Part shown: piece by piece, positions 1 to 64,000 of the stretch
Position numbering within the stretch: the first letter of the stretch is position 1
Layout of the letters: every line of letters begins with the position of its first letter
Source of the DNA: an uncultured Planctomycetia bacterium
Lineage (GTDB): Bacteria; Omnitrophota; Gorgyraeia; 2-02-FULL-51-18
Direction: 5' to 3'
Assembly (NCBI GenBank): GCA_964606485.1
Contig: CAZSGP010000001.1
Coordinates: 481,085-545,084 of the forward strand
Length of the DNA stretch: 64,000 nucleotides
Notes under the pieces: generated by a model
Database searches by the model: none
Told to the model about the DNA's origin: nothing
Seen by the model: only the letters and a program-made list of their open reading frames with translations
Translations under genes and position numbers: made by a program

Positions 1-1068
1 CTTACGGCGCAGACAGGTGCAATGGCGCATCCGGCACGCTTGATTAAGAATATGAACAAAAGTTTCGATGGATCATGTATCTATGGACGGGGTTTTATTT
101 TGGAACCTAGTTTAGCCAAAGATTTCATCAAGCGCTCACCTAGAAACCAAGAGGTTGTTAAACCTTATATTGGTGGAGAGGAATTGAATAATGAACCTGA
201 TTTAAGACCAACTCGATGGATCATTGACATGGGCGAACGCACATTGAAAGAAGCCGAATCTTATGTAGACGTGTTTACCTATATTAAAAAAAATGTAATG
301 CCTGAGCGTCTAGATATGGATAAAAAGAAATACCCGCGCCTTGTTGACCAGTGGTGGAAATATTGGCACTCACGGCTAGAGCTCTATAACGGAATAAGAA
401 CCTTTGGATTGGGTAGAGTTCTTGCGCGTGCCCGGATATCAGACCACCATATGGTAGCCTTTCTACCACCAAATATTGTATATAGCGAGCAGCTTGTAGT
501 TTTCTTGCTCAGCACATTTCAGGAATTTTCAGTTATTCAAAGTTCAATACACGATATTTGGTCGCGCAGATATGCCTCAACTATGAAAACCGATGTGCGA
601 TATACGCCATCCGACTGTTTTGATACATTTCCATTTCCAAAATCAAAAGATGAATTAGAGAAATGCGGAGCTCAATACTATGAACATCGCTCACAAATTA
701 TGCTTTCAAAAAAGCAGGGCTTAACAAAAATTTATAATGCTTTTCACAGCGCAGATAATTGTTCGGCAGAAATTAAGCGTCTTCGGATATTACATATGTA
801 TATTGATAAGGCCGTGGCGAGCGCCTATGGCTGGACTGATTTGGACTTGGGCCACGACTTTTATGAAACCAAGCAAAGTATCCGTTACACTATAAGCGAG
901 TCCGCTCGGCAAGAAATTTTAGATCGATTACTCGCACTGAATTATCTGCGATACGAGGAAGAAGTTAAACAGGGTATGCACGATAAAACTAAATCGAAGA
1001 CCAGAAGTGGGAGCAAGAAGTTGGCGTCTCAAGGGCAATTGGAGTTTTTTAAAGGTCAGGAAAAATAA
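1..1068 (+). CDS. 5'-partial CDS: C-terminal region of a type IIG/MmeI-like N6-adenine DNA methyltransferase; candidate DISARM DrmMI
   Basis: The frame of ORF 22..1068 has no stop codon back to nt 1, so the gene continues upstream of the window. C-terminal motifs are recalled from the MmeI/Eco57I-like family (W-IDMGE, VKPER..WW, RYTPSDCFDTFPFP). Its TAA stop overlaps the ATG of the next gene (TAATG at 1066-1070), which indicates translational coupling. Confidence 0.4.
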   Translation, partial: LTAQTGAMAHPARLIKNMNKSFDGSCIYGRGFILEPSLAKDFIKRSPRNQEVVKPYIGGEELNNEPDLRPTRWIIDMGERTLKEAESYVDVFTYIKKNVMPERLDMDKKKYPRLVDQWWKYWHSRLELYNGIRTFGLGRVLARARISDHHMVAFLPPNIVYSEQLVVFLLSTFQEFSVIQSSIHDIWSRRYASTMKTDVRYTPSDCFDTFPFPKSKDELEKCGAQYYEHRSQIMLSKKQGLTKIYNAFHSADNCSAEIKRLRILHMYIDKAVASAYGWTDLDLGHDFYETKQSIRYTISESARQEILDRLLALNYLRYEEEVKQGMHDKTKSKTRSGSKKLASQGQLEFFKGQEK

Positions 1069-4000
1069 TGGCAAAGCAAAATATAGTTTATTGGCTGGTC
1101 CTCCAAGCTAAAGACTCTCACTACGCCGACATTGAAGGGAAATGCTACGAATACCCCGAGAGTATCCCCAATGGACAGCGAGTCAAACCGGGCGACGTTC
1201 TCGTCATTACATTGCTACAAAAAGATTCTGACCAAGGCAGGCGATTGATAGGGATTGCCACTGTCGGATCAATCAGGAAAGCCGGCACTGGCCGTTTCCA
1301 AGCCTATTATGATCGGTATAAAAAAATCGATCCTGCGCTAACATTCGAAGAGGTTGGTGGTGATCCACGTACAAATACAACAAATAGTATCAATAAAGTT
1401 GATTCTCGAAATCATCCAGATTTTATCCAGAACTTATTATCCAAGTCTGGCATAACGGTCATTGAGGCATTGCCTCAGATCGCTAGCCAGCAACAGCTGA
1501 AAACGCCATCGCCAGTCGAGATTCGAGATGACCTAGACAAGGCGATTGTGGCGGATCTTCTGGGCCCAGCTAACGGACCAACGGAAGAAATTGTAGGCTC
1601 TAATGTGCAAAGCCGGTATCTGATTGGCAAGCTAGCCCCACGGCGCGTTATGGTTGATGAAGTAGCAAGTGAAGAGAGACACCAGGGGGGCGGCGCATCC
1701 CCCGAGGACGATTCAGCCGATGAAGCTACTCCAGCGCACGAATCTCTTATGCCATCATCCTTCGGGCTGACTTGTAGCGTGGACGGTGCAATAGATGAGA
1801 TGGAAGTGCATGTGAGTTGGGGCCAGTACGAGCGAGGAGATAGCCAGTCTTTAACCGAAGAGGATGGTAGGCCTAAACGCGCATGGCATCGAAGGCCGGT
1901 TGGCGGAAAGATCATTTTACCGTTAAAGACAGGTTCTTTCGGGCCTCTTGCGCCAGATATTACTTATCCAGAAGTTTTTGTTCGCGGGTTGATTCGTGAA
2001 AAGGGAGCTCAGGGCGAGCGCGTTCTCACCCTATTTCTAGTCAACAATCAGGAAGAGCCCGAGCAGAACAAAGACGAGGCATGGTTATTTCAACCACTAC
2101 TACAGTTACGCGCCAAAGACGGAGCTCCAATATTCTTACGGAAATCTATTGGAGGTAGTATTTATGCAGATCCAGAGCGAGCGAGTTTGGCCATGCTCTA
2201 TAGAGGTCATGTTGAGTTTGCGGTAGGCCATGGTGTAAGTGTGCGCGCGAAGCTGACCGCTGCAACGGCAGACCGCGCGATAGAAGTATCCACTCAAATT
2301 GTCCCGACTTATGATGTTCCGGCGACAGAAATACCCAGCCCATCAGATATCCCAGGCATAGAAAACGTCGTGCTAGATATGAAAACATTGAGCGAGCTCG
2401 AGAAAAAGCCTCTAATTGAGTCATTGAATGTTTTAAGTCAATTGTACGCGACATGGATAAGTAATCGGGCCGATGAGATCAAACAGGGCAAGTTAGTTGG
2501 ATACGAGACTCAAGCAAAAGAAGCCTTAGAGAGATGCCGACGGACCAGGGAAAGATTAGAAGAGGGAATCCAGACGCTTGTTGCTGACCAAGATGCATTA
2601 GACACGTTTCGATTTATGAATCAGTCGATGTGGCATCAACGTGTTCATAGTATACATTCATTACGGAGACGTCGCGGTGAAACGGTAGATATGGCACAGG
2701 TTGACATACCGGATAATAGGTCCTGGTATCCATTCCAGCTTGCTTTCATCTTGTTGGGCATACCATCACTGACAGATCCAACACATGCTGATCGCACCGC
2801 CGGCTCTAATGCAACGGCTGATCTTTTGTGGTTCCCAACAGGTGGCGGTAAAACAGAAGCTTACTTGGGGCTCGCTTGCTATGCGATGGCCATTAGACGC
2901 CGTCAAAAAAGCATTGATGGTTACGATAGCTCCCGCGGACTCGCGGTGATTATGCGTTATACGCTCCGACTGCTAACTATCCAACAATTCCAGCGCGCAA
3001 GCACTCTAATATGCGCCATGGAACTCTTACGGCGACAGGCGACAGATAAATGGGGGGCAACACCCTTTCGCTTAGGTCTTTGGGTGGGTGCTAAAGCAAC
3101 GCCAAATACAACACGAGATGCTGCGGAAGAGTTGCGCAATGCACATGGGCAAGGTTTTACACGTGGCTTAGGCAATCCTCGCCAGCTGACGAATTGTCCG
3201 TGGTGTGGATGCGAAATTAAAATAAGAGACACGATCTGCCGTCCTCTCGCTGGGGATATTGGTCGGACTCTAACATTTTGTTCGGACAATTATGGTGAGT
3301 GTAGCTTTTCTCACGCCAAATCGCCCAATGAGGGTATTCCAGTCGTCGTCGTTGACGAAGAAATTTATCGGGTAATTCCGTCGATGTTGATCGGAACAGT
3401 CGACAAGTTTGCCCAGATGCCGTGGAAGGGTCAGGTACAGACATTATTTGGGCGAGTGAGTGGTGAGTGTGAACGCCACGGTTTTGTCACGCCAGATGCT
3501 GTAGATGATTGTTCGGGTAATCATAATCGTCACAGGTTCTTGCCAAGAACTACTATGAAGGCATGCGGGCCATTGCGTCCACCTGATCTGATTATACAAG
3601 ACGAATTCCATTTGATTAGCGGCCCCCTGGGTACAATGGTGGGTCTTTATGAGACCGCGATTGACGAGCTGTCAAGTTGGACCTGTAAAGGAAAAAAGGT
3701 TTATCCAAAAATTCTAGCGTCAACTGCGACTGTTCGTCGCGCTGCCGAGCAAGGGCATCATGTTTTTTCGCGTCGCATGGAGGTATTCCCACCGCATGGG
3801 CTTGATGTCTCTGATAATTTTTTTGCTATTCGTAGGCCGGTAACCGAACAAACTCCTGGTCGCCGCTATTTGGGGATTTGTGCACCAGGTATGTCACGAC
3901 CAGCTGTACAGATACGTGTGTATACGGCCTTTCTTTGCGTCGCTCAAAGACTTTTTGATCTCTACGGCGACGTGGTTGATCCATGGATGACCCTCGTCGG

Positions 4001-4967
4001 ATACTTTAATTCGCTGCGTGAGCTGGGTAGTATGCGACGGCTGGTTGAGGACGACGTTAGTACTCGAGCATTTCGGATTACACTTAGTGATCTTGAGCGC
4101 CCCGGGTTGGCGCAGCGCAAAATTAATGATCTTGAGGAGCTGACTTCGCGAGCGTCTTCTAGCGATATTCCTAAGATTCTAGACCGTCTGGAAGAACGAT
4201 TCACCAAGATCGTAAGTACTAATGGCAAATCACCTATTGATGTTGTCTTGGCAACCAACATGGTTTCTGTGGGCGTTGACGTGCAGCGCTTGGGTCTTAT
4301 GGTGACGAATGGACAGCCCAAGACGACAGCAGAATATATCCAGGCTACCAGTCGTGTTGGCCGTAAGTATCCCGGACTTGTTTGTACCGTATTAAATTGG
4401 TCCCGCCCGCGCGATATCTCCCACTATGAGAGTTTTGAGCATTATCACGCGACCTTTTACCAGCATGTTGAAGCTCAATCAGTGACGCCTTTTGCCCCGC
4501 GCGCAATAGATCGCGGGCTTACAGGAGTACTGGCCTCTCTGATACGACTTCATGCAATGAATCTGAATCCTAATCGAGCGGCAGGAGATTTGCTGGCCAC
4601 GAATCATGCCCTAGCACAGCTAGCCCGAGACACTATCTCGTCTCGAGCAGGGGACGTGTCTCAGGAACGATCAACGCGGGATCTAGTGATGAGAAAAATT
4701 GAAGAAAGAGTTGATTGGTGGGTGCGAGAGGCTAACCAAGGAGGTCGCACACTTGGTTACAAGGCAGCAAGAGATGGCCAAACGGTCGGATTATTAGAAC
4801 AGCCCGGAACGCAGCCATGGAGTAGATTCACGACACCGACATCCATGCGGGAAGTAGAGCCAAATGTTTCCCTTATCTTGAGAGAGAGTGTAAATGATGC
4901 CGAGCGCGCATGGGCGGCGCACGTAGATAATACTCCTGATCCAGCGCAAGGAGGAGCTCAACCATGA
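1068..4967 (+). CDS. drmA: Large SF2 helicase (1299 aa), DISARM DrmA-like; N-terminal ~110 aa resembles a PUA-like/EVE fold
   Basis: Walker A motif FPTGGGKTEAYLG (nt ~2830-2870); motif II DEFH (nt ~3601-3615); helicase C-terminal motifs VATNMVSVGVDV and QATSRVGR (nt ~4250-4370). A Cys-rich insert, CPWCGCEIK, is present. The size and position, upstream of a DUF1998-like gene and a PLD gene, match DISARM class 1. The N-terminus has YWL..(40 aa)..KPGDVLVI, an EVE/PUA-like pattern. Confidence 0.6.
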   Translation: MAKQNIVYWLVLQAKDSHYADIEGKCYEYPESIPNGQRVKPGDVLVITLLQKDSDQGRRLIGIATVGSIRKAGTGRFQAYYDRYKKIDPALTFEEVGGDPRTNTTNSINKVDSRNHPDFIQNLLSKSGITVIEALPQIASQQQLKTPSPVEIRDDLDKAIVADLLGPANGPTEEIVGSNVQSRYLIGKLAPRRVMVDEVASEERHQGGGASPEDDSADEATPAHESLMPSSFGLTCSVDGAIDEMEVHVSWGQYERGDSQSLTEEDGRPKRAWHRRPVGGKIILPLKTGSFGPLAPDITYPEVFVRGLIREKGAQGERVLTLFLVNNQEEPEQNKDEAWLFQPLLQLRAKDGAPIFLRKSIGGSIYADPERASLAMLYRGHVEFAVGHGVSVRAKLTAATADRAIEVSTQIVPTYDVPATEIPSPSDIPGIENVVLDMKTLSELEKKPLIESLNVLSQLYATWISNRADEIKQGKLVGYETQAKEALERCRRTRERLEEGIQTLVADQDALDTFRFMNQSMWHQRVHSIHSLRRRRGETVDMAQVDIPDNRSWYPFQLAFILLGIPSLTDPTHADRTAGSNATADLLWFPTGGGKTEAYLGLACYAMAIRRRQKSIDGYDSSRGLAVIMRYTLRLLTIQQFQRASTLICAMELLRRQATDKWGATPFRLGLWVGAKATPNTTRDAAEELRNAHGQGFTRGLGNPRQLTNCPWCGCEIKIRDTICRPLAGDIGRTLTFCSDNYGECSFSHAKSPNEGIPVVVVDEEIYRVIPSMLIGTVDKFAQMPWKGQVQTLFGRVSGECERHGFVTPDAVDDCSGNHNRHRFLPRTTMKACGPLRPPDLIIQDEFHLISGPLGTMVGLYETAIDELSSWTCKGKKVYPKILASTATVRRAAEQGHHVFSRRMEVFPPHGLDVSDNFFAIRRPVTEQTPGRRYLGICAPGMSRPAVQIRVYTAFLCVAQRLFDLYGDVVDPWMTLVGYFNSLRELGSMRRLVEDDVSTRAFRITLSDLERPGLAQRKINDLEELTSRASSSDIPKILDRLEERFTKIVSTNGKSPIDVVLATNMVSVGVDVQRLGLMVTNGQPKTTAEYIQATSRVGRKYPGLVCTVLNWSRPRDISHYESFEHYHATFYQHVEAQSVTPFAPRAIDRGLTGVLASLIRLHAMNLNPNRAAGDLLATNHALAQLARDTISSRAGDVSQERSTRDLVMRKIEERVDWWVREANQGGRTLGYKAARDGQTVGLLEQPGTQPWSRFTTPTSMREVEPNVSLILRESVNDAERAWAAHVDNTPDPAQGGAQP

Positions 4968-6844
4968 ACGGCCATCCATTGCGCGTAGGCGATATCAGGC
5001 CAAGCCAATTCATGTGGACGTTTGGACCCGGCGCTATTGTTGATTTGCCTCAAGTTTCGGTGGTTGTCCTTGGTCCTGAGTTCTGGCGTCAGGAACATTC
5101 GAGACGGATATCAGAACCTAGACTTCTTAACGCTGTCCGCAGTCAGCTTGGACCCCAGGTCCAAGAGCTGCTTGCACCTCCGGTTCGACCAGATACCGAT
5201 GGCCCTTTTAATCCGTTTACCTCCGAAGCATCTATTGGCGCCCCCGTTTCTATTTTTCCTCAATACTTACGCTGTCCCATCTGCGGGACGTTAGGAAAAG
5301 TTGATTCCGGACTTTTTGAATTAAAGCCAAATGAATATCGGCCAGATAGAATTCATTATATTCATTCGAATTGTAGTACACGAGGCAAGTCGCCCACGGC
5401 CGTGCCGGCTCGTTTTCTTGTGGCTTGTCGCGACGGACATCTAGACGACTTTCCGTGGCACTGGTTTGTTCATGGGGGCGCATCACAATGTCGTGGGCAG
5501 TTAAGGTTTTTTGAGAGAGGTGCCTCATTGCAGACCGACAATTTGTGGGTGCAGTGCATGGAGCCAGGGTGTACGGCCACCCGCACTATGACACAGGCTT
5601 TTGGCGATATGGGCAGACAATTGCTTCCAGGTTGCCGCGGGCGTCATCCGCATCTACGAGGATTTGATAGAGAGAATTGCACAGAGCCGATCCGGACAGT
5701 TTTGTTGGGTGCGTCAAACTCCTGGTTTCCTGTCACCGCTTCCGTATTGGCTATTCCTACTCGAGCAGATAAGTTGCAACAGCTTCTTGAAGCTAACTGG
5801 GATATTTTTAAAGACGTAACCAGTCTGCGTGAATTAGATCTAATATTGAAGACAATGCGCAAGACCGGAAATCTTGGTGATTTGGCAGAGTTTAATGAAA
5901 AGGATATTTTAGCGGCCATCAAGAAGATGGGGACGGAAGCCGCATCTCCCGAAGTGAGCACCGAACCGCTTGATCTTAAACAGCCGGAGTGGGATATATT
6001 TACTGATCCCGCACCCCAATCAGACTGGCCTGACTTCATGGTAAAAAAAGAGGGCCCTCCCGATGCATTCTCGAAGCATATTGAATCTGTGCTTCTAGTG
6101 GAAAAGCTGCGAGAGGTGAACGCTCTTTTAGGTTTTACACGCATTGAGCCTCTTGAGGTGGGTCAGACCGAAGATGGGGTTGCTCGCGCGCCTCTTTGGC
6201 GTGGAAGTGCGCCGTGGGTACCAGCTACGGAAGTACGCGGAGAGGGTGTATTTATCAAATTTTCCTCCCAACAATTAAGCAAATGGTTGGCTCAGAAGGT
6301 TATTGAGCAGCGTCGGGCCGCGTTGCTCGCTGGCCACATAGCTTGGCGTACGGCCAGACGTCTCCAGCCGCCGGCAGATCATTTTCCTGGGATGCTGATG
6401 ATTTTGCTGCATACATTTTCGCATGTGTTACTGCGAGAACTTGCGCTTGAGTGTGGATACAACACCGCGAGTATCCGTGAGAGGATTTATGCTTCTCCAG
6501 ACGGTGGGGCGACTGATGTTGCGGGTGTGCTTCTCTATACGGCTGCAGCCGATAGTGACGGGACTCTGGGAGGCCTGGTTGAGCTTGGTAAGAAAGAAAA
6601 TCTAGATCGGCTGATTAAACAGGCCCTGCGTCGTGCCCAGATTTGCTCCTCCGACCCGCTTTGTGCAGAGCATACTCCTGAAAGGGATCGCTCTCTCCAT
6701 GGATCAGCGTGTCACGCGTGTTCGTTTGCTCCCGAGACCTCCTGTGAGTTCAGCAATCGCTACCTTGATCGATCTCTACTAGTTCCAACTATTCAAGGTA
6801 GGGATCTTGCCTTTTTTGAGGAAAAACTTTATGCCGATCTCTGA
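4964..6844 (+). CDS. drmB: DUF1998-like protein (626 aa), DISARM DrmB-like
   Basis: An ATGA start/stop overlap couples it to the helicase gene. The C-terminal four-Cys cluster, CSSDPLC...CHAC, is typical of the DUF1998/MZB Zn-binding domain. The size fits DrmB. Confidence 0.5.
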   Translation: MNGHPLRVGDIRPSQFMWTFGPGAIVDLPQVSVVVLGPEFWRQEHSRRISEPRLLNAVRSQLGPQVQELLAPPVRPDTDGPFNPFTSEASIGAPVSIFPQYLRCPICGTLGKVDSGLFELKPNEYRPDRIHYIHSNCSTRGKSPTAVPARFLVACRDGHLDDFPWHWFVHGGASQCRGQLRFFERGASLQTDNLWVQCMEPGCTATRTMTQAFGDMGRQLLPGCRGRHPHLRGFDRENCTEPIRTVLLGASNSWFPVTASVLAIPTRADKLQQLLEANWDIFKDVTSLRELDLILKTMRKTGNLGDLAEFNEKDILAAIKKMGTEAASPEVSTEPLDLKQPEWDIFTDPAPQSDWPDFMVKKEGPPDAFSKHIESVLLVEKLREVNALLGFTRIEPLEVGQTEDGVARAPLWRGSAPWVPATEVRGEGVFIKFSSQQLSKWLAQKVIEQRRAALLAGHIAWRTARRLQPPADHFPGMLMILLHTFSHVLLRELALECGYNTASIRERIYASPDGGATDVAGVLLYTAAADSDGTLGGLVELGKKENLDRLIKQALRRAQICSSDPLCAEHTPERDRSLHGSACHACSFAPETSCEFSNRYLDRSLLVPTIQGRDLAFFEEKLYADL

Positions 6845-7619
6845 TAAGAATCCGTTGGTCGCCGCGATTATGTCATTTGTGGAGAATGTTCCCGTCTCTG
6901 AGGCCGAGCATATTATTTTGCGTCTTTCTAGCGATGGAAAAGAAAAGATGAAAGGGCATCTTACTGCTCTGGCTCGCACATCACGCACGGAGCACCTATA
7001 TCGAGCTTTGGATGATGCCTGGAATGCGAATTTAGTAGGAGCTGATGCGCTAGCACTTTCGATTGATGTCTCAATGAAAACAGCTCGGACGATACAAGCC
7101 AAACAAGAAGTTTCCACCGTATGGACCGGTCCTGCAACTGAAGTTGTTCCGCTGCGGAGGACTGAGCAGGTCCTGTGCGAAATCATTGATGCGGCCAAAG
7201 AGACGTTGCTAGTCGTAAGTTTTGTCGCCTACCGGGCGGATGATGTTTTGTCTGCGATCAAGCGAGCTTTACTGAGAAAAGTCAGTGTCATGATGATACT
7301 TGAAACCGAAAAGGAAAGCGGTGGGAAGGTATCTTTCGACCAAGCTGCAAAATATAAGTTAGATTTTCCAGGCCTCGAATTGTACACATGGCCCTTAGAA
7401 AAGCGCGAAAAAGACGCGCATGGCCACTTTGGCGCTATCCATGCAAAGTGTGCTGTCGCTGATAGGAGCGTGGCCTTTGTAACGAGTGCAAATCTTACCG
7501 AGTTTGCCTTGGAGTTGAATATGGAACTGGGGCTATTGGTGCGGGGTGAGTCTGTGCCCGCTAGTCTGCAGGATCACTTTGGAGCGCTTATTTCTAGGGG
7601 AATTCTTAAGCGCTTGTGA
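6807..7619 (+). CDS. drmC: Phospholipase D-family nuclease (HKD motif), DISARM DrmC-like
   Basis: HKD motif HAKCAVAD-x6-TSAN at nt ~7440-7500. An alternative start at ATG 6831 has a GAGG Shine-Dalgarno sequence 9 nt upstream. The gene overlaps the end of drmB. Confidence 0.7.
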   Translation: MPFLRKNFMPISDKNPLVAAIMSFVENVPVSEAEHIILRLSSDGKEKMKGHLTALARTSRTEHLYRALDDAWNANLVGADALALSIDVSMKTARTIQAKQEVSTVWTGPATEVVPLRRTEQVLCEIIDAAKETLLVVSFVAYRADDVLSAIKRALLRKVSVMMILETEKESGGKVSFDQAAKYKLDFPGLELYTWPLEKREKDAHGHFGAIHAKCAVADRSVAFVTSANLTEFALELNMELGLLVRGESVPASLQDHFGALISRGILKRL

Positions 7620-7652
7620 AGGATAGACACTGATGCGAAAAAGGAAAAGATA

Positions 7653-8912
7653 TTGAGGCATCTCTTTGACCAGTATAGCCAGCCAGAAAACAAACTAACT
7701 CACGCCTTAGCTTCAAGTCTTGCTCAAGACCAAAAGCTTCTCAGAAAGTTTGTTGGGTGGTCCGTAGGTAAAAATATCCAGAGGAAAGAGAAGTTTCATA
7801 TAACAGAGCAATCCTATCCCGGCCAAGAGGAAATGGATGAGCAGGAATCCGAGCGTCGCGGTCTTCCTGATGCTTGGATATACACTGATGACGGCTGGGC
7901 TCTTCTGATTGAGAGCAAAGTAGCTTCTGGCATATCAATAGATCAACTTAATCGTCATGCCAGGATGGCTCGAAGACGAGGGTATTCTAAATTCAAACTC
8001 CTAGTTATTAATGTTGATTCAAAAGAAAAGAAACTGCCGAAGGGTGTCTTTATTAAATCCTGGCAAGATGTATATGAATGGGGAATGAAAGAGACCATAG
8101 ATTCAAAATGGGCCAATCATTTTACAAGCTACCTTGAAATCGCGGAGGCAAAAATGGTTCAAGAGGAATATCTCACCGAAGGAATGTTAACAAAATTCAC
8201 AGGTATTCCTTTTAACGATGATCGACCTTATACGTATTTTGAAGCGAAGCGTTTATTGTCATTGATGATATCTGAACTGAAAAGCGACCGCATATTTATA
8301 AAAAAAATGGGGATTAATCCTCGCCTTGAAAGCCGGTCCGCAATCACCGGTCGAGGTGGTCGCTCGGTATGGGATTTTTTAAGACCAGCTAAGTCGAGAG
8401 GTGTTTTTACGAGCTATCCGCATTTCACGATTGCCATTGGAGCGGAGGCTGCCCTTGCTCTTGTAACACTTCCGAACGGTGTGAAACGATCCATTCGACG
8501 GAAAGTGCTTGGCCATGGCTTTGAAAGGTTCAACGAAATCGTTCTTAGGGTGGCAAACAACATGAAAAAAGTTTTTCAAGTAGACCCTAATATAAAACCC
8601 TATCTGAAGATAGTTCAACGTCACTACAAGACCCAGAGAAGCAGCGCCATTGAGGATGCTGTTTTAAAATATGATTTGAGAACTATTTTTCAGATGAGAA
8701 ATAAAAACGGTGTTAAGGTGCAACCCGAGTATATCAGGGCAACTTACGAGATTTTGAAGAAGAGAAGATCAAATATACAGCTTGAGATAGGAGTTGAGTT
8801 TCCTTATCAGCGATCAACCGTAATTAGCACCCCGTCAGCAACAGAGCTATACAAAGCGTCTTTTATTGCCCTGAAACCGTTTGTAGAAGAGGCGTTTAAG
8901 GCAGGGGGATGA
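7653..8912 (+). CDS. PD-(D/E)xK nuclease-fold protein (419 aa) with an unknown ~290-aa C-terminal region
   Basis: TTG start with an AAGGAAAAG Shine-Dalgarno sequence 5 nt upstream. The N-terminal motif E..PDAWIYTDDGWALLIESK (nt ~7866-7920) has the D-x(n)-E-x-K arrangement of restriction-endonuclease-like enzymes. No other recognisable motif. Confidence 0.45.
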   Translation: MRHLFDQYSQPENKLTHALASSLAQDQKLLRKFVGWSVGKNIQRKEKFHITEQSYPGQEEMDEQESERRGLPDAWIYTDDGWALLIESKVASGISIDQLNRHARMARRRGYSKFKLLVINVDSKEKKLPKGVFIKSWQDVYEWGMKETIDSKWANHFTSYLEIAEAKMVQEEYLTEGMLTKFTGIPFNDDRPYTYFEAKRLLSLMISELKSDRIFIKKMGINPRLESRSAITGRGGRSVWDFLRPAKSRGVFTSYPHFTIAIGAEAALALVTLPNGVKRSIRRKVLGHGFERFNEIVLRVANNMKKVFQVDPNIKPYLKIVQRHYKTQRSSAIEDAVLKYDLRTIFQMRNKNGVKVQPEYIRATYEILKKRRSNIQLEIGVEFPYQRSTVISTPSATELYKASFIALKPFVEEAFKAGG

Positions 8913-8931
8913 TTGAGAGACACAGAAAGCG

Positions 8932-9390
8932 ATGAAAGAACAATTTAGAAAAAAAATTGAATCAATTGAGTCAAAGTATGATCGTCTCAGGAAGTCCAAG
9001 CCGTTCATTTTAAAATCCTTTCCGGAGGGTCTTCCAGAGAGGGGTGTTTATCTTTTCTCCGAAGGTAAGAAATGCTTGTATGTTGGGCGAAGCAATAATA
9101 TCCCAAGAAGGTTACGCAATCACGTGGGTTATGGTCATAATCAAGCGACGTTTGCATTTCTTTTGGCAAGAGGAATGACAGGAAGAAAGGCCACCTATAA
9201 AAAAGAAGGTTCTCGAGAACAATTATTAAAGAATAAGGAATTCAAAAGAATATTTGATGAATGTCGCGAACGTATTCGTAGCATGAGTGTTCAGACCATA
9301 GAAGAAATTGATCCCACTCAGCAAGCATTACTTGAGATTTACGTAGCTTTTGTGTCCAAGGCAAAACACAACAGCTTTGATAACCATTGA
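8932..9390 (+). CDS. GIY-YIG family nuclease (152 aa)
   Basis: GVYLF..(8 aa)..LYVGRSNNIPRRLRNH (nt ~9041-9126) matches the GIY..YIG..R..H core. A Glu-rich segment lies downstream. The gene is 19 nt after the previous gene. Confidence 0.55.
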   Translation: MKEQFRKKIESIESKYDRLRKSKPFILKSFPEGLPERGVYLFSEGKKCLYVGRSNNIPRRLRNHVGYGHNQATFAFLLARGMTGRKATYKKEGSREQLLKNKEFKRIFDECRERIRSMSVQTIEEIDPTQQALLEIYVAFVSKAKHNSFDNH

Positions 9391-9426
9391 TATCTCATTC
9401 ACCCAGGAGCGGGGCATGTCGTTGAG

Positions 9427-10686
9427 ATGAAGAAATTTCTTAAAGTTATCCTTGTCGTCATTCTTCTAGGTTCTTTTTTTTATGTCGTCTACGAAGTTTC
9501 GGTTTTATCCCAAAGAATCCAAAAAATAGAAAACAAACTCGGCGGCTCAGCTCGTGTGGGGTGTAACGAAAAAGACACCATTGATAAAGTGCGTAAATCA
9601 GTGGTTCGCATTGTTGGTGGCGAATCCGAAGGTTCTGGTTTCGCTGTCCAAAAGGGCGGCATGATATTGACCAACTTTCATGTAATTGACTCTGAACCCA
9701 ATCCAAAGGTTATTCTTCCCGACAATACTTTTGAAACGGCCCAGGTAGTCATGGCCGATAAGGATGCGGATCTTGCGGTTATAAAAATAAGTAAAGATCT
9801 ACCTATGCTCAGACTGGTTCACCCAGGTGGGGTAACCCCAGCTGAGGACCTTTTTGCCATTGGATTTCCACTAGGAGGCGATTTACCCGGCGAGTCGTCA
9901 GTTATTAAAGGGTCATTTTCACGCCGCACAAAAGACAAGAAGAACGGTGTTGAATATCTTCAGACCGATATGACTATGATTGGCGGCATTAGCGGTGGTC
10001 CTATGGTGAATATCTGCGGAGAAGTGGTGGGGGTAAATACGGCAGGGCTTTTATTGGGTGGCATGGGCATAGCCATTTCATCCGAATCCATCAAAGCTAA
10101 GTGGCTGCAGATGACCGCTTCCGAGGACCCTCTCAAGGACGTGCGGAAAATTGTATTCGACCCGAATAAAAACGCTATTGAAGCAGTCAGGTGTTTCTAT
10201 AATTTTCTGAAAGCAAGGCGGCTAGAAAAAGCTTTCGAGCTTTTATCCGACAACTTTGTCAGGGGATATACCTTCGAGCAATGGTCGCAGGGTTATCGGC
10301 CACTTCTGGATACGAGCATCGTGGTCATTAAACCTGACAAAAAAATAGCCAACAGGATAAACGTTAAACTTTCCACCAAAGATCTAATTGATGATGAAAT
10401 CGTTTATAAGTTTTTTGAAGGCTATTGGGACGTCCGGCAGATAGATGGGAAGTGGCTGCTCTGGAAGCCAAGGATACGAGAAGTTAAGGAGCCCGAGCAG
10501 GATTGGTTTATTGATGCAGATTTCTTAAAAGCGATGGAGGAGTTCTCGAAGACTCATAAGGATTTTGAGGAATACGCGCCGGATATGCACAGGCTATCGC
10601 TTGAGCCGGGGAACGAAAATTTAAGCGTCCAGGAACTCTACGATAAGGCCAAGGAATCGCGCACAGCGACCGCCTCCAAGAAATAG
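9427..10686 (+). CDS. Membrane-anchored trypsin-like (S1, HtrA/DegP-type) serine protease with a ~200-aa C-terminal domain of unknown function
   Basis: N-terminal TM helix ILVVILLGSFFYVVY. Catalytic triad motifs GSGFAV..ILTNFHVI (His), DLAVIKI (Asp) and GISGGPMV (Ser). The C-terminal half has no recognised motif and is possibly NTF2/SnoaL-like. Confidence 0.75.
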   Translation: MKKFLKVILVVILLGSFFYVVYEVSVLSQRIQKIENKLGGSARVGCNEKDTIDKVRKSVVRIVGGESEGSGFAVQKGGMILTNFHVIDSEPNPKVILPDNTFETAQVVMADKDADLAVIKISKDLPMLRLVHPGGVTPAEDLFAIGFPLGGDLPGESSVIKGSFSRRTKDKKNGVEYLQTDMTMIGGISGGPMVNICGEVVGVNTAGLLLGGMGIAISSESIKAKWLQMTASEDPLKDVRKIVFDPNKNAIEAVRCFYNFLKARRLEKAFELLSDNFVRGYTFEQWSQGYRPLLDTSIVVIKPDKKIANRINVKLSTKDLIDDEIVYKFFEGYWDVRQIDGKWLLWKPRIREVKEPEQDWFIDADFLKAMEEFSKTHKDFEEYAPDMHRLSLEPGNENLSVQELYDKAKESRTATASKK

Positions 10687-10730
10687 TTAATTACCTCCCG
10701 CCAACTTGCTTTCACTCTGAATCCATTGCA

Positions 10731-11573
10731 ATGTTGTGGATGGAGGGTAGAAACATGCCAAAACAACGTCATCCAGCTGTCCTAATAACCTTCATCCTTT
10801 TGTTCGTCTCGTCCGTGGGAGCGCATGCGGATAATGAGTACGTATATACGAAAGAAATAAACGGCATCACGTATCATAACGTGACCAAGGATGGGCCTGA
10901 TGCGAGTTTTATCGCAGAGGCCGAGGCAACAAGAGCCAAAGCCCAGGCTGAAGCGGATGTCAAATCACAAGTGTGGCGTGAAAGAATGGATGCCGCAGCC
11001 AGCGGGCACCCTGACGCAAACTTTGAAGCAGACAACAAAGCAAACTATGACCTCTGGGCCGCTAGCCATCCAGCAGAAGTTGCTCAGGGGATAAGAGAGC
11101 AAGCCGCCTTGGCTGCAAGGGGAGCAGAGATGGCCGAACAAATGAAAGTGGAATCTGCAAGAAACTTAGAAGAGTTTCATCAAAAAATGCTCGCTGAGGG
11201 CCGGGCACGAGGGATAGATGGTGAGAAGGCTTTCAAGTTTGCAATAGGCGAGAGTAATGAGAATCCGTACGATTTGCCTGAGGGGGTAACTTATGCTGAA
11301 TTGGCTAGATTCAAAGCCGCCGCATTGTTCGGACAAACTGCCCAAGTCTCCGCCCCAACGATTATGGAAAATCCAAGGACGTTGAGTGGGACGCCGGTGG
11401 GTTTGAGTGGTTTTGATTCGCCGCCACTAAAAAAGACCGTTCAGCTGAGTGCATCCGATGACCTCTCTATCAAACAGAGCATGGCAATCGTTAAAGTGGA
11501 CACCGCGAAAGCACCCACATCAATTCAGATGAAGGCATTGATTTCTCTCGAATCAAAACCCCACAATAGCTAG
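10731..11573 (+). CDS. Secreted Ala/Glu-rich protein of unknown function (likely true start at ATG 10755)
   Basis: Sec-type signal peptide AVLITFILLFVSSVGAHA-DN. GGAGGG lies 7 nt upstream of ATG 10755. It is the last gene of the tightly spaced 7653-11573 cluster. Confidence 0.4.
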   Translation: MLWMEGRNMPKQRHPAVLITFILLFVSSVGAHADNEYVYTKEINGITYHNVTKDGPDASFIAEAEATRAKAQAEADVKSQVWRERMDAAASGHPDANFEADNKANYDLWAASHPAEVAQGIREQAALAARGAEMAEQMKVESARNLEEFHQKMLAEGRARGIDGEKAFKFAIGESNENPYDLPEGVTYAELARFKAAALFGQTAQVSAPTIMENPRTLSGTPVGLSGFDSPPLKKTVQLSASDDLSIKQSMAIVKVDTAKAPTSIQMKALISLESKPHNS

Positions 11574-11721
11574 CCAGACAACATTTTCATTTTATTATTC
11601 AAAACTGACAAATTAAACAGATTCCGTTAGAATGCTTTTTAGTGTTGCCTGAGACTTTTTCAAGAAAACATGGTGAACATATGGCGAAACTTACTGACAA
11701 GCAGATTGAGCAAGTGAAAAA

Positions 11722-12480
11722 ATGAAGAAATTGAGGTTTCGAGCCAGAGAGGTTAAGCCCAGTGTTAGAAGATATAAACGAGGCCTTATAAGGCAAATCG
11801 CGAGTTTTTATAATTTGTCTCGTAACCCAGAGTTTCTAAGAGATATTAAATCGGTAAGAAGAGATTTTGGGATGGAATTACCACGACGCGATGGCAAGCC
11901 ACCACCGTATGCGGGGCTTGGCGGATGGCGCGCTAAGAAAGCGCTGTTTAAAAAATTAAAAGAAGAGTGCGGTGATATGCCGATATTTAATATTTTGCGC
12001 GGCTCCTACGATGTTTATCATTTATATGGGCATATGCTTTACAGAGTTAAGCACTCATTCTGGGGAAGGCTACAACAACTAACCGATAAATGGCACATAC
12101 GAAAAGACGATGCCTTTGCTATCGTGTATGGTAATGATTATCCACCATACCCAGGGTATTTTAAAGGGCAGGAGCGCCTGACCTTATATCAGCTAATCTT
12201 AAGAGAAACAGAGGAAATGCAGCCTCCGTCCGAAAATTTTATAGAAAAGGTGCGTAAATTAAGAAAAAATCCTGAGCCCAAGAGGTTTTGGTGGATAGAT
12301 CGATTTCAAAATAAGTCCCTCTCCACTCTAATCAGGCCTTACCTGAATAAGAAGGTAAGCGCTAGAAAAATTTGCGATGAGCTTCTTGAGAACAGTTGTG
12401 TTGATAAAGATGGCAACCCTTATACATATGAAGCGGTAAGAAAAGCAACGTATAGGACGAATAAGAAAATGGGACAATAA
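11722..12480 (+). CDS. Basic hypothetical protein (252 aa), possibly element-associated
   Basis: Long ORF on the same strand. It is preceded by an AT-rich region and by a 14-codon upstream ORF whose TGA stop overlaps its ATG. A terminator follows. Confidence 0.3.
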   Translation: MKKLRFRAREVKPSVRRYKRGLIRQIASFYNLSRNPEFLRDIKSVRRDFGMELPRRDGKPPPYAGLGGWRAKKALFKKLKEECGDMPIFNILRGSYDVYHLYGHMLYRVKHSFWGRLQQLTDKWHIRKDDAFAIVYGNDYPPYPGYFKGQERLTLYQLILRETEEMQPPSENFIEKVRKLRKNPEPKRFWWIDRFQNKSLSTLIRPYLNKKVSARKICDELLENSCVDKDGNPYTYEAVRKATYRTNKKMGQ

Positions 12481-12537
12481 CGACACCAAAAAAAGTTCTT
12501 TAGCGGGCTTCCGTTTTGCCTGCCTTGCAGTAAAATT

Positions 12538-12568
12538 CCCAACACGATAGGTGTTGGGTTTTTTATTT
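12538..12568 (+). terminator. Rho-independent terminator
   Basis: Stem CCCAACAC / GTGTTGGG with loop GATAG, followed by TTTTTTATTT. Confidence 0.65.
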
Positions 12569-12693
12569 GTGGAGGAAACTGTGTCGAACAAGAGTTTAGA
12601 AATGATAGAAGGCCATGTGAATAATGATTCGCTGTTTGCCTTAGCTCGTTTTTCCAGCCTACAACATTTTTTATTCCTCAGCCCTTCTACAGC

Positions 12694-12972
12694 ATGGGAC
12701 GACCGATGTTAGAAATCACCGAGATCAATATAACCCCACTTAAACCGCAAGGCAGTCTTCTGGGATTTGCCAGTTTTGTATTAAATGGCCAATTCTATGT
12801 AGGCGGAGTCGCGATTCATGCAGATTTTCAAAACAGGGGCTGTCGCCTCGTGTATATCACAAAAAAACTGAAAAATGGGGAGGATGTGCCTTTATTTCAT
12901 CCTATTAATAAAGAAACGGCGGAGAAAGTCCAGCAGGCAATCTCCTCCGCGTGGGAGTTGTTGTTTAAATAA
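12694..12972 (+). CDS. spoVG: SpoVG-family nucleic-acid-binding protein (likely true start ATG 12706, MLEITE...)
   Basis: MLEITEINITPL..GSLLGFASFVLNGQFYVGGVAIH..HPIN..T...VQQAI follows the SpoVG pattern MEITDVRL..ASITLD.EFVVHDIRVI....HPIN...R..IQDAV. Confidence 0.65.
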   Translation: MGRPMLEITEINITPLKPQGSLLGFASFVLNGQFYVGGVAIHADFQNRGCRLVYITKKLKNGEDVPLFHPINKETAEKVQQAISSAWELLFK

Positions 12973-13025
12973 CTGTTATCTGGAGAAAAAGTGATGAAAA
13001 GAATTATCCGAAAGTTGGTTGACCG

Positions 13026-15191
13026 ATGAACAGCCCCGAAGAATTGAAGGACAAATCCTTATCAAGTCCGGAGTATGGGGACATAAATAAATATCTCAAT
13101 ATCTTGTTCCAAGAACTTGAGAGCGAGTACATCGAAGTTAGATTTCTCGGTGGGTCGCTAGCATTAAGCCCAAAGTTTTATTCAAGTACTAGTAAATTAA
13201 TCGAGGAATACCCAACATTAATTAATTTACCCTGTAATGTTTACGTTGGTGTTTGCCCGAGAAGAGAAAGAAAGGGCGATAAGAAGTCAGTAAGCCGCAT
13301 CCGTTGTCTATGGTTGGACCTTGACGCCAAAACATTCTCAGGAGGGAAAGGGGAGATCCTGAAGCGGCTGCAAGAGTTTATGGTAAAGACGACAATGATT
13401 ATTGATAGCGGCAACGGCTATCATGCCTATTGGGCCCTAAAGGAACCCGAAACAAACCAAGAATTAATCGAGGTGTATCTCCGAAGCCTCGCTAGCGTAC
13501 TGGGTGCAGATAAAAGTGTGTGCGAGGTCGCGCACATATTAAGACCTCCGAAATCGTTTAACCGTAAGGACCCTTCCAAGCCTCTTCTAGTTCAGGCGGT
13601 CAGTATTCACGAGTCGCTTAGTTACAATTTGTCCGATTTTGATATTTTTCTTCAAAAGGAAGAAAAAGCAAACACTCAATTCGTAAGCAAATCAAAGGAC
13701 TGGATGGTTGATGCTCTGAGCGGTCTGGCTGAGGGTAACCGAAACGCGACCTTTGCCAGTATCGTGGGAAGGCTGCTCCGAGACGGCCACTCCTCCGATG
13801 AAATATACGCACTGCTTTTACCACACGCAGAGAAATGTCGGTTTCCGGCGGGTGAATTGCGGGGTGAGATTGATGGGATATCAAAACGGTATTCGAAACC
13901 CACAATTAAGTTGCTCGCTCCGCCGTCTGACTCAAGAAACCAATGGCCAGACTCAATGAAGCCAGCTGCGTATTACGGCTTGGTTGGCGATCTCGTGAGA
14001 ATCATTGAGCCGCATAGCGAATCGGACCCTGTGGCGCTACTTTCCATGATGATAGTTGGCATCGGCAACATGATTGGGCGAGGACCGCATCTTTTAGTTG
14101 AGGCTACTCGGCATTATCTGAATCTATTTGTTGTTGTTGTGGGCGCTTCAAGCCGGGCCAGAAAAGGTACAGCTTGGGGCCATGTTGAGATGATTTGTAG
14201 CCGTCTCGATGCAAACTGGGCTAAAAATTGTATAAACAAAGGGCTAGCCTCTGGCGAAGGACTCATCTGGAGTGTTCGTGACCCAATCTACAAGCTCCGT
14301 AAAAAGAAATCAGGAGAGTATGAAGAAGTTATGGAAGATAAAGGTGTCGATGACAAGAGAGTCCTTGTAATTGAAGAAGAATTTTCTTCACCGCTCAAAC
14401 TTATGCAGCGAGAAGGCAATATTCTCTCGCCAACTTTGCGCTGCGCCTGGGATAAGGGTAGTTTTCAAAGCTTAACCAAAAACACACCTGTAAAAGCAAC
14501 GGACGCACACCCATCAGTTATTGGGCATGTCACAAAAGACGAGCTTCTTCGGTGCTTTGACAAAACAGAGGCTGCTAATGGATTTGGGAACCGCATTTTA
14601 TGGTTGTGTACTAAGCGTAGCAAAGAGCTGCCCGATGGAGGATGTGTTCCCGAAGAGGAACTGGCTCCGATTCTTTTAGATTTGGCAGAAGCGGTAAATT
14701 GGGCAAGAACAGTTCAGGCGCTTAAACGCGATGAAGAAGCCAGGAAACTGTGGCATGAGGTGTATTCAGAATTAACAAGGGACACACCCGGCCTGCTTGG
14801 TGCTGTTATTTCACGGGCTGAGGCACAGGTGTCCAGGCTTTCATGTTTTTATGCGCTTTTAGATAAGTCACCGGTCATTCGAGTTGTTCACTTGAGGGCA
14901 GCACTTGCGTTCTGGGACTATGCGGAGCAGTCAGCCCGTCACATTTTTGGGGATCGATTAGGTTACCCCGAAGCAGATGAGATTTTGCAAGCCCTGCGAA
15001 CCAACCCACAAGGACTGACTCGGACTCAAATCCAGCAGCTTTTTCAGCGCAACAAGACTGCTGAGCACATACAGAAGGCCCTAGAGTTCCTCCATCATAA
15101 TCAATTTGCAGAAAAAATAATCGAAGAGACGAGCGGGAGACCGGCTGAGCGGTGGGTTGTGAAGGGAGTAAGTACGAATGAAACGAAATAA
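13026..15191 (+). CDS. Replication protein with an N-terminal bifunctional primase-polymerase (prim-pol) domain, 721 aa
   Basis: Prim-pol motifs LWLDLDAK (DxD), SGNGYHAYW and HILRPPKSFNRK at nt ~13306-13580. The C-terminal two-thirds are unassigned. The GASSRARKGT segment is not a canonical Walker A. Confidence 0.65.
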   Translation: MNSPEELKDKSLSSPEYGDINKYLNILFQELESEYIEVRFLGGSLALSPKFYSSTSKLIEEYPTLINLPCNVYVGVCPRRERKGDKKSVSRIRCLWLDLDAKTFSGGKGEILKRLQEFMVKTTMIIDSGNGYHAYWALKEPETNQELIEVYLRSLASVLGADKSVCEVAHILRPPKSFNRKDPSKPLLVQAVSIHESLSYNLSDFDIFLQKEEKANTQFVSKSKDWMVDALSGLAEGNRNATFASIVGRLLRDGHSSDEIYALLLPHAEKCRFPAGELRGEIDGISKRYSKPTIKLLAPPSDSRNQWPDSMKPAAYYGLVGDLVRIIEPHSESDPVALLSMMIVGIGNMIGRGPHLLVEATRHYLNLFVVVVGASSRARKGTAWGHVEMICSRLDANWAKNCINKGLASGEGLIWSVRDPIYKLRKKKSGEYEEVMEDKGVDDKRVLVIEEEFSSPLKLMQREGNILSPTLRCAWDKGSFQSLTKNTPVKATDAHPSVIGHVTKDELLRCFDKTEAANGFGNRILWLCTKRSKELPDGGCVPEEELAPILLDLAEAVNWARTVQALKRDEEARKLWHEVYSELTRDTPGLLGAVISRAEAQVSRLSCFYALLDKSPVIRVVHLRAALAFWDYAEQSARHIFGDRLGYPEADEILQALRTNPQGLTRTQIQQLFQRNKTAEHIQKALEFLHHNQFAEKIIEETSGRPAERWVVKGVSTNETK

Positions 15192-15261
15192 CAACCCTCC
15201 CATACCTTACTTCGTCAATTTCGTTTATTTCGTACGCCTATACAACTAAGCGGGGTGTCTT

Positions 15262-16890
15262 GTGGCGTTGCGAAATAAGCGAAAGAAAAAGAAAGAAGCC
15301 AAAAGCCACATTCCGAGTGTGGAAGAGCTCAAGATTTCCTATGACAAGGAGCTTCGAGCTCACAACTACCTGAGAGCCTATCTTGATGACTTAAACATTC
15401 CAATTCGTGATCGTGAAAAGCGGATGCCGGAATTTGAGTTAATTCTTTCTCGATTGAATGACCTGATTGGAGGGATAGAAGAACGATGGCGTCCGATGAC
15501 GGGCGATGAGATTCTTAATGGGTTTTCCAAAACCAGTGAATTGGGTCCCGATGAATTAAAGAACAGCCCGGTTCTGACGTCAGTTCCTACACTACCCAAA
15601 GATTTTGAGTTGGGTGATGAATTCAGAGAGTGCTTTGCAAAAGTAGAACAGGGCAAATCTCTTCTTCTAGAAGGTAATGCAGGCACCGGCAAAACAACTT
15701 TTCTAACTTACTGGAGCCGAAATACCAAAAAAAACTATGTGATTGTGGCCCCTACGGGAATTGCGGCAATAAACTCCGGCGGACAGACAATACACTCCTT
15801 CTTTAAGTTCCCACCCGAGCTAGTTCAAAAAAAGGATGTTCGCGAGCTTCAGCGCATTGGGCAAGTGTTTAGGGTACTTGATGTGCTCGTTATTGATGAA
15901 GTTTCCATGCTGCGAGCGGATTTGCTGGACGCCATCGACTACTCCTTACGAATAAATAGAAAAGTGCATGATGTGCCCTTTGGTGGTGTTCAGATAATTC
16001 TTATTGGAGATTTATGCCAGCTTCCGCCGATTGTTGATAAGGAGCTGGCTGAGCATTTTGGCGAGCTCTATGACACGCCCTATTTTTTTAGCGCGAAAGT
16101 TTTCAGTGATGCTCAGTTTCATCAATTCATTCTAAAAAAGAATTACAGGCAGCGAGACGCGAAGTTCATGTCTTTGCTGAATAAGGTTAGAAACCGAAGC
16201 ATCACCGAAGATGATTTACGGTTACTGAACACTCGCGTTAATTCTGTTCTCGCCGAGACATGGGATAATGCGATTCGACTGACACCCACAAACGCTGCAG
16301 CAAATGCTATAAACCAAATTCGTCTGGCAGAATTACCAGGGAAAGAGTTTTTGTATGAAGCTGTCATCAAGGGTGATTTTGACAACGCATTGTATCCCAC
16401 CGAAACCCAGCTAAAACTGAAAGTTGGCGCTCAGGTTCTCATGGTTAAAAACGATAACCCCAGTCGACGTTGGGTTAACGGCAGCATCGGAGAAGTTATC
16501 GAACTAAATTCTGATGCTGTGAAGGTGCGAATCGGCCATGGCGTTCATGATGTAACGCCCGTAATCTGGGAAAAAATTAAGTACAGGCATGACGAGCAGA
16601 CTGACGGTATTGTCTCAGATGTTGTCGGTAGTTTTGAACAATATCCAATCAGGCTTGCTTGGGCCGTCACGATTCACAAAAGCCAAGGCTTAACATTTGA
16701 CCGTGTTGTGGTCGATTTTGGTGAAGGCACATTTGTGCACGGGCAATGCTACGTTGCATTGAGTCGATGCAGATCCATCGAAGGCCTTGTCTTAAAGCGT
16801 GCCGTTAATTTTAGTGACATTATTTATGATGAACGGATTCATCGAATTTCCAAACTTTTCACGCCGCATGAAGGAAATCCCACGCTATGA
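15262..16890 (+). CDS. Pif1/RecD-family SF1 DNA helicase (542 aa)
   Basis: Walker A GNAGTGKTTFL, motif II VLVIDEVSML, ILIGDLCQLPPI and the C-terminal motif YAVTIHKSQGLTFDRVVV. Confidence 0.8.
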   Translation: MALRNKRKKKKEAKSHIPSVEELKISYDKELRAHNYLRAYLDDLNIPIRDREKRMPEFELILSRLNDLIGGIEERWRPMTGDEILNGFSKTSELGPDELKNSPVLTSVPTLPKDFELGDEFRECFAKVEQGKSLLLEGNAGTGKTTFLTYWSRNTKKNYVIVAPTGIAAINSGGQTIHSFFKFPPELVQKKDVRELQRIGQVFRVLDVLVIDEVSMLRADLLDAIDYSLRINRKVHDVPFGGVQIILIGDLCQLPPIVDKELAEHFGELYDTPYFFSAKVFSDAQFHQFILKKNYRQRDAKFMSLLNKVRNRSITEDDLRLLNTRVNSVLAETWDNAIRLTPTNAAANAINQIRLAELPGKEFLYEAVIKGDFDNALYPTETQLKLKVGAQVLMVKNDNPSRRWVNGSIGEVIELNSDAVKVRIGHGVHDVTPVIWEKIKYRHDEQTDGIVSDVVGSFEQYPIRLAWAVTIHKSQGLTFDRVVVDFGEGTFVHGQCYVALSRCRSIEGLVLKRAVNFSDIIYDERIHRISKLFTPHEGNPTL

Positions 16891-17011
16891 CAGAGACCAA
16901 ACCTCCTCTGTCATCAAGGCAAACCTCCACAAAAGCCAAAGTTAATCAACTTGCTGTGTCGCCCCAACCAACGGTAACATCCCGACCAATTCGGCTGAAA
17001 CGGAGTCCCAA

Positions 17012-18067
17012 ATGTTAGACGCCCTTGAGCGTGCAGGCATGTCCAACGCTCTGATACTCCCAAGCGATGTGCCTGCCCAAAAGGTGATTGCTTCAAAGGC
17101 GAGCTTCGTTTCAGCCGAGAAAGGAGTCAGTTTTGAACCGGTCCTTCAGAAGTTCTTGGATTACCTGAAGGTCCGGAATTATTCGGAGAAAACGCTTATT
17201 CGTTACCGGCGGGATTTAAGATTTTTGTTTCAATTTTTAAGCGCGGAGCGGGGAATTATATCAATTGATGACGTCACCAAAAAAGACCTTATGGAATATG
17301 AAAACGTCGTTTATTCATCAATGCGGTTAAAGGGTGATAGGCCCTTGAGTCAGGAAACAAAAGTTGGAAGGATTGTCGCCCTTAAAAGTTTTTATAATTT
17401 CCTGTCCAAGACTGAACTTATTCCCTTCAACCCCGCCTCGACAATTGATATTCCAGTGGTGCGAAACAATAAACTTCGCCAGTTTCTTACAGAAGATGAG
17501 GTTATTAAACTCCTTGAAGCGGCCAACGGTAAAGAGCCCCTCGAAGTCCGAAACCGCACCATTCTTGAACTTTTATATTCGACCGGCATAAGGGCCGATG
17601 AGCTCTTGAATGTAAGCTTAAAAGACATTGATCTTGAAAAACAGGAACTTCACATTCGTTTTGGAAAGGGCAGGATGGGCAAAAGAGAGCGTCTTGTTCC
17701 TATCGGTAAAATTGCAGCAGAGTGGCTTAAGCTTTACATCACCCATACAAGGCCAGTTTTCCAAAGGCGGGAGGACCAAGGGTATCTCTTTATATCCAAG
17801 AACGGCAGAAAACTTATGATTGCCGATCCCAACCGCATCGTTAAGCTTTACGCCAAGAAAGCCGCTATCGAGAAAAAAATTGTCTGCCATTCGCTGCGGC
17901 ATAGCTGCGCTACGCATATGCACCAGCATGGCTGCGACATTCGATTCATCCAAGAACTCCTTGGCCACGACTCAATCGAAACGACAACGATTTACACAAG
18001 GTTGGCCATCGACGATTTGAAGGAAATCCACGACAAAACCCATCCCAGGGAGCTTGACACTTCATGA
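17012..18067 (+). CDS. Tyrosine recombinase (XerC/D-like), first of a trio of adjacent recombinase genes (RitA-like)
   Basis: Core-binding domain plus catalytic residues LYSTGIR, GKGRMGKRER, HSLRHSCATH, LLGHDS and TTTIYTRL (Tyr). Confidence 0.8.
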   Translation: MLDALERAGMSNALILPSDVPAQKVIASKASFVSAEKGVSFEPVLQKFLDYLKVRNYSEKTLIRYRRDLRFLFQFLSAERGIISIDDVTKKDLMEYENVVYSSMRLKGDRPLSQETKVGRIVALKSFYNFLSKTELIPFNPASTIDIPVVRNNKLRQFLTEDEVIKLLEAANGKEPLEVRNRTILELLYSTGIRADELLNVSLKDIDLEKQELHIRFGKGRMGKRERLVPIGKIAAEWLKLYITHTRPVFQRREDQGYLFISKNGRKLMIADPNRIVKLYAKKAAIEKKIVCHSLRHSCATHMHQHGCDIRFIQELLGHDSIETTTIYTRLAIDDLKEIHDKTHPRELDTS

Positions 18068-18384
18068 AAGAGCTCTGGATGTATCTGGACCATCTATCGA
18101 AGGCGGGTCGGCAATTCATCACGGTCGATATATATAGGAGAGACCTGGGTCTTTTGGCCGACTTTTTATTTCGGGCGAAGAATAAAAACCTTGTCAGTGC
18201 CAGCACCGAAGACATCGAACCTTTTATGTATGAAACAAGTCAGCGTCTTTGCCAGTGGTGCTACTACAACCGGTATAACCGGATTTGGAACCTTTACAAC
18301 TTTTTTAAGACCGAAGGGCTCATTGGTGAAAATCCAATGGATGCAATCCCTCGGCCCAAAGCGCCAAGACGGGTTCGCCGATGA
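18064..18384 (+). pseudogene. Truncated tyrosine recombinase carrying only the N-terminal SAM-like core-binding domain (106 aa), middle member of the trio
   Basis: ATGA overlaps at both junctions (18064 and 18381). The sequence resembles the Xer N-terminal domain and no catalytic domain follows before the next full recombinase. Confidence 0.5.
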
Positions 18385-19277
18385 ACGAGATCACACGCTA
18401 TCTCGAATATCTCTACAATCGCGGCCACAAAGGTTCGAGTATCAAGACTATGCGTAAAGACCTTGAGGCGTTTGTGAGATTCCTGACGGGAGAGAGGAAG
18501 AAGGCCATCACGACTGCGATGCCGGAGGATATTGAAGCGTATCTTCTCAAAATAAAACCAACCGTGAGTGAGCACACGTATTACCACCGCTTCTCAACCG
18601 TAAGATGTTTCTACCGGTATCTCGCCATGGAAGAAATCATAGCTTTCAATCCTGCCGGGGCTATCCAGGGAATACGAACACCAAGCAGGCTTCCAAAATC
18701 TGTGCCCAGCGAATCGGAGGTTCAGGATTTCCTGAAAAAACCAAAACTTCACACAGTCTACGGAATCAGAGACCGTTCTATCTTTGAGCTTCTTTATTCC
18801 ACAGGACTCCGAAGTCAGGAGCTGCGTGATTTAAAACTCGAAGACCTTGATTTATCCCAGAGGGTTTTGACTGTGCGTGAAGGTAAAGGCGGGAAGGGGA
18901 GGCTTGTTCCATTTGGCAGAAAGGCAAAAGAGGCGGTCGAAGAATACATCAATAAATCGAGGACGATTTTAAATAAGAAATCAGGCACGTATTTATTTCT
19001 GACGGACCAGGGCAACCCCATGAGCGCCTACATTCTCCGGCACAATATGAACCGCTATCGAGATCCCGAGAACCGAACCGCAACCCCGCATTCATTTAGG
19101 CATGCCTGTGCGCTTCATATGCTGCGAGCCGGGGCCGGGATCCGACACCTTCAGCAGATGCTCGGCCACGAGCGGATCACGACAACTACTATTTACACCC
19201 GCCTCAACCCCGAAGACCTGAAGAAGGCCGTCAGAACGTATCATCCCCGCGAACTCCCGCCCAAAGACGAAAAATAG
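18381..19277 (+). CDS. Tyrosine recombinase (XerC/D-like), third of the trio (RitC-like)
   Basis: Catalytic residues LYSTGLRSQE, EGKGGKGR, HSFRHACALH, LGHER and TTTIYTRL. Confidence 0.8.
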   Translation: MNEITRYLEYLYNRGHKGSSIKTMRKDLEAFVRFLTGERKKAITTAMPEDIEAYLLKIKPTVSEHTYYHRFSTVRCFYRYLAMEEIIAFNPAGAIQGIRTPSRLPKSVPSESEVQDFLKKPKLHTVYGIRDRSIFELLYSTGLRSQELRDLKLEDLDLSQRVLTVREGKGGKGRLVPFGRKAKEAVEEYINKSRTILNKKSGTYLFLTDQGNPMSAYILRHNMNRYRDPENRTATPHSFRHACALHMLRAGAGIRHLQQMLGHERITTTTIYTRLNPEDLKKAVRTYHPRELPPKDEK

Positions 19278-19325
19278 TTCTTCGGCAATCAGTTACTCCG
19301 TAATCCCTCTGCGCAATACCATTTT

Positions 19326-22300
19326 GTGGTGATTACGTCGATTACCGAAACGAGTATCACGTACACGGACATGGGTATTGGCCGCGACAAGCAAAATGAA
19401 TCGGTGACGGTTTCAAAAGACGGCTTCTTAAAGGCATGGAGCGGAAACGTTTCGCTTGAATCCCAAAAAATTCAACTGCTTCCTAGCGCCCAAAACAAAA
19501 TTTTGTCTGCCGAAGACGCCAAAAAAGTCCGCGGTGCATTTTGGGGGAGTTTATTAGCGATGGTGGGAAGCGTGTTGAGTTGGATTCCCATTCCGGTGCT
19601 TCAGCAAATCGGTTGGGGTCTCACAGCCATCTCCATCGCTGTCTCTGCAATTGAGGGAGATTTTTTGACAGCCATCACTTCGGCTGTTAGCGTTTTTCTA
19701 CCCGGGCTCCGTCAATTATTTGGAAATGTGTTTGATGGCATAGGAGAATCTTTGGGATCCATTGGTCAAACATTCCAAAATGCGGGTGCCACTATTTACA
19801 ATTCTGTTACCGGGTTTATCAACAGCGCCATAAATTTCTTGCCAGGGGTAGGTCCGGTTCTTCAGTCGGCCGCCGCGTGGCAAGGCGCCTCATCCGTAGG
19901 AGCTTTGGTTGTGAACACGGCTTTAAAGATGGGTGTCGAATTTAGTGTGACCAGAGGCCTTGAGTCGTTGGGAGTTGGCTCGCAGATCGCTGGCTTCTTT
20001 GGGTCGTTAACCGCCAACGCTATTACGGCAGGACTTAAGCCGGAATCCTCAATCCAAGCGAATGGTCAAACGCAAGTTATGGTCTCGCATGCTCAGCAAG
20101 TTCAAAATGCTCTTCAACAAACGATTACAATTAGTCAAATCGGAAATCTTGGGATGCAACTAGGGCTTGCGCCGGAGCTCACGCAACTCGCTAGTCTTTC
20201 GGTAGGCGCCATCCAAGGAGCACAAATTTTAAATCCCGGCGGGCCGCTCGAGTATGCATTTTCTGAAATCGCTCCGAATCTCGTCACCACACTTGGGCAG
20301 TATGGACTTAGCGAACTTTCGAATGCAATTGGCCTACCGCCGATTGCTTCGCAGATGGTGGGGAATATAGGCGGTGCCGCTCTAAGCGCGGGACTGGGTT
20401 TTTCACACGCCGGAATGGATATAGTCAATGTGATTAATAATGAGACGATACGCAACGCGGTATCTCTTGGAATGACTTTTGGAATGGAGGCTCTCCAAAT
20501 TGCACCAAGTGCTAGCCAGTTTATTTTTGATCTCATGGATACGATTAAGGTTGGAGGGCAGAGCATCGGAAGCCGGTTGGTGGGAGCGGTAGTGGCGGGC
20601 TACCATTCGGCGGTTGATTTCTTGGCACAGCCCTTTAGATATCTTCCATTTGCCGCGCAAGAATTAAAAAATGGAATTATCTTTAGTTTAAATAGCTTTC
20701 AAAATTTTCTGGAGTCCATTCCAACGATATTTACTCCTCAAACACGTGAAGCAATCTATCAGAACGAAACATCTCTAAGTAGTGCTCAAATCGAACGCGA
20801 TGGGGACGTTTATCGTTTTCAATCTGGAAGCTCTATCGTGGAGTACGATGTTGTTCGAGATGTGCTAACCGAAACTACTCTGTCGCAACAATTGGAAATC
20901 AAAGGTTTTGGGTGGAATTCCCAAGGCGAACCCTACTACCAAAATTTAAGCTATCGCTCCGTGCTCGAAAACGGGCTTGTTTTGGAGGAAAATTTTGATG
21001 GCCAAGCATTAACGGATTGGTCGTATTTGATGGAGGGAAGAACGCTTGTAAAAGTGAACGTGGGCCACGAGGGACCTTTTTACGATATAGATGATTTCGT
21101 AGAATCCGGTTCGATTGAGATGGCGGCGCCAATCACATTTCAGACGACAGAGGCGAGCCCTACCCATGAAATTGAATCTTATGATGCGCCTTTCAGATTT
21201 GTTCTTAGTGTTAGCAATGGGAGCATTACCTCAACCACAGCAGAGATCATCAGAGAGCACGTTAACGATTCGCGTCTAGACGAAGATCTTTATGTTCTTG
21301 TAAACGGAATTGCTAATGAAAATATCCGCTTGGAAGGCTCGCCTCAATATCTTCAAAATCTTGAAACTGATTTGGTGAGTCGCAGTCAAGGTCAGATCCA
21401 GCATCAGGATATTATAAAGGCCTCTACATTTTTTAACTTTGCGACCTATCAATTTTTAAGCGGGCTAGGCAATTACACAACACTTGGAGCCGGTAGCGTT
21501 TATCGGGCAGTGCTCGAGCTCATCACCGGTGAAATTCAGAATAGTCTTTCACTTATGACAAAAGATATTGTTCTGTGGCTTGCCGAAGTTTCTAACCCAG
21601 CTCGACAATCGCTGTTGGTAGGGGATATTCGCCGGGCTGTTGAGGGTTTCTTTTCCGTCAATCCGGCCACTCGCCAAAGAGATATCATTGGCGTTGGTTA
21701 TTCCGGAGGTTTTGTGCCGCTTACCGAGGCGGTAGCCCGAGTTCCTTATAGCGCAAATCCTTTAGCCGGGTATAATACAAAAAGTCTTGTAGCTATCGGC
21801 GCAGCCTTGGTGCGACCCGATCAGATATTTAATGATATATTACTCAAGTTGCTTCAAGCCGCTGACTACTTGCAAAATCCGGGCCAGGTGGCCCTTGGAG
21901 TGTTGGAGACGACATTGAACGATCTTGATCAAGTGCTTTTGACAACTCCGGGAGTGGGAGTCGGAATTACTCAGGCAGTCATCCGGAGAGTTATTGCTTT
22001 TGTCGCGCAAGGCTCTCCTGAGCAAGCCTACCAAGAATACCAGCAAAGATTAAATGCCATCTCTGGAGCGCTCTCGAATTTATTTCCTAGCGCGTTTCAA
22101 GGGTTTGCTCTGGACGACTTAACTGGTTCTAGCACCCAAACCATCGTCAATTTATATGGCACAAGGGATATTTTAGCTAACTTTGCTGTCAATGGACATG
22201 CGATTGGAGGGTATAGAGACGATATCGCCGGGTTCACTCAAACCAATCGTGATCATCAACTTGTAAATATCGAGATTGTTGGGGCCACTCACTTTGACTA

Positions 22301-22535
22301 CATGCGGAGAGAAACAACATTTACTTCGTCCATCGTTAATTTTTTTAATCCCTCGGTAGCGGAATGGAACCGGACGGTTAGTGCGTTTGTGGCGGATGTT
22401 GTTGCTAATAGCCGTGATACCGCTTCGATTACCAGGTTCTTGAGGAATCCATCTCCGGATTTAGTGGGAGTTCAGGTTGTCGAAGAATTAGATAGGTGGG
22501 TAGTTTACTTGCCAGGATACACTGACCATGAATAA
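19326..22535 (+). CDS. 5'-truncated paralog (1069 aa, GTG start) of the C-terminal ~900 aa of the giant protein at 28731..41801. It spans the distal half of the C39-like domain, the glycine-zipper membrane region and the lipase-like alpha/beta-hydrolase. It may be an orphan module or a pseudogene.
   Basis: VVITSITETSITYTDMGIGRDKQNESVTVSKDGFLKAWSGNVSLE aligns to YVIITNVTENSVTYIDPSIGKDKENESLTVTKEGFLKLWQGNVTLE. The paralogs are roughly 50% identical throughout, and the in-frame homology (RNPSAQYHF vs NPSS..VHY) extends back to nt 19281. The GYSGG...GTRD...GATHFDY triad is conserved. Confidence 0.6.
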   Translation: MVITSITETSITYTDMGIGRDKQNESVTVSKDGFLKAWSGNVSLESQKIQLLPSAQNKILSAEDAKKVRGAFWGSLLAMVGSVLSWIPIPVLQQIGWGLTAISIAVSAIEGDFLTAITSAVSVFLPGLRQLFGNVFDGIGESLGSIGQTFQNAGATIYNSVTGFINSAINFLPGVGPVLQSAAAWQGASSVGALVVNTALKMGVEFSVTRGLESLGVGSQIAGFFGSLTANAITAGLKPESSIQANGQTQVMVSHAQQVQNALQQTITISQIGNLGMQLGLAPELTQLASLSVGAIQGAQILNPGGPLEYAFSEIAPNLVTTLGQYGLSELSNAIGLPPIASQMVGNIGGAALSAGLGFSHAGMDIVNVINNETIRNAVSLGMTFGMEALQIAPSASQFIFDLMDTIKVGGQSIGSRLVGAVVAGYHSAVDFLAQPFRYLPFAAQELKNGIIFSLNSFQNFLESIPTIFTPQTREAIYQNETSLSSAQIERDGDVYRFQSGSSIVEYDVVRDVLTETTLSQQLEIKGFGWNSQGEPYYQNLSYRSVLENGLVLEENFDGQALTDWSYLMEGRTLVKVNVGHEGPFYDIDDFVESGSIEMAAPITFQTTEASPTHEIESYDAPFRFVLSVSNGSITSTTAEIIREHVNDSRLDEDLYVLVNGIANENIRLEGSPQYLQNLETDLVSRSQGQIQHQDIIKASTFFNFATYQFLSGLGNYTTLGAGSVYRAVLELITGEIQNSLSLMTKDIVLWLAEVSNPARQSLLVGDIRRAVEGFFSVNPATRQRDIIGVGYSGGFVPLTEAVARVPYSANPLAGYNTKSLVAIGAALVRPDQIFNDILLKLLQAADYLQNPGQVALGVLETTLNDLDQVLLTTPGVGVGITQAVIRRVIAFVAQGSPEQAYQEYQQRLNAISGALSNLFPSAFQGFALDDLTGSSTQTIVNLYGTRDILANFAVNGHAIGGYRDDIAGFTQTNRDHQLVNIEIVGATHFDYMRRETTFTSSIVNFFNPSVAEWNRTVSAFVADVVANSRDTASITRFLRNPSPDLVGVQVVEELDRWVVYLPGYTDHE

Positions 22536-23280
22536 TATTAGAAAAATAACTCTCATTTTTGCAATAATTTCGATTGTCTGTAGTGCGTGGTTAGTACCGC
22601 ATCCAGCATTCGCTAAATCAGAAAAATATGATTTACGTTTGCTTGCCGAAAAAAATTCTCTTGAAAAGCAAGGGAGAAATTACGAATATCAGTCCGAATT
22701 TGATAGAGCAGCTCAAAAATATCAAGAAGCGGTTGAGTTGGACAATAGAATCTACGGCTCAAAAAACGGAAGAGCTCTCGCTTTTTTAGCGGAGGTTTTT
22801 CAAAAGCAAAATAGGTATGAAGATGCTCTTGAGCTAGTATTAGGTTTGGTTGTTGCGCACCCAAAACAAGAGAACTATTTGGATTGGAAGAGTGAATTAG
22901 ACGCTTTGATCAAATACAAGAATACGGGTTCTCAAGAACCTGTATCTGAATACCTAAAAGGTTATTCAAAGAAATACGAATCTAAGCTACCCCCAAATAC
23001 CTACACCTTTGGGAGCATTTTCTATGTTAATCGCATTCTGATGCTCTACGACACCATCGGCGATTACGATGCAGGAATTACATTTATCGATGAAGTTTTG
23101 GCTTATTTCAGAACCGGCAAAGCAGGAGACCCTAATCCTGGCCGTGTGGATGCGGAATACATAAAAATCAGAGAAGCCTTCGAGCTAGACAAAAAAGAAG
23201 GCAAAAAAGGTTCCATGAAGGAAGGAAAGCCCGGTCGGGCTACGCTAGCCCTCATCCAATCCGATTATTTTCCCTGGTGA
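22528..23280 (+). CDS. Membrane-anchored/secreted helical-repeat (TPR/Sel1-like?) protein. It occupies the same position as 41807..42268.
   Basis: N-terminal hydrophobic segment ITLIFAIISIVCSAWLV; Tyr/Leu/Glu-rich helical composition. Both this gene and 41807..42268 lie immediately after the hydrolase-domain end of a giant-gene copy. Confidence 0.35.
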   Translation: MNNIRKITLIFAIISIVCSAWLVPHPAFAKSEKYDLRLLAEKNSLEKQGRNYEYQSEFDRAAQKYQEAVELDNRIYGSKNGRALAFLAEVFQKQNRYEDALELVLGLVVAHPKQENYLDWKSELDALIKYKNTGSQEPVSEYLKGYSKKYESKLPPNTYTFGSIFYVNRILMLYDTIGDYDAGITFIDEVLAYFRTGKAGDPNPGRVDAEYIKIREAFELDKKEGKKGSMKEGKPGRATLALIQSDYFPW

Positions 23281-23351
23281 ACATCAACCTCATCGGTGAT
23301 AGAATCCACTGCAATGGTACGTGGCGATCGTAACCCAAAAAAGGAAACCTC

Positions 23352-23810
23352 ATGAAAAAAGCGCTTCAAAATAATATCCTAGTTATCGGATTGGCTCTTA
23401 TGACCATTTTAGTCTCGGGTTGTTCGGTCGGTATGGCCTTGAGCGGCAAGGAAACAAAGGATATGTCTGCGCTGTCAGTGGGCGCGCACCGCGACTCCGT
23501 TGTTGCTAAATTAGGTCCGCCCCAAACAACCGTAACCGATTCCGACGGTACCTTGATTGATACTTGGGACATCGTAAGGGGCAACGCTCCCAGCGCAGGC
23601 CGCGCAGTTGCACACGGCGCCATGGATTTCATGACACTCGGTCTTTGGGAAGTGGTGGGTACACCGGTTGAACTTATGGCTGGCCAGGAGAAACACTCCA
23701 TCTATACGGTTCATTATAATAAAGAGAACGTTGTCACCAATCTTACCGTTTCTGAGGAAAATAGACCCATGCCTCAGGCGACGAAGTCTAGTTCTAGCGC
23801 CACCAAATAA
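23352..23810 (+). CDS. Lipoprotein, BamE/SmpA-OmlA-like
   Basis: Lipobox LVSGC; motif VVAKLGPPQTTVTDSDGTLIDTWDI resembles BamE. Confidence 0.45.
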   Translation: MKKALQNNILVIGLALMTILVSGCSVGMALSGKETKDMSALSVGAHRDSVVAKLGPPQTTVTDSDGTLIDTWDIVRGNAPSAGRAVAHGAMDFMTLGLWEVVGTPVELMAGQEKHSIYTVHYNKENVVTNLTVSEENRPMPQATKSSSSATK

Positions 23811-23822
23811 AATAACCAGCAT

Positions 23823-23851
23823 AAAAACATGTCATCTCGCGACATGTTTTT
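23823..23851 (+). terminator. Rho-independent (bidirectional-type) terminator
   Basis: AAAAACATGTC / GACATGTTTTT stem with a 7-nt loop, flanked by A and T tracts. Confidence 0.6.
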
Positions 23852-23920
23852 ATTGCATTAATAAATTTGATTTATAATCAAAACAATGATACTCTTTCAT
23901 CATCAAAAAGGAGGATCTAA

Positions 23921-24553
23921 ATGTTTAAACGAGTATTTGCAGTAACTTTAATGGGTTTGGCAGTTGTGGCCCACACCGCCTTCGCTTCACCCGACCGCAC
24001 CGGAAAAATTGACATGGGTGTCAATGTCTCTAGCGCATTTTCGACGGACAGCGAAGTGAACACCGCGGCGTACGTGGGTGGGAACATTGCCTACGGCGTG
24101 AATAAGTATTTTGCCGTGGGTTTTGAAGGTGGCTGGCAAAGACACGAGATTGATGATGTGACGGATAGCGGCATCACTATTTTTGGACCCAAACTCAGCG
24201 GAGTACCGCTTTTTGGAGATTTGATTTTTAGAATGCCGATTGAAAATCAGAATATTGTTCCTTACGGCCTCGTTGGGCTTGGAACGGTGCTATGGAGCAT
24301 TGATGATACAAGCGCTACCGGCGGAGTGCTCGTGAACACGAAAGTGAGCGATGCATTTGCGGTGAAACTTGGCGGCGGATTCGATTGGTTTTTGAATGAC
24401 AATTGGATTATCAATTTTGATGCGTCCTATGTATTTGACCGCGCCCGCGAAACGCAAACGGCAAGTCTTGGTGGGCTTTCGGTGAGCGCTTCACAAAACG
24501 CTAAGCTCGACTATTGGAATGTCGGCGGCGGTATCAAATACCTTTTTAGCTAA
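23921..24553 (+). CDS. Outer-membrane beta-barrel protein (OmpW/OmpA-like small barrel)
   Basis: Signal peptide ending AFA-SP; alternating hydrophobic beta-strand pattern; C-terminal GGGIKYLFS aromatic terminus. Confidence 0.5.
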   Translation: MFKRVFAVTLMGLAVVAHTAFASPDRTGKIDMGVNVSSAFSTDSEVNTAAYVGGNIAYGVNKYFAVGFEGGWQRHEIDDVTDSGITIFGPKLSGVPLFGDLIFRMPIENQNIVPYGLVGLGTVLWSIDDTSATGGVLVNTKVSDAFAVKLGGGFDWFLNDNWIINFDASYVFDRARETQTASLGGLSVSASQNAKLDYWNVGGGIKYLFS

Positions 24554-24565
24554 AGGGAAAATTAA

Positions 24566-25006
24566 ATGAGACGACTTGGAATAATTCTCGCAGTAGTTGG
24601 ACTGAGCTTGGTTTCAAGTCGTCTCGTTTTTGCTGAGGCGCCGCGGCAGGCGGCTTTACCGCTTGTGCTGACGAAGGGGCTTGATGCCTACGTTTTGGAG
24701 GGCCCCGAGGCAGCGGTGAGGGAATGGATAAAAGGTGGGCCCATTGAGTCTGACCCGAACGCTCAAAAAAGCGCCGAAACGTTCAAGGAAGTAGAAAGTT
24801 TCTACGGCAAATTTAAAAATGCCGAGCTCATCCGCGTTAAAAAAGTAACACACTCTTCGAGACTTTATTATTTGCAAATGAATTACGAAAAAGGGCCGCT
24901 CTTTGCGCGGTTTTTGTGCTATCGCGTGGGCCAAGCATGGATTGTGAGCGGCCGTTTTGTGGTGGACACGGATCCGAGCCGCGTGCTGCCACCAGCCTTG
25001 CTCTAA
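24566..25006 (+). CDS. Secreted protein of unknown function (146 aa)
   Basis: Signal peptide LAVVGLSLVSSRLVFA-EA. Confidence 0.35.
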   Translation: MRRLGIILAVVGLSLVSSRLVFAEAPRQAALPLVLTKGLDAYVLEGPEAAVREWIKGGPIESDPNAQKSAETFKEVESFYGKFKNAELIRVKKVTHSSRLYYLQMNYEKGPLFARFLCYRVGQAWIVSGRFVVDTDPSRVLPPALL

Positions 25007-25200
25007 TGAGCACTCCGCCTCAAACCGTTCTCACCGTCAAAGAACTTGCTAGTTACCTGCGCGTTCAACCACTCACCGTTTACAAGCACGCTTCCGAAGG
25101 TCGTCTACCGGCTTTTAAGATTGGTGCTCGCTGGCGCTTCGAGAAACAGGCGATTACGAGTTGGATCCAACAGCAGCAAAGTCCCTATCTAGCAGAGTAG
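25006..25200 (+). CDS. Excisionase/AlpA-family helix-turn-helix DNA-binding protein (65 aa from ATG 25006)
   Basis: LTVKELASYLRVQPLTVYKHASEGRLPAFKIGARWRFEKQAI matches the excisionase-family HTH pattern. Its TAATG overlaps the previous stop codon. A paralog lies at 43700..43912. Confidence 0.6.
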   Translation: MSTPPQTVLTVKELASYLRVQPLTVYKHASEGRLPAFKIGARWRFEKQAITSWIQQQQSPYLAE

Positions 25201-25255
25201 TTCAATTTACCCAGCATCGACTTGAAAATGATATCAAAATATGGTACTACTATAA

Positions 25256-25519
25256 ATGAACAATAGTCATCGCGCCACGCTCGAGCTGATTTTCGAAAAT
25301 CCGGTTCGTAGCAATATTGCTTGGGCCGACATGGAAGCCTTGCTGGGTGCGCTCGGAGCTGAAATTAGTTCGCGGTCCGGTTCTCGCGTAAGAGTGGCGC
25401 TGAATGGGGTGAGGGCCGTATTTCACCGGCCTCACCCTCAGAAGGAAGCGGATAGGGGAGCTGTGAAATCGATGCGACGTTTTTTGGTGGAGGCGGGAAT
25501 AAATTATGATGAATTATAA
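25256..25519 (+). CDS. hicA: HicA-family toxin (type II TA)
   Basis: GS..VRVALNG.RAVFHRPHP.KEA...AVKSMRRFLVEAGI fits the HicA pattern (gs.H.kl...g...v.prHp..e.k....kailkqlGl). Confidence 0.6.
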   Translation: MNNSHRATLELIFENPVRSNIAWADMEALLGALGAEISSRSGSRVRVALNGVRAVFHRPHPQKEADRGAVKSMRRFLVEAGINYDEL

Positions 25520-25829
25520 GGGATACACAGCCACCGTAGAGTTTGACGACAAGGCAAATATTTTTCACGGTGAGGTGATGGGTATTCGGGATGTTGTTAC
25601 TTTTCAAGGTTCATCCGTGAAGGAACTCAAGAAAGCTTTTAAAGATTCGGTAGATGATTACCTGGCCTTTTGTGCAAAGCGCGGCGAGGAACCTAATAAG
25701 CCGTTTTCCGGGAAGTTCATTGTCCGACTTAAACCCGAAGAGCATCGCCAAATTTCGTTGGCCGCTAAGAAAGAAAAGAAGAGTTTGAATTCTTGGGTTC
25801 GAGATCACTTGCTCCGTGATGCCGCATAA
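25506..25829 (+). CDS. hicB: HicB-family antitoxin with a C-terminal RHH/CopG-like segment
   Basis: N-terminus YKGYTATVEFDDKANIFHGEV..DVVTFQGSSVKE is the HicB (UPF0150) pattern. The gene overlaps hicA by 14 nt. Confidence 0.65.
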   Translation: MMNYKGYTATVEFDDKANIFHGEVMGIRDVVTFQGSSVKELKKAFKDSVDDYLAFCAKRGEEPNKPFSGKFIVRLKPEEHRQISLAAKKEKKSLNSWVRDHLLRDAA

Positions 25830-27993
25830 AATTGCCCACGCCCGCCAAATTCTAAAAGACCGCTTTGGTTATGACGAATTCCGTCTCGAGCAGGAAAAAA
25901 TTATTGAGACGGTGTTAAATCGTCAAGATTGTCTAGCGCTGATGCCCACGGGCGGCGGCAAATCGCTCTGCTATCAAATTCCAGCCCTGCTGTTTGACGG
26001 GGTGACGATTGTTATTTCTCCGCTGATCGCTCTCATGAAAGACCAGGTGGAGGCGCTTCGCCTAAATGGCGTCTCCGCAGAGCTTCTCAACTCCACGCTT
26101 ACGGACGAAGAACAGTCGGAAGTGATTGCTTCTCTAAAAAGAGGGGAGCTTAAGCTTTTGTATTTGGCGCCGGAGCGCTTTTTCTCGCAGGACTCCCGTT
26201 TTACCCAGCTTCTCAAAACGATAAACGTCTCGCTTTTTGCCATTGATGAAGCGCATTGCATTTCCCAATGGGGTCACGATTTCCGGCCGGAGTATTTGAA
26301 GCTTTCCGCCTTAAAAGAAAATTTCTCCTCCGTGCCAGTGGTGGCGCTCACAGCGACGGCTGATCCGCTCACCCGCAAAGATATTTTGAGCAAATTAAAT
26401 TTAAAAGCCCCGCAGATTTTTATTTCCAGCTTCGACCGGAAGAACATTCATTATTTTGTGGAGTCGAAGGAAGCAATTCGCCAAAAACTACCCAGCTATT
26501 TAGACGCGCACCGCGACGACTCGGGAATCATTTACGCCTTGTCGCGGCAATCCGTAGAAAATTTAGCGGCGGATCTCGAGCGAAAAGGTTTTTCGGCGAA
26601 ACCGTATCACGCGGGCCTCGATAAAGAGACGCGCGATTTGAATCAGGACTTGTTCACGCAGGACAAAATTAAAATCATCGTGGCGACGATTGCGTTTGGG
26701 ATGGGAATCGACAAATCGAATGTGCGTTACGTGATTCACGCGGACATGCCCAAAAATATCGAAAGCTATTATCAGGAAACCGGCCGCGCCGGGCGGGACG
26801 GTCTTAAAAGCGAGGCCATACTGTTTTACGGCCCGGGTGACGCCGTAAAACTTCGGAAATTTGCCCAAGTCGAGCAAAACCCGGAGCAGACGCAAATTTT
26901 ACTAGAAAAACTAAGTCAAATGGTCCGCTTTTGCGAGACCAGAACCATCTGCCGCCGCCAAACTATTTTAAAATATTTTGGAGAATCGCATCCGGGTGAC
27001 TGCGGGGCTTGCGATGCATGCCTGAATCAATACGAAAAGGTTGACGGCACTGACAAAGCGCGCCGAGCTTTATCGGCGGTAATGGCCTTGGGGGGTTTTG
27101 GAATTAATTATGCCATCGATTTTCTACGTGGTTCCAAATCCGCCAAAATCAGAGAGCATCATCAAAAACTGGAAGAATTTGGCAGTGGCGCATCCACCAG
27201 CAAAGAGGAATGGAAGCGCTTGCTTTATGAGTTGATGGAGCAAGGATATCTCCGTCAAGAGGGAGGGGAATATCCGATTCTTCGACTGACTTCTAAAAGC
27301 GCCGCCATCCTAAAAAGTGAAGAAAAAGTGGCGCTTATAAAATTTGTGGCCCGAGAAAAAGCAGTGGAATCCGAATTGCCTTTCGAAGCGAATCTTTTGA
27401 CGCTTTTAAAAGAAACTCGCTTGAATTTGGCGAGAGAATCGAATGTTCCGGCTTATGTTATTTTCTCGGATGCAACTTTGGTGGAGCTTGCCGCTTATTT
27501 ACCGCAAACCCCGGATGAACTTCGGCTCATTTCAGGTTTTGGTGAAGTAAAGCTTGAGAGATACGGGAAAATTTTTCTACCGATCATCGTCAATTACTCG
27601 CAGTCTCAGGGCCTTTCTTCAAAGATTCACGAGAAGCGCAGTCGCAAAAGTGCAAAGAAAAATCCGGAAACCAGCACTGCTCCATCTGTAACGAAACTTG
27701 AGACTCTAAAACTGTTCAAAAATGGTAAAAACGTTCAAGAAATTGCGGCGCAAAGAGGTTTTGCGGTTTCCACCATCGAAGGCCACTTGGCCGATTTCAT
27801 CCTAGAAGGTGTCCTGGATGTAAAAGAGCTGATCCCTGAGCCCAAAATTACTTTGATTTCGGACACGATCAATCGCCTAGGCAGCTATTGGCTAGGACCC
27901 GTCAAAGCCGAACTGGGGGAGCGAGTATCCTATAGTGAAGTTCGCGCTGTGATGAACAGCATGCGTTTCACCCAACAAAAAATTTCAGTTTAA
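25816..27993 (+). CDS. recQ: ATP-dependent DNA helicase RecQ (725 aa)
   Basis: LALMPTGGGKSLCYQIPAL, DEAHCISQWGHDFRPEY, a Zn-binding CGACDAC motif and a C-terminal HRDC-like region. The gene overlaps hicB by 14 nt. Confidence 0.85.
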   Translation: MMPHKIAHARQILKDRFGYDEFRLEQEKIIETVLNRQDCLALMPTGGGKSLCYQIPALLFDGVTIVISPLIALMKDQVEALRLNGVSAELLNSTLTDEEQSEVIASLKRGELKLLYLAPERFFSQDSRFTQLLKTINVSLFAIDEAHCISQWGHDFRPEYLKLSALKENFSSVPVVALTATADPLTRKDILSKLNLKAPQIFISSFDRKNIHYFVESKEAIRQKLPSYLDAHRDDSGIIYALSRQSVENLAADLERKGFSAKPYHAGLDKETRDLNQDLFTQDKIKIIVATIAFGMGIDKSNVRYVIHADMPKNIESYYQETGRAGRDGLKSEAILFYGPGDAVKLRKFAQVEQNPEQTQILLEKLSQMVRFCETRTICRRQTILKYFGESHPGDCGACDACLNQYEKVDGTDKARRALSAVMALGGFGINYAIDFLRGSKSAKIREHHQKLEEFGSGASTSKEEWKRLLYELMEQGYLRQEGGEYPILRLTSKSAAILKSEEKVALIKFVAREKAVESELPFEANLLTLLKETRLNLARESNVPAYVIFSDATLVELAAYLPQTPDELRLISGFGEVKLERYGKIFLPIIVNYSQSQGLSSKIHEKRSRKSAKKNPETSTAPSVTKLETLKLFKNGKNVQEIAAQRGFAVSTIEGHLADFILEGVLDVKELIPEPKITLISDTINRLGSYWLGPVKAELGERVSYSEVRAVMNSMRFTQQKISV

Positions 27994-28352
27994 CCTCAAG
28001 AAAAATTGTCTTAAATCTCACCAAAATAGCTCTGAGTTTGTTAATCGATATAAAAAATCCTGAAAAATAGTTTGGTAAAAATCGACCCCTCTGACGTCTA
28101 GTGTAGTGAGGGGATGATTGCTTTATTCCACCCCTACGGATAAAAAAAGCTTCTCAACCCAAAATTAGGAGGTTAAGCATATTTCAATGAAACTCGACAT
28201 CTATTCAAATAATTACTCAAAATTTCAGTATTTACATCTGAGCACTTGAAATTATGCGCGTTATCATGTACAACCTCAACACCAGAGAAACATTTTCTGG
28301 CTTGATCATTCAAACGACATTATGAAACGAAAACGAAAAAATTCTTTAATCA

Positions 28353-28382
28353 CCCGCTTGGTAACCCCAGGCGGGTTTTTTA
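28353..28382 (+). terminator. Rho-independent terminator in the RecQ/giant-gene intergenic region
   Basis: CCCGCTTGG / CCAGGCGGG stem with one G-U pair and loop TAACC, followed by TTTTTT. Confidence 0.55.
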
Positions 28383-28730
28383 ATTTCAAGCGATACCTTT
28401 TATTTAAAGATTTTAAGAAGATGAGGCGCTTATCAAGTACTTCATCCGGTTTAACCCGTTAATCGAAAGGATGTATAACTCATGAAGGTATTGCTCAAAG
28501 CTCAAAGACCTACGGACAAAAATATTCTTTTTAATTTCAGGCAGTTCTCGAATCCGGAGAATTTACGGAAAATAATAAAGAGGAAAGAAGGTAAAAATCG
28601 CGCCTCTGTTCTTTTATTGAATTCGTTAGTGATAACAGAGATTTCGCGTAATGAAAAGTGCAGTGCGGAAGCCGAAGCAGATCTAATAATCGGTAAAACC
28701 TACTCTACTCGGAGATTGGCTTAAGCGCCG

Positions 28731-31700
28731 ATGAAAACTAAATCTGTCTTTTTCAAATCTATCTGCTGGACGCTAATTCTTAGCTTCTCGTATTCGCAGT
28801 TTTGTTATGCCTTAACTCCGAGAGAGCTTTTAGATCAGGCCAAAGCTTCCTTTGGACTTATGGGAGATGATCATCATCAGGGAGGAGGATCGAACCCGGT
28901 AGATTTGCAACAAAGCCAAGTCCAAGCTCAAAGTGCCGTAGATCAGCAAAATAATCTACAAGACCTTCAAAATCTAAACTTTTCTCTAACCACTCAAAAC
29001 GGCGACACCTTAAATTACGTTAATAACACGCTTTCACAAATCACACGTCCGGACGGAACCACTTTAAATAATATTAGTCAGGACGCAATGACCGGCAATA
29101 TCACAGGTGCCAACTTAAGATTAAATGATGGAACAATTCAAATCCTCCAAAATGGAAATATTTTAGGAAGTCAAACCCCTGATGGCACCCAAGTTTTCTA
29201 TGACCTTCAGACTGGCAAAGTTCAAAGAACCGTTTCTTCAAGTGGTGAGGAAACAACGTACACATACATCAACAGCGAAACGATTCTTGAAAGTGCCCAC
29301 TTTCAAACTGCCTACGACGCCAATGATAAAATTAAGCATATTTTAGATAAACAAACGCACAAAGAGAGTTTTTTTAATAACGGCATTCTCCAAAGAATTG
29401 AAGAAGTTGATCATTCCCAGTATTTATTCGGTCATGAGACTACGGGGACAGATATCCGCGTAAGCCTGGAAGCTTTTATCGACTCCATCGGCAACCGATT
29501 TGATTTTACTGGAGACGACGTCTCCCGAGTGACGCTCGTGGATGGGACCGAGCTTCAAAATACGGTTTGGAACTCTCAAGACCAAACGCTCCGAGACTTT
29601 TCATTTACAGAAGCCTCAGGAAATACCCGCACCGTTTTAAATAATCAAACCTCACAGATCGATCTTTCGAATAATGGTGGAAGCATCACGGACATTACTT
29701 GGAATCCCCAAACACATGCTCTAGAAAATTACCACTTTACAAATCCAGCGGGTGACGACTTCACGGTCGTAAATGGATTGGCTAGCCAAATCCACTTAGC
29801 CAGTAATCAGGGTTCTATCTCTAATAGCATTCTAGATCCCAGTACAGGCCTTCTTCGGGACTATGTGTTCACCGACCCAGCAGGGAACGTGTTTACCGCT
29901 CTAAATAACCAAGCCACTCAAATTGATCTTTATAATCATCAGGGCGAGATTTCAAATATCACTTGGAACCCCACCAACCATACTCTCGAAGACTACGTCT
30001 TCACCGATCCAAACGGGAATGAATTCACAGTCGCCCAAACCCAAGTCTCTCAAATTTTTCTTCCAAGTGGCCAAGGCCGACTGACGAACATCACCTGGAA
30101 TTCTTTAGATCAAACCTTAAAAAACTACACCTTTACCGATTTTGATGGAAATGTCTTTACAGTCGTTGATAATCAAACCACACGCATCGTTCTTTCTGGG
30201 AATAGGGGAGAGCTCGCCGGTATTGAGTGGGATGCCGTCACACATTCTCTAAAAAACTACACCCACACGGATTCCGCTGGAAATATCTTCACCGTTCAAA
30301 ATAATCAAACTATCCAAATTGATCTTGCAAACAGCGCAGGACGCATTACGAATATCGTTTGGAATCCCCAAACGCTTGCACTGGAAAGCTACCACTTTAC
30401 AAATTCCTCAGGCGACGAGTTTGCGGTTAATAACGGTCAAACCACCGAGATTCTTTTAGCGAACAACGATGGACGCCTTACCAATATTATATGGGACTCA
30501 CAAACGTACGCTCTTTCAAACTACATGCTGACCGATCTAGCGGGAAATCAATTTACCGTTGCCCAAAACCAAACCACTCAAATAGCGCTTTCTAATAATG
30601 CCGGAGTGATCACAAATATTCTCTGGGATAACGCCACTCATCTGCTAAAGGATTATGTTTTCACAGACTCCACCGGAAACGTCTCTACCGTTCAAAACAA
30701 TCAAACCGTTCAAATCAATATTCCAACCCAGGGCAACTTAACCAACATTGTTTGGAGTTCAACAACTCAAAGTCTCGCAGATTTTATTTTTACAGATCTT
30801 TCTGGAAATGCATTTACAGTTCAAAATAATCAGACCACACATATAGCCCTTTCCAATTCAAGAGGCACACTCACTAATACAGGATGGGACAGTGCAACGG
30901 GCGTTCTAAAGGATTATTTATTTACAAATCCGTCCGGAGATATTTTTACAGTAATCAACGACCAGACCTCAGACGTTCTTTTGGCAAACAATGCCGGTCG
31001 CCTTACGAATATCATCTTCGACCCTCAATCCCATCTCACCAAAGACTATGTGCTCACTGATTCGGCAGGGAATATCTTTACCGTCGTCAATAACCAAGCC
31101 ACCGAAATCGATCTTGCCCATAACGCCGGACGCATTACCGGAATCATTTGGAATTCACAAAATACAATCGACCAAGCCTTGCTAACCGATTCCCAGAATA
31201 GACAGATCCAATATCAGGGTGGAGTTGCTACAAGAATTACTCTGCCAAGCGGCGAGGTTATCTCCAACATCACATGGAATTCTAACGGCACGGTGCATGA
31301 AGCAGCGCTTGCCGACTCGCAGAACAACCAATATTTCTTCCGAGACAACGTAATTATAAAAGTCCAAGACTCGAATGGTGTTTTATTTGAAAATATTCTT
31401 TGGGGCCAAGACCAAAAGATTAAAGACGCCTCTGTGACGTTTCCAGACGGCCGAACCACTCTCTATCAAGATAAGAAGCTTATCCGGTTAACCGATGCCC
31501 AGGGAGTCATCACAAACTTCACTTATACTCCCGATAGAATTCTTGCGAGTTCCAATGGAATAAACTCCGAATATTTATTAGACGGCACCCTCGTTAAAAC
31601 AACCGATGCTCAAGGCAATCAAACTTTATACTTCGCTCAAGGCCCCCAAAAAGGCCTAAAAGAAAAAGACGTGACAGTTGCAGGGGACACCTTTATCTAC

Positions 31701-34700
31701 GAATATTCTCAAAACAACACTCTCATCCAGAGAAGACAAGTTCTAAGATCTGAGCAGACTGTCACCACCATCGAAGGCCAGACCACACTTCAAGCTAAAA
31801 ATAATCCTTTCTTCGGATTTGAGGCCTCATTCCAAAACCCTGAACTCGATTCCCAAGAAGTTCGTCTGATTACAAACGGTTCTTATCCTTTGGAAATTAA
31901 GCTCAAACCCGGTCAAGACGCGGCTTTCTCCTTTAATAGAGGTGCTTTTCAATCCCTGGGAGTTCGAATCGAACAAGGCTTTGCTTACAAAGTCGAGATC
32001 CAGATTTCAAAGACGGGTATCCAAATCTTTATCTACAAATCCACTGATCCTAGGCCTTCCAATCCCGCTAGAACTATTCAGCGAAGCAATTGGAATACCC
32101 GATTTGAAATTATTTCCACTAACGCCCAAGTGCGGCTCGACGCTCGCTCCGCCGGAACTTATCGCACGGATACCACGACCCAGGACCGGCAAAACGCTTA
32201 TCGCTCTGGAAGCCCCGTTGAGCAACTGACGTTTAGACTCACCCCCCAAAACTCTTACAGCCGTCCAAGTATTCAGCTGACTGCCGAACAGCAGAACACA
32301 TCGCGTCAAAAGCGTACGTTTTATTTGGATTATCAAAATAACCAGTGGAGAATCACGGCTTTCGGTGGAGGAATCAGTTTCCAGAGCTTCGCTATCAATC
32401 AAACCCTTCAAAGTAACGTGGATTACGCGGCAGAACTCCGCTTCGAAAATAACCAGCTTAAGTTTTATGTGTATCCCAAAGGCCAACAAAGACCTCAAAG
32501 CCCACTCGCGACGCTGAATGCGCTCACAAATGCCTCAGCGCGTTTTAATTCTGACTTCAACAACGCCCAAGGGCAAGCTCAAGTGCTTTATAATCTCACG
32601 AGCCCCACTCTTTCAAGTGCCAGAGCTTCGTCGCTTCCTCAGAATATGGATCTTTTGCAAAACTCAAATCTCCTTTCACAAACGCTACCTTCGGCGCCGA
32701 TGAGTTTGTCTTATCAGAATCCCGGATTTTCTTTTGCAGAAAGCCAGCTTGCGCTCCAAAGACCTGATTTTCGGATGACTCAAGTCTCGTTCGCGTTCAC
32801 CGAGCCGAATATTCATGAGACCGAGTTTAGTCCATCCCTGGCAGGGCCGACTTTCGTATTTAATGAACCGGTATTTTCTTTTTCAAGGCCTAATCTTAAT
32901 TTAACCCAAACCAACGTCTCATCGATGGTCAATCCATCGATTTCACTGATTCAGAATGATCTAAATTTAATAACGGACCAAACCATTTCAATTGTACGGC
33001 CTCTCAAATTTGATTTGGATAATGCCATCGGTTTTAGCTCAACGACCTATAACCTTCATGGTGGGCTCGAAGAAGTTTTAAAAGCTGATAGTTCGCGGTA
33101 TGTGTTTGAAGACGGTGTTTTGTCCCAGGCATTTAACGCGCAAGGCCAAGCCACTAACTTTAGTTTTCAGGAGTCCGGCCTCTCAAATGTTGTGGGCGCT
33201 ACGATTTCTCAGAACCAAGTCCAATCTCATTACAGCGCAGAAGGGGAATTAGAGTCTGTTGTTGTAGGGGATATGACAGTTCATTACGGCTCTAATCAAT
33301 CGATTGATTATTTGGAAAAATCAGACGGCACCGAAATCCACGACATCACGTTTGACGCAAACGGACAAATCCAAAATGCCAGCGTCTATCTGCCGGATGG
33401 GAGAATCAAGTTTTATGAGAACGGGCATCTTGTTAGAAGCCAGGAAGCCGACCATTCCCAGCTTTTCTTTGTGAATGACCAAGCTGTTCAAATGATCACC
33501 GCTCAGAATCTCACGTATGATTTTAATTACACTCCCGGACACATCGAAGCAGTTCTCAATACGGCGAATATCCCAATCCCGGACGCTCTAACGCCGGTGA
33601 GAATGCAGCATGACTCAAACTTTAATCTCCAACAGATAGTTCGCCAAAACAATGAAATTATTAACTTCACCAATAACCAGGTTCAAAGCGTCCAAACTCC
33701 CAGCCAGTCCCCGCAAACGATAGTTCAGCTAGCAGACGGTTATAAAGTTTTGCAAGACAACACCGAAACTTTCTATGATTCAAACAATCAAATCCAAAAA
33801 GTGCTGATTCACACTACAGCCAGTAACTCCCACGAATTAGAAGTGAGCTATCAGTACGGCAAGATCCGTCAGATTAAAAAAGACAATACCCTCACTTTCA
33901 CGTACTCCTATGAATTTACTTCAGAGAATAAGGAGCGGACGGTTATTCACGACCTTGAAGAAAACTCCACAAAGACCTATGAAAACGAGCTCCTTCTGAC
34001 TAGTTTTGATAACGACACGTCCGTACTCTCGAATTATTCTTATGATGCCAACAAGAAAGTTTCTCGGGTTGTGGTTTCGCGTCTGGGGCGAACGCTTCAC
34101 ACCTACAACTATACTTATTCAAATGATCAAACCCTCGTTACCGATGAAGAGGGAATTCTGAGAACCTACGACTCCAACAACAAGCTCATTTTCCTTGATA
34201 AAGAAAATAAGCGCTTTACCTACACCTATCACACCGATGCTACGACTCACGAAGAAATCATCGAAGAAAAACTGATTCGTCAAACTTTAGAGGGCGGAGC
34301 GGTCGTTGATTACGATGTGGACGGACAAATCCAAAAAATCCAAAACACTGACGGAACGTTTATTGACCACGTGGTTTTAGGTGGCCAGCGAAACATCCAA
34401 AAAGCCACGATTCATCTTTTAGATGGAACGAGTAAAGTCTTTAGCGGAACCCAAATTCTTGAAGAAATCACCCCGCAAAACACTCACTTTTATTTTGACG
34501 AGGGCAGAATTACAAGGGTGGTAGGCTCCCAAGGGGATGAATTTGATTATATTTATGACCAGGACTCCGGCGGAAACGTTGTGCGAGTCAGATCAGATAT
34601 TGGACAAGCTTACTTAGAGTACGACATTAACGGAGATCTTCAAGGATTTCGTCCGAAAGATAGTAATCAGTTTTACCATCTCACAAAAACGTTCGATGCG

Positions 34701-37700
34701 AGCGGCAGGCCGACCTATTTTTTAAATGCGTATGGAGCGAGTTTTCAGTTTCAAGAAAGTGGTCTACAATTATCTATCAATCAGTTTAGTTTTCTTCAGA
34801 GTCAGCCAGATAACCGCACTACAATTTTTACCTTACCCCAAATTGACCATGCCGTGCCATTTTTTGGAACCGGAGTTGATGGAGATGCCAGAGTTACAGC
34901 AGCTACCTATCTAACTAGAGATATGAATTATAACTCTCTGACTATTGATTCAGGCGCAATTTTATATCCAAATGGACATAAAATTTTTGTGAATGGCGAT
35001 TTAATTAATAATGGGTCAATTTCCGTGGATGGGCAAGGTGGGCAGGGCGGCGGTGGTGGAGCGCCTCGACCCACTGGTTCGCCGTCAGGCGGTCAAAGCG
35101 GCCAATCTCAAACGGACTCATTTGGAGGGATTGGTGGAAATGGGGGAGCTGGCGGAGATACGCGATACACTTCGCCGCGTGGCGCAAGCTCATTTTATCC
35201 GGGATACCCTGGTGGTTCCGGCGGCGCGATCAGCGGATTTGCCAGCACCACTTTACCCACAGATATTTTGGCGGGAAATCCTGTAAATATATCGGCAGGT
35301 GCTGGCGGCGGTGGCGGAGGCTCATCGGCCATGGTTTACGGAGGAAGTGGGGGTCCCGGGGGAGGTGCTCTGTTTATTTTCGCTAAAAATATAAAAAATG
35401 AAAATGGGACAATTTCAGCCAATGGGCAAAATGGGGTGGATGGTGGTTGGGGACCTGGTATTGGAGACGGAGGTTCTGGCGGTGGCGGCGGTGGCGGCGG
35501 GGGGACAATTTATCTTGTGTATCAAGCCATTGAAAATGGAAATATTCAAACTAATCCGGGCTTAGGTGGTTCTGGTGGCGGCGGTTCTAGTCAAGGTGGA
35601 GCTGGAGCCAGCGGTCTTCCAGGTTCGGTGGTGAAATTTAGCCCTTTAAATTTAAATATTTCATTTGATAGCTCAGAACTTCGATTGCCATATTTTGACA
35701 AAATGAATTTTGACAAGGGTTTTAGTGACGCAACTAATCAGATTTACACCGGAACATATGCCTTTGGCCAAATTTCTCAGATTCAGGGTATTTATAATTC
35801 CCAGGGCGTAAATATTGATGTTCAAAAAAATCTCATTCATCAAATCACCGAATCTTCTGGCCAAAGAAAAGACTACAGCTATCAAAGAGACATAAACGGC
35901 GCTCTCACCGGAATCACCGTCACTCAAAATAATACCCAGATGCATTATTCGCCAGATGGCGTGTTGAATGGGGTTCGGTTTTTGTCGATGCCTAACACCA
36001 TTGATCAGGCTAAAGATTTTGTAGATGCAAGCTCTGGAAATTTTACAATCGCTTCAACCGGAAATGTTGCCTTAGATGTCGACCAGCAAGGTTTCTTTGG
36101 AAATGCCTCAGCGCTCTTCGATGGAGCTTCGAGCTATCTTTCCGTAAATCCAAATCCCGCTTTTAATTTTGGAACGGGCGACTTTACGATGGAGACGCGT
36201 TTGTTTTTACAAAGTCTCCCCGCCAATAATTCCGAAGCAGTTATTTTTGATAATGGGGGAGTCCAAGGTGTAAGACTGGGAATCTCGAACACGAATGGGC
36301 TCTATCAAATCCATTTAGTCATTGCCAATACAAACTACAGTCTCAATTTTGTGCCACAGGCAAACTCCTGGCAGCATTTGGCGCTTGTCCGCAATAGCGG
36401 AGTGATTAAAATTTTTGTGGATGGCTACCAGGTGGGTTCAGATATTCAAAATGCTTCCAACATCTCAAATCTCTCTCAAGGTTTGCGCATCGGAAATTCT
36501 TTTTCCGGCAACCAATTCTTTAAAGGAAGTCTTGATGAATTAAGAATTTCAAAAGGAGTGGTGCGCTACGCTCAAAACTTTACAAGTAATACGGAGAGCC
36601 ACCGCTCAGATTCTTTTACCAGTCTCTTACTTCATTTTGACGGAACGGATTACTCAAACTTTTCAATTCGTAAAGATGGGGCTAATTTTATTTTCGAAGG
36701 AGCTAGCGGACAAACATTTTTGATTCCCGCCTCCGTGGGAATGACAGATTCTGTGACAATCAATCCTTCCTTCATCACACAAAGCCGTGACGCGGTCCAA
36801 AGAGTAAATTTTTCAATCAATCCTTTAGAACAAAACCCGTCTCAACGATTCGGAGACGGGCACGACGGAAGCGCGACGCTTTTATCCAACACCACGCTCA
36901 CTCGTGACATGTACTACGACAACCTCACCATAAATCCGGGAGCCACTTTAAATCCCAACGGGTATAAAATATTTGTAAAAGGAATGCTGACGAATAACGG
37001 CACGATCTCCGTTCAAGGCGGAAATGGTTCTAACGGCCAAGGTGCTTATAAACCTGGTGACGGAGACACAAATCCAGGAAGCGGTGGCGGAGCAGGTCAG
37101 CCCGTAACAACCCAAATAAAATCACTCGGCAGTTCTGTTGCTGGCGGTTCGGGGGGATCGGGTGGTCATGGAGGCGGCGGCGGAGCGGGACAAAACGGAC
37201 AGTCTGTAGCCCAATCTCTCGGAGGTCCCGGCGGCGGAAATGGCGGCTCTGTCCAAAATTATTCGATACAGGCTTTAAATCCTGACGTATTTTCTAACCA
37301 AACAATATTGACCCTTCAAGGCGGAGCTTCCGGTCAAGGCGGCGCAGGGGGCGGCGGCCAAAATTACACAGGATCCGGCGGCGGTGGAGGCGGTGGAGCG
37401 GCAGGCGGCGGAGTAATCGCAATCTACGCTCAACAAATTTTAAATCAAAATGGAATCATCACTGCAAACGGTGGAAACGGCGGAACAGGCGGCGGTGGTC
37501 AAGGTGAAGAATATTATAATGGCCGAGGCGATGGTGGTTCGGGCGGTTCCGGCGGCGGCGGTGGAACGATATTCCTAGTTTACGATCAAATCCAAGATGG
37601 AACAATTACGTCGAGCGGCGGTCAGGGTGGAAATGGTGTGGGTGGCTCTCGTGGTGCCACTGGAGCAAATGGTCAACCGGGCCAGACCGGAACTATTCTT

Positions 37701-40700
37701 CGTTATGATACTGCATCACTTAATCCAATCACGTTAGCTTTAGAGCTTCCGTTTAAAGCAATCAACACAGCACTCTCTCGAGCAAACGAAACGCTTCAAG
37801 GTTGGATGAGTTCTGTGACGCAAGCAAACTTAAGTTCACAGGACGTGGTGTCTCAAGAGTATTCTGCGAGCGGTATTCTTGAAGATCAGGTTCACGCGGA
37901 TGGAACCGTTACGATTTTCGAGAATAATAAGCCGTCCATGGTTCTTGATAAGGAAGGTCTTGTTCTTATCCAGTACACCTACGACAGCGAAGGTCATCCT
38001 ACAAGAGTTTATTTAAAGAACGCTCGTAATGCGTTGCCGGATGAAATCGCCAAAGCGCGTCAAAAAATCGAAGACCAACGCGCCAATGATTTAAGAAATC
38101 TCGCCATTCAAAAAAATCTCTCTTACCAGTCCATTCAGACCCAAGCCGCCGCCCAGCGCGCGCAACTCGAATCTCAACTCTCTCAAGTAGAAGATCAGTT
38201 GAGTCATATTTCAGGCATCGAAGTAAAAGGTAAAGCCCAGAGAGTTCAAAAAGCCAATGCCCTAGAGCAATTGGGAGATGCCGTTAGTCAAATCAACCAA
38301 GCGCTCACCGATCTCTCACTCCAAGAGGGAAGTGCCTACGCCAATCTCGACTCCCAAGTTTTATTTTTGTCTAACAAAATTGAAGCCGACACGCAAACGG
38401 CTATCACGAATCTTCGAATTCAAGAAGATCAACTCAAAATCGAAATTCTAAGACAAGAAGTCTCGCCAATTGTTTACGACAACTACCGTAGAATCCTAGG
38501 CCGCGACCCCTCGTCGAGTGAATACAACTTCTGGATTGGTCAAATTGACTATGCGACGGGTGAGTCGCTCCAAGAAGTAAAAACCCTTCAAGGAATTAAT
38601 CTCACCACCGCTCTCAACGCTCATCTTTTAGCCTTGCCGGAGCTTGCCCAAAGACAAGCGTACGTAAATTCCATTAAACAGTCGGTCACGAGTGAGATTG
38701 ATCAGTACCTTAATCTATCAGCCGAAGATAAACTTTTATTTTTACAATCGCTGGGTCTTTCAGCGTCGGATGCAATCAATCTTACAAATTCTGACGCTCA
38801 AAAAGTTTTGTCATGGCTTAATACCCGAAGCCTTCACTTTGGACAGAGCGCTTTTTTAAGTCTCGAAGCGCTACTCGATCAGAACCACATCGCCTTCCAG
38901 CGTGAAGACATAGCCCGTAAAGCCATTCTGATTGATGTTCTTTGCGGGATTATTTCGCCTCTCGATGACGGAGATCTCGTCATCTCGCTTTTTGCGCTCA
39001 ATAAAGTGGCGGGTCTTTATGGCCTCAGCCTCTCCGGAGCTAATTTAAACTGGAACGATCTCCAGTCGATCTATAATTCCAATCCCTCCTCCAAAATTAT
39101 TGCTCATATTAATTCCGTTCACTACGTCATCATCACAAACGTCACAGAAAATTCCGTGACTTACATCGACCCCTCCATCGGCAAAGATAAAGAAAACGAA
39201 TCTCTTACCGTTACAAAGGAGGGATTCTTAAAGCTCTGGCAGGGGAATGTAACGCTTGAAACACAAACTCTAAATACTCTTCCAAACGCTCAAAGCAAAG
39301 TTTTATCTGCCGAAGCAACGCAAGGTATAAGAGGCGCATTCTGGGGAAGTCTTCTAAACCTTATTGGATTCGTAGTGTGGATTATAAATCCCGAGTTAGG
39401 GTTCCTCCTTAACATGATCCGTCTCGCCGCTCTCGGCGCTTCCATCGCTGAAGGAGATTGGCTCTCGGGCCTTTCATCCATCGTCTCTCTAAACTTCGGA
39501 GATCTCGGGAACGCTTTTGGCACTATATTTAAGGGAGCCTCCACCGGAGTCACCCAAACGATCAGCTCTTTGGGTCAAGCCTTAAACGGAGTCGGGCAGT
39601 TCTTTGGAACCATCTTTCAATCTGTCACCGGCTTCTTTGGAAATATCTCCCAAGGACTCAACAGCTTCCTTCAAGGCTCACTTGGAATCTCCTCAGGCAT
39701 CGGGCAAAGAATTGTCGAGACCGCCGTTGGGGTCGGAATTAACTACGGAGTCTCGAAAGGGCTAACGGCTATCGGAGTGGATGAGCAGGTTTCAGGATTC
39801 TTAGGGTCGCTTACGGCGGGAGCGATTATCGGTGGAATGAAAGATGAGACTATAGCTGGCGGACATGTGGCCGTAACCCATGCGCAAAATATTCAAGCTT
39901 CAGTCCAGCAAGTTCTAACGATCAGTAATGTTGGACAACTGGGCGCAGAACTTCACCTAGATCCAACGCTAACGAGCATCGTCGGCTTATCTCTTGGCGC
40001 GATTCAAGGGCACATCATCACTAATCCCGGAAGTAATCTGGAGTACGCTTTCTCAGAGATAAGGCCGAATCTATATTCGAGTTTAGCGCAGTACGGAGTC
40101 TCAGAACTCGCTCAAAGTTTTGGAGTGGACTCCAATCTTGCGCCCATATTCACACTGCCGGTTGCAAGCGGCCTCAATGCGTTAACAACTGGCCAAGACG
40201 TGATCCAAGCTGTAAACCAAGGTCTCAATCAAGGTATTGTTCGTTACGGCTTAAACTTTGCTGGAAACTCTAACCCAATTTTTGGATCGCTTCTTTCGCC
40301 GGACATTCAAAACTCGATAGAACAATCCGTTGGTCAGCAAGGATTGTTCCAGGGAATATTTAGTATTGTCGGTCGAACCACTCGAGGTCTTCTCCAAGGA
40401 GTGTCCGCAATTGGTCAATCTATCCAAAGTTTTGGATCTCTCGTTCAACAAAGAGGTCTTGCCGGAGCTTTGTCTCAAACAATGAGTTCATTTTTTGGAA
40501 GATCCTCAATCGAACAGATCGTAAATCAGGGTGGAATTGCTCAAAGTCTTCAGAACGCTCCAAGACAACAAGTCACGCTTAATAACGGTCAAACCGCTAC
40601 AGAAGTAGAGCTGTCTCAAGACGCCTCAATCTACTTGGACTCTCAAGGAGATTTGCTGGGAACGAGAGACCAGGATCTTGTGCAAATAGGGGATTTTGGT

Positions 40701-41801
40701 TATGACACTAATGCCGACATCTTTCTATCCGATGGAATGGTTTATTCTGATCTACCAGATCAATATCAGCTCTCCATGCAAGTTGATGGTTACCAGCCCA
40801 TTCATATTGAAGTATCAGATAATCAAAACCAACCCGTTCTTCAAGTAACACCAAAAGATGGTCAGCAGAATATTCAGATTCAATCCCCCACTCAAACATC
40901 ACCCAGCTTTTTAAACTCAATCCTATCTTTGGTGCCAATGGGACTTTCGTTCTTGATGAGTGAGGGGGTGGCTGAGGCGGCGGGCATCTCTGTAAATACA
41001 GCATCTGCAAATCCTATCGGACAACTTATAGATGTTGTTCTTTTGAATGGTGTTCGTCTTACAGAATTCGCTAGAGAAGGAGAGGCTCCGCGCTATTTTC
41101 AATCGGGAAATGCCTTCAGAAACGAACTCAATCGTCTCCACGTTAGCGATAATTCAATAAAAACAATTTCTCTTTTTGAGCAGTTCGGTACGGATTTATA
41201 CCAATGGTTACAGAATCAGAAGCTTGCGCAAGAAGTTACGAATGAATTGGTCCAAATTCGCAATACGCAACTCAACCACCCATTTGTCCCGCTAGCGTAC
41301 AGTGGTGGTGGGCGGCCACTTCTCAATGCTCTTGCAAATGAAACTCATAATGGATTTGGTGTGCAGACGGCGATTTTAGTGGGTTCTCCAATGACCGAAG
41401 CCGAGACCCTGATAGAGTCACCAACCCTAAGTACAATTGTCAATATTTATGGGAGCAATGACCTGTTTCTTGTGGCTACGCCTCAAGATGGAGTACCATC
41501 AATCTCCAAGCATTTTTCCAGCGATGACCATTACGTCCAAACAATCAATATCGAGCTTCAGGGTATTGGGCATACGGATTATTTTTACAGTAGCAATGAA
41601 ACGCCTTCCGCGCTTAAAATGAAGGCCTGTAATTTTATAGCAAGACTTACTCAAGCTGCTCTTGACGAGCAGACACTGGGGGATTTTTTGAATCTATTAG
41701 GTGCGCCTTATTCAGCGGAAACCTTTGACGATGAGCACTATTTAAGCGAGGTCAAAAACTACGTGATTAATTTAAATAACTTGCCTGATCTAAATTTGTA
41801 A
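28731..41801 (+). CDS. Giant secreted multidomain protein (4,356 aa). Parts in order: signal peptide, conserved N-domain, ~15 tandem 44-aa repeats, YD/Rhs-like repeats, two Gly-rich modules, LamG-like domain, coiled coil, DUF4214-like segment, C39-like peptidase domain, glycine-zipper TM region, C-terminal lipase-like alpha/beta-hydrolase.
   Basis: A single uninterrupted ORF. Signal peptide MKTKSVFFKSICWTLILSFSYSQFCYA. LamG pattern FDGASSYLSV...LRIGNSF...FKGSLDELRIS at nt ~36060-36570. C39-like pattern HYVIITNV..YIDPS....LTVTKEGFLKLWQGNV at nt ~38810-39260. Hydrolase triad AYSGGG / GSNDLF / GIGHTDYF at nt ~41290-41585. Confidence 0.8.
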   Translation: MKTKSVFFKSICWTLILSFSYSQFCYALTPRELLDQAKASFGLMGDDHHQGGGSNPVDLQQSQVQAQSAVDQQNNLQDLQNLNFSLTTQNGDTLNYVNNTLSQITRPDGTTLNNISQDAMTGNITGANLRLNDGTIQILQNGNILGSQTPDGTQVFYDLQTGKVQRTVSSSGEETTYTYINSETILESAHFQTAYDANDKIKHILDKQTHKESFFNNGILQRIEEVDHSQYLFGHETTGTDIRVSLEAFIDSIGNRFDFTGDDVSRVTLVDGTELQNTVWNSQDQTLRDFSFTEASGNTRTVLNNQTSQIDLSNNGGSITDITWNPQTHALENYHFTNPAGDDFTVVNGLASQIHLASNQGSISNSILDPSTGLLRDYVFTDPAGNVFTALNNQATQIDLYNHQGEISNITWNPTNHTLEDYVFTDPNGNEFTVAQTQVSQIFLPSGQGRLTNITWNSLDQTLKNYTFTDFDGNVFTVVDNQTTRIVLSGNRGELAGIEWDAVTHSLKNYTHTDSAGNIFTVQNNQTIQIDLANSAGRITNIVWNPQTLALESYHFTNSSGDEFAVNNGQTTEILLANNDGRLTNIIWDSQTYALSNYMLTDLAGNQFTVAQNQTTQIALSNNAGVITNILWDNATHLLKDYVFTDSTGNVSTVQNNQTVQINIPTQGNLTNIVWSSTTQSLADFIFTDLSGNAFTVQNNQTTHIALSNSRGTLTNTGWDSATGVLKDYLFTNPSGDIFTVINDQTSDVLLANNAGRLTNIIFDPQSHLTKDYVLTDSAGNIFTVVNNQATEIDLAHNAGRITGIIWNSQNTIDQALLTDSQNRQIQYQGGVATRITLPSGEVISNITWNSNGTVHEAALADSQNNQYFFRDNVIIKVQDSNGVLFENILWGQDQKIKDASVTFPDGRTTLYQDKKLIRLTDAQGVITNFTYTPDRILASSNGINSEYLLDGTLVKTTDAQGNQTLYFAQGPQKGLKEKDVTVAGDTFIYEYSQNNTLIQRRQVLRSEQTVTTIEGQTTLQAKNNPFFGFEASFQNPELDSQEVRLITNGSYPLEIKLKPGQDAAFSFNRGAFQSLGVRIEQGFAYKVEIQISKTGIQIFIYKSTDPRPSNPARTIQRSNWNTRFEIISTNAQVRLDARSAGTYRTDTTTQDRQNAYRSGSPVEQLTFRLTPQNSYSRPSIQLTAEQQNTSRQKRTFYLDYQNNQWRITAFGGGISFQSFAINQTLQSNVDYAAELRFENNQLKFYVYPKGQQRPQSPLATLNALTNASARFNSDFNNAQGQAQVLYNLTSPTLSSARASSLPQNMDLLQNSNLLSQTLPSAPMSLSYQNPGFSFAESQLALQRPDFRMTQVSFAFTEPNIHETEFSPSLAGPTFVFNEPVFSFSRPNLNLTQTNVSSMVNPSISLIQNDLNLITDQTISIVRPLKFDLDNAIGFSSTTYNLHGGLEEVLKADSSRYVFEDGVLSQAFNAQGQATNFSFQESGLSNVVGATISQNQVQSHYSAEGELESVVVGDMTVHYGSNQSIDYLEKSDGTEIHDITFDANGQIQNASVYLPDGRIKFYENGHLVRSQEADHSQLFFVNDQAVQMITAQNLTYDFNYTPGHIEAVLNTANIPIPDALTPVRMQHDSNFNLQQIVRQNNEIINFTNNQVQSVQTPSQSPQTIVQLADGYKVLQDNTETFYDSNNQIQKVLIHTTASNSHELEVSYQYGKIRQIKKDNTLTFTYSYEFTSENKERTVIHDLEENSTKTYENELLLTSFDNDTSVLSNYSYDANKKVSRVVVSRLGRTLHTYNYTYSNDQTLVTDEEGILRTYDSNNKLIFLDKENKRFTYTYHTDATTHEEIIEEKLIRQTLEGGAVVDYDVDGQIQKIQNTDGTFIDHVVLGGQRNIQKATIHLLDGTSKVFSGTQILEEITPQNTHFYFDEGRITRVVGSQGDEFDYIYDQDSGGNVVRVRSDIGQAYLEYDINGDLQGFRPKDSNQFYHLTKTFDASGRPTYFLNAYGASFQFQESGLQLSINQFSFLQSQPDNRTTIFTLPQIDHAVPFFGTGVDGDARVTAATYLTRDMNYNSLTIDSGAILYPNGHKIFVNGDLINNGSISVDGQGGQGGGGGAPRPTGSPSGGQSGQSQTDSFGGIGGNGGAGGDTRYTSPRGASSFYPGYPGGSGGAISGFASTTLPTDILAGNPVNISAGAGGGGGGSSAMVYGGSGGPGGGALFIFAKNIKNENGTISANGQNGVDGGWGPGIGDGGSGGGGGGGGGTIYLVYQAIENGNIQTNPGLGGSGGGGSSQGGAGASGLPGSVVKFSPLNLNISFDSSELRLPYFDKMNFDKGFSDATNQIYTGTYAFGQISQIQGIYNSQGVNIDVQKNLIHQITESSGQRKDYSYQRDINGALTGITVTQNNTQMHYSPDGVLNGVRFLSMPNTIDQAKDFVDASSGNFTIASTGNVALDVDQQGFFGNASALFDGASSYLSVNPNPAFNFGTGDFTMETRLFLQSLPANNSEAVIFDNGGVQGVRLGISNTNGLYQIHLVIANTNYSLNFVPQANSWQHLALVRNSGVIKIFVDGYQVGSDIQNASNISNLSQGLRIGNSFSGNQFFKGSLDELRISKGVVRYAQNFTSNTESHRSDSFTSLLLHFDGTDYSNFSIRKDGANFIFEGASGQTFLIPASVGMTDSVTINPSFITQSRDAVQRVNFSINPLEQNPSQRFGDGHDGSATLLSNTTLTRDMYYDNLTINPGATLNPNGYKIFVKGMLTNNGTISVQGGNGSNGQGAYKPGDGDTNPGSGGGAGQPVTTQIKSLGSSVAGGSGGSGGHGGGGGAGQNGQSVAQSLGGPGGGNGGSVQNYSIQALNPDVFSNQTILTLQGGASGQGGAGGGGQNYTGSGGGGGGGAAGGGVIAIYAQQILNQNGIITANGGNGGTGGGGQGEEYYNGRGDGGSGGSGGGGGTIFLVYDQIQDGTITSSGGQGGNGVGGSRGATGANGQPGQTGTILRYDTASLNPITLALELPFKAINTALSRANETLQGWMSSVTQANLSSQDVVSQEYSASGILEDQVHADGTVTIFENNKPSMVLDKEGLVLIQYTYDSEGHPTRVYLKNARNALPDEIAKARQKIEDQRANDLRNLAIQKNLSYQSIQTQAAAQRAQLESQLSQVEDQLSHISGIEVKGKAQRVQKANALEQLGDAVSQINQALTDLSLQEGSAYANLDSQVLFLSNKIEADTQTAITNLRIQEDQLKIEILRQEVSPIVYDNYRRILGRDPSSSEYNFWIGQIDYATGESLQEVKTLQGINLTTALNAHLLALPELAQRQAYVNSIKQSVTSEIDQYLNLSAEDKLLFLQSLGLSASDAINLTNSDAQKVLSWLNTRSLHFGQSAFLSLEALLDQNHIAFQREDIARKAILIDVLCGIISPLDDGDLVISLFALNKVAGLYGLSLSGANLNWNDLQSIYNSNPSSKIIAHINSVHYVIITNVTENSVTYIDPSIGKDKENESLTVTKEGFLKLWQGNVTLETQTLNTLPNAQSKVLSAEATQGIRGAFWGSLLNLIGFVVWIINPELGFLLNMIRLAALGASIAEGDWLSGLSSIVSLNFGDLGNAFGTIFKGASTGVTQTISSLGQALNGVGQFFGTIFQSVTGFFGNISQGLNSFLQGSLGISSGIGQRIVETAVGVGINYGVSKGLTAIGVDEQVSGFLGSLTAGAIIGGMKDETIAGGHVAVTHAQNIQASVQQVLTISNVGQLGAELHLDPTLTSIVGLSLGAIQGHIITNPGSNLEYAFSEIRPNLYSSLAQYGVSELAQSFGVDSNLAPIFTLPVASGLNALTTGQDVIQAVNQGLNQGIVRYGLNFAGNSNPIFGSLLSPDIQNSIEQSVGQQGLFQGIFSIVGRTTRGLLQGVSAIGQSIQSFGSLVQQRGLAGALSQTMSSFFGRSSIEQIVNQGGIAQSLQNAPRQQVTLNNGQTATEVELSQDASIYLDSQGDLLGTRDQDLVQIGDFGYDTNADIFLSDGMVYSDLPDQYQLSMQVDGYQPIHIEVSDNQNQPVLQVTPKDGQQNIQIQSPTQTSPSFLNSILSLVPMGLSFLMSEGVAEAAGISVNTASANPIGQLIDVVLLNGVRLTEFAREGEAPRYFQSGNAFRNELNRLHVSDNSIKTISLFEQFGTDLYQWLQNQKLAQEVTNELVQIRNTQLNHPFVPLAYSGGGRPLLNALANETHNGFGVQTAILVGSPMTEAETLIESPTLSTIVNIYGSNDLFLVATPQDGVPSISKHFSSDDHYVQTINIELQGIGHTDYFYSSNETPSALKMKACNFIARLTQAALDEQTLGDFLNLLGAPYSAETFDDEHYLSEVKNYVINLNNLPDLNL
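29521..31530 (+). repeat. In-frame tandem array of ~15 units with a 132-nt (44-aa) period
   Basis: Consensus unit (Y/F)(V/T)FTDxxGNxFTVxNNQTTQIxLxNxxGxITNIxWNxxTxxLxDY repeated from aa ~265 to ~935 of the giant protein. The units have diverged at the nucleotide level. Confidence 0.7.
34912..35640 (+). repeat. Gly-rich low-complexity module 1, preceded by a conserved TRDMNYNSLTIDSGAILYPNGHKIFVNGDLINNGSISV leader
   Basis: Long poly-Gly/Ser/Gln stretches, including a (GGC/GGT)n run near nt 35474-35506. Module 2 begins with a near-identical leader. Confidence 0.6.
36898..37715 (+). repeat. Gly-rich low-complexity module 2, an internal duplicate of module 1 (leader TRDMYYDNLTINPGATLNPNGYKIFVKGMLTNNGTISV)
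   Basis: The leader motif and the following TIFLVYDQIQDGTI segment match TIYLVYQAIENGNI in module 1. A (GGC/GGT)n run lies near nt 37376-37413. Confidence 0.6.
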
Positions 41802-41806
41802 TCGCC

Positions 41807-42268
41807 ATGAAAAAATTATTAGTAATATTTATCATAACGTTGGTAGCAATCGGTGTCAGTTGGAAGATTTTCTCTCGTTTGAACAAGAATGCGGCGAAAA
41901 AGCCAGTGGAAACAGTTTTTATTGCGCCCAAAGAATATACGGAATCGTTTGAAAAGTCTACCGCATCGGCCAGGTTATTCTATGAAAAGTACCGGCGAGC
42001 GCTAGACCAGCTTAAACATGAAAACTACCAAGAAGCAATTCAGTCTTTTAATGAGTGTGTTCCTGAGGCGGGCATCGGCATTGAAAAAGGAATGGTTTAT
42101 AACAGGCTTGTGCAAATTTACAAAGCGCTTGATGACCCTCAAAACGAGTTGAAGTACACAGAACTTACGATTAAATTTTCAGCCAATACTGTTCTAAACG
42201 AGGAACTTAGTCGCCGTGCCGCTGAACTCCGCCAACTTCTCTCTGCAAAAGAAGCGCAGAAGAAATAA
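41807..42268 (+). CDS. Membrane-anchored helical (TPR-like?) protein (153 aa), positional counterpart of 22528..23280
   Basis: N-terminal TM segment LLVIFIITLVAIGVSW; helical Glu/Lys/Tyr-rich sequence. It starts 6 nt after the giant gene's stop codon. Confidence 0.35.
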   Translation: MKKLLVIFIITLVAIGVSWKIFSRLNKNAAKKPVETVFIAPKEYTESFEKSTASARLFYEKYRRALDQLKHENYQEAIQSFNECVPEAGIGIEKGMVYNRLVQIYKALDDPQNELKYTELTIKFSANTVLNEELSRRAAELRQLLSAKEAQKK

Positions 42269-42310
42269 GTCCCTTTTGACATCCCTGCTTCGCACTGCTA
42301 GTCTCTGTTT

Positions 42311-43555
42311 GTGAAAAAAATAGTTTTCTCAGTTTTATTAATAATTGTTTCCTTGGCGGCGGTTTACCTGCGCTTGCGTCCTCTGGACCAGCGAGATATT
42401 TCTCCCGACGAAGTCATGTATTCGACGTACGCAAATGTGATTGCCCACGAAGGCCTAAAAGGAACCGCCATTGCGGTTGATACCTACAGTAAAAATTCAA
42501 AATTGTGGACTTTGCCGCCTCCGACCCGAGTAGGGTATGTTTACCCGCTCGCGGCCCTCATGAAATACCTAGATAGGTCTGATTATGACGTGGGTGTCTA
42601 TTTGTCTAGAGTTTGCAGCATTCTGTCTCTGGGGGTGCTCGTTTTAATTGGATTCAGGTTCTTCGGTGCTCGCGCAGCTGTTTCCTCACTTTTATTCTTA
42701 GCGCTTTCAAGTTATGAGCTTGTCCTGGCCAGACGAACTTGGCAGGACGGTCTCATGACGTTATGGAGTGGAGTATTGATTTGGGTGGTCTGCGAATTGC
42801 TGAGAAAACCCAAAGCAATCGTTCTGTGGCTAGCTTACTTTTTGATCGTTTGCTACGGACCACTCATCAAAGAATCGGCGGTTCTCGTTTTAGGACTAAT
42901 GGGAATTTGTTGCGTTTCGGCACTAGTAATTCAAAAAAAATATGTCAGCGCAGCTATTTTTATTGGGGTCTCTACGATTAGTTTGGGGATAAGTTTTTTT
43001 GTATTAGCTTATTTAGCGGGAGGGATAACACCGCTTCTAAGCCTTTACGGTTTACTCAAAAGCGCCGTTGCTCAAAATCAGTATGCCGGCGAGTTTCAAA
43101 ACGGAGCCTATTTTAGTTTATTTTACGGCCTTTTTACACTTAGCCCAGTCGCGCTCAGCTTTTTTCTGGTTGGAATTTTTTTTATTATCTTTAGAGCTTT
43201 TTCCAAAGGCAATTCCAAATATTTTAATCAGATAGATGGCTTCATTCCAATAATCCTAGTCGTTTTCATTGTAAGTTTTTTTCTGATCGCATCTTTTCCA
43301 AGTTATTTTAAGAATTTGAGATACATTAGCCCAATTTACATCCCATTTTACTTGCTTGCAGGATTCGGAGCTGATTTTTTGGTTAAGCTGGTGACGGAAA
43401 AATTTAAAGGGGTTGGACGAACTCCAGCAACTCTAGTAATAGCAGCTATTTTGTGTGGTGGTCTAATTTACGAATACAAAACCTACGAATACCTTTTTAT
43501 TCAAAAGAAGGTGAAGGATCTCTCCCCAGATCTCATTAAAGAGTTCCTAGTTTAA
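42311..43555 (+). CDS. GT-C fold glycosyltransferase-like polytopic membrane protein (ArnT/PMT-like; GTG start)
   Basis: More than 10 predicted TM helices. The first extracytoplasmic loop carries SPDEVMYSTYA, a DExxY-type motif typical of GT-C (GT39/GT83) enzymes. Confidence 0.5.
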   Translation: MKKIVFSVLLIIVSLAAVYLRLRPLDQRDISPDEVMYSTYANVIAHEGLKGTAIAVDTYSKNSKLWTLPPPTRVGYVYPLAALMKYLDRSDYDVGVYLSRVCSILSLGVLVLIGFRFFGARAAVSSLLFLALSSYELVLARRTWQDGLMTLWSGVLIWVVCELLRKPKAIVLWLAYFLIVCYGPLIKESAVLVLGLMGICCVSALVIQKKYVSAAIFIGVSTISLGISFFVLAYLAGGITPLLSLYGLLKSAVAQNQYAGEFQNGAYFSLFYGLFTLSPVALSFFLVGIFFIIFRAFSKGNSKYFNQIDGFIPIILVVFIVSFFLIASFPSYFKNLRYISPIYIPFYLLAGFGADFLVKLVTEKFKGVGRTPATLVIAAILCGGLIYEYKTYEYLFIQKKVKDLSPDLIKEFLV

Positions 43556-43620
43556 ATTAGTCACGCTCTTTGGAAATATAATAGACTTGTTAATTTTTAG
43601 TAAAGAAACATAATTAGGCA

Positions 43621-43649
43621 TTGACAAACAGAAAGAGGTTTAATATACT
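43621..43649 (+). promoter_or_regulatory. Sigma-70-like promoter (TTGACA -17- TATACT)
   Basis: -35 TTGACA at 43621-43626, an exactly 17-nt spacer, and -10 TATACT at 43644-43649. It lies upstream of the HTH gene at 43700. Confidence 0.5.
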
Positions 43650-43699
43650 GAAAAAGCTCTAAAGCACGTGAACTTGATCTCATTGCTAAGAGAGGGTTT

Positions 43700-43912
43700 T
43701 TGGAAAAAAGTAAAGATAGCGTCTTTACCGTCCAAGAACTGGCGAAATACCTTCGCATGAAGCCGCTTACGATTTATAAGCACGCCTCCGAAGGAAATTT
43801 GCCGGGTTTTAAAATTGGGTCGCACTGGCGCTTCAAAAAACAAACGATTGATCGATGGATAAGCGATCAAGAAACGTGTAGCAGTAAGAAAAAAACTTTA
43901 ATAAATGTGTAG
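43700..43912 (+). CDS. Excisionase/AlpA-family HTH DNA-binding protein, paralog of 25006..25200
   Basis: FTVQELAKYLRMKPLTIYKHASEGNLPGFKIGSHWRFKKQTI. The gene has its own promoter and its own terminator. Confidence 0.6.
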   Translation: MEKSKDSVFTVQELAKYLRMKPLTIYKHASEGNLPGFKIGSHWRFKKQTIDRWISDQETCSSKKKTLINV

Positions 43913-43941
43913 CCCAAGCTTTAGAGCTTGGGTTTTTTGTT
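43913..43941 (+). terminator. Rho-independent terminator
   Basis: CCCAAGCT / AGCTTGGG perfect 8-bp stem with loop TTAG, followed by TTTTTTGTTT. Confidence 0.7.
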
Positions 43942-43959
43942 TACGAGATAGGCTGAGGT

Positions 43960-44706
43960 GTGGACGGACTTAAAGATAGGGTAGCGATTGTAACGGGTGG
44001 CAGTAGAGGCATAGGTCGCGCGATTGTCAAAGAGCTAGCGTCTAATGGGGTTAAGGTTGCCTTTAACTATTTAAAGAGTAAGGACCTTGCCGAAGGTCTT
44101 GTTGATGAAATCAAAAAGGCGGGCGGAGACGCAGTAACGCTTCAAGGGGATGTTAAAAGCTCCGAGTTTTGCAAGAAATTAGTCGACGAAACTAAGAGTA
44201 AATACGGGCGCATTGATTTTTTGGTTAATAACGCTGGGATCTTAAAGGATAAAACGTTGATGATGATGGCTGACTCAGATTGGAGCGATGTCATCGAGAC
44301 AAATTTAAATTCAATATTTTATTTAACGAGACAGGTGATCGTTAGTTTTTTAAAGCAAAAATCTGGAGTTGTTCTGAATATTTCATCGACGGCAGGAATT
44401 ATGGGAAGCGCTGGGCAATCCAACTACTCGGCGTCCAAAGCAGGGATAATCGGATTTAGTAAAGCCTTGGCGCGCGAGGTGGCGGCTTATGGAGTGCGTG
44501 TGAATGTATTGGCCCCAGGGTTTATTGATACGGAGATGGTTCAAACCATTCATGAAAATAAAAAAAAGGATCTTTTAAATCAGGTCCCCATGAAGCGAAC
44601 AGGCCGCGTCGAAGAAGTGTCTAAGGTTGCAGCATTTCTTCTATCCGATAATGCCAGCTACATAACCGGGCATGTTATTCCGGTGGATGGGGGGCTTGCG
44701 ATATGA
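43960..44706 (+). CDS. fabG: 3-oxoacyl-ACP reductase (SDR family, FabG-like; GTG start)
   Basis: VAIVTGGSRGIGRAI (Rossmann fold), NNAGI and the catalytic YSASKAG motif. Confidence 0.75.
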   Translation: MDGLKDRVAIVTGGSRGIGRAIVKELASNGVKVAFNYLKSKDLAEGLVDEIKKAGGDAVTLQGDVKSSEFCKKLVDETKSKYGRIDFLVNNAGILKDKTLMMMADSDWSDVIETNLNSIFYLTRQVIVSFLKQKSGVVLNISSTAGIMGSAGQSNYSASKAGIIGFSKALAREVAAYGVRVNVLAPGFIDTEMVQTIHENKKKDLLNQVPMKRTGRVEEVSKVAAFLLSDNASYITGHVIPVDGGLAI

Positions 44707-45962
44707 CCTCACACATAAAAGCGAATCAAGACAGAGTTGTTGTTACTGGAATTGGGGTGGTTTCATCCATTGGGATCGGCAAGGATGAGTTCTGGAAAGG
44801 CCTGAAAGAAGGGCGTTCTGGAATAAAGCCAGTGACTCTGTTTGATACATCAACTACGAATTCAAAACTTGCTGGTGAGATCTCAGATTTTAAACCCGAA
44901 CTAATTTTAGGAGAAAAGGGTCTTAGGAATCTGGACAGAACAACAAAGCTTGCTTTGTGTGCGGCCAAGCTGGCTCTTGATGACGGAAAATTTGAGGTGA
45001 GCGACTCGAACTCCGATAATGTGGGTGTAGTTCTCGGGTCAACCATGGGAAGTGTATGGAGTATTAGCGAGTTTGATAAGGAGGCTCTTCGTAACGGACC
45101 CAGGGCCGTAAATCCGGCGCTTTTTCCTAACACGGTCATAAACTCGCCTGCTAGTCAGATATCCATTAGATTTGGTATCAAAGGATTTAATACGACAATC
45201 TCCACTGGTTTTTCATCGGCTTTGGATGCGTTGGATTATGCAAAAAATTTTATTTTATTAGGTAGGGCTAAGGTTGTTTTGGTGGGTGGTGTTGAGGAGC
45301 TATGCGAACAAACGTTCAAAGGGTTTTATAAAACAGGTTTTTTATCCGGCTCAAGGGACGCGACAAGAGAGCTAATGGCTCCTTTTGATAGAAGAAGAAA
45401 TGGCGCGGTCTTAGGAGAAGGCTCTTCGATGTTTATTTTAGAAGAACTTGACCATGCTCGGGACAGGGGCGCAAAGATTTATGGAGAGCTAAAAGGAAGC
45501 AGCTCTTTCTTTAATGGGCGCAGTTATTATCGCTATGATTTAAAAGCGGAGGCCATGAAGCGGGCCATATCGGGGGCTATTGAGGAAGCAGGGATATTGG
45601 CAAATGAGATTGATTATGTTTCATCTTCGGCAAATTCTACTCTAGATGGTGATGTTTCTGAGGTGCGAGCACTCCAAGCTTCGATTAGTGGAAGAAAGAT
45701 CATTGCGAGTTCCATAAAGTCAATGATCGGAGAGAGCTACAGCGCGGGGGCGGCTTTCCAATTAGCATCATCATTTCTTACCCTTCAGGAAAATGTAATA
45801 CCACCGACAATTAATTATGAAGCTGAAGACCGTCGTTGCCAGATCGACTGCGTGCCAAACACCCCCAAAGAACAAGAGGTGAATAATATTTTAGTGTGTA
45901 CCCAGAGTCCAATGGGACAAAATTCTGCCGTTGTTTTGTCGGGAGTGCGAGTAGGGCATTAG
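44703..45962 (+). CDS. Ketosynthase-like protein lacking the catalytic triad (chain-length-factor/KS-beta-like)
   Basis: Thiolase-fold KS sequence in which the active-site Cys is replaced by Phe (TISTGFSSAL where KS has TACSSG). Both catalytic His residues are also replaced (SSSANSTL and KSMIGESYS). Confidence 0.6.
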   Translation: MTSHIKANQDRVVVTGIGVVSSIGIGKDEFWKGLKEGRSGIKPVTLFDTSTTNSKLAGEISDFKPELILGEKGLRNLDRTTKLALCAAKLALDDGKFEVSDSNSDNVGVVLGSTMGSVWSISEFDKEALRNGPRAVNPALFPNTVINSPASQISIRFGIKGFNTTISTGFSSALDALDYAKNFILLGRAKVVLVGGVEELCEQTFKGFYKTGFLSGSRDATRELMAPFDRRRNGAVLGEGSSMFILEELDHARDRGAKIYGELKGSSSFFNGRSYYRYDLKAEAMKRAISGAIEEAGILANEIDYVSSSANSTLDGDVSEVRALQASISGRKIIASSIKSMIGESYSAGAAFQLASSFLTLQENVIPPTINYEAEDRRCQIDCVPNTPKEQEVNNILVCTQSPMGQNSAVVLSGVRVGH

Positions 45963-46028
45963 TAGTGTTTGTTTGATGGTGAAGTAAATTCACTTTAAAT
46001 ATATTAGGGAAGAAAAAAGGGGGATGCT

Positions 46029-46289
46029 ATGAAAGCTGAGAATGGTGAGTTGGAGATTGAGATTAAAAAAATTATTTCAAAAATTATCGAAGTCGATGCC
46101 CACAAAATTACCCCAGAGGCTCATTTTATTGAGGACTTGGGATCTGATTCTATGATGGCATTGGAGATAATGGCGGCCCTAGAAAAGAAATTTGGAATTT
46201 CAATTCCAGAAGATCAGCTAACAAAAATGGCAAATTTAAACCAGGTAACTCAATTGGTGGATTCCCTTTTAGGGGCGGAAAAAAAATAA
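46029..46289 (+). CDS. Acyl carrier protein
   Basis: LGSDSMMALEI contains the phosphopantetheine-attachment Ser. The protein is 86 aa and acidic. Confidence 0.75.
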   Translation: MKAENGELEIEIKKIISKIIEVDAHKITPEAHFIEDLGSDSMMALEIMAALEKKFGISIPEDQLTKMANLNQVTQLVDSLLGAEKK

Positions 46290-46291
46290 AC

Positions 46292-47512
46292 ATGGAGCGT
46301 GTTGTTGTAACTGGGCTAGGAGCTGTTTCCGCCATAGGAATTGGCCGAGAAGATTTTTGGAACAATCTACTCCTTGGCAAAAGCGGTCTTAGCGAGATAA
46401 CTTCGTTTGAGACGCAAGGTTTGAGGAATCGAATTGCCGCAGAAATCAGAGGCTTTTCCTCGAGTGATTACGTGGTCTCGGACACTTTGCGGAATTGCGG
46501 GAAAGCTTCGCAGTATGCAACTGTTGCGGCAAACATGGCCTTACAAGACAGCGGAAAACGCCTTTACGATAACGGTGATAGCGTATTTGAGGCCGATGTT
46601 GTGGTGGGTACCACCATGGGCGAAATTCAAGCGCTTGAAAATGCGGATGCTGAGTGGGTGCAGCGCGGCGAAGATGGTGTTCTCGCTAGGCTCGCTTCTC
46701 AATATCCGAGTAACAATATTGCGATAAATGTTTCCAGAGAACTTAATATTACGGGTCATTCAATTGTTATTCCAACGGCTTGCGCCGCAGGCAACTATGC
46801 AATCGGCCATGGCTACGATTTGATAAAGTCCGGAAGATCTTCGAAGGTGCTTGCGGGAGGAGCTGAGTCTTTTTCTAGGATTGCTTATACAGGATTTAGC
46901 AGAATGCTGGCAATGGCTGAGACTAGATGCTCCCCCTTTGATAAAAATAGGAGAGGTATGATATTGGGCGAGGGAGCTGGTTTTTTGGTTTTAGAGTCTT
47001 TAACCAACGCGCAACAAAGAAATGCCCATATATATGCGGAAGTACTTGGTTATGGGTTAAGTTGCGATGCTACTCATATGACAATTCCTGATAGGGATGG
47101 CATTGTTAAGGCCATTACAAAAGCGGTTAGAGAGTCGGGCATCTCGTTGGAAGAAGTTGATTATATATGCGCACATGGGACCGGAACACCAGCAAATGAC
47201 GAAGCCGAATGTGCCGCTATTATGCGAATTTTTGGCGAGAGGGCTAAGAATATTCCCACGAGTTCAATAAAATCAATGATTGGCCATTCGATGGGTGCCG
47301 CTAGCGCTTTAGAGGCGATAGCATGCTGTATGGCCGTCCATGACGACAAAATCCCTCCGACAATTAATTTTACGGATCGTGATGATAAATGCAATATCGA
47401 TTGCGTACCCAACGAATACAGACAAAAAAGGGTGGGAGTTGCCCTCAATAATTCGTTTGCTTTTGGTGGTAATAATTCGTGCGTGGCTTTTGGTAAGATG
47501 AAAAACTTGTGA
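46292..47512 (+). CDS. Beta-ketoacyl-ACP synthase (active KS; FabF/KS-alpha-like)
   Basis: Active-site Cys in VIPTACAAGNYAIG; His residues in CAHGTGTPANDEAE and SIKSMIGHSMGAAS. Confidence 0.75.
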   Translation: MERVVVTGLGAVSAIGIGREDFWNNLLLGKSGLSEITSFETQGLRNRIAAEIRGFSSSDYVVSDTLRNCGKASQYATVAANMALQDSGKRLYDNGDSVFEADVVVGTTMGEIQALENADAEWVQRGEDGVLARLASQYPSNNIAINVSRELNITGHSIVIPTACAAGNYAIGHGYDLIKSGRSSKVLAGGAESFSRIAYTGFSRMLAMAETRCSPFDKNRRGMILGEGAGFLVLESLTNAQQRNAHIYAEVLGYGLSCDATHMTIPDRDGIVKAITKAVRESGISLEEVDYICAHGTGTPANDEAECAAIMRIFGERAKNIPTSSIKSMIGHSMGAASALEAIACCMAVHDDKIPPTINFTDRDDKCNIDCVPNEYRQKRVGVALNNSFAFGGNNSCVAFGKMKNL

Positions 47513-47519
47513 GTGTCGA

Positions 47520-49001
47520 ATGAATTCAAATTCATACGATGTTGCAATTATTGGAGCTGGTATTTCTGGGTTGGTAGCAGGAAATTACTTGGCTCAAGCT
47601 GGTCTAAAAGTATTTATTGCCGAACAGCACTATGCTGTTGGTGGATGCTGCTCTTTTTTTAAAAGAAAGGGTTTTACTTTTGAATGCGGAGCACATTCTC
47701 TCGGAAGTTGCCGTAAACCAGATGGGCGCATTTACCAGATTTTTAGAGAACTAGGCATCTACGATATTTTAGATATAAAACGCGCCGACTGTTCGGATAC
47801 GATTGTTACCAAAGCTCGAACGATTAATTTTTTAAATGGTGTCAATCAAATGGCCGAAACCCTGTCTCAGGAGTTTGAGAACTATAGGACCAATATTTAT
47901 GATTTTTTTAAGGAAATCGATGGGCTTAATTCACAATCATTTACGAAATATTACGTCCAATATGAAAAAATATCGTTTGATCAATTTCTTTCTAAGTTTT
48001 TTAAACAAAAAGATATAAAAGAAATTCTCAGCATTTTTTTGGGAAATTTAGGAGTAGCATCAGATGAAATTAGCGCAATCACCGCGTTAACGTTGTATAA
48101 AGAATATTTATTAGATGGCGGCTATTATGTTCCAAAAGGTGGTATGCAAAGACTGGGCGATGTTTTGAGAGAAAATTTTAAAAAAAATGGCGGGACGATT
48201 TCGCTTAGGGATAAAGTTGTTAAAATTCATGTTGAAAACGAGGCTGTGACAGGAATTGAAACTGAAAAAAAAGGTTTTTGCACCGCGAGCTATGTTATAT
48301 CAACCGCGGGCATTAAACAGACATTTTTTCAATTAATAGATCGCAAGTGGCTGCCTGACAACTTTTGCCTTAAAGCGAATAATTTAAAACCCTCCGTATC
48401 TGCGCTAATCCTTTATTTAGGGCTTAAAGGATCGACCATTAAGGAAAAGGCGTGGGGTAGAACGGTCTGGTATGTGCCTAATTTAAATGCCAATGATATA
48501 TATCGCAAAACGCTAAATGGTGATTGTGACGAAGAGATAGAAGTGGCTGTTATTGGGCTCCCCTCAAACTATGATGAAACCTTGGATCCGCCTGGGCATG
48601 AGAGTCTTAGGTGTATCGTAATGGCACCATTTAAAAATGAGGAGTTTTGGAGTAAAAATAAAACCAAATACAAAGAGATTATTATAAATCGATTGTCTGA
48701 AATTATTCCCGATTTAAGGGAGCGGATTGTTGTTAGCGAGCTGGCGAGCCCAAGTACTATGAGAAGATATACGCTAAACGATGACGGTGCAATATATGGG
48801 CTGGCATCAAGACGAGACCAAGTGGACTATGCTTGCATGCCTCAAAAAACTCCAGTAAAAAATTTATTCTTATCTAGTCATTGGGCAACAATTGGAGTAG
48901 GGCAGGGCGGAACTCCGATGGCAGCATTTGCTGGGCGGCAAGTCGCTAGATTGATTGAAGCAAAAAAAACAAATAAGAAAGATGTTGCATGGGCGGTTTA
49001 A
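47520..49001 (+). CDS. FAD-dependent oxidoreductase, phytoene desaturase (CrtI/CrtD) family
   Basis: N-terminal YDVAIIGAGISGLVAGNYLAQAGLKVFIAEQHYAVGG dinucleotide-binding motif; family-typical size of 493 aa. Confidence 0.65.
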   Translation: MNSNSYDVAIIGAGISGLVAGNYLAQAGLKVFIAEQHYAVGGCCSFFKRKGFTFECGAHSLGSCRKPDGRIYQIFRELGIYDILDIKRADCSDTIVTKARTINFLNGVNQMAETLSQEFENYRTNIYDFFKEIDGLNSQSFTKYYVQYEKISFDQFLSKFFKQKDIKEILSIFLGNLGVASDEISAITALTLYKEYLLDGGYYVPKGGMQRLGDVLRENFKKNGGTISLRDKVVKIHVENEAVTGIETEKKGFCTASYVISTAGIKQTFFQLIDRKWLPDNFCLKANNLKPSVSALILYLGLKGSTIKEKAWGRTVWYVPNLNANDIYRKTLNGDCDEEIEVAVIGLPSNYDETLDPPGHESLRCIVMAPFKNEEFWSKNKTKYKEIIINRLSEIIPDLRERIVVSELASPSTMRRYTLNDDGAIYGLASRRDQVDYACMPQKTPVKNLFLSSHWATIGVGQGGTPMAAFAGRQVARLIEAKKTNKKDVAWAV

Positions 49002-50446
49002 GCGAGGAGTATGATGCAGTAATTATTGGTGCCGGGATAGGAGGTTTAACCGCTGGTTGTTATTTGGCAAAGGCGGGTCTTAACGTTGCGATTATAGAGA
49101 GACACTCAAAGGTCGGGGGTTATTGCGGCTCATTTCCTAAAGAGGGCTTTATATTTGACGAAGCCGTTCATTACGTTAATCATATGAGCCAATCGGGTAT
49201 GTTGAGGAAAATTCTCGAAGATCTCGAAATTTTAAATTCCACCAAAATAGTTTCGATAGATCCATCAGATGTGTTGTATATGCCCGATTTCGAGATCAGA
49301 ATTTATCACGATACATTAAAAACAGTAGAAGAGTTGGCAAGAATTTTTCCCGACGAGAAAAAAGCCATAAGAGAATTTTTTGAGATTATCGTTAATTTTA
49401 ATTTTTCAAAACTCAGTGAAAAATATAGAGACCATTCTTTTCAGGACATCTTAGACGAACTCTTTGTTTCGTATAAGCTAAAAACTTCTTTGGCTGTTTT
49501 TGCAACGATTCTTGGATTGCCCCCAACAGATTTGTCAGGCCTTGCCGCCTTAGCCTATTACAAGGGCTCTATTTTGGATGGAGGACATCATCCTATTGGT
49601 GGGGCGCAAGTATTTTCAAATGCATTTAGTAGTAATTTTATAAAATTGGGAGGGACTTTTTTTCTAAATAAAAAAGTCGAAAAAATTCTAATCGAAAATA
49701 AATGTGCTAAGGGCATCGTGTTGGATAATGGGCAAATTATTCGATCCAAGTATGTTATTGCTAATTGTGACGCGTCACAACTTTATTCCAAGCTAATTGA
49801 TGAATCGTTTTTGGAAAGAGGATTTATTAATAAAATTGAGAACTTAACTCCAAGCACGTCAAATTTTATAGTTTATTTAGGTCTGAACAAATCGCTTAAA
49901 AATATGGTGCCGGTTTGCAGCAATTTATGGCGATTTCCTTATTATCGTTTTAACGAGGGTAGTGTTGATATTACTAAGGACAGCAGAGATGATGGCTTTG
50001 TTCACATTGCGTTATCCTCTCTGCATGACCGAAGCATGGCTCCGGAAGGGTGTGAATCGATCATGTTGTTTGCTGCCGCTTCTTTTAAGGATGAAGAATA
50101 TTGGGCCAAAAATAAAGAAAGATTTATGGACGTTATGATTAAGCGAGCTGAAAAAGTTATACCAGGGCTATCGAAGTGGATTAAAATAAAACTACCAGGA
50201 ACACCGCAAACTTTATACAGATACACTTTAAATCGGGCCGGCTCTTATAGGGGCTGGGAAATTACGCCAAACCAAACTAAAGCGACTTTAGTTAATCAAT
50301 ATACGCCACTTGAAAATCTTTATTTAGCCGGACATTGGATAACTACACCAGTTGGGAATGGTGGCGTCTCGATGGTGGCGAACTCAGGTAAGATGGCCGC
50401 TAAAGCAATTATTAGAAGTTATAACGATGTGATAACGTCAAAATGA
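48989..50446 (+). CDS. Second FAD-dependent oxidoreductase of the phytoene desaturase family
   Basis: YDAVIIGAGIGGLTAGCYLAKAGLNVAIIERHSKVGG. It is a paralog of the preceding gene, and the two overlap by 13 nt. Confidence 0.65.
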   Translation: MGGLSEEYDAVIIGAGIGGLTAGCYLAKAGLNVAIIERHSKVGGYCGSFPKEGFIFDEAVHYVNHMSQSGMLRKILEDLEILNSTKIVSIDPSDVLYMPDFEIRIYHDTLKTVEELARIFPDEKKAIREFFEIIVNFNFSKLSEKYRDHSFQDILDELFVSYKLKTSLAVFATILGLPPTDLSGLAALAYYKGSILDGGHHPIGGAQVFSNAFSSNFIKLGGTFFLNKKVEKILIENKCAKGIVLDNGQIIRSKYVIANCDASQLYSKLIDESFLERGFINKIENLTPSTSNFIVYLGLNKSLKNMVPVCSNLWRFPYYRFNEGSVDITKDSRDDGFVHIALSSLHDRSMAPEGCESIMLFAAASFKDEEYWAKNKERFMDVMIKRAEKVIPGLSKWIKIKLPGTPQTLYRYTLNRAGSYRGWEITPNQTKATLVNQYTPLENLYLAGHWITTPVGNGGVSMVANSGKMAAKAIIRSYNDVITSK

Positions 50447-52131
50447 TCAAGACACATAATTTGGTTCGCAATATCAGAAGCACCTTGATTCGATATAAGA
50501 ATCGTCAGGGGGATGAAATTATTGCATTCGTAGATTCGAGAGAGAAGGCTGATAGGGCTGGAAGCAGATGGGTCGTAATAGCCCCAGGTTACGCAGAAAC
50601 CAAAAAAGATTATCTTTCTTTGTCTTACTACCTGGTTGCAAATGGGTTTGTGGTCATTAGATTTGATTGGACCCATCATCTGGGTGAAAGCGAAGGTGAT
50701 ATGGCCGAGGCAAGTTTATTGAAAATGCGTAGCGATCTCGAAGCCACTATTAGTTATGTGAGTGATGTTTTTTCGCCTTCTAAAATTGGTCTTGTGACTA
50801 GCAGCTTGGCAACTAGAGTGGGGCTAAAGTTAGTAGCGGAAGACAAGCGAGTTAGTCTAATTATTGGGCTGGTTGGTGTTGTAGATCTTCAATCTACCTT
50901 GAGTTCGGTCTACTCCGAAGACCTTATAGCTAGATATCAAAGTGGTCATCGTTGGGGAAAGATAGATATTTTGGGACATGAACTAAGTGATAACTTTCTT
51001 GGTGTTGCAATTGAGGGGGGCTTCCACGACTTTAGAACGACCCAGGAAGACGTTCGATTGATTGATGTACCAATTGTCTTTTTTATGGCCGAAAAGGATG
51101 TATGGGTGCGAAGAAAACAAGCTGAACAATTAGTTCGAATATCTAAAAATCCTCAGAGCACGGTTAGCGTAATTCCAGCAGCAATGCATCATGTTGAAGA
51201 AAACCCTCGTTCGGCGCAAGCGTTGATTTATGGGGTTGTAAAAGCCTGCACAAAACATCTAAAAAAGGAAAATACAAAGCGCCCTGAAAAAGGACCAAAG
51301 AAACCATCTATTCGCGACATAGTCATTCAAAATCGATTGGAGTTTGCGCGGATTAAAGGACTCTCTCACATCACAAAAGAAGGGGAGAAGTCTTTCTGGA
51401 ATGATTATCTCTCTCTTTTCGGAATAATTTTTAGATCGGATGATTATAAGGGGCTGCTTAAAGATATCCAGGAATTTATGGGGCCTCTCAAACGCAATAT
51501 TAAGATTCTTGATGCTGGTTGTGGAAACGGACATTTTGGTATGTGGCTTCTATCAAAAATTGGCAGTTGTGACGACGGTGATAAAAACTTATTAGCTGGC
51601 GCGAAGTATGTCGGATTGGATTTTGTAAGTGAGGCGGTTGAGCAGGCGCGCCTGCGACATTCAGAAATGATTCGAATGATTAAAGGAAAGCACCGCTCTA
51701 AAGCAATGGATTGCTCGTACGTGATAGCGGATCTAGAAGGCCGGATTCCTTTGAGTGATTCTTATTTTGATAGGATATGCTGCAATCTAGTTGTATCGTA
51801 CCTCCGAGATCCTCGTGCAGCTATGCGGGAATTGTTCAGACTTACGAAAACTGGAGGCAAAATAGTTGTTAGTTCCCTGAAGCCGCATTGTGATTTCTCT
51901 ATTGTTTACCGAAATTTTATTGAGATTGCTGGTAACCAAGAAGAAATTATGGAAGCAAGAAAGCTACTTAGCCAAACCGGAAAGATCAGGCAAAAAGAGA
52001 GCGAGGGGCATTATCGCTTTTTCTCAGAAAAAGAATTGACTGATCTCTTAGAATGCTCGGGATTTTCATTGCACAGCGTTCGCAGGACATTAGGTGATCA
52101 AGCGAATATTGCTGTAGCGATCAAGAATTAG
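50443..52131 (+). CDS. Fusion protein: LuxD-like acyltransferase/thioesterase (alpha/beta-hydrolase) N-domain plus class I SAM-dependent methyltransferase C-domain
   Basis: IGLVTSSLATRVG resembles the LuxD nucleophile segment GLIAASLSARVA. Methyltransferase motif I ILDAGCGNGHFG at nt ~51504-51540. Confidence 0.45.
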   Translation: MIKTHNLVRNIRSTLIRYKNRQGDEIIAFVDSREKADRAGSRWVVIAPGYAETKKDYLSLSYYLVANGFVVIRFDWTHHLGESEGDMAEASLLKMRSDLEATISYVSDVFSPSKIGLVTSSLATRVGLKLVAEDKRVSLIIGLVGVVDLQSTLSSVYSEDLIARYQSGHRWGKIDILGHELSDNFLGVAIEGGFHDFRTTQEDVRLIDVPIVFFMAEKDVWVRRKQAEQLVRISKNPQSTVSVIPAAMHHVEENPRSAQALIYGVVKACTKHLKKENTKRPEKGPKKPSIRDIVIQNRLEFARIKGLSHITKEGEKSFWNDYLSLFGIIFRSDDYKGLLKDIQEFMGPLKRNIKILDAGCGNGHFGMWLLSKIGSCDDGDKNLLAGAKYVGLDFVSEAVEQARLRHSEMIRMIKGKHRSKAMDCSYVIADLEGRIPLSDSYFDRICCNLVVSYLRDPRAAMRELFRLTKTGGKIVVSSLKPHCDFSIVYRNFIEIAGNQEEIMEARKLLSQTGKIRQKESEGHYRFFSEKELTDLLECSGFSLHSVRRTLGDQANIAVAIKN

Positions 52132-52147
52132 AGGGTATGGAATAATT

Positions 52148-54295
52148 ATGGCACTGTGGTTATTTAGAATTATAACTTTGAGCGTGGCCGGAAGTTTTCT
52201 GGGCCTAGGGATATTTGTGTACTTGAAAAACCCCCAATCCAAACTTAGTCAAAGTTTTTTTGTTTTTAATACATTTATCTCACTCTGGAGTTTTGGTTTC
52301 TTTCTGACCCTATTTCCTCAGCTACCCAACGGTTTTATCCTGTGGGCGAGCAGGGCATCGCATCTTTGTGGAGGCTTGACAGCAGTACTTTTTCTAAGAT
52401 TTGTTGTCTTTTTTTTGGGATTAGATCCAAAGAAGCTACGCGATCCTATTCTGGGCATTCTTGTGATAGGGGCGACGATTAGCTGTGTCTCACCGTGGAT
52501 GATTCCAAGCCTAAGGGCAAAACTTTTTTTCCCAGCTTATCCCGATCCAGGGCCTCTCTACCCCGTTTTTTTGGCTAACTACTTCTATGGGTATATAAGG
52601 GGTTTCTATTTTTTATTTTATGCCTATAGGAATCAAGAAAGAGACTTGCAGCAACAAATGCAGGCCGTACTAACGCTCTCCGCAGTATTAATAGGCTGGC
52701 TGAGCATAGCTACTTTATTCTTGCCTATCTATAACATCGAATTCACTCCATTGCTTGGCTTCTTACCGATATTCGCAGTTGTATTTGTATACGCAATAAT
52801 TAAATACCGATTTCTTGATGTAGAAGTCATTGTTAAAAGGACACTGGTGTTTGCTGGGTTGGCGGCATCGGTTATGGTGGTGGTGTCGCTCATAACGTTT
52901 GTCTCACAGGATCTACTGGTGCGGTTTGTGACAGTCCCGCGATGGTTGGCTAATGTGGTTGCTGCGGGGGTCATTGCTACGACATATGGGCCGCTTCGAA
53001 ATTGGCTAGTCAATGTGACGGATAACTATCTCTTTCAGAAAAAGTATGATTACCGGGTTTTGCTCAAAACATTCACCAACGAGACGCTGACGGTGTTGGA
53101 TTTGCAGAAGCTCATGGACCAGACGGTGGCGGGGCTTGTGAGAATCATTAAGCTTGAGGCCGCGAGCATATTTTTATTCAATAAAGATAAAAAACTTTAT
53201 GAACTTTTAGCGGCACAGGGAGTTAAAGAAAAAATTCCAACCCTAGCGCAGGATAGCGTGATTATTTCTATGCTCAAGGCGTCGAGCCAGCACATTTTAA
53301 AAGACAAGAACGCCGACAAAATGGAACACGGAGAGCTGCACGTGGCGTTTAAACAGCTGAACGCTCAACTTTGTTTGCCGATTGAGCTGCATGATGAGCT
53401 GATCGGCATTTTGTGTCTTGGCATGAAAAAGTCAGGCGAAGAATACACGCAGGAAGACATCGACATCTTAACGACGCTGGCGCGCACGGAGGCGATTGCC
53501 ATTTCCAATGCGCGGCTTTTCGTCGAACTTTCACAGACGCAGGCTGAGGCGGCTCAGCGCGAAAAAATGGCGGTGATCGGGACGCTGGCGGCGGGAATCA
53601 ACCACGAAATTTGCAATCCGCTGGGGATTGTGCGCGGGCAGTGCGAAATGTTTCTTTTGAATCATCGCGACGGGTTTTATAGAGAGAAGAATGTGGACGA
53701 AGTGTTGCTAATTTCTTCTGAAATCATGAATAAGGTCATTAAAGAGACGGACCGCGCGACGGCGATCACCAAAAAGCTGTCGAGTTTTGCCAAGCCTTCC
53801 AAGCGGAATGAATTTGAAGAAGTGCAGGTCAACAAAGAGGTGGACGAGGTGCTGAGCCTCGTTGGGCACGATCTGTCGCTCAACAACATTAAAGTCGAAA
53901 AGCGTTTCCCTGAAAACTTCCCGGCTATTTTGGCCGACAAAAAGCAAGTTGAAGAAGTTTTGTTTAATATCATCCGCAACGCCGCTCAGGCGATGGACAA
54001 AAAAGACGGGAAAATTATTGTCTCGGGCTTGACGCGCGGGACAGACGCGGTGATTCAGATTGCGGACAACGGATCGGGCATACCCGAAGATAAAATTGCG
54101 CAGATTTTTAATCCATTTTATACCACCAAGGCGCCGGGCAAGGGAACGGGGCTTGGACTTTTTATTGTGAAACAGGTGGTGGAGCGAAACAAAGGAACCA
54201 TTATGGTGGAAAGTCAGGCGGGTCTGGGGACGACATTCACCATCACGTTTCCGGTGCATGTGAAAGAATTAGAAAGAAGCGTCATCCCCGCGTAG
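52148..54295 (+). CDS. Sensor histidine kinase with an N-terminal 7-TM region and a GAF-like middle domain
   Basis: Seven hydrophobic helices in the first 290 aa. H-box LAAGINHEICNPLG. HATPase motifs IADNGSGIPE and GTGLGLFIVKQ. Confidence 0.8.
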   Translation: MALWLFRIITLSVAGSFLGLGIFVYLKNPQSKLSQSFFVFNTFISLWSFGFFLTLFPQLPNGFILWASRASHLCGGLTAVLFLRFVVFFLGLDPKKLRDPILGILVIGATISCVSPWMIPSLRAKLFFPAYPDPGPLYPVFLANYFYGYIRGFYFLFYAYRNQERDLQQQMQAVLTLSAVLIGWLSIATLFLPIYNIEFTPLLGFLPIFAVVFVYAIIKYRFLDVEVIVKRTLVFAGLAASVMVVVSLITFVSQDLLVRFVTVPRWLANVVAAGVIATTYGPLRNWLVNVTDNYLFQKKYDYRVLLKTFTNETLTVLDLQKLMDQTVAGLVRIIKLEAASIFLFNKDKKLYELLAAQGVKEKIPTLAQDSVIISMLKASSQHILKDKNADKMEHGELHVAFKQLNAQLCLPIELHDELIGILCLGMKKSGEEYTQEDIDILTTLARTEAIAISNARLFVELSQTQAEAAQREKMAVIGTLAAGINHEICNPLGIVRGQCEMFLLNHRDGFYREKNVDEVLLISSEIMNKVIKETDRATAITKKLSSFAKPSKRNEFEEVQVNKEVDEVLSLVGHDLSLNNIKVEKRFPENFPAILADKKQVEEVLFNIIRNAAQAMDKKDGKIIVSGLTRGTDAVIQIADNGSGIPEDKIAQIFNPFYTTKAPGKGTGLGLFIVKQVVERNKGTIMVESQAGLGTTFTITFPVHVKELERSVIPA

Positions 54296-54311
54296 GCGGG
54301 GATCTAGTATA

Positions 54312-54533
54312 TTGAAGCAATACTACGTTTACATAATGGGCAGTGATAGGCCAACGCTCTATGTCGGAATTACGAGCGACCTCGCTAAGAGAGTTTATCA
54401 ACACAAGCAGGGGTTGGCGGATGGGTTTACTAAAAAATACAATATTAAAAAGCTTCTATATTACGAAATTACTGAAAGCGCGGAGAGTGCTATAGTTAGA
54501 GAAAAGCAGATTAAGCATTGGAAGCGCGACTAG
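54312..54533 (+). CDS. Small GIY-YIG nuclease-superfamily protein (73 aa)
   Basis: YVYIMGSDRPTLYVGITSDLAKRVYQHKQG is the GIY-x10-YVG-x6-R-x3-H core. Confidence 0.55.
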   Translation: MKQYYVYIMGSDRPTLYVGITSDLAKRVYQHKQGLADGFTKKYNIKKLLYYEITESAESAIVREKQIKHWKRD

Positions 54534-54650
54534 AAGCTTGAGTTGATTAGGGAGAGAAATGCCAATTTCGAAGATTTGTATGAGAGTATCGTTTGATTCC
54601 CGCATTCGCGGGAATGACAGGCTGGGATGCAGGGATAACAGGTTTCACAG

Positions 54651-55016
54651 ATGCTAAAACTTTTGACGATTGATGACGAAACAGAATTTACGGCGCTGAT
54701 CTCCAATTACTTTGGGGCGCGGGGGTTCCAGGTGTTTACGGCGAATCGCGGCGAAGAGGGACTTGCGATTTCGGAAAAGGAAAGTCCGGACATTCACCTC
54801 ATCGATCTAAAAATGCCGGGACTTCACGGCGATGAAGTCTTAAGAGAAATTATTAAAAAAAATAGCACGGCGAAGGTGATTATGATCACCGCGTCTGAAG
54901 GCGAAGGAAAGACGCGGGCGAAGTTGTTCGAGCTTGGGGCATCGGCTTGTTTTGACAAGCCGATTAGCTCCTTGCGGGATTTGGAAAGTAAAATTAAGGA
55001 AATACTGCAATCGTGA
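54651..55016 (+). CDS. Single-domain response regulator (receiver)
   Basis: LLTIDDE, IHLIDLKMPGL (phospho-acceptor Asp) and KLFELGA. Confidence 0.7.
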   Translation: MLKLLTIDDETEFTALISNYFGARGFQVFTANRGEEGLAISEKESPDIHLIDLKMPGLHGDEVLREIIKKNSTAKVIMITASEGEGKTRAKLFELGASACFDKPISSLRDLESKIKEILQS

Positions 55017-55390
55017 AACCAAACGGAAAAATTTTAGTCTGCGACAATGAAATAGACATTTGCAATTTTGTGAAATCTTTTTTTGAGGTGCGCGGATTTC
55101 ATGTGGTGACCGCGCTAAACGGCGACGAGGCGATGAAAATTTTAGAAAAAGAGCGCCCGAATCTCGTGATCTTAGACGTCATGATGCGCACGGACAATGA
55201 AGGTCTTGAATACTTGCCGAAGGTGAAGGCGGCACTTCCTTCCGCGCATGTGATTATGATCACCGGCGTAGACGACGAAGCTTCGATTAAAAAAGCCAAA
55301 GAGCTGGGTGCAGATGATTACATCACGAAGCCGCTGGTGTTGGAGTATCTGGAAAGCACGGTGATGGGGAAGGTGAAAAAACTTGTATAG
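55013..55390 (+). CDS. Second single-domain response regulator (receiver)
   Basis: ILVCDNE, LVILDVMM, ITGVDDE and KELGADDYITKP. An ATGA overlap couples it to the previous gene. Confidence 0.7.
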   Translation: MKPNGKILVCDNEIDICNFVKSFFEVRGFHVVTALNGDEAMKILEKERPNLVILDVMMRTDNEGLEYLPKVKAALPSAHVIMITGVDDEASIKKAKELGADDYITKPLVLEYLESTVMGKVKKLV

Positions 55391-56606
55391 CCGTCTCGAC
55401 TACCAAGAAGCGCTACTCAATGCCTCAAAGGGCATGATCCGCGTCAAGGACCCCGTGACACTTTTAAAAATGATCACGCGGTTCATTGACCGACAGATCG
55501 GCGTGACCCATGTCGCGGTGGTGCTGCTCGAGCGCGCCAAAAATGCTTATGTTTTAATTGATAGTAAAGGCGATGGTGGGGCAAAGCTTCCGGTAGGCTA
55601 CGTCAGACTCCCTCAGGACAACGCGCTGATTGATTTCTTTTTAGCACTCGACAACGGCGTGTTTGCCCGCAAAGAAGCGCTGGTTTACAGCGAAATCGAT
55701 CACCTGCAAAATTTTGAAATCTTGGTGAATAAAAAAGAATCAAAAGCCATTCACTATGATGACTTGAAGCGGCAAATGCGTCTTTTGCGCGCCGCAGTCT
55801 GCGTGCCGAGTTTCTACAAGCGAGAACTCGTGGGAATTTTAATTTTAGGGGAAAAGCTTTCCGGGGAGCCGTATCAGGAAGAGGAGATCGGTCTTTTTGT
55901 GACATTGGCCAACGACGTGGCCATGGCGGTGAAGAATGCGGAACTGATTAAAGATTTGAAGACGGCCTACGACAAAGAGCATGCGCTGTTTATTCAAACT
56001 TCCATCGCACTCGCGACGGCTATCGATGCTCGGGACAAGTACACGCACGGTCATTCCGAGCGCGTGTCTCACTACAGCCTTGTGATCGTCAAAGAAATGA
56101 TCGACGCGGGCCTAATGGAGTACAACCGAGAATTTATGGAAACGGTTCAGCTTTCAGCGCTATTGCACGACGTCGGAAAAATTGGCATCAAAGACGAAAT
56201 TTTAAATAAACCAGCCCAGCTCACCGTCGATGAGTTTGAAGTGATGAAAACGCATGTGAAGATTGGCGCAACAATTGTGAAGCCGGTGAAGGGGCTTTCG
56301 CATTTGGAGGATGGCATTTTGTACCATCACGAGCGCTTCGATGGAAATGGGTATCCGTTCGGACTTAAGGCGTATGACATTCCGCTGATTGGCCGCATTG
56401 TAAACGTGGCCGACTCCTACGACACCATGACGACGGCACGTTCCTACAAGACCGCGATGACGCCGGACGAGGCTTTTCGAGAGATCTTGAATTGCAAGGA
56501 AACACAGTTCGACCCGCAGCTCGTGGACATTTTCTTCCGCGCGTATAAAAAAGGCAAGATCACTAAGCGCGAATACACGAGTTTTGATTTTTCGAGAGTT
56601 CATTAA
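55383..56606 (+). CDS. GAF plus HD-GYP domain protein (putative c-di-GMP phosphodiesterase)
   Basis: HD-GYP motifs HGHSERVSHY, LLHDVGKIGI and HHERFDGNGYP at nt ~56040-56360. Confidence 0.75.
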   Translation: MYSRLDYQEALLNASKGMIRVKDPVTLLKMITRFIDRQIGVTHVAVVLLERAKNAYVLIDSKGDGGAKLPVGYVRLPQDNALIDFFLALDNGVFARKEALVYSEIDHLQNFEILVNKKESKAIHYDDLKRQMRLLRAAVCVPSFYKRELVGILILGEKLSGEPYQEEEIGLFVTLANDVAMAVKNAELIKDLKTAYDKEHALFIQTSIALATAIDARDKYTHGHSERVSHYSLVIVKEMIDAGLMEYNREFMETVQLSALLHDVGKIGIKDEILNKPAQLTVDEFEVMKTHVKIGATIVKPVKGLSHLEDGILYHHERFDGNGYPFGLKAYDIPLIGRIVNVADSYDTMTTARSYKTAMTPDEAFREILNCKETQFDPQLVDIFFRAYKKGKITKREYTSFDFSRVH

Positions 56607-56821
56607 GCCCGCCTGTTTTAAGCAGAATTAAGCCTCGCTTAATTTAAACCTGCAAGCTTCGACTACGAGCTTTATTAAGCATTTATTATGATGGTTCGTA
56701 ACTACTTCAAAAATAACAGGTTATAACACATAACGACTTGATTTTTAGCTCTTCTTATGGCAACCTTTAGCGATTGTATTATTGGACGGAAATAATCTAT
56801 TGATTTAAAATCAAATATTAT

Positions 56822-56850
56822 TTGACATTTATAAATTTGCGGAGTAAACT
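56822..56850 (+). promoter_or_regulatory. Possible sigma-70-like promoter for the downstream giant gene (TTGACA -17- TAAACT)
   Basis: -35 TTGACA at 56822-56827, a 17-nt spacer, and a weak -10 TAAACT at 56845-56850. The sequence ends 7 nt before ATG 56858, which would give a near-leaderless transcript. Confidence 0.3.
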
Positions 56851-56857
56851 TTCTCGC

Positions 56858-59800
56858 ATGCTGAAAATAAAATCAAATTTTTTCAAATCAATTTGCTGGG
56901 TGTTGGTGTTTGCATTGAGCTGGTCCCAACTTATATATGCCGCTACGCCGCGTGAATTGCTTGAGCAGGCTAAGGCTTCATTTGGTTTGATGGGGGAGAA
57001 TCATATTCAAGGCGGGGGATCGAGCCCCTCAGTTTTAGCCCAGAGCCAGGCCCAAGCGCAGAGCGCAGTTAATCAGCAAAATACTCTTCAGGATCTTCAA
57101 AATTTAAATTTCAATCTGACCACTCAAAACCAAGACACGTTAACTTACGTTAATGGCGAGCTCTCAAGTATTCAAAGGACTGACGGGTCCGCGCTTAACA
57201 ATATTGCGCAAGACGCGCAAGGCAATATCATTGGGGCTAATCTTCAATTGCCGGATTCGACCGTGCAAGTTTTGCAAAATGGAAATATTTTGGGTTCGCA
57301 GACGGCAGATGGCTCACAAGTTCTTTACAGTGCCCAAACCGGCCGCATTGACAAAGTCGAATCGCCCACCGGGGTTGAGACGACCTACTCTTATAAGGAC
57401 GCACAGGGCGTAAATATAACCCTAAATGCCGCGGCGGTTGTCGACGAGACCATTTTAGACAACGCTACCTTTACAACGACATACGATCATCAGAGCCAGT
57501 TGAAAGAAGTTTTTGAAAAAAGTACGGGCAAGCGCACTTTTTATACGAGCGGCATGGTGGACCACATTGTTAACTCTGATGGATCGGTTGTGGAATTTAA
57601 TCGCACAACAATCGGAGACGAAACGCACATCACCCCAAGATCGGTCGATGTTTATACGGACACCAATGGAAATATTTTCCACTTCAATCAAGGACAAGTT
57701 GAGCGCGTAGATCTTACGGATGGATCTCAAATTTTGAATCCCACTTTTGACGAGCAGGGCCGTTTTCAGGGAGGGGCACTTGTGGACGCCGCGGGCTACC
57801 AAGCCGTCTTGAGTCAGGGGGGCTATAGTCAAATTAATTATTCGGATGGGGCGACTCTTTCCCAGCTAAATTTTATAGCCGGTCAGTTGGACTCGGCAAC
57901 CTTAACGGTGCCATCAGCCTATGTCGCACAAATTCATCAAAATAATTATTCGAACTTGAGATTTAGTGATGGAACCGTTGTTGAAAATATTAGCTTTGAT
58001 GCGCTGGGGCATTTTCAAAGCGGAAGGGTGATCGACTTAAACGGCGTGATATGGACAATCGATCAGGGAAATATTGTACGAGTAGAGCTCGCCAACGCCG
58101 AGGGGGTTCTGACAAATATTGTTTGGAATGCAAATCAAGAAATCAAAGACGCACTCCTTACAAAAAATAATACCCAATATTTTTTTACGGATAAAAAACT
58201 AATGCATTCAATCGACGCCCAGGGGAATAAGACGATTTACAACTATTCAACTGCTTCGGGCGGAGTCTTACAAATTGAGTCGATGCAGATTTTACCCTCA
58301 GCTCAGAACGTGACGACGTTTCGAGCGACCTCCATGCCCAGCCGACTCGCTTTAAGCAAAACAAGTTTTTCTTTCTCTGGAAACGACTCCACCGGTGACC
58401 AAATTAGCTTTACCAGTAACTATTCCAGTAACCGGCAATTTATTTTAAATCTCGTCCCGGGCAGCGGTTCTTTTTTCAATTACAAAAACACGACTTACCG
58501 AAATAACGTCAATAATGGAAAAAATGTTTCTCTTGGCATTAATCTTTTAAGAGGCGTCACTTACAACGCGGAGCTATGCTGGGGAACTCAGATCATTCAA
58601 GGCAAGTCCCAATCAGGGATTCAAATTTGGATTTGGGACGCGTCTACGACGAGGCCGACGGCGCCGACTGCTTTTATCAAGGATAACGGACTCTTTTATT
58701 TGAACGCGTTAGACATTAAAGCGGTTAACGCGCAGATTTTAGTCGACCCACAGTCCAGCGGGCGATATTCTCAGAGAGATTACTCACTCCAACACCCAGC
58801 TACTTTAAACCCCGCCCAAAGCGTTGATTTTCATTTTAATTCTCAAAGTTCAACCAATAACCGCATCTCATTTACGGCTCAGAGCGGACGAACGCAAAAT
58901 AGTGCCGGGCACTCGGTGAGCTCGAGTGTAGAGGTTGATTATCAATACGGACGCTGGAATATTGTCACCACAAACTACGACTACACAACGCATCGAAATG
59001 TAACTCTGTCGTCTCAAAGAAATATTAGGATTAACCAAACATTAACAGCTGGAAAAAATTACACGTTTTTCACCGAAGTCAAAAATAATAAGCTCTTAAT
59101 TTATATTTATGATTCTTCTTTAGCGCGGCCAGTTACGCCCTTGGCAGTAGTAGATGTTATTTCGACGCAAATGGCTTTTTCTACATCCATTCGAAACGCC
59201 GCCGCCGCTGGGCAACTTTTTTCGAACGCGCAGGATGTGAATCTTTCCGGTTCCGGAGCCTCAAGCTTCGCGCGGCTGCCCGTGATTTCTAAAATCGGAC
59301 CCATAGTTTTCGACAAAAAAGATACCCGCATCACCCCAAAAACATTTTCATTCATAAAACCACAGTCGGCGCTCCTCATTGATCCATTCACGAGTTTCAG
59401 AGAGCTGGTTTATGACGCAAACCACAAGCTTAAAAGCGTTTTAAAAACGGATGGCACTTTGCTGAGCTTCGAAAACGGATTGCTAAAGACAGCCGTTGAT
59501 TCCTCTGGAAATGCTGCGGCTTACAATTTTGAAACAGACCCAACGCTCGGAAGTTTGAAAGCCAGTTCGCTTGTCCGAGGCGGGTTAACGAGCACCTTCG
59601 ACGCCGAAGGTAAGCTTTCTACCATCGAAAACGGGGATAACACGCTTCATTACCAAAATGGCCAACTTGATTTTGTGGTGAACAAAGACGGCTCGCGCTT
59701 TGAGAATATTTCACTCGCGGCAGATGGAAGTATGAATAACGCTACGATGATTTCTGCTTCGGGTGATCGTCTCACATTTGAAAATAAAATGCTCACACGC

Positions 59801-62800
59801 CAAACAAGAGCAGATGGCAGCGCTACCGTGTTTAATAACGGAAAAGCCGTGGAGAGCACCAATTCTGATGGTCGAGTTTACCGGTATGAGGTTGACCCGC
59901 AGGATGCTACGAAGAGGGTCGGACATCTCTCTAAGTTTACTGACGAGCACGGCCGAAAAGTAGAATTTTTAAATGATGTTCCATCACGAATCACGCTGAC
60001 CGATGGGACGGTGCTCACGGGACTGGTTTTTGCTGAGAACGGTGATTTAAAAGATGCGGCGGTCTCACTTCATTTGGGCGGGGAAGTGCTGGATGCATTC
60101 TACCGTGATGGGCAGTTGACTGAAGCCTATTTTGCTGACGGACGCAAAGTGGTCTTTGCGAATGGCCGCTTAAAAGAAATCCTATTTTCCACGGACACTT
60201 GGAAATACACCTATCAGGTGGACGCTTCTGGAAATCTCACCGGCTATTCCATTCAAGATAAAGACCAAACGCGCACTTTTAACGCGCAAAACGTTCTTTT
60301 GAAATACGAGAGCGGCGCGGTGACGGCGTTTTATGAAAATGGCGTCTTGAAAAAAATCGTTTCTGGTGACACGACGATTGAAAACTTTGAGCTGGATGCG
60401 CAAGGGCATTTCACCAAAGCTAAACTCACAGACCCAAGCGGAAATATTTTTCAGGTCGAAAACTCCGCACTCCAAACACTCACGCGGCCAAGCGGAACCA
60501 TTCTCTCTTACTCCGGGGATCTTCTCTCAAAAGTCGAAACGCCGCTGGGTAAGACCGTGGATTATCACTACACGCTGGATGCGACTAACAAAGTTTCGGA
60601 TATTTCTGTGACTGTCACGCAAAACGGGCATGCGGCAACGATGCCATTTTATGAATATTTACTAAACTCACAGAACACCGAAGAAAAGCCCCTCGTTGAA
60701 GCACCTTTTAACTTAAGAACCAGCTCGAACGCCTTCGTTGGGCTTGCGACCGAACAGACAACGACATTTATCCCGGCCATTCAAGACCCTCAAGATCCAC
60801 AGGTTCTTTTTCGCTGGGATCCGCAGGGTTTAGCAGACACGACCAATCGCACGGGCGTTCTTTTTGACGTGTCCGATCAATCCCAATCCGCATTTTCAGA
60901 CCGGTTTCAAAACGTTTCCGACGAAGGATTTTTATTTTTGCGCGTGAAAGGCGAAAACGCTTCACCTCTAGCCATCACGCCCGAATGGGATATGGAGCAA
61001 GAGGCTCTCAATCAACCTGTGAGCGCCGGAACCGTTTTAAATCTTCAGAATCAGTACCAGGATTTTGTTTTGGCCACGCATGCTGCTGCGGGCTCAAATA
61101 ATTTGGCGCGGAATGTGTTTTTAAAATTTCAAAACCCTCTTCCGAGCACGGCAGCCTGGAGTGTTTCGCTGTCGCAAGCGTTGTGTTACCGCTTTGAGAG
61201 ACTCGACGCCACACTTTATTCGCGCTACTTGCTTACCGGTGCTGATGTTTTGAAATTAAACCAAATGGCGTCTCAAGATAAGTATGAAAATCTTTTAGAC
61301 TCCAAATCATTTGTCACGCCTTTCAATTATAAGGCCGCGCTTAAAGATACGGCTTTCAAGCTGGAATACGACAGTGCGTTTACGCTAAAAAAATCAAGCC
61401 GCATCGACGGCACAACCGTACTCTATCAAAACGGAAATGCCTCTCAGACAATTTCAGCGAGCGGATCGCGCGTTAATTACGTTTACCAGAACGGGCAAGT
61501 GTCTCAAGTGATTACACTGGATGATTTGACCGGTAATCCGAACTTAGTGACGGACTATCAGTACGGAAAAATCAGGAGCGTTAAAAAAGCAGACGGCACA
61601 CTTCTTTACAGTTACACCTACGAGTTTGAAGCCCAGCAAAACGAAACCACGGTGGTTTTGGATCACACCTCTAACCAAACCAAACGCTTTAAAAATGGAC
61701 AACTCTTTTCGAGTCAAAACGCTGACGGGCTCGTGACTTTTTATTTTTATGATGGCCAGGGGCGCCTTGCGCGTTCCGAAGTGCGTCAGGAAAATACGTT
61801 GATTCAAACCTACCGGTATTCTTACGAAGGACTGAACACACTCATCACTGACGACAGCGGCGCGACGCGCATTTATGATGAGCATCAAAACCTTATTTTT
61901 ATCGAAACGTTTGAAGGACTGCGTTACAAACTGAGTCACCTGACCGATGAGCAGGGAAATGAGATTGAACAGCAAACGCTTTACTCGGCACGCGCGGCTG
62001 ACGGAATTATTCTTTTCTACAAAGACGACACCGTTGAAAAAGTTCAGCTTCAGGATGGCACGATCATTAATATTTCTGATCAAGACCCCAATCTTTACTC
62101 CAGAGTTCTTTTGGAGCAGGGACTTGTTTCTGAAATTACCCGCACCACCGGTGAAGTTGCAAAATATGTGCGCGACAACCGCGGCCGGCTTCAGTATGTG
62201 GATGTGAAAGCGGGAACCCAAACCCGCCGTTACAATCCCGATGGCCGTCTTTTGCAGGTAGCGGAGGCGGATGGAACGAGTTTTGAATACGGCTATTTGT
62301 TTGACGCCAATGGCCATGTGAGTAAAACGCGTGTGATTAAGCGCGTACCAAAACTCATTGGCGGAGCTGTGGCGCCAGTTTTATCTGGAAAATTGGAGCC
62401 TATGAGTTTCCGAGCGGACTCCGGCGGGCTTTATGACGGATGGAATGCGTCCATCATTGGCGACGGAACGGGTGTCGGGGAATTTAATTTTAATTATTGG
62501 CGCCAGAGTTATGAAGCCTGGCAGGGCCGTGGGATTGATATGGCGCTGTTTGATTCGACTGGGCATCTTTTATCGCATGACTTGTTCGATCTCTACGAAA
62601 AAGGTGGTGCTGAGTCTGACCGTCTGGCTCAAATCCTGGAACAAGCGCCGGCTAATGCCATTTTACTTTTAGCAGTAGGGGATGACGGCTACACCAATCT
62701 TACCGACCGAGCGAAAACGGCCATCGAATCCTTCGGCTCGCAAGACATTCGCAGCTTAGGTTTTCGCGACTCGTATGCGCTTATCGGCAGAAAAGGGGCT

Positions 62801-64000
62801 GCTATCGGTACGGCGATTGAAGAGCATAAAGCCTCAGGGCAAGGCTATGTGAATATTCAGTCGTACGACACGGACTACTATTATTATGACGCGCAAAATA
62901 ATCCGATTCAGTTCAATCAGTTCCTAACTCTTCCCACCACGCAGTGGCAGAGTTCGCGCACGACCTACGTAGGAGACGATGCCGAAGTATTTGCGACAGA
63001 AGGCATCGGAGCCTCAGGGTTCATTAAAAACTACAACGCGTATTATCCCAATTCCGGTTTTATTCAGCTCTGGAACCAGCAGAATCAAGATTTTTCAGAT
63101 GATGCGCACGTCGCTCAACTTTTAGGACTTGTGGGAAGTAAGCAGGAAAAGTATGTTTTTTATGACTCGCGTTACGCCTCGAACTTTGCGCCGAGCTATT
63201 ACTCGATCAATATAAAAAATAAGCTCGTTGCGCAGGGCTTTCAGGTTGTGAACGCGGATGAGCTTCGATCCGTCATCACAAGCCGCGGCGCGGATACAGT
63301 GATCGTCATGGCGCAGGACATCGCCCCCGACACCATTTACAACCCACTTTCGCCATTTTCGATTTCGCAGATGAATCTGCCGCGTGATTTTATGGAGCGA
63401 GGCGGCACTATGGTCTGGACGCATGACGCGCCTTTCTTTTATGTGAGCCACGCGGATGGAACCAAAGACATTGTAGGAGAGATTGGTATTAAAAAGATGT
63501 TGGGACTCACACCGCGCTACCGCAGTGCGGCGGGGGAAGTGCTGGGAGGCCAAACGCAGGCTCCGAGTTTTGCCTTGCCTCAAAACCCACTTGTTTTAGA
63601 TGCGAACATCCTTAATTTTGAAGTAAACGTAAATTTTCGCACCATTCGCTGGGACAAAATTCGCGACGAGATCGGTTTTACGCTCTCAAGCGACAGTGCT
63701 GTGGTTTCAAGTTACGATACCGACGGAGACTTGGTTCAGCTCGTGAAAGCCGATCGCACCGTGTCGGTGTACGACAAAGAAAAGCTTCTTTTTATCACCG
63801 ACATCAACGGTTACATGCTCTCTGAAAATGTTTACGACGCTCAAGGCAATCTCATTCAAATTATCAATCACGGCGCGCGTCGCGATTTTGAAAATTCTCT
63901 GCTTGATGCCAAAGACAAGGCAGAGCATGACAAGTACATCACGCTAGCTGACTTTGCGATCAATCAAAACCTCGTCACACAGAGCTTTTTAGACAATGTG
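56858..64000 (+). CDS. 3'-partial CDS: second giant secreted protein of the same family (at least 2,381 codons in the window), with YD/Rhs-like repeats
   Basis: ATG at 56858. Signal peptide MLKIKSNFFKSICWVLVFALSWSQLIYA. The first ~120 aa are co-linear with the N-terminus of the 28731 gene (TPRELLEQAKASFGLMGENH..QQNTLQDLQNLNF..TTQN). The frame appears open to nt 64000. Every complete + strand ORF listed in this interval is in a different frame from the 56858 frame, which is consistent with this reading. YD-like units such as DYQYGKIRSVKKADGTLLYSYTYEF and FYFYDGQGRLARSE are present. Confidence 0.7.
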   Translation, partial: MLKIKSNFFKSICWVLVFALSWSQLIYAATPRELLEQAKASFGLMGENHIQGGGSSPSVLAQSQAQAQSAVNQQNTLQDLQNLNFNLTTQNQDTLTYVNGELSSIQRTDGSALNNIAQDAQGNIIGANLQLPDSTVQVLQNGNILGSQTADGSQVLYSAQTGRIDKVESPTGVETTYSYKDAQGVNITLNAAAVVDETILDNATFTTTYDHQSQLKEVFEKSTGKRTFYTSGMVDHIVNSDGSVVEFNRTTIGDETHITPRSVDVYTDTNGNIFHFNQGQVERVDLTDGSQILNPTFDEQGRFQGGALVDAAGYQAVLSQGGYSQINYSDGATLSQLNFIAGQLDSATLTVPSAYVAQIHQNNYSNLRFSDGTVVENISFDALGHFQSGRVIDLNGVIWTIDQGNIVRVELANAEGVLTNIVWNANQEIKDALLTKNNTQYFFTDKKLMHSIDAQGNKTIYNYSTASGGVLQIESMQILPSAQNVTTFRATSMPSRLALSKTSFSFSGNDSTGDQISFTSNYSSNRQFILNLVPGSGSFFNYKNTTYRNNVNNGKNVSLGINLLRGVTYNAELCWGTQIIQGKSQSGIQIWIWDASTTRPTAPTAFIKDNGLFYLNALDIKAVNAQILVDPQSSGRYSQRDYSLQHPATLNPAQSVDFHFNSQSSTNNRISFTAQSGRTQNSAGHSVSSSVEVDYQYGRWNIVTTNYDYTTHRNVTLSSQRNIRINQTLTAGKNYTFFTEVKNNKLLIYIYDSSLARPVTPLAVVDVISTQMAFSTSIRNAAAAGQLFSNAQDVNLSGSGASSFARLPVISKIGPIVFDKKDTRITPKTFSFIKPQSALLIDPFTSFRELVYDANHKLKSVLKTDGTLLSFENGLLKTAVDSSGNAAAYNFETDPTLGSLKASSLVRGGLTSTFDAEGKLSTIENGDNTLHYQNGQLDFVVNKDGSRFENISLAADGSMNNATMISASGDRLTFENKMLTRQTRADGSATVFNNGKAVESTNSDGRVYRYEVDPQDATKRVGHLSKFTDEHGRKVEFLNDVPSRITLTDGTVLTGLVFAENGDLKDAAVSLHLGGEVLDAFYRDGQLTEAYFADGRKVVFANGRLKEILFSTDTWKYTYQVDASGNLTGYSIQDKDQTRTFNAQNVLLKYESGAVTAFYENGVLKKIVSGDTTIENFELDAQGHFTKAKLTDPSGNIFQVENSALQTLTRPSGTILSYSGDLLSKVETPLGKTVDYHYTLDATNKVSDISVTVTQNGHAATMPFYEYLLNSQNTEEKPLVEAPFNLRTSSNAFVGLATEQTTTFIPAIQDPQDPQVLFRWDPQGLADTTNRTGVLFDVSDQSQSAFSDRFQNVSDEGFLFLRVKGENASPLAITPEWDMEQEALNQPVSAGTVLNLQNQYQDFVLATHAAAGSNNLARNVFLKFQNPLPSTAAWSVSLSQALCYRFERLDATLYSRYLLTGADVLKLNQMASQDKYENLLDSKSFVTPFNYKAALKDTAFKLEYDSAFTLKKSSRIDGTTVLYQNGNASQTISASGSRVNYVYQNGQVSQVITLDDLTGNPNLVTDYQYGKIRSVKKADGTLLYSYTYEFEAQQNETTVVLDHTSNQTKRFKNGQLFSSQNADGLVTFYFYDGQGRLARSEVRQENTLIQTYRYSYEGLNTLITDDSGATRIYDEHQNLIFIETFEGLRYKLSHLTDEQGNEIEQQTLYSARAADGIILFYKDDTVEKVQLQDGTIINISDQDPNLYSRVLLEQGLVSEITRTTGEVAKYVRDNRGRLQYVDVKAGTQTRRYNPDGRLLQVAEADGTSFEYGYLFDANGHVSKTRVIKRVPKLIGGAVAPVLSGKLEPMSFRADSGGLYDGWNASIIGDGTGVGEFNFNYWRQSYEAWQGRGIDMALFDSTGHLLSHDLFDLYEKGGAESDRLAQILEQAPANAILLLAVGDDGYTNLTDRAKTAIESFGSQDIRSLGFRDSYALIGRKGAAIGTAIEEHKASGQGYVNIQSYDTDYYYYDAQNNPIQFNQFLTLPTTQWQSSRTTYVGDDAEVFATEGIGASGFIKNYNAYYPNSGFIQLWNQQNQDFSDDAHVAQLLGLVGSKQEKYVFYDSRYASNFAPSYYSINIKNKLVAQGFQVVNADELRSVITSRGADTVIVMAQDIAPDTIYNPLSPFSISQMNLPRDFMERGGTMVWTHDAPFFYVSHADGTKDIVGEIGIKKMLGLTPRYRSAAGEVLGGQTQAPSFALPQNPLVLDANILNFEVNVNFRTIRWDKIRDEIGFTLSSDSAVVSSYDTDGDLVQLVKADRTVSVYDKEKLLFITDINGYMLSENVYDAQGNLIQIINHGARRDFENSLLDAKDKAEHDKYITLADFAINQNLVTQSFLDNV

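What the first reader, a model, noticed from the sequence alone, without database searches (positions are those of the whole stretch)
19230..19400. Mobile-element boundary coincides exactly with the truncation point of a giant-gene paralog
In-frame homology to the giant protein (…NPSSKIIAHINSVHYVIITNVTEN… versus …RNPSAQYHFVVITSITET…) starts at nt ~19281, three nt after the last recombinase's stop codon (TAG 19275-19277). A paralogous giant gene was therefore cut in the middle of its C39-like domain, exactly where the recombinase/replication element ends. Either the element inserted into that gene, with the 5' part lying beyond the element's other end and possibly outside this window, or recombination at the element end deleted it.
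Basis: seen in the sequence. Interest (0 to 1): 0.65.

Follow-up and report, generated by a model that had tools for sequence, protein, structure and literature searches.

The report
Recombinase junction truncating a giant-gene paralog
A mobile element's Xer-like recombinase operon ends about 45 bases before a headless 3' copy of a giant Omnitrophota protein gene, and the same junction at the same histidine codon recurs in four other phages or elements, so it is a site-specific attachment junction and not a chance truncation.

Summary
The truncated paralog is real. The frame open over 19278-22535 matches the last ~900 residues of the 4,356-aa giant protein (E 3e-88), starting at the His motif of its C39-like domain. 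Two details of the observation fail. Homology starts at 19317-19320, not 19281. The shared frame with the recombinase stop is incidental.

The 42-nt spacer belongs to the element. The operon is Int (351 aa), a 106-aa Xer N-domain protein, then Int (298 aa). Orthologous operons in four other Omnitrophota-associated lineages, two of them prophages, have a similar spacer and then a different giant-gene 3' module cut at the same His codon. Recombinase and module identities are incongruent (92% versus 43%). A related prophage with three full recombinases abuts a module cut at another conserved motif (HFGQ|SAF) of the same domain.

Best reading: an attR-type junction of an integrative element that targets conserved C39-motif codons, with the ORF as the displaced 3' part.

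Unresolved: no 5' half was found, neither in the window nor left of the one fully visible related prophage. A cassette-swapping reading therefore stays open. This is a new variant of a known kind and moderately interesting.

The parts
13026..15191 (+). Primase-like replication protein. Backbone of the element in this window.
   Evidence: Weak Pfam PriCT_1 and RepB_primase hits. PHROG DNA primase/polymerase families, E 1e-10 to 1e-6.
15262..16890 (+). Pif1/Dda-like SF1B helicase. Element backbone.
   Evidence: Pfam PIF1 E 1.5e-27. PHROG Dda-like helicase E 1.6e-82.
17012..18067 (+). Int1, a Xer-like tyrosine recombinase and first gene of the Int-X-Int operon.
   Evidence: Phage_integrase E 2.6e-45. 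XerC/XerD NCBIfam hits are below the curated cut-offs. 66-68% aa identity to Int1 of L006 and L010. The R, K, HxxR, H and Y catalytic motifs are readable in the translation.
18064..18384 (+). X, a 106-aa protein that matches only the N-terminal (core-binding, SAM-like) part of Xer recombinases. It overlaps both neighbours by 4 nt.
   Evidence: NCBIfam XerD positions 3-99 of 290, E 1e-6. Orthologues of 106-112 aa sit between the two recombinases in L006, L010, L012 and L194, with 38-71% aa identity.
18381..19277 (+). Int3, a Xer-like tyrosine recombinase and the last gene of the element. Its stop is TAG 19275-19277.
   Evidence: Phage_integrase E 8.4e-42. Orthologues at 92, 71, 69 and 64% aa identity in L005, L006, L010 and L012.
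19278..19319 (+). Element-side arm of the junction (spacer). It holds a degenerate copy of the target's 'GGCAAC CAYTWT' (G-N-H-Y/F) at 19284-19295, and a block at 19300-19319 that is conserved with L005.
   Evidence: Alignment with L005. Junction sequences of five lineages. Background-level match to the intact-gene profile.
19320..19328 (+). Inferred crossover region, CAT TTT GTG (the H-F-V of the C39-like His motif). These are the last bases shared with L005 and the first bases homologous to intact giant genes.
   Evidence: GTG 19326 is the start listed for this ORF. In L005 the called gene starts at the homologous GTG, position 816.
19320..22535 (+). 5'-truncated paralog, the displaced 3' module of a giant-protein gene. 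It comprises the His half of the C39-like domain, a Gly-rich membrane region and a C-terminal GYSGG / H..DY domain. The ORF is uninterrupted to the family's normal C-terminus.
   Evidence: In the protein collection it is P0001, 1,054 aa, called from ATG 19371.
22528..23280 (+). Small secreted TPR protein whose gene overlaps the module's stop. Small TPR-like proteins also follow intact giant genes.
   Evidence: Pfam TPR hits. Comparison of the genes downstream of modules and giants: weak similarity only.
28731..41801 (+). Intact 4,356-aa giant gene, the reference paralog. Its unoccupied equivalent site is CACTACGTCATCATCAC at 39120-39136.

Best explanation
Window 19278-19328 is the right-hand (attR-type) junction of an integrative element. 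The element's Xer-like module (Int1, the N-domain-only protein X, Int3; 17012-19277) recombines at the codons of the His motif (Y|H-F/Y-V) in the C39-like domain of Omnitrophota giant-protein genes. The element side ends with a ~42-nt arm. That arm holds a degenerate copy of the target half-site.

From 19320 onward the DNA is target-gene DNA. The ORF running to 22535 is the 3' part of a giant-gene copy. It has no promoter of its own and no N-terminal part, and it can only be read from internal starts (GTG 19326 or ATG 19371) on read-through from the recombinase operon.

Shown: the truncation, its exact position, its recurrence with orthologous recombinases on different element backbones, and the discontinuity of similarity at the junction. 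Inferred: that the recombinases made the junction, that the two full recombinases act as a heteromeric Xer-like pair on an asymmetric site, and that the module is host-derived. Unknown: where the 5' part is. It may lie beyond the window, with other island cargo stacked in between. It may have been lost after integration. Or the target may already have been a 5'-less copy.
For: (1) Truncation. BLASTP gives E 3e-88 from the His motif onward, and the alignment continues to the C-terminus.

(2) Recurrence. Int-X-Int, a ~50-90-nt spacer and a module starting at (Y)H(Y/F)V occur in L005. They also occur in L006-L009, a prophage with tape-measure, Dit and collar genes, in the prophage L010/L011, and in L012.

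(3) Breakpoint. The profile test places it at the His codon in all five lineages.

(4) Incongruent histories. For window versus L005, Int3 is 92% identical in aa and the module 43%. By nt the identities are 83.7% in Int3, 86% over 19300-19328 and 53% in the next 45 nt.

(5) The site tracks the recombinase set. L055 is a related prophage with three full recombinases and an HTH protein. It abuts a module cut at HFGQ|SAF in the same domain.

(6) The module looks host-like. From about codon 15 on, the L055 module has pS 0.17 and dN/dS 0.17 against the intact gene L043 of the same sample. Among IMG/VR viral contigs only the L006 contig holds a module, and none holds the N-half.

(7) Element-side arms carry degenerate copies of the target, as attP sites of gene-targeting integrases often do (my own knowledge).

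(8) A candidate att core, a 14/15 direct repeat, sits at both ends of the L188/L055 prophage.
Against: No 5' half was found. There is none in window 1-28,700 and none within 10 kb left of the L188/L055 prophage. No second att-like site lies left of the junction in the window, so the element's left end and size are undefined.

No empty site (attB) and no circular junction (attP) was recovered for any lineage. All five or six truncated modules keep uninterrupted ORFs of 885-1,071 codons. That fits recent events, but it also fits maintained function.

The window's element-side arm (CTCTGCGCAATAC) departs from the CTSTGTGAKKAMTAC seen in the others, so this copy may no longer be active. The L188/L055 repeat is not significant on its own (E 0.16 in a small search). 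The link between the HFGQ|SAF site and a recombinase set rests on one lineage.
Confidence: 0.65

Rival explanations
1. Cassette swapping. The truncated module belongs to the element and lies directly next to its attP. Integration into a resident giant gene at the His codons would fuse the host's N-terminal ~3,400 residues in frame to the element's C-terminal module, and would push the host's own module to the far end. The Int-att-module arrangement would then be seen in free and integrated forms alike. The precedent, from my own knowledge, is prophages that supply a replacement 3' end for the gene they interrupt, such as e14 and phage 21 in icd. Here the replacement would be on the scale of 3 kb.
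For: No 5' half lies at the left end of the one complete prophage. All modules keep long intact ORFs and sit on the recombinase strand with no terminator in between. Contigs often end just after the module. The family has naturally interchangeable C-terminal modules joined close to this point: beta-propeller variants and LamG-domain insertions.
Against: Int3 and module identities are incongruent. Three of five spacers have a stop codon in the module frame immediately upstream; this is harmless to the model but gives it no support. No IMG/VR viral contig other than the L006 contig carries a module. The same phage core occurs without the recombinases and module (L017, and the contig held as L018/L090/L108). 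The L055 module closely resembles a chromosomal intact gene of the same sample. No giant gene followed by element genes was seen among 70 metagenome loci, though their downstream regions were screened only for recombinase homologues and not for other element genes.
Confidence: 0.13
2. Pre-existing orphan module. 5'-less copies of the C-terminal module exist on their own in these genomes, like orphan toxin modules of Rhs/CDI loci. The element merely integrated at, or next to, such a copy. The element did not cause the truncation.
For: L004 and L013 hold 5'-truncated modules with no recombinase nearby. Their homology starts 15-40 residues upstream of the His motif. In L188/L055 the putative att repeat would place an unrelated 85-aa gene directly before the truncated module in the unoccupied state.
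Against: Five independent lineages are cut at the same codon, always with orthologous recombinases and a related spacer. The orphans without recombinases are cut elsewhere. Pre-existing orphans would not explain why the breakpoint follows the recombinase type.
Confidence: 0.12
3. A bona fide short gene, or a chance adjacency. The ORF from GTG 19326 would be an independent ~1,070-aa gene that happens to follow a recombinase, or the 5' part was removed by a deletion unrelated to the recombinases.
For: The ORF is intact and gene callers call it (P0001). Complete short forms of the family exist that start upstream of the whole C39-like domain (P0138).
Against: It starts in the middle of a domain. 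Complete short forms include the whole domain. The identical breakpoint in five lineages cannot be chance. Similarity upstream of the breakpoint is to other elements and not to genes.
Confidence: 0.04

Closest known systems
Temperate-phage or integrative-element integration into a protein-coding gene by a tyrosine integrase (lambda-type attP x attB). Examples from my own knowledge are e14 and phage 21 in icd, which leave a displaced 3' gene fragment at one prophage end.
   Same: The recombinase genes are the last genes of the element and are transcribed towards the junction. The junction sits at a fixed position in a conserved gene. A headless 3' fragment of the target lies just outside the element. 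The element-side arm carries a degenerate copy of target sequence.
   Different: There are two full recombinases plus an N-domain-only protein, instead of one Int plus Xis. The target is a family of giant, highly divergent paralogous genes and not a single housekeeping gene. attL, attP and attB were not recovered, and the 5' half is missing where it could be checked.
Recombinase-in-trio (RIT) elements: three adjacent tyrosine recombinases flanked by terminal inverted repeats (as summarised in PMC10214605).
   Same: Three co-oriented, overlapping genes of tyrosine-recombinase ancestry. The L055 relative has three full-length recombinases.
   Different: The middle gene of the window's operon is only 106 aa and has no catalytic domain. 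No inverted repeats flank the trio. Here the trio is the integration module of larger elements, namely phages and a primase/helicase element, and is not a stand-alone unit.
Multi-recombinase site-specific elements: SEs (intA-tfp-intB-srap), GInts (ginABCD) and Tn554 (tnpABC) (PMC10214605).
   Same: Two catalytic tyrosine recombinases plus a non-catalytic protein of recombinase ancestry. Target-site specificity. No obvious long target duplication.
   Different: In that study Tfp hits under 550 aa were filtered out as putatively truncated, whereas X is 106 aa. No Srap/GinD/TnpC counterpart was identified. In SEs (PMC10214605, Fig. 1 legend and Fig. 2) intA is the gene next to attL; that SE/GInt recombinase operons are read inward from that end is my own reading and was not checked, whereas this operon is read outward towards the junction. 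Those hosts are Proteobacteria and Firmicutes.
Xer/dif recombination and the IMEX elements that use it.
   Same: Both recombinases are most similar to XerC/XerD. A heteromeric pair on an asymmetric site with a ~6-bp central region is a plausible working model. In L006 the junction reads as 15-nt imperfect inverted arms around CACTAT (the 12/15 arm match is my own reading).
   Different: Scores are well below the XerC/XerD equivalog cut-offs (231-251 versus 330-335 bits). The element encodes its own recombinases, and the site lies inside a coding sequence and is not dif.
Orphan C-terminal modules of polymorphic toxin loci such as Rhs, CdiA and MafB (my own knowledge).
   Same: A silent, 5'-less copy of a variable C-terminal module keeps a piece of the conserved region. 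It lies near full-length paralogs (28731-41801, and 56861 onward).
   Different: Here it lies upstream of the full gene, separated from it by unrelated genes. It is only 31% identical in protein, too divergent for homologous exchange. Its edge coincides with a recombinase-linked site. No conserved immunity-like partner was found.

Membership tests
Lambda-type integrated element (attL-element-attR) | Tyrosine integrase gene(s) adjacent to one att junction | tested here: met
   Int3 stops 42 nt before the breakpoint. The arrangement is the same in four other lineages.
Lambda-type integrated element (attL-element-attR) | Direct repeat of a core sequence at both element ends | tested here: inconclusive
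   No second copy lies in the window, so the left end may be outside it. In L188/L055 there is a 14/15 repeat, GGCTCGCTTAA[A/C]GCT, at both prophage ends, with E 0.16.
Lambda-type integrated element (attL-element-attR) | Both halves of the interrupted target flank the element, or an empty attB exists in relatives | tested here: not met
   The 3' half is present. No 5' half lies in window 1-28,700 or left of the L188 prophage. No empty orthologous site was recovered. Intact paralogs do carry the site, for example at 39120.
RIT element | Three full-length tyrosine recombinases, each with a catalytic Tyr | tested here: not met
   The middle gene is 106 aa and matches only XerD positions 3-99. The feature is met in the relative L055.
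RIT element | Terminal inverted repeats flanking the trio | tested here: not met
   No inverted repeat brackets 17012-19277. The only nearby pair, I3, lies inside Int1.
SE / GInt | intA-tfp-intB-srap or ginABCD gene set (in that study Tfp hits under 550 aa were filtered out as putatively truncated; a fourth small protein is essential) | tested here: not met
   X is 106 aa and no fourth conserved gene follows Int3. The comparison is by gene organisation as described in PMC10214605. No sequence comparison with Tfp, Srap or GinD was run.
XerC/XerD chromosome-dimer resolvases | Score above the NCBIfam equivalog cut-off | tested here: not met
   Int1 scores 250.8 bits against TIGR02225 recomb_XerD (cut-off 329.6) and 248.1 against TIGR02224 recomb_XerC (cut-off 335.15). 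Int3 scores 230.7 and 227.1 against the same two models.
Peptidase C39 domain (the target) | Pfam PF03412 match, with the His motif aligned to the catalytic His | tested here: met
   The giant protein scores 31.2 bits (cut-off 22) over residues 3419-3509. HYVIIT aligns with HFVVIY of PDB 7n87, weakly (E 0.99). The paralog alone gives no Pfam hit, as expected for half a domain.
Peptidase C39 domain (the target) | Catalytic Cys in the N-terminal half | not tested
   The conserved motif is HFGQSAF, with no Cys. The Pfam match starts at model position 46, so the Cys position was not aligned. The domain may be a non-catalytic C39-like domain.
Orphan modules of polymorphic toxin systems | Orphan lies downstream of the full gene, shares a near-identical conserved stretch for homologous exchange, and is paired with an immunity gene | tested here: not met
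   The module lies 6 kb upstream of the giant gene. DNA similarity to the giant gene is limited to one 127-nt stretch at 72%. The small downstream genes are not conserved.

The most novel reading that the evidence does not exclude
The Int-X-Int elements, and the three-recombinase relatives, are module-exchange devices for giant surface proteins. Each would carry a promoterless C-terminal cassette abutting its att site. On integration at the conserved C39-motif codons it would fuse that cassette in frame to a resident giant gene and park the old module behind the recombinases. Phages and other mobile elements would then rewire the business end of 3,000-7,000-residue proteins in a phylum thought to live by attacking other cells.
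Probability: 0.13. Interest if true: 0.85.

Novelty: new variant of a known kind. Interest (0 to 1): 0.55.

Why it matters
Giant genes of Omnitrophota have been described, but how they diversify and what destabilises them is open. In the papers I could search, the only link to mobile DNA is that integrases and tyrosine recombinases occur among genes flanking giants. This result points to a specific, testable interaction. A family of temperate phages and other integrative elements uses the most conserved codons of the giants' C39-like domain as landing sites. That explains headless 3' copies of these genes. It also gives a sequence signature, the Int-X-Int operon plus spacer plus His codon, for finding such elements and their hosts in metagenomes. 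Finally, it defines a two-recombinase-plus-N-domain-protein module whose site can be synthesised and tested. If the cassette-swapping reading held, it would be a new way of generating diversity in very large proteins.

Tried and rejected
- The protein comparison BLASTP with composition adjustment missed the main alignment. I reran it without adjustment.
- The search for homologous proteins with the paralog returned only itself.
- Exact look-ups of window proteins found no contig on record, so the source contig could not be extended.
- The first representative search failed because the profile was too long. It was rerun with A3.
- Direct and inverted repeat searches for att sites in window 1-30,000 gave only short matches that look like chance. 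A 24/33 match at 4476-4508 lies inside an intact helicase gene, and a 12/13 match at 24952-24964 lies inside ORF 24566-25006. Both were rejected as chance.
- A second giant-gene N-terminal region at 56,861 onward was considered as the 'missing 5' part'. It is a separate full-length paralog that runs off the window.
- P0135 was considered as a second HFGQ|SAF cut. Its frame is continuous through the motif, and the split gene call comes from a frameshift further upstream.
- The 216-nt match between the right end of L006 and L035 is a dispersed ~80-nt tandem repeat and not synteny.
- Walking the related prophage leftwards through IMG/VR gave phage genes only. The left flank was finally reached through P0273 and L188.
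- Circularity of the L188/L055 contig could not be tested, because its first 2.6 kb were not retrievable.
- More distant Int3 relatives were uninformative: the L194 contig ends 49 nt after Int3, and L195 has no module.
Full report
**What is at the coordinates.** The window is a chromosomal stretch of an Omnitrophota-like genome. All four relatives of the giant-gene region found in genome collections are Candidatus Omnitrophota MAGs. On the + strand, 13026-19277 encodes a primase-like protein, a Pif1/Dda-like helicase, a 351-aa tyrosine recombinase (Int1), a 106-aa protein (X) and a 298-aa tyrosine recombinase (Int3). Int3 ends with TAG at 19275-19277. The same reading frame then stays open to 22535. 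A 4,356-aa giant gene lies at 28731-41801, with Laminin_G_3 and Peptidase_C39 Pfam matches.

**Check of the observation.**
- BLASTP without composition adjustment aligns residues 15-727 of the open frame to giant residues 3464-4160 (31% identity, E 3e-88). The default comparison had missed this.
- A global alignment extends the similarity to both C-termini, including GYSGG and H..DY motifs.
- The paralog therefore corresponds to the last ~900 residues of a giant protein. It begins at the His motif (HFVVIT versus HYVIIT) inside the Pfam C39 match at giant residues 3419-3509. That part of the finding is correct.
- The stated start of homology (~19281) is not correct. I built a profile from 32 intact family genes. 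The 45 nt upstream of the His codon (19320) match it at background (0.23; intact genes mean 0.58, minimum 0.42). The 45 nt downstream match like a real gene (0.57 versus mean 0.67).

**The spacer belongs to the element.** A 1.5-kb metagenome contig (L005) carries an Int3 orthologue that is 92% identical in protein.
- Nucleotide identity to the window is 83.7% across Int3 and 86% across 19300-19328. It is 53% in the next 45 nt and lower after that.
- In L005 the module is in another frame than the recombinase, and a TAA sits right before TAC-CAT.
- The shared frame in the window and the 'NPS' match are therefore incidental.

**The junction recurs.** Orthologous Int-X-Int operons were found in three further lineages (Int1 66-72%, X 38-71%, Int3 64-74% aa identity).
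- L006-L009 are the same arrangement recovered from three different sequencing samples. It is a prophage with tape-measure, Dit and collar genes, and it is also present in IMG/VR.
- L010/L011 are a related prophage.
- L012 is a short contig.
- In each, a ~50-90-nt spacer follows Int3, and then comes a giant-gene C-terminal module whose homology starts at the same (Y)H(Y/F)V codons.
- The spacers share a layout. A degenerate GGCAAC-CAYTWT (the target's G-N-H-Y/F codons) lies 28-30 nt upstream of the real His codon. Then comes a CTSTGTGAKKAMTAC block.
- In L006 the junction reads as 15-nt imperfect inverted arms around CACTAT. The target's V-I-I-T codons (GTGATCATCAC) are themselves a palindrome. 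Both points are my own reading.
- The window's own arm is less regular (CTCTGCGCAATAC).

**The two sides have separate histories.** Int3 and module identities do not track each other: window versus L005 gives 92% against 43%. The same recombinase module is attached to different backbones, a primase/helicase element here and tailed phages elsewhere. Related phage cores also occur without it (L017, and the contig held as L018/L090/L108).

**A second site in the same domain.** L055 is a prophage with tail genes related to those of L006. It has three full-length recombinases and an HTH protein. It abuts a module cut at HFGQ|SAF, another conserved motif, about 95-100 residues upstream of the His motif.
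- Against an intact gene of the same sample (L043), the element side keeps only ~60-66% remnant similarity for ~40 nt.
- The first 15 codons after the cut are identical in protein but almost saturated at synonymous sites (pS 0.89).
- From codon 15 on, pS falls to 0.17 with dN/dS 0.17.
- A breakpoint that changes with the recombinase set is what site-specific recombination predicts. This rests on one lineage.

**What the family looks like.** An HMM search of 1.84 billion representatives found 336 proteins, mostly of 2,000-7,000 aa, with this region about three quarters of the way along.
- The loop just before the His motif is a natural module boundary. Some members have an in-frame ~230-270-aa LamG-like domain inserted there. 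Others switch there to a beta-propeller C-terminus.
- Headless modules without any recombinase nearby also exist (L004, L013). They are cut 15-40 residues further upstream.

**The missing 5' half.**
- No relic of a giant N-terminal part and no C39 N-half motif occurs in window 1-28,700.
- Apart from the junction itself, the only sequence matching the site pattern is the unoccupied site of the intact giant gene at 39120.
- IMG/VR holds no contig with the N-half, and only the L006 contig holds a module.
- The left flank of the L055 prophage was reached via L188, the same 47.8-kb contig. It shows a cI-like repressor and two HTH genes. Beyond them come response regulators, a HisKA_7TM kinase, PEMT, a ketoacyl synthase and an excisionase-like gene. 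There is no giant-gene fragment.
- A 14/15 direct repeat sits at both prophage ends (E 0.16, so only suggestive).
- Tandem accretion of elements at one att site, loss of the 5' part, an already headless target, or cassette carriage would each fit these data.

**Interpretation.** The best-supported reading (about 0.65) is that 19278-19328 is an attR-type junction made by the Int1/X/Int3 module at the His-motif codons, and that the ORF is the displaced 3' part of a target copy.
- No terminator-like site separates Int3 from it, so read-through transcription is possible.
- The cassette-swapping alternative (about 0.13) is favoured by the intact ORFs and the missing 5' half. It is disfavoured by the incongruent identities, by the host-like L055 module and by the absence of modules from viral contigs.
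- An orphan target is given about 0.12. A real short gene or a chance adjacency is given about 0.04.

**Comparison with known systems.**
- Both recombinases resemble XerC/XerD but score well below the NCBIfam cut-offs. X matches only the Xer N-terminal domain.
- The operon fails the RIT definition: three full recombinases and terminal inverted repeats are both absent. It also lacks the SE/GInt gene set.
- It behaves like the integration module of a lambda-type element that targets a coding sequence.
- Papers on Omnitrophota giant genes mention C39-like domains and, in general terms, integrases and tyrosine recombinases among genes flanking giants. They do not mention this site or junction.
- I rate it a new variant of a known kind, with interest 0.55.

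Noticed in passing
window 22-7619: A co-oriented defence-like gene set: an MmeI-type target-recognition-domain protein, a 1,299-aa helicase, an MZB (MrfA Zn-binding, DUF1998-like) protein and a PLD nuclease. From my own knowledge this resembles DISARM. PD-(D/E)XK, GIY-YIG and trypsin-like genes follow up to 10686. It may be cargo of the same island.
   Followed up: partly
window 56804-64000 (+): A third family member. A full-size giant gene starts near 56861 (41% identity to giant residues 1-432) and runs off the window, so the ORF listing does not list it.
   Followed up: partly
L022 10289-10975; also L024, L027, L029, L034/L036: An in-frame ~230-270-aa LamG/ConA-like domain is inserted between the N-half of the C39-like domain and '...RIIAHINGNHY'. 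A whole domain is thus nested in the loop of another domain.
   Followed up: partly
P0210, P0268, P0219, P0241 (protein ids): These giants keep the N-half of the C39-like domain and then switch, just before the His motif, to an unrelated C-terminus. In three of them it looks like a beta-propeller.
   Followed up: no
L055 6378-10001, with L188 as its left flank: A prophage with three full tyrosine recombinases and an HTH protein abuts a giant-gene module cut at HFGQ|SAF. The first 15 codons after the cut are identical in protein to the intact gene L043 but nearly saturated at synonymous sites.
   Followed up: yes
L004 9700-10988; L013 1-3361: Headless modules with no recombinase nearby. In L004 a long hairpin-forming repeat lies at 9690-9800, just upstream.
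   Followed up: partly
L189-L192 (e.g. L190 3-5581): A giant gene is called as two overlapping ORFs because of a frameshift shortly upstream of its C39-like domain. The same split is seen in four assemblies, so it is probably real.
   Followed up: partly
L006 14499-14714; L035 16665-16877 and 13425-13549: A dispersed tandem repeat of ~80 nt is shared at 98-100% between contigs from different samples. It lies at contig ends and is probably a cause of assembly breaks.
   Followed up: no
window 24916-25829: An excisionase-family HTH_17 gene is followed by a HicA/HicB toxin-antitoxin pair, between the truncated module's neighbourhood and recQ. The HTH_17 protein also matches the MADS defence-system HTH model below its cut-off.
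   Followed up: no
L195 1158-6486: A compact ~5-kb element with an HTH repressor, a DnaG-type primase and two tyrosine recombinases (44% identity to Int3), with no X protein and no giant-gene module. It marks the outer limit of the association.
   Followed up: partly
window 12694-12972; L188 16769-17029: A SpoVG-family gene sits just upstream of the primase in the window's element. A SpoVG-family gene also occurs inside the L188 prophage.
   Followed up: no

What the first reader, a model, noticed from the sequence alone, without database searches (positions are those of the whole stretch)
19278..23280. Orphan copy of the giant gene's C-terminal module plus a cognate downstream helical-repeat gene (possible toxin/immunity cassette)
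ORF 19326..22535 is about 50% identical at the protein level to the last ~900 aa of the 28731 gene. The match covers the distal C39-like segment, the glycine-zipper region and the lipase-like hydrolase with its conserved GYSGG/GTRD/GATHFDY triad. It is followed by a membrane-anchored TPR/Sel1-like gene (22528..23280), just as the full-length gene is followed by 41807..42268. Duplication of a [C-terminal effector + small periplasmic helical-repeat protein] unit is the hallmark of Rhs/CdiA/Tle orphan toxin-immunity modules, and Tli immunity proteins are often Sel1/TPR-like. That supports an effector (lipase) plus immunity interpretation.
Basis: inference. Interest (0 to 1): 0.7.

Follow-up and report, generated by a model that had tools for sequence, protein, structure and literature searches.

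The report
Giant-gene tail cut off by mobile island
The "orphan" is the intact tail of a giant Omnitrophota surface-protein gene, cut off exactly at a recombination site by a mobile defence island, and it carries a lipase-like enzyme domain that always travels with the small helical-repeat gene downstream.

Summary
The ORF 19326..22535 and the TPR gene 22528..23280 are real, but the similarity was overstated. The ORF is 43% identical to the giant gene over its first ~385 aa and about 17% after that (26% overall), not ~50% over 900 aa.

The ORF is not a plain duplicate. It is a 5'-truncated gene tail. Homology to uninterrupted genes starts at the codon of the catalytic His of the C39 domain (19320). 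That is 43 nt after three overlapping XerC/D-like recombinase genes (17012..19277), which end a DISARM-carrying mobile island.

The same recombinase trio abuts the same codon in three other Omnitrophota contig sets, two of them prophages. So this is an attR-type junction of elements that integrate site-specifically into this gene family.

Its TPR partner follows this domain type in 13 further places (12 loci). The giant's own hydrolase subtype has its own partner in two loci. This linkage fits effector plus immunity, or lipase plus foldase; neither was tested.

The missing 5' half is unresolved. It was either lost, or it is the giant gene 41.7 kb upstream, whose present tail would then have arrived with the island.

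The parts
17012..18067 (+). Tyrosine recombinase A (351 aa), XerC/XerD-like; first gene of the trio
   Evidence: Pfam Phage_integrase E 2.6e-45. NCBIfam XerC/XerD models E 1e-74 to 1e-78, below their cut-offs. 63-68% identical to the first trio gene in L001 and L004.
18064..18384 (+). Small protein (106 aa) with only the N-terminal SAM-like domain of an integrase; overlaps both neighbouring genes
   Evidence: Weak match to XerD N-terminus (E 1e-6). A gene of 106-112 aa sits at the same place in L001, L004, L086 and L090. 41-45% identical to those of L001 and L004.
18381..19277 (+). Tyrosine recombinase C (298 aa), XerC/XerD-like; last gene of the mobile island
   Evidence: Pfam Phage_integrase E 8.4e-42. 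All relatives of at least 63% identity for which sequence beyond the gene is held (P0008, P0009, P0011) lie directly upstream of a 5'-truncated giant-gene tail.
19278..19333 (+). Junction (attR-type). Element-side arm ...CTCTGCGCAATAC, then CAT TTT GTG GTG AT. The His codon at 19320 is where homology to uninterrupted genes begins.
   Evidence: Codon-register comparison with 7 uninterrupted genes and 2 other junctions; a 4th junction in L086. The core pattern occurs only here and at the His codon of the upstream giant gene G1, 41,658 bp to the left. The His aligns with the catalytic His of a solved C39 peptidase, 7n87.
19326..22535 (+). 5'-truncated giant-gene tail (1069 codons, intact). It holds the last ~45 aa of the C39 domain; a Gly/Ala/Ser-rich conserved region with one strongly hydrophobic segment (aa ~70-400); a variable linker; and a C-terminal hydrolase.
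   Evidence: Aligned over its whole length inside uninterrupted genes of L020 (38%) and L008 (30%). The public gene call starts at Met16 (P0001, 1054 aa). No sigma-70-like site upstream.
21276..22532 (+). C-terminal alpha/beta-hydrolase domain (aa 651-1069). Putative oxyanion motif NG (aa 660-661), nucleophile Ser793 in GYSGG (21696..21710), Asp948 (22167..22169), His989 (22290..22292).
22528..23280 (+). Exported TPR protein (250 aa), the conserved partner of this hydrolase type; overlaps the stop codon of the tail by 8 nt
   Evidence: TPR_12, TPR_2 and TPR_19 above cut-off. N-terminal hydrophobic segment ending AFA|K. A homolog lies immediately after an orphan-type hydrolase in L008, L020, L046/47, L052, L053, L054 (twice), L055, L059, L070, L077, L078 and L079.
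1..16890 (+). Body of the mobile island inside the window: DISARM class 1 (DrmMI C-terminus 22..1068, DrmA 1068..4967, DrmB 4964..6844, DrmC 6807..7619), trypsin-like protease, primase-like 13026..15191, SF1B helicase 15262..16890
   Evidence: PADLOC, NCBIfam, ORF list. The island continues leftwards beyond the window with DrmD, a Dcm methylase and another integrase.
28731..41801 (+). Full-length paralog G2 (4356 aa). Its uninterrupted His site is at 39120 and it carries its own hydrolase subtype (AYSGG 41295, GSND 41451, GIGHTDY 41562).
41807..42268 (+). Anchored small TPR-like protein (153 aa), partner of the G2-type hydrolase
   Evidence: A homolog lies directly after a G2-type C-terminal domain in L029 and L049. 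Weak TPR match. hhalign to the TPR250 family 92.6%.

Best explanation
What it is. ORF 19326..22535 plus the TPR gene is the displaced 3' end of a giant Candidatus Omnitrophota gene. It sits on the right-hand (attR-type) side of a mobile element that integrated by site-specific recombination inside the coding sequence. The integration point is the codon of the catalytic His of the C39-like domain.

The element. It carries a DISARM system, a primase and a helicase. It ends with a conserved module of two XerC/D-like tyrosine recombinases and a small SAM-like-domain protein, directly against the junction. Related modules on two prophages and one short contig abut the same codon of diverged family members. 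That makes this codon a dedicated attachment site. A 29-nt stretch starting there is conserved even at synonymous positions in a subset of uninterrupted genes.

The tail. It encodes a conserved Gly/Ala/Ser-rich segment with one strongly hydrophobic stretch, followed by an exchangeable C-terminal alpha/beta-hydrolase. This hydrolase type is always followed by this exported TPR protein. I infer an effector plus cognate protector (or folding helper) unit of a polymorphic surface protein. Cut off from its 5' part, signal and promoter, the tail is probably silent unless recombination at the His site rejoins it to a trunk.

Shown versus inferred. Shown: the junction, its recurrence, the fold and triad, and the gene-pair linkage. 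Inferred: the direction of the event, any activity, the role of the TPR protein, and whether the tail is expressed.

Open point. The 5' partner was either lost, or it is the trunk of gene G1, 41.66 kb upstream. In the second case G1's present tail came in with the element.
For: The junction. In-frame homology to uninterrupted genes (...IAHI[NS]GNHY|V[IV]IT...) stops just 5' of the His codon in the window, L001 and L004 and in L086.

The recombinases. The recombinase gene ends 43 nt upstream. The trios are 63-71% identical (recombinases) across the four elements. Element-side arms are alike (CTCTGYG.WWA.TAC). In L001 the arm forms a 9-bp inverted repeat with the gene-side arm, CTGTGATTA/TAATCACAG. 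In L086 both arms change together, TGTGATGA/TCATCACA.

Element content. In L001 and L004 phage tail genes lie upstream of the trio. In the window, DISARM, a primase and a helicase do.

Host origin of the tails. L008 and L020 carry uninterrupted genes with the same tail and the same TPR neighbour. L001's tail is flanked on the right by the same repeat and Y1-transposase element as the uninterrupted genes of L019 and L030.

The conserved site. Third-codon-position conservation is 0.91 in the 30 nt from the His codon, against about 0.6 on either side.

The hydrolase. Fold and triad are supported.

Gene-pair linkage.

Organism: all genome hits are Omnitrophota MAGs.
Against: No matching attL with a broken 5' half was found. 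There is none in the 48 kb to the left in this genome. There is none among 69 metagenomic loci that hold the C39 N-terminal part; all of those read through the His codon.

No empty-site allele of any of the four tails was found.

The window's junction core (CATTTTG) differs at two positions from the CACTATG of the other junctions, and its element-side arm is the most divergent.

All four tails are intact ORFs of more than 885 codons. That is unexpected for dead remnants.

Integration and excision were not observed; they are inferred from comparative anatomy alone.
Confidence: 0.75

Rival explanations
1. Tip replacement by the element. The 41,658-bp stretch between the His codon of upstream giant gene G1 (Logan record position 41473) and the window junction (19320) is one integrative element. 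It carries its own tail module at its left end: the C39 distal part, the membrane region, a P0004-type C-terminal domain, a 4-TM protein and a small TPR-like protein. On integration this module fused in frame to the host trunk. The original tail, the window ORF plus its TPR gene, was pushed 41.7 kb downstream. This is a special case of the best explanation. It would make the element a vehicle for swapping effector tips.
For: Only two core-like sites exist in 92 kb. They are in direct orientation, with the recombinase trio just inside the right one and no 5' remnant anywhere between.

G1 reads through its site into a tail that is 71% (nt) identical over 2.8 kb to the tail next to the phage trio in L001. 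That C-terminal type is seen nowhere else in the roughly 85 giant-gene loci compared, and its two small genes are 48% and 57% identical.

This model explains why no broken attL was found in 69 loci, why all ORFs are intact, and why 29 nt after the His codon are identical in otherwise diverged genes.

Genes with that canonical site are followed by type III R-M systems (L029, L021, L023) or by an IS3 element plus a primase (L031).

It matches the displacement model proposed for CDI orphans (PMC4927057).
Against: The genes right after G1's module (an 81-aa protein, an HTH_17 protein, a HisKA_7TM kinase and a response regulator) are recurrent neighbours of uninterrupted giant genes elsewhere. They therefore look like host genes, not cargo.

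L001's tail lies in host-type context, so it is a host tail there. G1 may then simply be its unoccupied ortholog.

The stretch contains a second integrase, which suggests a composite of elements.

L029, L021 and L023 could not be followed downstream.
Confidence: 0.35
2. Classical orphan toxin-immunity cassette. A duplicated or displaced C-terminal module kept downstream of a full-length gene, available for homologous recombination with it as in Rhs/CdiA loci. The nearby recombinases would be incidental.
For: The family has a conserved trunk, variable tips and linked small exported proteins. CT-only ORFs without integrases follow full genes in L019 and L054. Orphans in CDI loci are often mixed with integrase and transposase genes (PMC4927057).
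Against: The 5' boundary coincides to the codon with a recombinase-associated junction in four independent elements.

There is no nucleotide similarity to G1, G2 or G3; the longest exact match is 14 nt. Homologous exchange is therefore implausible.

The module is not a copy of the giant's: the hydrolase domains are 24% identical.

It lies upstream of G2, not downstream, and is separated from G1 by about 33 kb beyond the end of G1.
Confidence: 0.1
3. Domesticated cassette switch. The trio and the His-codon site are a host-controlled system, analogous to an integron or to excision elements, that joins alternative promoterless tails to giant-gene trunks. The tail would be a stored alternative, not a remnant.
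For: The site is conserved at the DNA level inside coding sequence. The tails are intact and begin exactly at the site. Several giant genes with such sites lie on the same strand in one genome. The small third gene is conserved.
Against: The trio is found at the ends of prophages and of a defence island, and is absent from all 69 other giant-gene loci within 10 kb. All sites are in direct orientation, so a switch would delete tens of kb. A close relative of one phage lacks the trio altogether.
Confidence: 0.1
4. The TPR protein is a folding helper or membrane tether of the hydrolase, not an immunity protein. The model is the lipase-specific foldases encoded after secreted lipases (from general knowledge).
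For: The hydrolase-TPR linkage is strict, including in stand-alone pairs such as L054 6136..8135. The TPR protein is exported or anchored. The stop and start codons overlap, which suggests translational coupling. No known toxin family matches the hydrolase.
Against: Different C-terminal types each have a different partner, as expected for specific protectors. The polymorphic-tip architecture is typical of antagonistic effectors. Nothing tested here discriminates between the two roles.
Confidence: 0.3

Closest known systems
Orphan cdiA-CT/cdiI and rhs-CT/rhsI modules of polymorphic toxin loci (PMC4927057, PMC3967940)
   Same: A 5'-truncated tail retains part of the conserved region, carries a variable C-terminal domain, and is followed by a tightly linked small gene. 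It lies in the same orientation as full-length genes. The displacement model and the association with integrase genes have been described for CDI loci.
   Different: The boundary is a site-specific recombination site inside a C39-like domain, about 650 aa upstream of the variable domain. It is not a VENN or PxxxxDPxGL-type demarcation. There is no nucleotide homology for RecA-dependent exchange. The carrier is a 3,000-4,400-aa Omnitrophota protein with no identified T5, T6 or T7 secretion system. Toxicity and immunity are untested.
Prophages and excision elements that interrupt protein-coding genes, with the recombinase gene at the element edge (for example the skin element in sigK and the nifD element of Anabaena; from general knowledge)
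   Same: The element lies inside an ORF and the recombinase gene sits directly at the junction. The gene tail remains intact, and related elements reuse the same codon.
   Different: No matching 5' half was found at the other end. The target is a multi-copy, fast-evolving gene family rather than a single conserved gene. The recombinase module is a pair of XerC/D-like enzymes plus a small SAM-like-domain protein.
Recombinase-in-trio (RIT) elements and Tn554 (TnpA/TnpB/TnpC); from general knowledge, see also PMC8138268
   Same: Three adjacent, overlapping genes of the tyrosine-recombinase kind, with site-specific insertion in one orientation.
   Different: The middle gene is only 106 aa and has just the N-terminal domain. 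The gene order and sizes differ from both known systems. Here the module is part of prophages and islands, not a minimal element.
Bacterial lipases and esterases of the alpha/beta-hydrolase fold, and T6SS Tle phospholipase effectors with periplasmic Tli immunity proteins
   Same: Alpha/beta-hydrolase fold with GxSxG, Asp and His in canonical order. An exported helical-repeat partner gene follows immediately.
   Different: No sequence-family membership: no Pfam, NCBIfam or PDB sequence hit. There is a large helical insertion. The oxyanion motif is NG instead of HG. The domain is a C-terminal part of a giant protein. No Sel1 match was found in the partner.
C39-containing giant proteins of Omnitrophota (bioRxiv 10.1101/2023.11.21.568195; bioRxiv 10.64898/2026.06.07.730766)
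   Same: Same phylum and same architecture class (a PF03412 cluster, with transmembrane segments near the C-terminus). Mobile-DNA-rich flanks are noted there.
   Different: Term searches of the two papers found no mention of an integration site in the C39 His codon, of exchangeable C-terminal domains with linked partners, or of truncated tails.

Membership tests
Orphan CT/immunity module of a polymorphic toxin system | Homologs share a conserved trunk and differ in the C-terminal domain | tested here: met
   P0002-P0006, G1, G2 and the ORF share about 40-60% identity for about 400-650 aa after the His site. They then diverge into at least 5 unrelated tails.
Orphan CT/immunity module of a polymorphic toxin system | A specific small gene is linked to each CT type | tested here: met
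   Orphan-type CT with TPR250 in 13 further places in 12 loci. G2-type CT with p153 in 2 loci. P0004-type CT with a 4-TM protein and a TPR-like protein in 2 loci.
Orphan CT/immunity module of a polymorphic toxin system | The orphan keeps enough nucleotide homology to the full gene for recombination | tested here: not met
   No blastn hit at E<=1e-3 to G1, G2 or G3; longest exact match 14 nt.
Orphan CT/immunity module of a polymorphic toxin system | The CT is toxic and the partner neutralises it | not testable with these tools
   Requires expression experiments.
Orphan CT/immunity module of a polymorphic toxin system | An identified delivery route (T5SS, T6SS, T7SS or similar) | not tested
   No secretion genes were looked for. 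Only an N-terminal signal-like segment of G1/G2/G3 was seen.
attR junction of a site-specifically integrated mobile element | A recombinase gene lies at the junction | tested here: met
   Gene 18381..19277 ends 43 nt before the His codon.
attR junction of a site-specifically integrated mobile element | Homology to uninterrupted targets ends at one defined position, reused by related elements | tested here: met
   The same codon in the window, L001, L004 and L086, compared with 7 uninterrupted genes.
attR junction of a site-specifically integrated mobile element | A matching attL with the other half of the target and a repeated core | tested here: inconclusive
   The only other core-like site is the His codon of the intact gene G1, 41,658 bp upstream. 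There is no broken 5' half there or in 69 metagenomic loci.
attR junction of a site-specifically integrated mobile element | An empty-site allele exists in a relative | tested here: inconclusive
   Only distant uninterrupted homologs were found: L020 at 38% and L008 at 30%.
Alpha/beta-hydrolase (lipase/esterase-like) | Alpha/beta-hydrolase fold | tested here: met
Alpha/beta-hydrolase (lipase/esterase-like) | Nucleophile elbow GxSxG, then Asp, then His, all conserved | tested here: met
   Ser793, Asp948 and His989 are invariant in 39 sequences. In the model each follows a beta strand.
Alpha/beta-hydrolase (lipase/esterase-like) | Lipid substrate (lipase or phospholipase) | not testable with these tools
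   The structural neighbours include lipases, esterases, thioesterases and dienelactone hydrolases, so the substrate cannot be assigned.
T6SS Tle1-5 phospholipase families | Sequence membership in a known family model | tested here: not met
   No lipase or hydrolase family of Pfam matched even at E<=10, and no NCBIfam family at E<=0.01.
Sel1/TPR-type periplasmic immunity protein | TPR or Sel1 repeats and an export signal | tested here: met
   TPR_12, TPR_2 and TPR_19 are above cut-off; Sel1 is not matched. The N-terminal hydrophobic segment ends AFA|K; cleavage is inferred.
Recombinase-in-trio (RIT) element | Three full-length tyrosine recombinases | tested here: not met
   The middle gene is 106 aa with only a SAM-like N-terminal domain. 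This size is conserved in 4 other loci.
Shufflon / invertible C-terminal cassettes | Sites in inverted orientation flanking alternative tails | tested here: not met
   G1, the tail, G2 and G3 are all on the + strand, and the two core-like sites are direct repeats.

The most novel reading that the evidence does not exclude
Mobile elements of Omnitrophota, both prophages and defence islands, use a dedicated module of two XerC/D-like recombinases plus a small protein to integrate at the catalytic-His codon of giant polymorphic surface-protein genes. They bring a new in-frame tail (membrane segment, effector domain and cognate partner genes) that replaces the resident one, and the old tail is stored downstream as an intact orphan. 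Effector tips would then be swapped by site-specific rather than homologous recombination, and infection by a phage or island would re-arm the host's giant protein.
Probability: 0.3. Interest if true: 0.8.

Novelty: new variant of a known kind. Interest (0 to 1): 0.6.

Why it matters
Giant genes of Omnitrophota are among the largest known bacterial genes, and their function is open. This locus shows three things about one architecture class.

First, the class behaves like a polymorphic effector, with exchangeable C-terminal enzymes and linked partner genes.

Second, it contains a conserved DNA site in the C39 His codon that mobile elements use as an attachment point.

Third, a so-far undescribed C-terminal alpha/beta-hydrolase family (194 representatives) is paired with a TPR protein.

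This gives concrete experiments for an uncultured phylum: assay the hydrolase with and without the TPR protein, and test the recombinases on a 30-bp site.

If the element also delivers a replacement tail, this would be a clear case of the displacement model for orphan toxin modules carried out by site-specific recombination. It would also link defence islands and prophages to the diversification of antagonistic or predatory surface proteins.

Tried and rejected
- The built-in BLASTP comparison hid the main alignment behind composition adjustment. I re-ran it.
- Looking up the ORF's own protein gave no contig.
- Base composition and GC3 across G1, the tail and G2 showed no discontinuity.
- Comparing regions before and after the His site against 76 loci, to find the tail's original trunk, was uninformative because mosaicism is general.
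- The metagenome scan for attL junctions found none. The short 'gaps' in some loci are in-frame LamG insertions, not elements.
- A circularity test of the L001 phage contig was not completed. The DNA-pattern scan returned mostly overlapping sequence. The contig runs from the portal gene, or beyond it, through to the tail and lacks early genes.
- A related phage (L095, 97% tape-measure identity) lacks the trio and has an RNR gene instead, so it did not reveal an attP.
- The first AF2 run, with 7 sequences, failed (pLDDT 45). I repeated it with 30 sequences.
- The PDB sequence search of the hydrolase profile found nothing relevant.
- Walking downstream of L029, L021 and L023 failed because my ORF boundaries were not the called proteins.
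- I rejected a RIT element, a shufflon, and a stand-alone expressed gene. For the last there is no promoter-like site upstream and no signal peptide, though this is weak evidence.

Full report
**1. The observation.**
ORF 19326..22535 (+, 1069 codons, GTG) and ORF 22528..23280 (+, 250 aa) are present. The first is homologous to the end of the 4356-aa gene 28731..41801, here called G2. Residues 1-385 align with G2 residues 3466-3843 at 43% identity (E 8e-83).

The stated '~50% over ~900 aa' does not hold. A global alignment gives 26% identity overall: 43% in the first 400 residues and about 17% after that. The two hydrolase domains share 24%.

The 250-aa and 153-aa downstream proteins have no BLASTP similarity. 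Profiles of their families match over 86 columns of TPR-type repeats (hhalign 92.6%, E 4.5e-7). The motifs GYSGG, GTRD and GATHFDY are at residues 791, 945 and 986.

**2.
Pfam places a Peptidase_C39 domain in G2 (E 6.7e-8), and the ORF begins in the middle of that domain. Three overlapping genes lie immediately upstream:
- 17012..18067, a XerC/D-like tyrosine recombinase of 351 aa;
- 18064..18384, a 106-aa protein with only the SAM-like N-terminal domain;
- 18381..19277, a second XerC/D-like recombinase of 298 aa.

Further upstream are an SF1B helicase, a primase-like protein and a class 1 DISARM system: DrmMI, DrmA, DrmB and DrmC by PADLOC, with DrmD, a Dcm methylase and a further integrase beyond the window's left end. 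The ORF therefore abuts the right end of a mobile defence island.

**3. The junction is a recombination site and it recurs.**
In frame, homology to uninterrupted genes (...IAHI[NS]GNHY|V[IV]IT...) extends upstream of the GTG as far as the His codon at 19320, 43 nt after the recombinase stop codon. This His aligns with the catalytic His of a solved C39 peptidase.

The protein database holds only five relatives of the ORF. Three of them begin at the same place (P0004, P0005, P0006). Each lies directly after a homologous trio or the visible part of one:
- L001-L003 and L004-L005, where phage tail genes precede the trio;
- L086.

The recombinases are 63-71% identical. More distant integrases (44-47% identical) occur as pairs without the small gene and sit next to other targets.

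The element-side arms resemble one another. In L001 the arm forms a perfect 9-bp inverted repeat with the gene-side arm around CACTATG. In L086 both arms carry the same change. This is the anatomy of a tyrosine-recombinase core site.

All genome hits of the family are Candidatus Omnitrophota MAGs.

**4. The tails are host gene ends.**
L008 and L020 hold uninterrupted genes that align with the whole ORF (30% and 38%) and are followed by a homolog of the 250-aa TPR gene.

The right flank of L001's tail is an 80-nt tandem repeat plus a Y1 transposase gene. It is 97-100% identical to the flanks of the uninterrupted genes of L019 and L030.

The ORF is thus the attR-side 3' part of an interrupted paralog. 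It is not a copy of G2's module.

**5. A site conserved at the DNA level.**
The 29-mer CACTATGTTGTAATCACAGGGATAACTCA occurs exactly in the L001 junction and in the uninterrupted genes of L007, L029 and G1. It occurs with at most 2 mismatches in five more genes whose proteins are only 33-57% identical to G1's tail. Third-codon-position conservation is 0.91 in the 30 nt from the His codon, against about 0.6 on either side.

**6. Where is the 5' half?**
I walked the same contig leftwards (Logan SRR12487046_9405). This shows a 2924-aa giant gene, G1, on the same strand. Its HYVVIT motif lies 41,658 bp upstream of the window junction. These are the only two core-like sites in 92 kb, and no 5' remnant lies between them.

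G1 reads through its site into a tail that is 71% (nt) identical over 2.8 kb to L001's tail, with homologous 4-TM and TPR-like genes behind it. Among 69 metagenomic loci that contain the C39 N-terminal part, none is broken at the His codon.

Two histories fit these facts.
- (a) Simple insertion into a paralog whose 5' half was later lost, with G1 as an unoccupied neighbour.
- (b) The whole 41.7-kb stretch is the element, G1's present tail came with it, and the window ORF is the displaced original tail.

For (a): the 81-aa protein, the HTH_17 protein and the HisKA_7TM kinase plus response regulator that follow G1's module are recurrent neighbours of giant genes elsewhere. L001's tail is in host context. 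The stretch also holds a second integrase.

For (b): it needs no extra deletion, it explains the missing attL junctions and the intact ORFs, and it explains the 29-mer. Genes with the canonical site are followed by type III R-M genes or by an IS3 element plus a primase.

I could not decide between them. Composition was uninformative and the last walk failed.

**7. The C-terminal domain.**
No Pfam, NCBIfam or PDB sequence match exists. A profile search of 1.84 billion representatives finds 194 members. They are always at the extreme C-terminus of 2,000-7,079-aa proteins or occur as short ORFs.

In 39 members Ser793 (in G[YF]SGG), Asp948 and His989 are invariant, and an NG motif precedes them.

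The fold and catalytic competence are therefore supported. The substrate cannot be assigned.

**8. The partner gene.**
The orphan-type hydrolase is followed directly by a TPR250 homolog in L008, L020, L046/47, L052, L053, L054 (twice), L055, L059, L070, L077, L078 and L079. The G2-type hydrolase is followed by a p153 homolog in L029 and L049.

L054 holds a stand-alone hydrolase plus TPR pair downstream of a full gene plus TPR. L019 holds a CT-only ORF downstream of its giant gene.

All these partners have N-terminal hydrophobic segments. The linkage fits effector plus immunity. It also fits lipase plus foldase.

**9. Comparison with known systems.**
The closest described situation is the orphan CT/immunity module of CDI and Rhs loci, including the proposal that incoming modules displace resident ones and the association with integrases (PMC4927057, PMC3967940).

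This locus differs in three ways:
- The boundary is a site-specific recombination site in a C39-like domain.
- The carrier elements are prophages and a defence island with a module of two recombinases and a small protein.
- There is no nucleotide homology with the other giants.

C39-type giant proteins and MGE-rich flanks are described for Omnitrophota. Term searches of those two papers found no mention of this site or of the modular tails.

RIT elements and shufflons fail defining features: the middle gene is short, and the sites are in direct orientation.

**10. Verdict.**
This is a real and informative feature. However, the 'orphan' is a recombination-generated truncated tail at the edge of a mobile island, not a duplicated cassette.

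Noticed in passing
window 22..7619 (and L013/L091 upstream): A complete class 1 DISARM system: DrmMI C-terminus, DrmA, DrmB and DrmC in the window; DrmD, the rest of DrmMI, a Dcm methylase and a 304-aa integrase just left of it. It lies inside the island that ends at the junction.
   Followed up: partly
window 56858..64000 (+): A third giant paralog (G3) starts at 56858 and runs off the end of the window. Its N-terminus is 41% identical to that of the 28731 gene.
   Followed up: partly
L001 13440..13663; L004 13289..14191; L019 13479..14465; L054 5476..6063; about 16 further loci: A Y1 (IS200/RAYT-like, PF01797) transposase gene sits just downstream of the giant-gene tail and its small partner gene in about 20 loci. 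In L019 and L054 it lies between the main gene and a CT-only orphan ORF. In L001, L019 and L030 it is preceded by the same 80-nt tandem repeat. None is present in the 92 kb of the window genome examined.
   Followed up: partly
L092 6046; L001 9893; L007 9077; L029 11009; also L017, L021, L023, L030, L031: The 29-nt sequence CACTATGTTGTAATCACAGGGATAACTCA, starting at the C39 His codon, is identical or nearly so in genes whose proteins are only 33-57% identical. It is conserved at synonymous positions.
   Followed up: partly
L092 12494..15089; L007 997..3432; L009, L021, L041, L044 and others: HisKA_7TM histidine kinase plus response-regulator pairs, and small HTH_17 proteins, are recurrent neighbours of giant genes. 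They may be their regulators.
   Followed up: no
L029, L030, L042, L045, L046/47; P0003: In some family members a LamG (Laminin_G_3) domain of about 230-270 aa is inserted in frame inside the C39 domain, just before the IAHINGNHY motif.
   Followed up: no
window 38832 (G2 residue 3368) and all homologs: The Pfam C39 match covers only profile positions 46-127. The invariant motif LHFGQSAF lies where the Cys-bearing N-terminal part would be expected, and no conserved Cys was seen. The domain may be a non-catalytic or Ser-based C39-like domain.
   Followed up: no
L007/L024 9233..9235: An in-frame stop codon lies 50 codons after the His site in an otherwise continuous giant gene of an Omnitrophica MAG.
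   Followed up: no
L029 14386..19620; L021 14256..19621; L023 15519..19678; L031 6094..8207: Giant genes that carry the canonical 29-mer are followed by type III restriction-modification genes (Mod and Res), or by an IS3 transposase and a CHC2 primase.
   Followed up: partly
L095 17636..19624: A phage with 97% tape-measure protein identity to the L001 phage lacks the recombinase trio. It has a ribonucleotide reductase small subunit at the corresponding place.
   Followed up: partly
window 19275..19326: The stop codon of the last recombinase gene and the truncated tail are in the same reading frame, separated by that single TAG. This is not so in L001 or L004 and is probably coincidence.
   Followed up: no
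window 9427..10686: A secreted trypsin-like protease inside the island gives partial PADLOC matches to the protease part of RT-Protease_XI and to LmuA.
   Followed up: no

Follow-up and report, generated by a model that had tools for sequence, protein, structure and literature searches.

A giant exported protein of an Omnitrophota-type bacterium as a probable polymorphic toxin with an exchangeable hydrolase tip and a candidate immunity partner

The analysed stretch of DNA (64,000 nucleotides, hereafter the window) from an Omnitrophota-type bacterium carries a giant gene whose product is probably a Sec-exported, fibre-like polymorphic toxin, with the small gene directly downstream encoding the candidate immunity protein. 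By computation, we show that a conserved scaffold carries an exchangeable C-terminal domain (the tip) and that each tip type travels with its own downstream gene. Read at the sequence level, this partner linkage is the genetic signature of a toxin with its putative antidote. We compared the locus with the polymorphic toxin template, for which alpha/beta-hydrolase toxin families have also been described (Zhang, Aravind et al. 2012; PMC3482391), and found an N-terminal export signal, read from the sequence, followed by long repeats (44-aa and RHS-like); unrelated tips on a conserved scaffold; a tip-specific downstream gene, through genetic linkage only; and stand-alone cassettes near the main gene (positions 19326-23280 of the window and loci L019, L023, L005 and L055). 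The polymorphic-toxin-like arrangement of repeat shaft, pre-toxin region and lipase-like effector proposed in the original prediction is supported, and more strongly than the sequence alone could show, by the variable tip, the co-varying partner, the orphan cassettes and the hydrolase fold of the tip with its invariant Ser and His.

The giant gene (28731..41801, + strand; 13.07 kb) reads through 4,356 codons in one frame, without internal stops, up to its stop codon. One element precedes it:

28352..28376, + strand: terminator-like hairpin with a 10-bp stem, 7 GC pairs and a T tail, after recQ and upstream of the toxin gene

This hairpin suggests that the giant gene starts its own transcription unit. 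It is extremely improbable that the long frame arose through misassembly or belongs to a decaying pseudogene. The DNA is from a metagenome-type source, and frameshifts split several relatives in public assemblies (P0003, P0004, P0013). Against such an origin stand the unbroken frame, a protein identical over all 4,356 aa recorded on an NCBI contig of 546,306 bp, the conservation of the catalytic residues of the tip, and relatives of similar length that are collinear end to end with the same order of parts (for example, L055 with 4,357 aa, L060 with 4,334 aa and L068 with 4,439 aa). Frameshifts and collapsed repeats, either of which had been named as fatal to the predicted 13-kb ORF, were looked for: the frame is intact, and TRF reported no DNA tandem array except a 23-nt GGC run. 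The internal repeats have diverged: at the DNA level, the 132-nt units behind the 44-aa repeats share only 60-79% identity, which makes repeat collapse unlikely.

A C39-like domain with the motif LHFGQSA, as in the giant protein, unites 71 related loci, nearly all of them in Omnitrophota MAGs. In every one of these loci, 940-1,430 aa separate the domain from the stop, and >1,200 to >3,300 aa precede it. The complete C-terminal parts (n = 47) divide into 31 hydrolase tips, matched by the hydrolase HMM at E values of 1e-8 to 1e-121, and 16 others representing 13 unrelated tips. All three nearest scaffolds (P0001, P0002 and P0003, with 51%, 47% and 46% identity) carry unrelated tips, and in relatives with other tips homology to the giant protein stops at aa ~3996-4010. 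Identity decays gradually after aa ~3800 and drops after aa 4010; a sharp junction motif between scaffold and tip, such as VENN, is absent. The alternative tip of L019 gives a PT-TG pre-toxin match (E 1e-4) and that of L049 matches Peptidase_C92, an NlpC/P60-like amidase family, above its cut-off; most alternative tips have no Pfam match. The statement that the domain order matches no named family holds for Pfam and NCBIfam; the giant protein is nevertheless a member of a large family, without a name, that is almost confined to Omnitrophota.

The tip and the gene that follows it are:

40953..41798, + strand: C-terminal alpha/beta-hydrolase effector domain, aa ~4075-4356, with the elbow A-Y-S4191-G-G, Asp4244 and His4281
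41807..42268, + strand: cognate partner gene encoding a candidate immunity protein of 153 aa, with an N-terminal membrane anchor, helical and TPR-like

The fold of the tip is that of an alpha/beta-hydrolase, closest to the minimal, lid-less LipA/cutinase type. Ser4191 and His4281 are invariant in all 31 hydrolase tips and Asp4244 is conserved in most; the order Ser4191-Asp4244-His4281 is that of a predicted serine hydrolase with a nucleophile elbow, an acid and a histidine. The Ser/Asp/His hydrolase with an AYSGG elbow foreseen in the original prediction was confirmed as to its fold and is supported by the invariant Ser and His. The profile search suggested for it gave nothing: aa 3960-4356 matched no Pfam family, hydrolase and lipase families included, even at E <= 10, and no NCBIfam family.

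The partner gene begins 5 nt past the toxin-gene stop, and its product is a member of the partner family (E 5e-22). A small gene of this family, with a hydrophobic N-terminus, lies directly downstream of 29/29 evaluable hydrolase genes and of 0/16 others, with gaps of -37 to +16 nt (Fisher p = 1.5e-12; as the genomes behind the loci are related, the events counted are not independent). Tip and partner distances are correlated (rho 0.68, Mantel p <= 5e-4, a test that corrects only partly for this relatedness; partial r = 0.77), as compared with rho 0.15 for scaffold versus partner and 0.12 for scaffold versus tip. The hydrolase subtypes correspond to length classes of the partner. The partners of hydrolase tips are all exported or anchored, some with lipoboxes. 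Every unrelated tip is followed by a small gene of its own, and some of these genes lack export signals; for three other tip types, the partners have 118-157 aa and no hydrophobic N-terminus. Searching the partners of other tips for known immunity families returned only DUF6966 and a weak HEAT_2 match.

A second tip-partner pair lies upstream of the giant gene:

19326..22535, + strand: orphan cassette, an N-terminally truncated paralogue with core and CT HMM matches
22528..23280, + strand: orphan-cassette partner, 250 aa, with a predicted signal peptide ending AFA before K and TPR Pfam matches

The orphan starts at the counterpart of aa 3466, within the C39-like domain, and is 43% identical to aa 3466-3843 of the giant protein. 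Its tip is of a different hydrolase subtype (GYSGGF), 35% identical to the P0013 tip. Its partner gene overlaps the orphan end by 8 nt; the product matches the partner HMM at E 9e-81 and is 39% identical to that of L005 14415-15215. In L019, a main gene with another tip is followed by a core fragment with a hydrolase and a partner; further orphans occur in L023 and L005, and a lone extra partner gene is present in L055 and at L005 14415. We considered and rejected the possibility that the orphan in the window is the remnant of a disrupted full-length gene: no upstream ORF of the window resembles the N-terminal parts, and the DNA upstream of 19326 shows no remnant of C39-like coding. Recombinase genes (17012-19277) directly precede this orphan, and tandem tyrosine recombinases lie directly upstream of all three stand-alone truncated cassettes. 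Between the window and L003, the recombinases beside the orphans share only 30-36% identity, and we therefore do not claim that they represent the same element. The orphan of the window and the main gene share a strand, with the orphan upstream; simple recombination between the two would build no new full-length toxin.

The scaffold begins with the signal peptide and N-domain, followed by a variable shaft of beta-rich, LamG and Gly-rich modules, RHS-like repeats, the stalk and a DUF4214-like motif; then come the Cys-less C39-like domain, a membrane hairpin, a long helical region rich in Gly, Ser and Ala, and a small beta domain. In the giant protein, its parts are:

28731..28811, + strand: predicted Sec-type signal peptide, aa 1-27, MKTKSVFFKSICWTLILSFSYSQFCYA followed by L, read from sequence
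28812..29540, + strand: conserved N-terminal domain, aa 28-270, recognized by identity to relatives
29541..31520, + strand: about 15 tandem 44-aa beta-rich repeats, aa 271-930, with W anchors every 44 aa
31521..33230, + strand: beta-rich middle region, aa 931-1500, conserved in close relatives
33228..34820, + strand: divergent YD/RHS-like repeat region, aa 1500-2030, from the RHS_repeat profile
34848..35750, + strand: Gly-rich module 1, aa ~2040-2340, whose head matches module 2
36120..36560, + strand: LamG/concanavalin-A-like jelly roll, aa 2464-2610, Pfam Laminin_G_3
36828..37820, + strand: Gly-rich module 2, aa ~2700-3030, a duplicate of module 1
38058..38480, + strand: coiled-coil-like long helical stalk, aa ~3110-3250, Pro/Gly-poor with heptad periodicity
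38481..38555, + strand: DUF4214-like motif YRRILGRDPSSSEYNFWIGQID, aa 3251-3275, from the DUF4214 profile
38808..39260, + strand: C39-like papain-fold domain without the catalytic Cys, aa 3360-3510, Pfam PF03412
39333..39455, + strand: hydrophobic hairpin, predicted membrane segment, aa 3535-3575, with Kyte-Doolittle peaks of 1.4-1.7
39456..40562, + strand: conserved pre-toxin region, Gly/Ser/Ala-rich and predicted all-helical, aa 3576-3944
40563..40850, + strand: small beta domain, aa 3945-4040, AF2 pLDDT 77-90

The signal peptide carries a family-specific motif, ..[TS]FS[FYW]S[QN]..[YFW]A, which recurs in full-length relatives even where BLAST no longer detects the N-domain. The N-domain itself has no Pfam match. 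Among 15 relatives, most have an N-terminus with 33-46% identity to it; it also matches P0006, and in L025, L054 and L078 the match is at internal positions (24-34% identity). The 15 or so predicted 44-aa repeats were recovered in the register of their W anchors; the array is a variable shaft module that P0006 and L010 lack. The middle region has no Pfam match and contains a weak internal duplication (aa 1072-1133 against aa 1216-1280, E 4e-5). The claim of YD/Rhs-like repeats holds at the level of the family, in which RHS_repeat matches 15/16 orthologous segments (best E 8e-8), and is weak for the giant protein itself (12 bits against a cut-off of 22, E 0.28-0.33). The two Gly-rich modules are duplicated as predicted, with 48% identity over 88 aa (E 1e-16); module 2 reaches 37% glycine at aa 2801-3000, and the head of module 1 matched no Pfam family and had no homologues in a word-indexed search. 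The predicted jelly roll scores 64 bits with Laminin_G_3 against a cut-off of 27.6 (E 2.3e-17; profile positions 1-144 of 151) and is likely a carbohydrate- or ligand-binding module. The coiled coil of about 150 aa was likewise recovered, as a stretch with heptad periodicity at aa 3141-3224 and a 3.5-residue hydrophobic periodicity 7.6 times background at aa 3141-3196; this segment is present in nearly all relatives. For the DUF4214-like segment, the family-level assignment stands (8/18 relatives at E <= 1, best E 1.2e-5, with L-G-R-D invariant), and the giant protein itself falls below the cut-off (18 bits against 23.2; E 0.003-0.017; profile positions 26-49 of 72 only).

The C39-like domain scores 31.2 bits with Peptidase_C39 (PF03412) at aa 3419-3509, against a cut-off of 22 and over profile positions 46-127 of 133 only; its NCBIfam match, to an ABC model of 673 positions, is confined to positions 41-114. 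Over the His/Asp half, the profile of the family matches the C39 domain of PCAT1 (E 2.6e-8). His3464 is invariant and aligns to the catalytic-His motif of PCAT1, and Asp3480 lies within a DPxxG-like motif. In place of the catalytic Cys of C39 stands the invariant LHFGQSA motif, whose Ser3373 may occupy the Cys position. No Cys is conserved among 9 aligned relatives; the single Cys3405 of the giant protein is replaced by S, T or A in them. The N-terminal half of the domain matches no solved structure in the PDB, and the whole giant protein gave only a spurious Gly-linker match against PDB sequences. The fused membrane and ATPase domains of an ABC transporter are absent; the C-terminal domain is the hydrolase. 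Of the predicted C39-like peptidase, the profile match and the His and Asp stand and the catalytic Cys does not. Because this cysteine is missing in every relative, the designation as an autoproteolytic domain is unproven.

The hairpin follows an R-G-A-F motif, in which R and G are invariant, and relatives are more hydrophobic here than the giant protein. The proposed glycine-zipper-rich hydrophobic region was not upheld: 13 GxxxG motifs compare with 9.5 +/- 2.6 in shuffles, which is not above composition, and the region contains a single strongly hydrophobic hairpin (aa 3535-3575). The part of the scaffold that all relatives conserve ends within the small beta domain, and identity falls after ~aa 4000-4040. 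The block before the tip comprises the DUF4214-like motif, the Cys-less papain-fold domain, the membrane hairpin, the helical region of ~400 aa and the beta domain. We regard as speculative and unlikely the idea that this block is an undescribed, self-contained apparatus that would release the toxin and move it across membranes, Sec-exported through the family-specific signal peptide and independent of the known T1-T9 and CDI routes. In that case the papain-fold domain, with its invariant HFGQS instead of Cys, might be a Ser-His-Asp variant, and tips might be installed by recombination in the C39-like coding region, perhaps with the help of the tandem tyrosine recombinases.

If the giant protein acts as a polymorphic toxin, its long N-terminal part would reach and bind the surface of a target cell, and the hairpin and helical region may insert in a membrane and help the tip to cross. 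The hydrolase would then cut ester bonds in the target envelope, most likely in membrane lipids. The membrane-anchored, TPR-like partner, presumably facing the periplasm, would bind the hydrolase and protect the producer. New tips would be brought in by recombination in the conserved C39-like/pre-toxin coding region; spare tip-partner cassettes are present nearby. Several points speak against the toxin reading: about 2/3 of the relatives have the same tip family, which is less diverse than in classical CdiA/Rhs systems; the candidate releasing peptidase lacks its Cys; the tip matches no hydrolase or toxin family of Pfam or NCBIfam; a sharp junction motif is absent; the 64-kb window contains no secretion-system or outer-membrane transporter genes; the orphan is placed upstream of the main gene; and the counts come from related genomes.

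The same architecture could be aimed at prey or host cells, as an attachment-and-attack fibre: its hydrolase would open the envelope of the prey, and the partner would serve for self-protection. Omnitrophota are believed to be nanobacteria that prey on or parasitize other cells, and self-protection proteins are known for predatory enzymes. We consider this possible, though on balance somewhat unlikely. It agrees with the near-restriction of the relatives to Omnitrophota MAGs, with LamG modules suited to binding glycan surfaces, with the envelope type of both tips that have an identifiable fold or family (alpha/beta-hydrolase and NlpC/P60-like amidase) and with a literature that, in the passages retrieved, associates the large proteins of Omnitrophota with attachment and with breakdown of the prey cell wall. 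In contrast, orphan cassettes, lone partners and subtype-specific partners are typical of an arms race between relatives sharing a weapon, and several alternative tips have cytoplasmic-type partners, which implies delivery into a bacterial-type cytoplasm. The lone partner genes without a hydrolase (L055, L005 14415) also bear on a different and doubtful account, in which the giant protein is a resident surface adhesin or enzyme anchored by the hairpin and the downstream gene encodes a foldase-like chaperone specific for the lipase: such genes are expected for immunity proteins, not for foldases. In Pseudomonas and Burkholderia, the lipase-specific foldase is membrane-anchored, helical and encoded downstream of the lipase. 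A partner that is anchored at its N-terminus, helical, translationally coupled to a lipase-like domain and co-varying with it would fit a steric chaperone too. Large surface proteins of the ZU5 type with lipase domains are known and provide a precedent (PMC3482391). However, Lipase_chap in Pfam matches neither 41807-42265 nor 22528-23277 (the latter matches TPR only), one relative has the PT-TG pre-toxin match, and the provision of unrelated tips with small genes of their own, some unexported, follows toxin-immunity logic rather than a need confined to lipases.

The RHS-like repeats raise the question of a canonical Rhs/teneurin-type toxin, in which a YD shell surrounds the C-terminal toxin and an Rhs aspartyl autoprotease releases it. 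The clear RHS_repeat signal in the orthologous segments and the weak one here are in its favour. The likeness drawn to Rhs/teneurin proteins nevertheless fails as membership, and we judge this structure very unlikely: the RHS-like region (aa 1500-2030) lies ~2,000 residues from the tip, with the Gly-rich modules, LamG, stalk, C39-like domain, helical region and beta domain in between; neither an Rhs core, an RHS-associated family nor the aspartyl-protease motif was found in Pfam or NCBIfam; and PAAR, VgrG and Tc genes are absent from the window.

Omnitrophota are abundant, uncultivated and very small, and are suspected to live on other cells. To our knowledge, their numerous huge surface proteins have so far had no testable function. 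The tip with Ser4191, Asp4244 and His4281, the candidate antidote and the clear genetic rules offer a concrete handle on one such family, and the predictions for tip and antidote are testable in E. coli without culturing the source organism. If the toxin reading is true, polymorphic toxin warfare, of which full-text searches and term look-ups in Omnitrophota papers returned no description, would extend to this phylum. A new scaffold would join the known means of delivery, together with a new family of hydrolases directed at the envelope and of their inhibitors. The reading would further suggest a way in which at least some of the large surface proteins of Omnitrophota act on cells nearby.

Giant genes have been reported from Omnitrophota, among them Archaeovorins and Dockerin-type proteins (West-Roberts et al. 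2023) and a PF03412 architecture cluster (Nielsen & Lui 2026). In the passages retrieved from these reports, the giant genes share with the present protein the phylum, a signal peptide with TM topology, C39-like domains, LamG, beta-helical repeats and a proposed action on the envelopes of other cells. The likeness to giant proteins of uncultivated lineages proposed originally does not extend to size: by the definition given there (West-Roberts et al. 2023), such an ORF has at least 20 kb and at least 7,000 aa, and the reported range, at least 7,000 to 147,000 aa, compares with 13.07 kb and 4,356 aa here. The glycosyltransferase, methylase, SecA-like and dockerin content of the giant genes is also missing here. 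The retrieved passages do not mention an exchangeable tip with a cognate partner or orphan cassettes.

The C39-like domain resembles the peptidase C39 domains of the bacteriocin ABC exporters PCAT1 and ComA in having a papain-like fold region that includes the catalytic-triad His and Asp. As in PCATs, it directly precedes membrane segments; like the inactive C39-like domain of HlyB, it lacks the catalytic Cys. Unlike in these exporters, it is not part of an ABC transporter, has no NBD, would lie on the exported side of the membrane by topology, and has its N-terminal half replaced by the invariant LHFGQSA motif, which nothing solved matches. With the T6SS pairs of Tle lipase effector and periplasmic Tli immunity protein, and with Tox-ABhydrolase-1/2/3, the tip shares a Ser-Asp-His alpha/beta-hydrolase, here presumably aimed at the envelope, and an adjacent partner of exported or lipoprotein type. 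It differs from Tle in having no sequence match to DUF2235 or any lipase Pfam family, in a fold closest to the minimal LipA/cutinase type, and in its fusion to a Sec-exported fibre of 4,000 aa instead of T6SS delivery; the window is devoid of T6SS genes.

Compared with the polymorphic toxins CdiA, Rhs and MafB, the giant protein has no TPS, PAAR, LXG or other named trafficking domain, its conserved pre-toxin block is no named module, its orphans keep ~600 aa of scaffold rather than a short stub, one tip family dominates (31/47), and the family is restricted to Omnitrophota-type genomes. It shares with them the secretion signal, the long repeats, the conserved pre-toxin region and the exchangeable C-terminal tip with a tip-specific gene directly downstream; the orphan tip-partner cassettes likewise retain a piece of the conserved region, and alpha/beta-hydrolase and NlpC/P60-type tips are known toxin classes.

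The gene at the centre of this analysis encodes a giant protein that consists of a conserved scaffold and an exchangeable C-terminal domain (the tip), and is followed directly by a small partner gene. It runs through 4,356 sense codons to a single stop, as the original prediction of a single uninterrupted 13-kb ORF had it. The artefacts against which that prediction warned, frameshifts and collapsed-repeat misassembly, were sought in the ORF and none was found. The sole array reported by Tandem Repeats Finder was a 23-nt GGC run, and the 132-nt units coding for the 44-aa repeats, with 60–79% mutual identity, are too diverged for repeat collapse. A public protein library contains the identical 4,356-aa sequence, derived from a 546,306-bp NCBI contig, and relatives whose parts run in the same order from end to end are very similar in length (for example, 4,357, 4,334, 4,311 and 4,439 aa).

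Features of the candidate toxin locus (window positions)
17012–18067 and 18381–19277, +: two full tyrosine recombinases, on either side of a 106-aa recombinase fragment
19326–22535, +: orphan, N-terminally truncated paralogue, starting at the equivalent of giant residue 3466, inside the C39-like domain
22528–23280, +: partner gene of the orphan (250 aa)
25506–25829: HicB-family antitoxin gene, its end overlapping the GTG start of recQ (25816)
28352–28376: strong terminator-like hairpin between the upstream recQ and the giant gene
28731–41801, +: giant gene
41807–42268, +: partner gene (153 aa), starting 5 nt past the giant stop codon

For the C-terminal 1,156 residues of the giant protein, homologues came nearly exclusively from Omnitrophota MAGs. 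A scan for the LHFGQSA motif, with one genome per species, yielded 71 loci, essentially all labelled Omnitrophota or uncultured Planctomycetia/bacterium. In every one of them the C39-like domain lies 940–1,430 aa before the stop and is preceded by an open frame of 1,200 to >3,300 aa. The N-domain, RHS-like region and stalk are present in many full-length relatives, and the 44-aa repeats, LamG domain and Gly-rich modules vary in presence. The proteins form a large unnamed family, almost confined to Omnitrophota, in which the head and the C-terminal block are conserved and the shaft varies.

Full-length relatives also share a distinctive signal-peptide motif, ..K[ST]V..[ILV]L..[TS]FS[FYW]S[QN][IL].[YFW]A, seen at 28731–28811 of the window and in loci L008, L009, L013, L017, L026, L032, L038, L040, L055, L060, L068 and L074. 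It is retained even where the adjoining N-domain has diverged past BLAST detection, and may direct the proteins to an export or sorting route of their own. On one 100-kb JGI contig (L001/L002, 9828–15581), two family paralogues, P0003 and a 4,032-aa LamG+C39 protein, lie ~4 kb apart, separated by a 7TM histidine kinase and a receiver gene like the regulators near the giant gene.

Several parts predicted for the giant protein were recovered directly: ~15 tandem 44-aa repeats (aa 271–930), a LamG jelly roll (Laminin_G_3, aa 2464–2610, E 2e-17), two paralogous Gly-rich modules (heads 48% identical, E 1e-16) and, for the coiled coil, a helical stalk, poor in Pro and Gly, that shows heptad periodicity around aa 3141–3224. 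The Gly-rich modules (34848–35750 and 36828–37820) reach 37% Gly and each carries the conserved head ..TLTRDM.Y..LTI..GA.L.PNG.KIFV.G.L.NNG.IS..G; they matched no Pfam family, and a word-indexed protein search returned no homologue. Two further assignments hold at the level of the family and are weak in the giant protein itself. The YD/Rhs-like repeats (aa 1500–2030) match RHS_repeat at E 0.3 in the giant protein and in 15 of 16 orthologous segments (best E 8e-8); the DUF4214-like segment (ILGRDP) scores 18 bits against a cut-off of 23.2, and 8 of the 18 relatives compared match DUF4214 (E 1.2e-5 at best). The proposed glycine-zipper richness was not borne out (13 GxxxG motifs versus 9.5 ± 2.6 in composition-matched shuffles), and strong hydrophobicity is confined to aa 3535–3575.

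For the C39-like domain, a partial Peptidase_C39 match stands (aa 3419–3509; 31 bits, cut-off 22), and a profile of nine relatives matched the C39 domain of PCAT1 (E 2.6e-8) over the catalytic His/Asp half only, with the PCAT1 catalytic residues corresponding to His3464 and Asp3480. No conserved cysteine was found across the aligned relatives: the sole Cys of the giant domain is replaced by S, T or A in them, and at the expected place of the Cys helix every relative has an invariant L-H-F-G-Q-S-A. The half bearing this motif, which is N-terminal, had no match in the PDB. By its sequence, the domain is thus no canonical cysteine peptidase and the giant protein no member of the PCAT-type C39 peptidases; in lacking the Cys it resembles the inactive C39-like domain of HlyB. 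Autoproteolysis, part of the original reading, is at this stage conjectural. A Ser3373-His-Asp variant of the triad is possible.

The predicted C-terminal Ser/Asp/His α/β-hydrolase with an AYSGG elbow (aa ~4075–4356) was corroborated by modelling. In Pfam and NCBIfam nothing matches the module, even at E ≤ 10. An AlphaFold model built from nine relatives (pLDDT 69, pTM 0.73) gave Bacillus subtilis lipase A as the best Foldseek match, followed by cutinases, PETases and thioesterases. Ser4191 (A-Y-S-G-G) and His4281 are invariant in 31/31 relatives and Asp4244 is kept in most. The fold and the invariant residues together identify the modelled tip as a minimal, lid-less serine hydrolase. At the start of the variable tip lies a moderately hydrophobic segment, SFLNSILSLVPMGLSFLMSEGVA (aa 4059–4081; window 40905–40973), also found in the same-tip relatives P0004 and P0015 and of low confidence in the model; it is probably amphipathic and may help the hydrolase to associate with a membrane.

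The hydrolase is one of many tips. Its HMM matches 31 of 47 complete C-terminal parts (E 1e-8 to 1e-121); the remaining 16 have no match to it at all and fall into 13 unrelated types. Homology to the giant protein stops at ~aa 3996–4040, at or within a small β domain modelled with confidence. In the related proteins P0001, P0002 and P0003, scaffolds 46–51% identical to the giant scaffold bear unrelated tips, and the hydrolase tip occurs on scaffolds more distant than these. Two of the alternative tips have matches of a toxin type: that of L049 matches Peptidase_C92 (NlpC/P60-like amidase) above the cut-off, and that of L019 the PT-TG pre-toxin slightly below it (E 1e-4).

The tip is strictly linked to the gene behind it. 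One small-protein family, whose members start with a hydrophobic segment (signal peptide, lipobox or anchor) and have TPR-like helical repeats, is encoded directly downstream in 29/29 hydrolase loci with enough sequence and in 0/16 loci with other tips (Fisher p = 1.5e-12), at gaps of −37 to +16 nt, often with 4- or 8-nt overlaps. Because the genomes are related to one another, distances were compared as well: tip and partner distances correlate (rho 0.68, Mantel p ≤ 5e-4; partial correlation controlling for the scaffold, 0.77), with rho 0.15 for scaffold versus partner and 0.12 for scaffold versus tip. Hydrolase subtypes also pair with partner size classes. Downstream genes of three non-hydrolase tip types encode 118–157 aa without export signals.

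Hydrolase subtypes and sizes of their partners
YSG[GS]: 153–177 aa
HSGFF: 164–179 aa
[YF]SGGF: 245–292 aa
HSG[ND]FQP: ~280–306 aa

Tips and partners also occur outside the full-length genes. The orphan paralogue in the window is 43% identical to the giant protein over the scaffold, carries a hydrolase of a different subtype (GYSGGF) and is directly followed by its own partner (250 aa, signal peptide and TPR repeats). In L019, a main gene with a different tip is followed by a scaffold fragment, hydrolase and partner; L023 has a second tip and partner, L055 a lone extra partner, and L005 a fragment and partner array interspersed with IS200-type transposase genes. Lone partners and subtype-matched pairs argue that the partner is an immunity protein and not a lipase foldase, and the partner genes of the window gave no Lipase_chap match.

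Mobile-element genes accompany these cassettes. Downstream of the P0013 toxin gene in L005 (10401–17569), three IS200-type (Y1_Tnp) transposase genes alternate with hydrolase-tip fragments and partner genes, which suggests that IS elements are involved in making or breaking the arrays. Tyrosine recombinase genes lie directly upstream, on the same strand, of all three stand-alone truncated cassettes (window 17012–19326; L003 6363–10001, three in tandem; L006 2–690), and are only 30–36% identical between loci. All three cassettes are truncated within the C39-like coding region, at giant aa 3373–3466.

The remainder of the window begins with an operon (22–7619) resembling a DISARM-type anti-phage system:
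22–1068: MmeI target-recognition domain protein
1068–4967: 1,299-aa helicase
4964–6844: MZB/DUF1998 protein
6807–7619: PLD-like nuclease

The following region, 7653–19277 (+), with a PD-(D/E)XK nuclease, a trypsin-like peptidase, a PriCT_1 primase-like protein, a PIF1 helicase and the tyrosine recombinase genes listed above, is a probable integrated mobile element or defence island and ends exactly at the orphan cassette. No HicA partner for the HicB gene was found among the ORFs scanned. Beyond the giant gene and its partner, a biosynthetic cluster of lipid or polyene type (42311–52131) encodes a PMT_2-like glycosyltransferase, a FabG-type reductase, two ketoacyl synthases, two amine-oxidase/desaturase-like flavoproteins and an acyltransferase-methyltransferase fusion. 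Next to it, at 52148–56606, come genes for a 7TM histidine kinase, two receiver proteins and an HD-GYP-like protein. The 64-kb window contains no secretion genes.

A working model can be built on the architecture, the hydrolase fold with its conserved catalytic residues, the exchangeable tips, their strict linkage to partners and the orphan cassettes. The N-terminus would be exported by Sec, and the ~3,300-aa β-rich shaft with LamG would project from the cell and bind the surface of a target, which may be a competitor or a prey or host cell. Contact with a membrane, and with it movement of the tip, would be promoted by the hydrophobic hairpin (aa 3535–3575) and by the long helical region rich in Gly, Ser and Ala. 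The hydrolase of the tip would attack ester bonds of the target envelope, and the anchored partner would shield the producer on the periplasmic side. New tips would be acquired by recombination inside the conserved C39-like/pre-toxin coding region, in which all three stand-alone cassettes are truncated.

The original polymorphic-toxin interpretation is supported in part: its core is strengthened by tip exchange, partner linkage and orphans, and several of its labels are corrected. The system displays the operational hallmarks of polymorphic toxin systems (PMC3482391), apart from the experimental one. It belongs to no named delivery class, TPS, PAAR and LXG domains being absent, and the proposed resemblance to Rhs/teneurin-type toxins does not extend to membership: an Rhs core is missing, and the RHS-like repeats lie far from the tip. 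The Omnitrophota giant genes described in the literature covered are larger and differ in domain content, and in that literature, which was incomplete, neither exchangeable tips nor immunity genes nor orphan cassettes were found described for Omnitrophota proteins. On purely computational grounds, we rate the locus as a candidate polymorphic toxin-immunity system on an undescribed, phylum-specific scaffold. The logic that it follows is already well known, but the system opens the function of large Omnitrophota surface proteins to direct tests.
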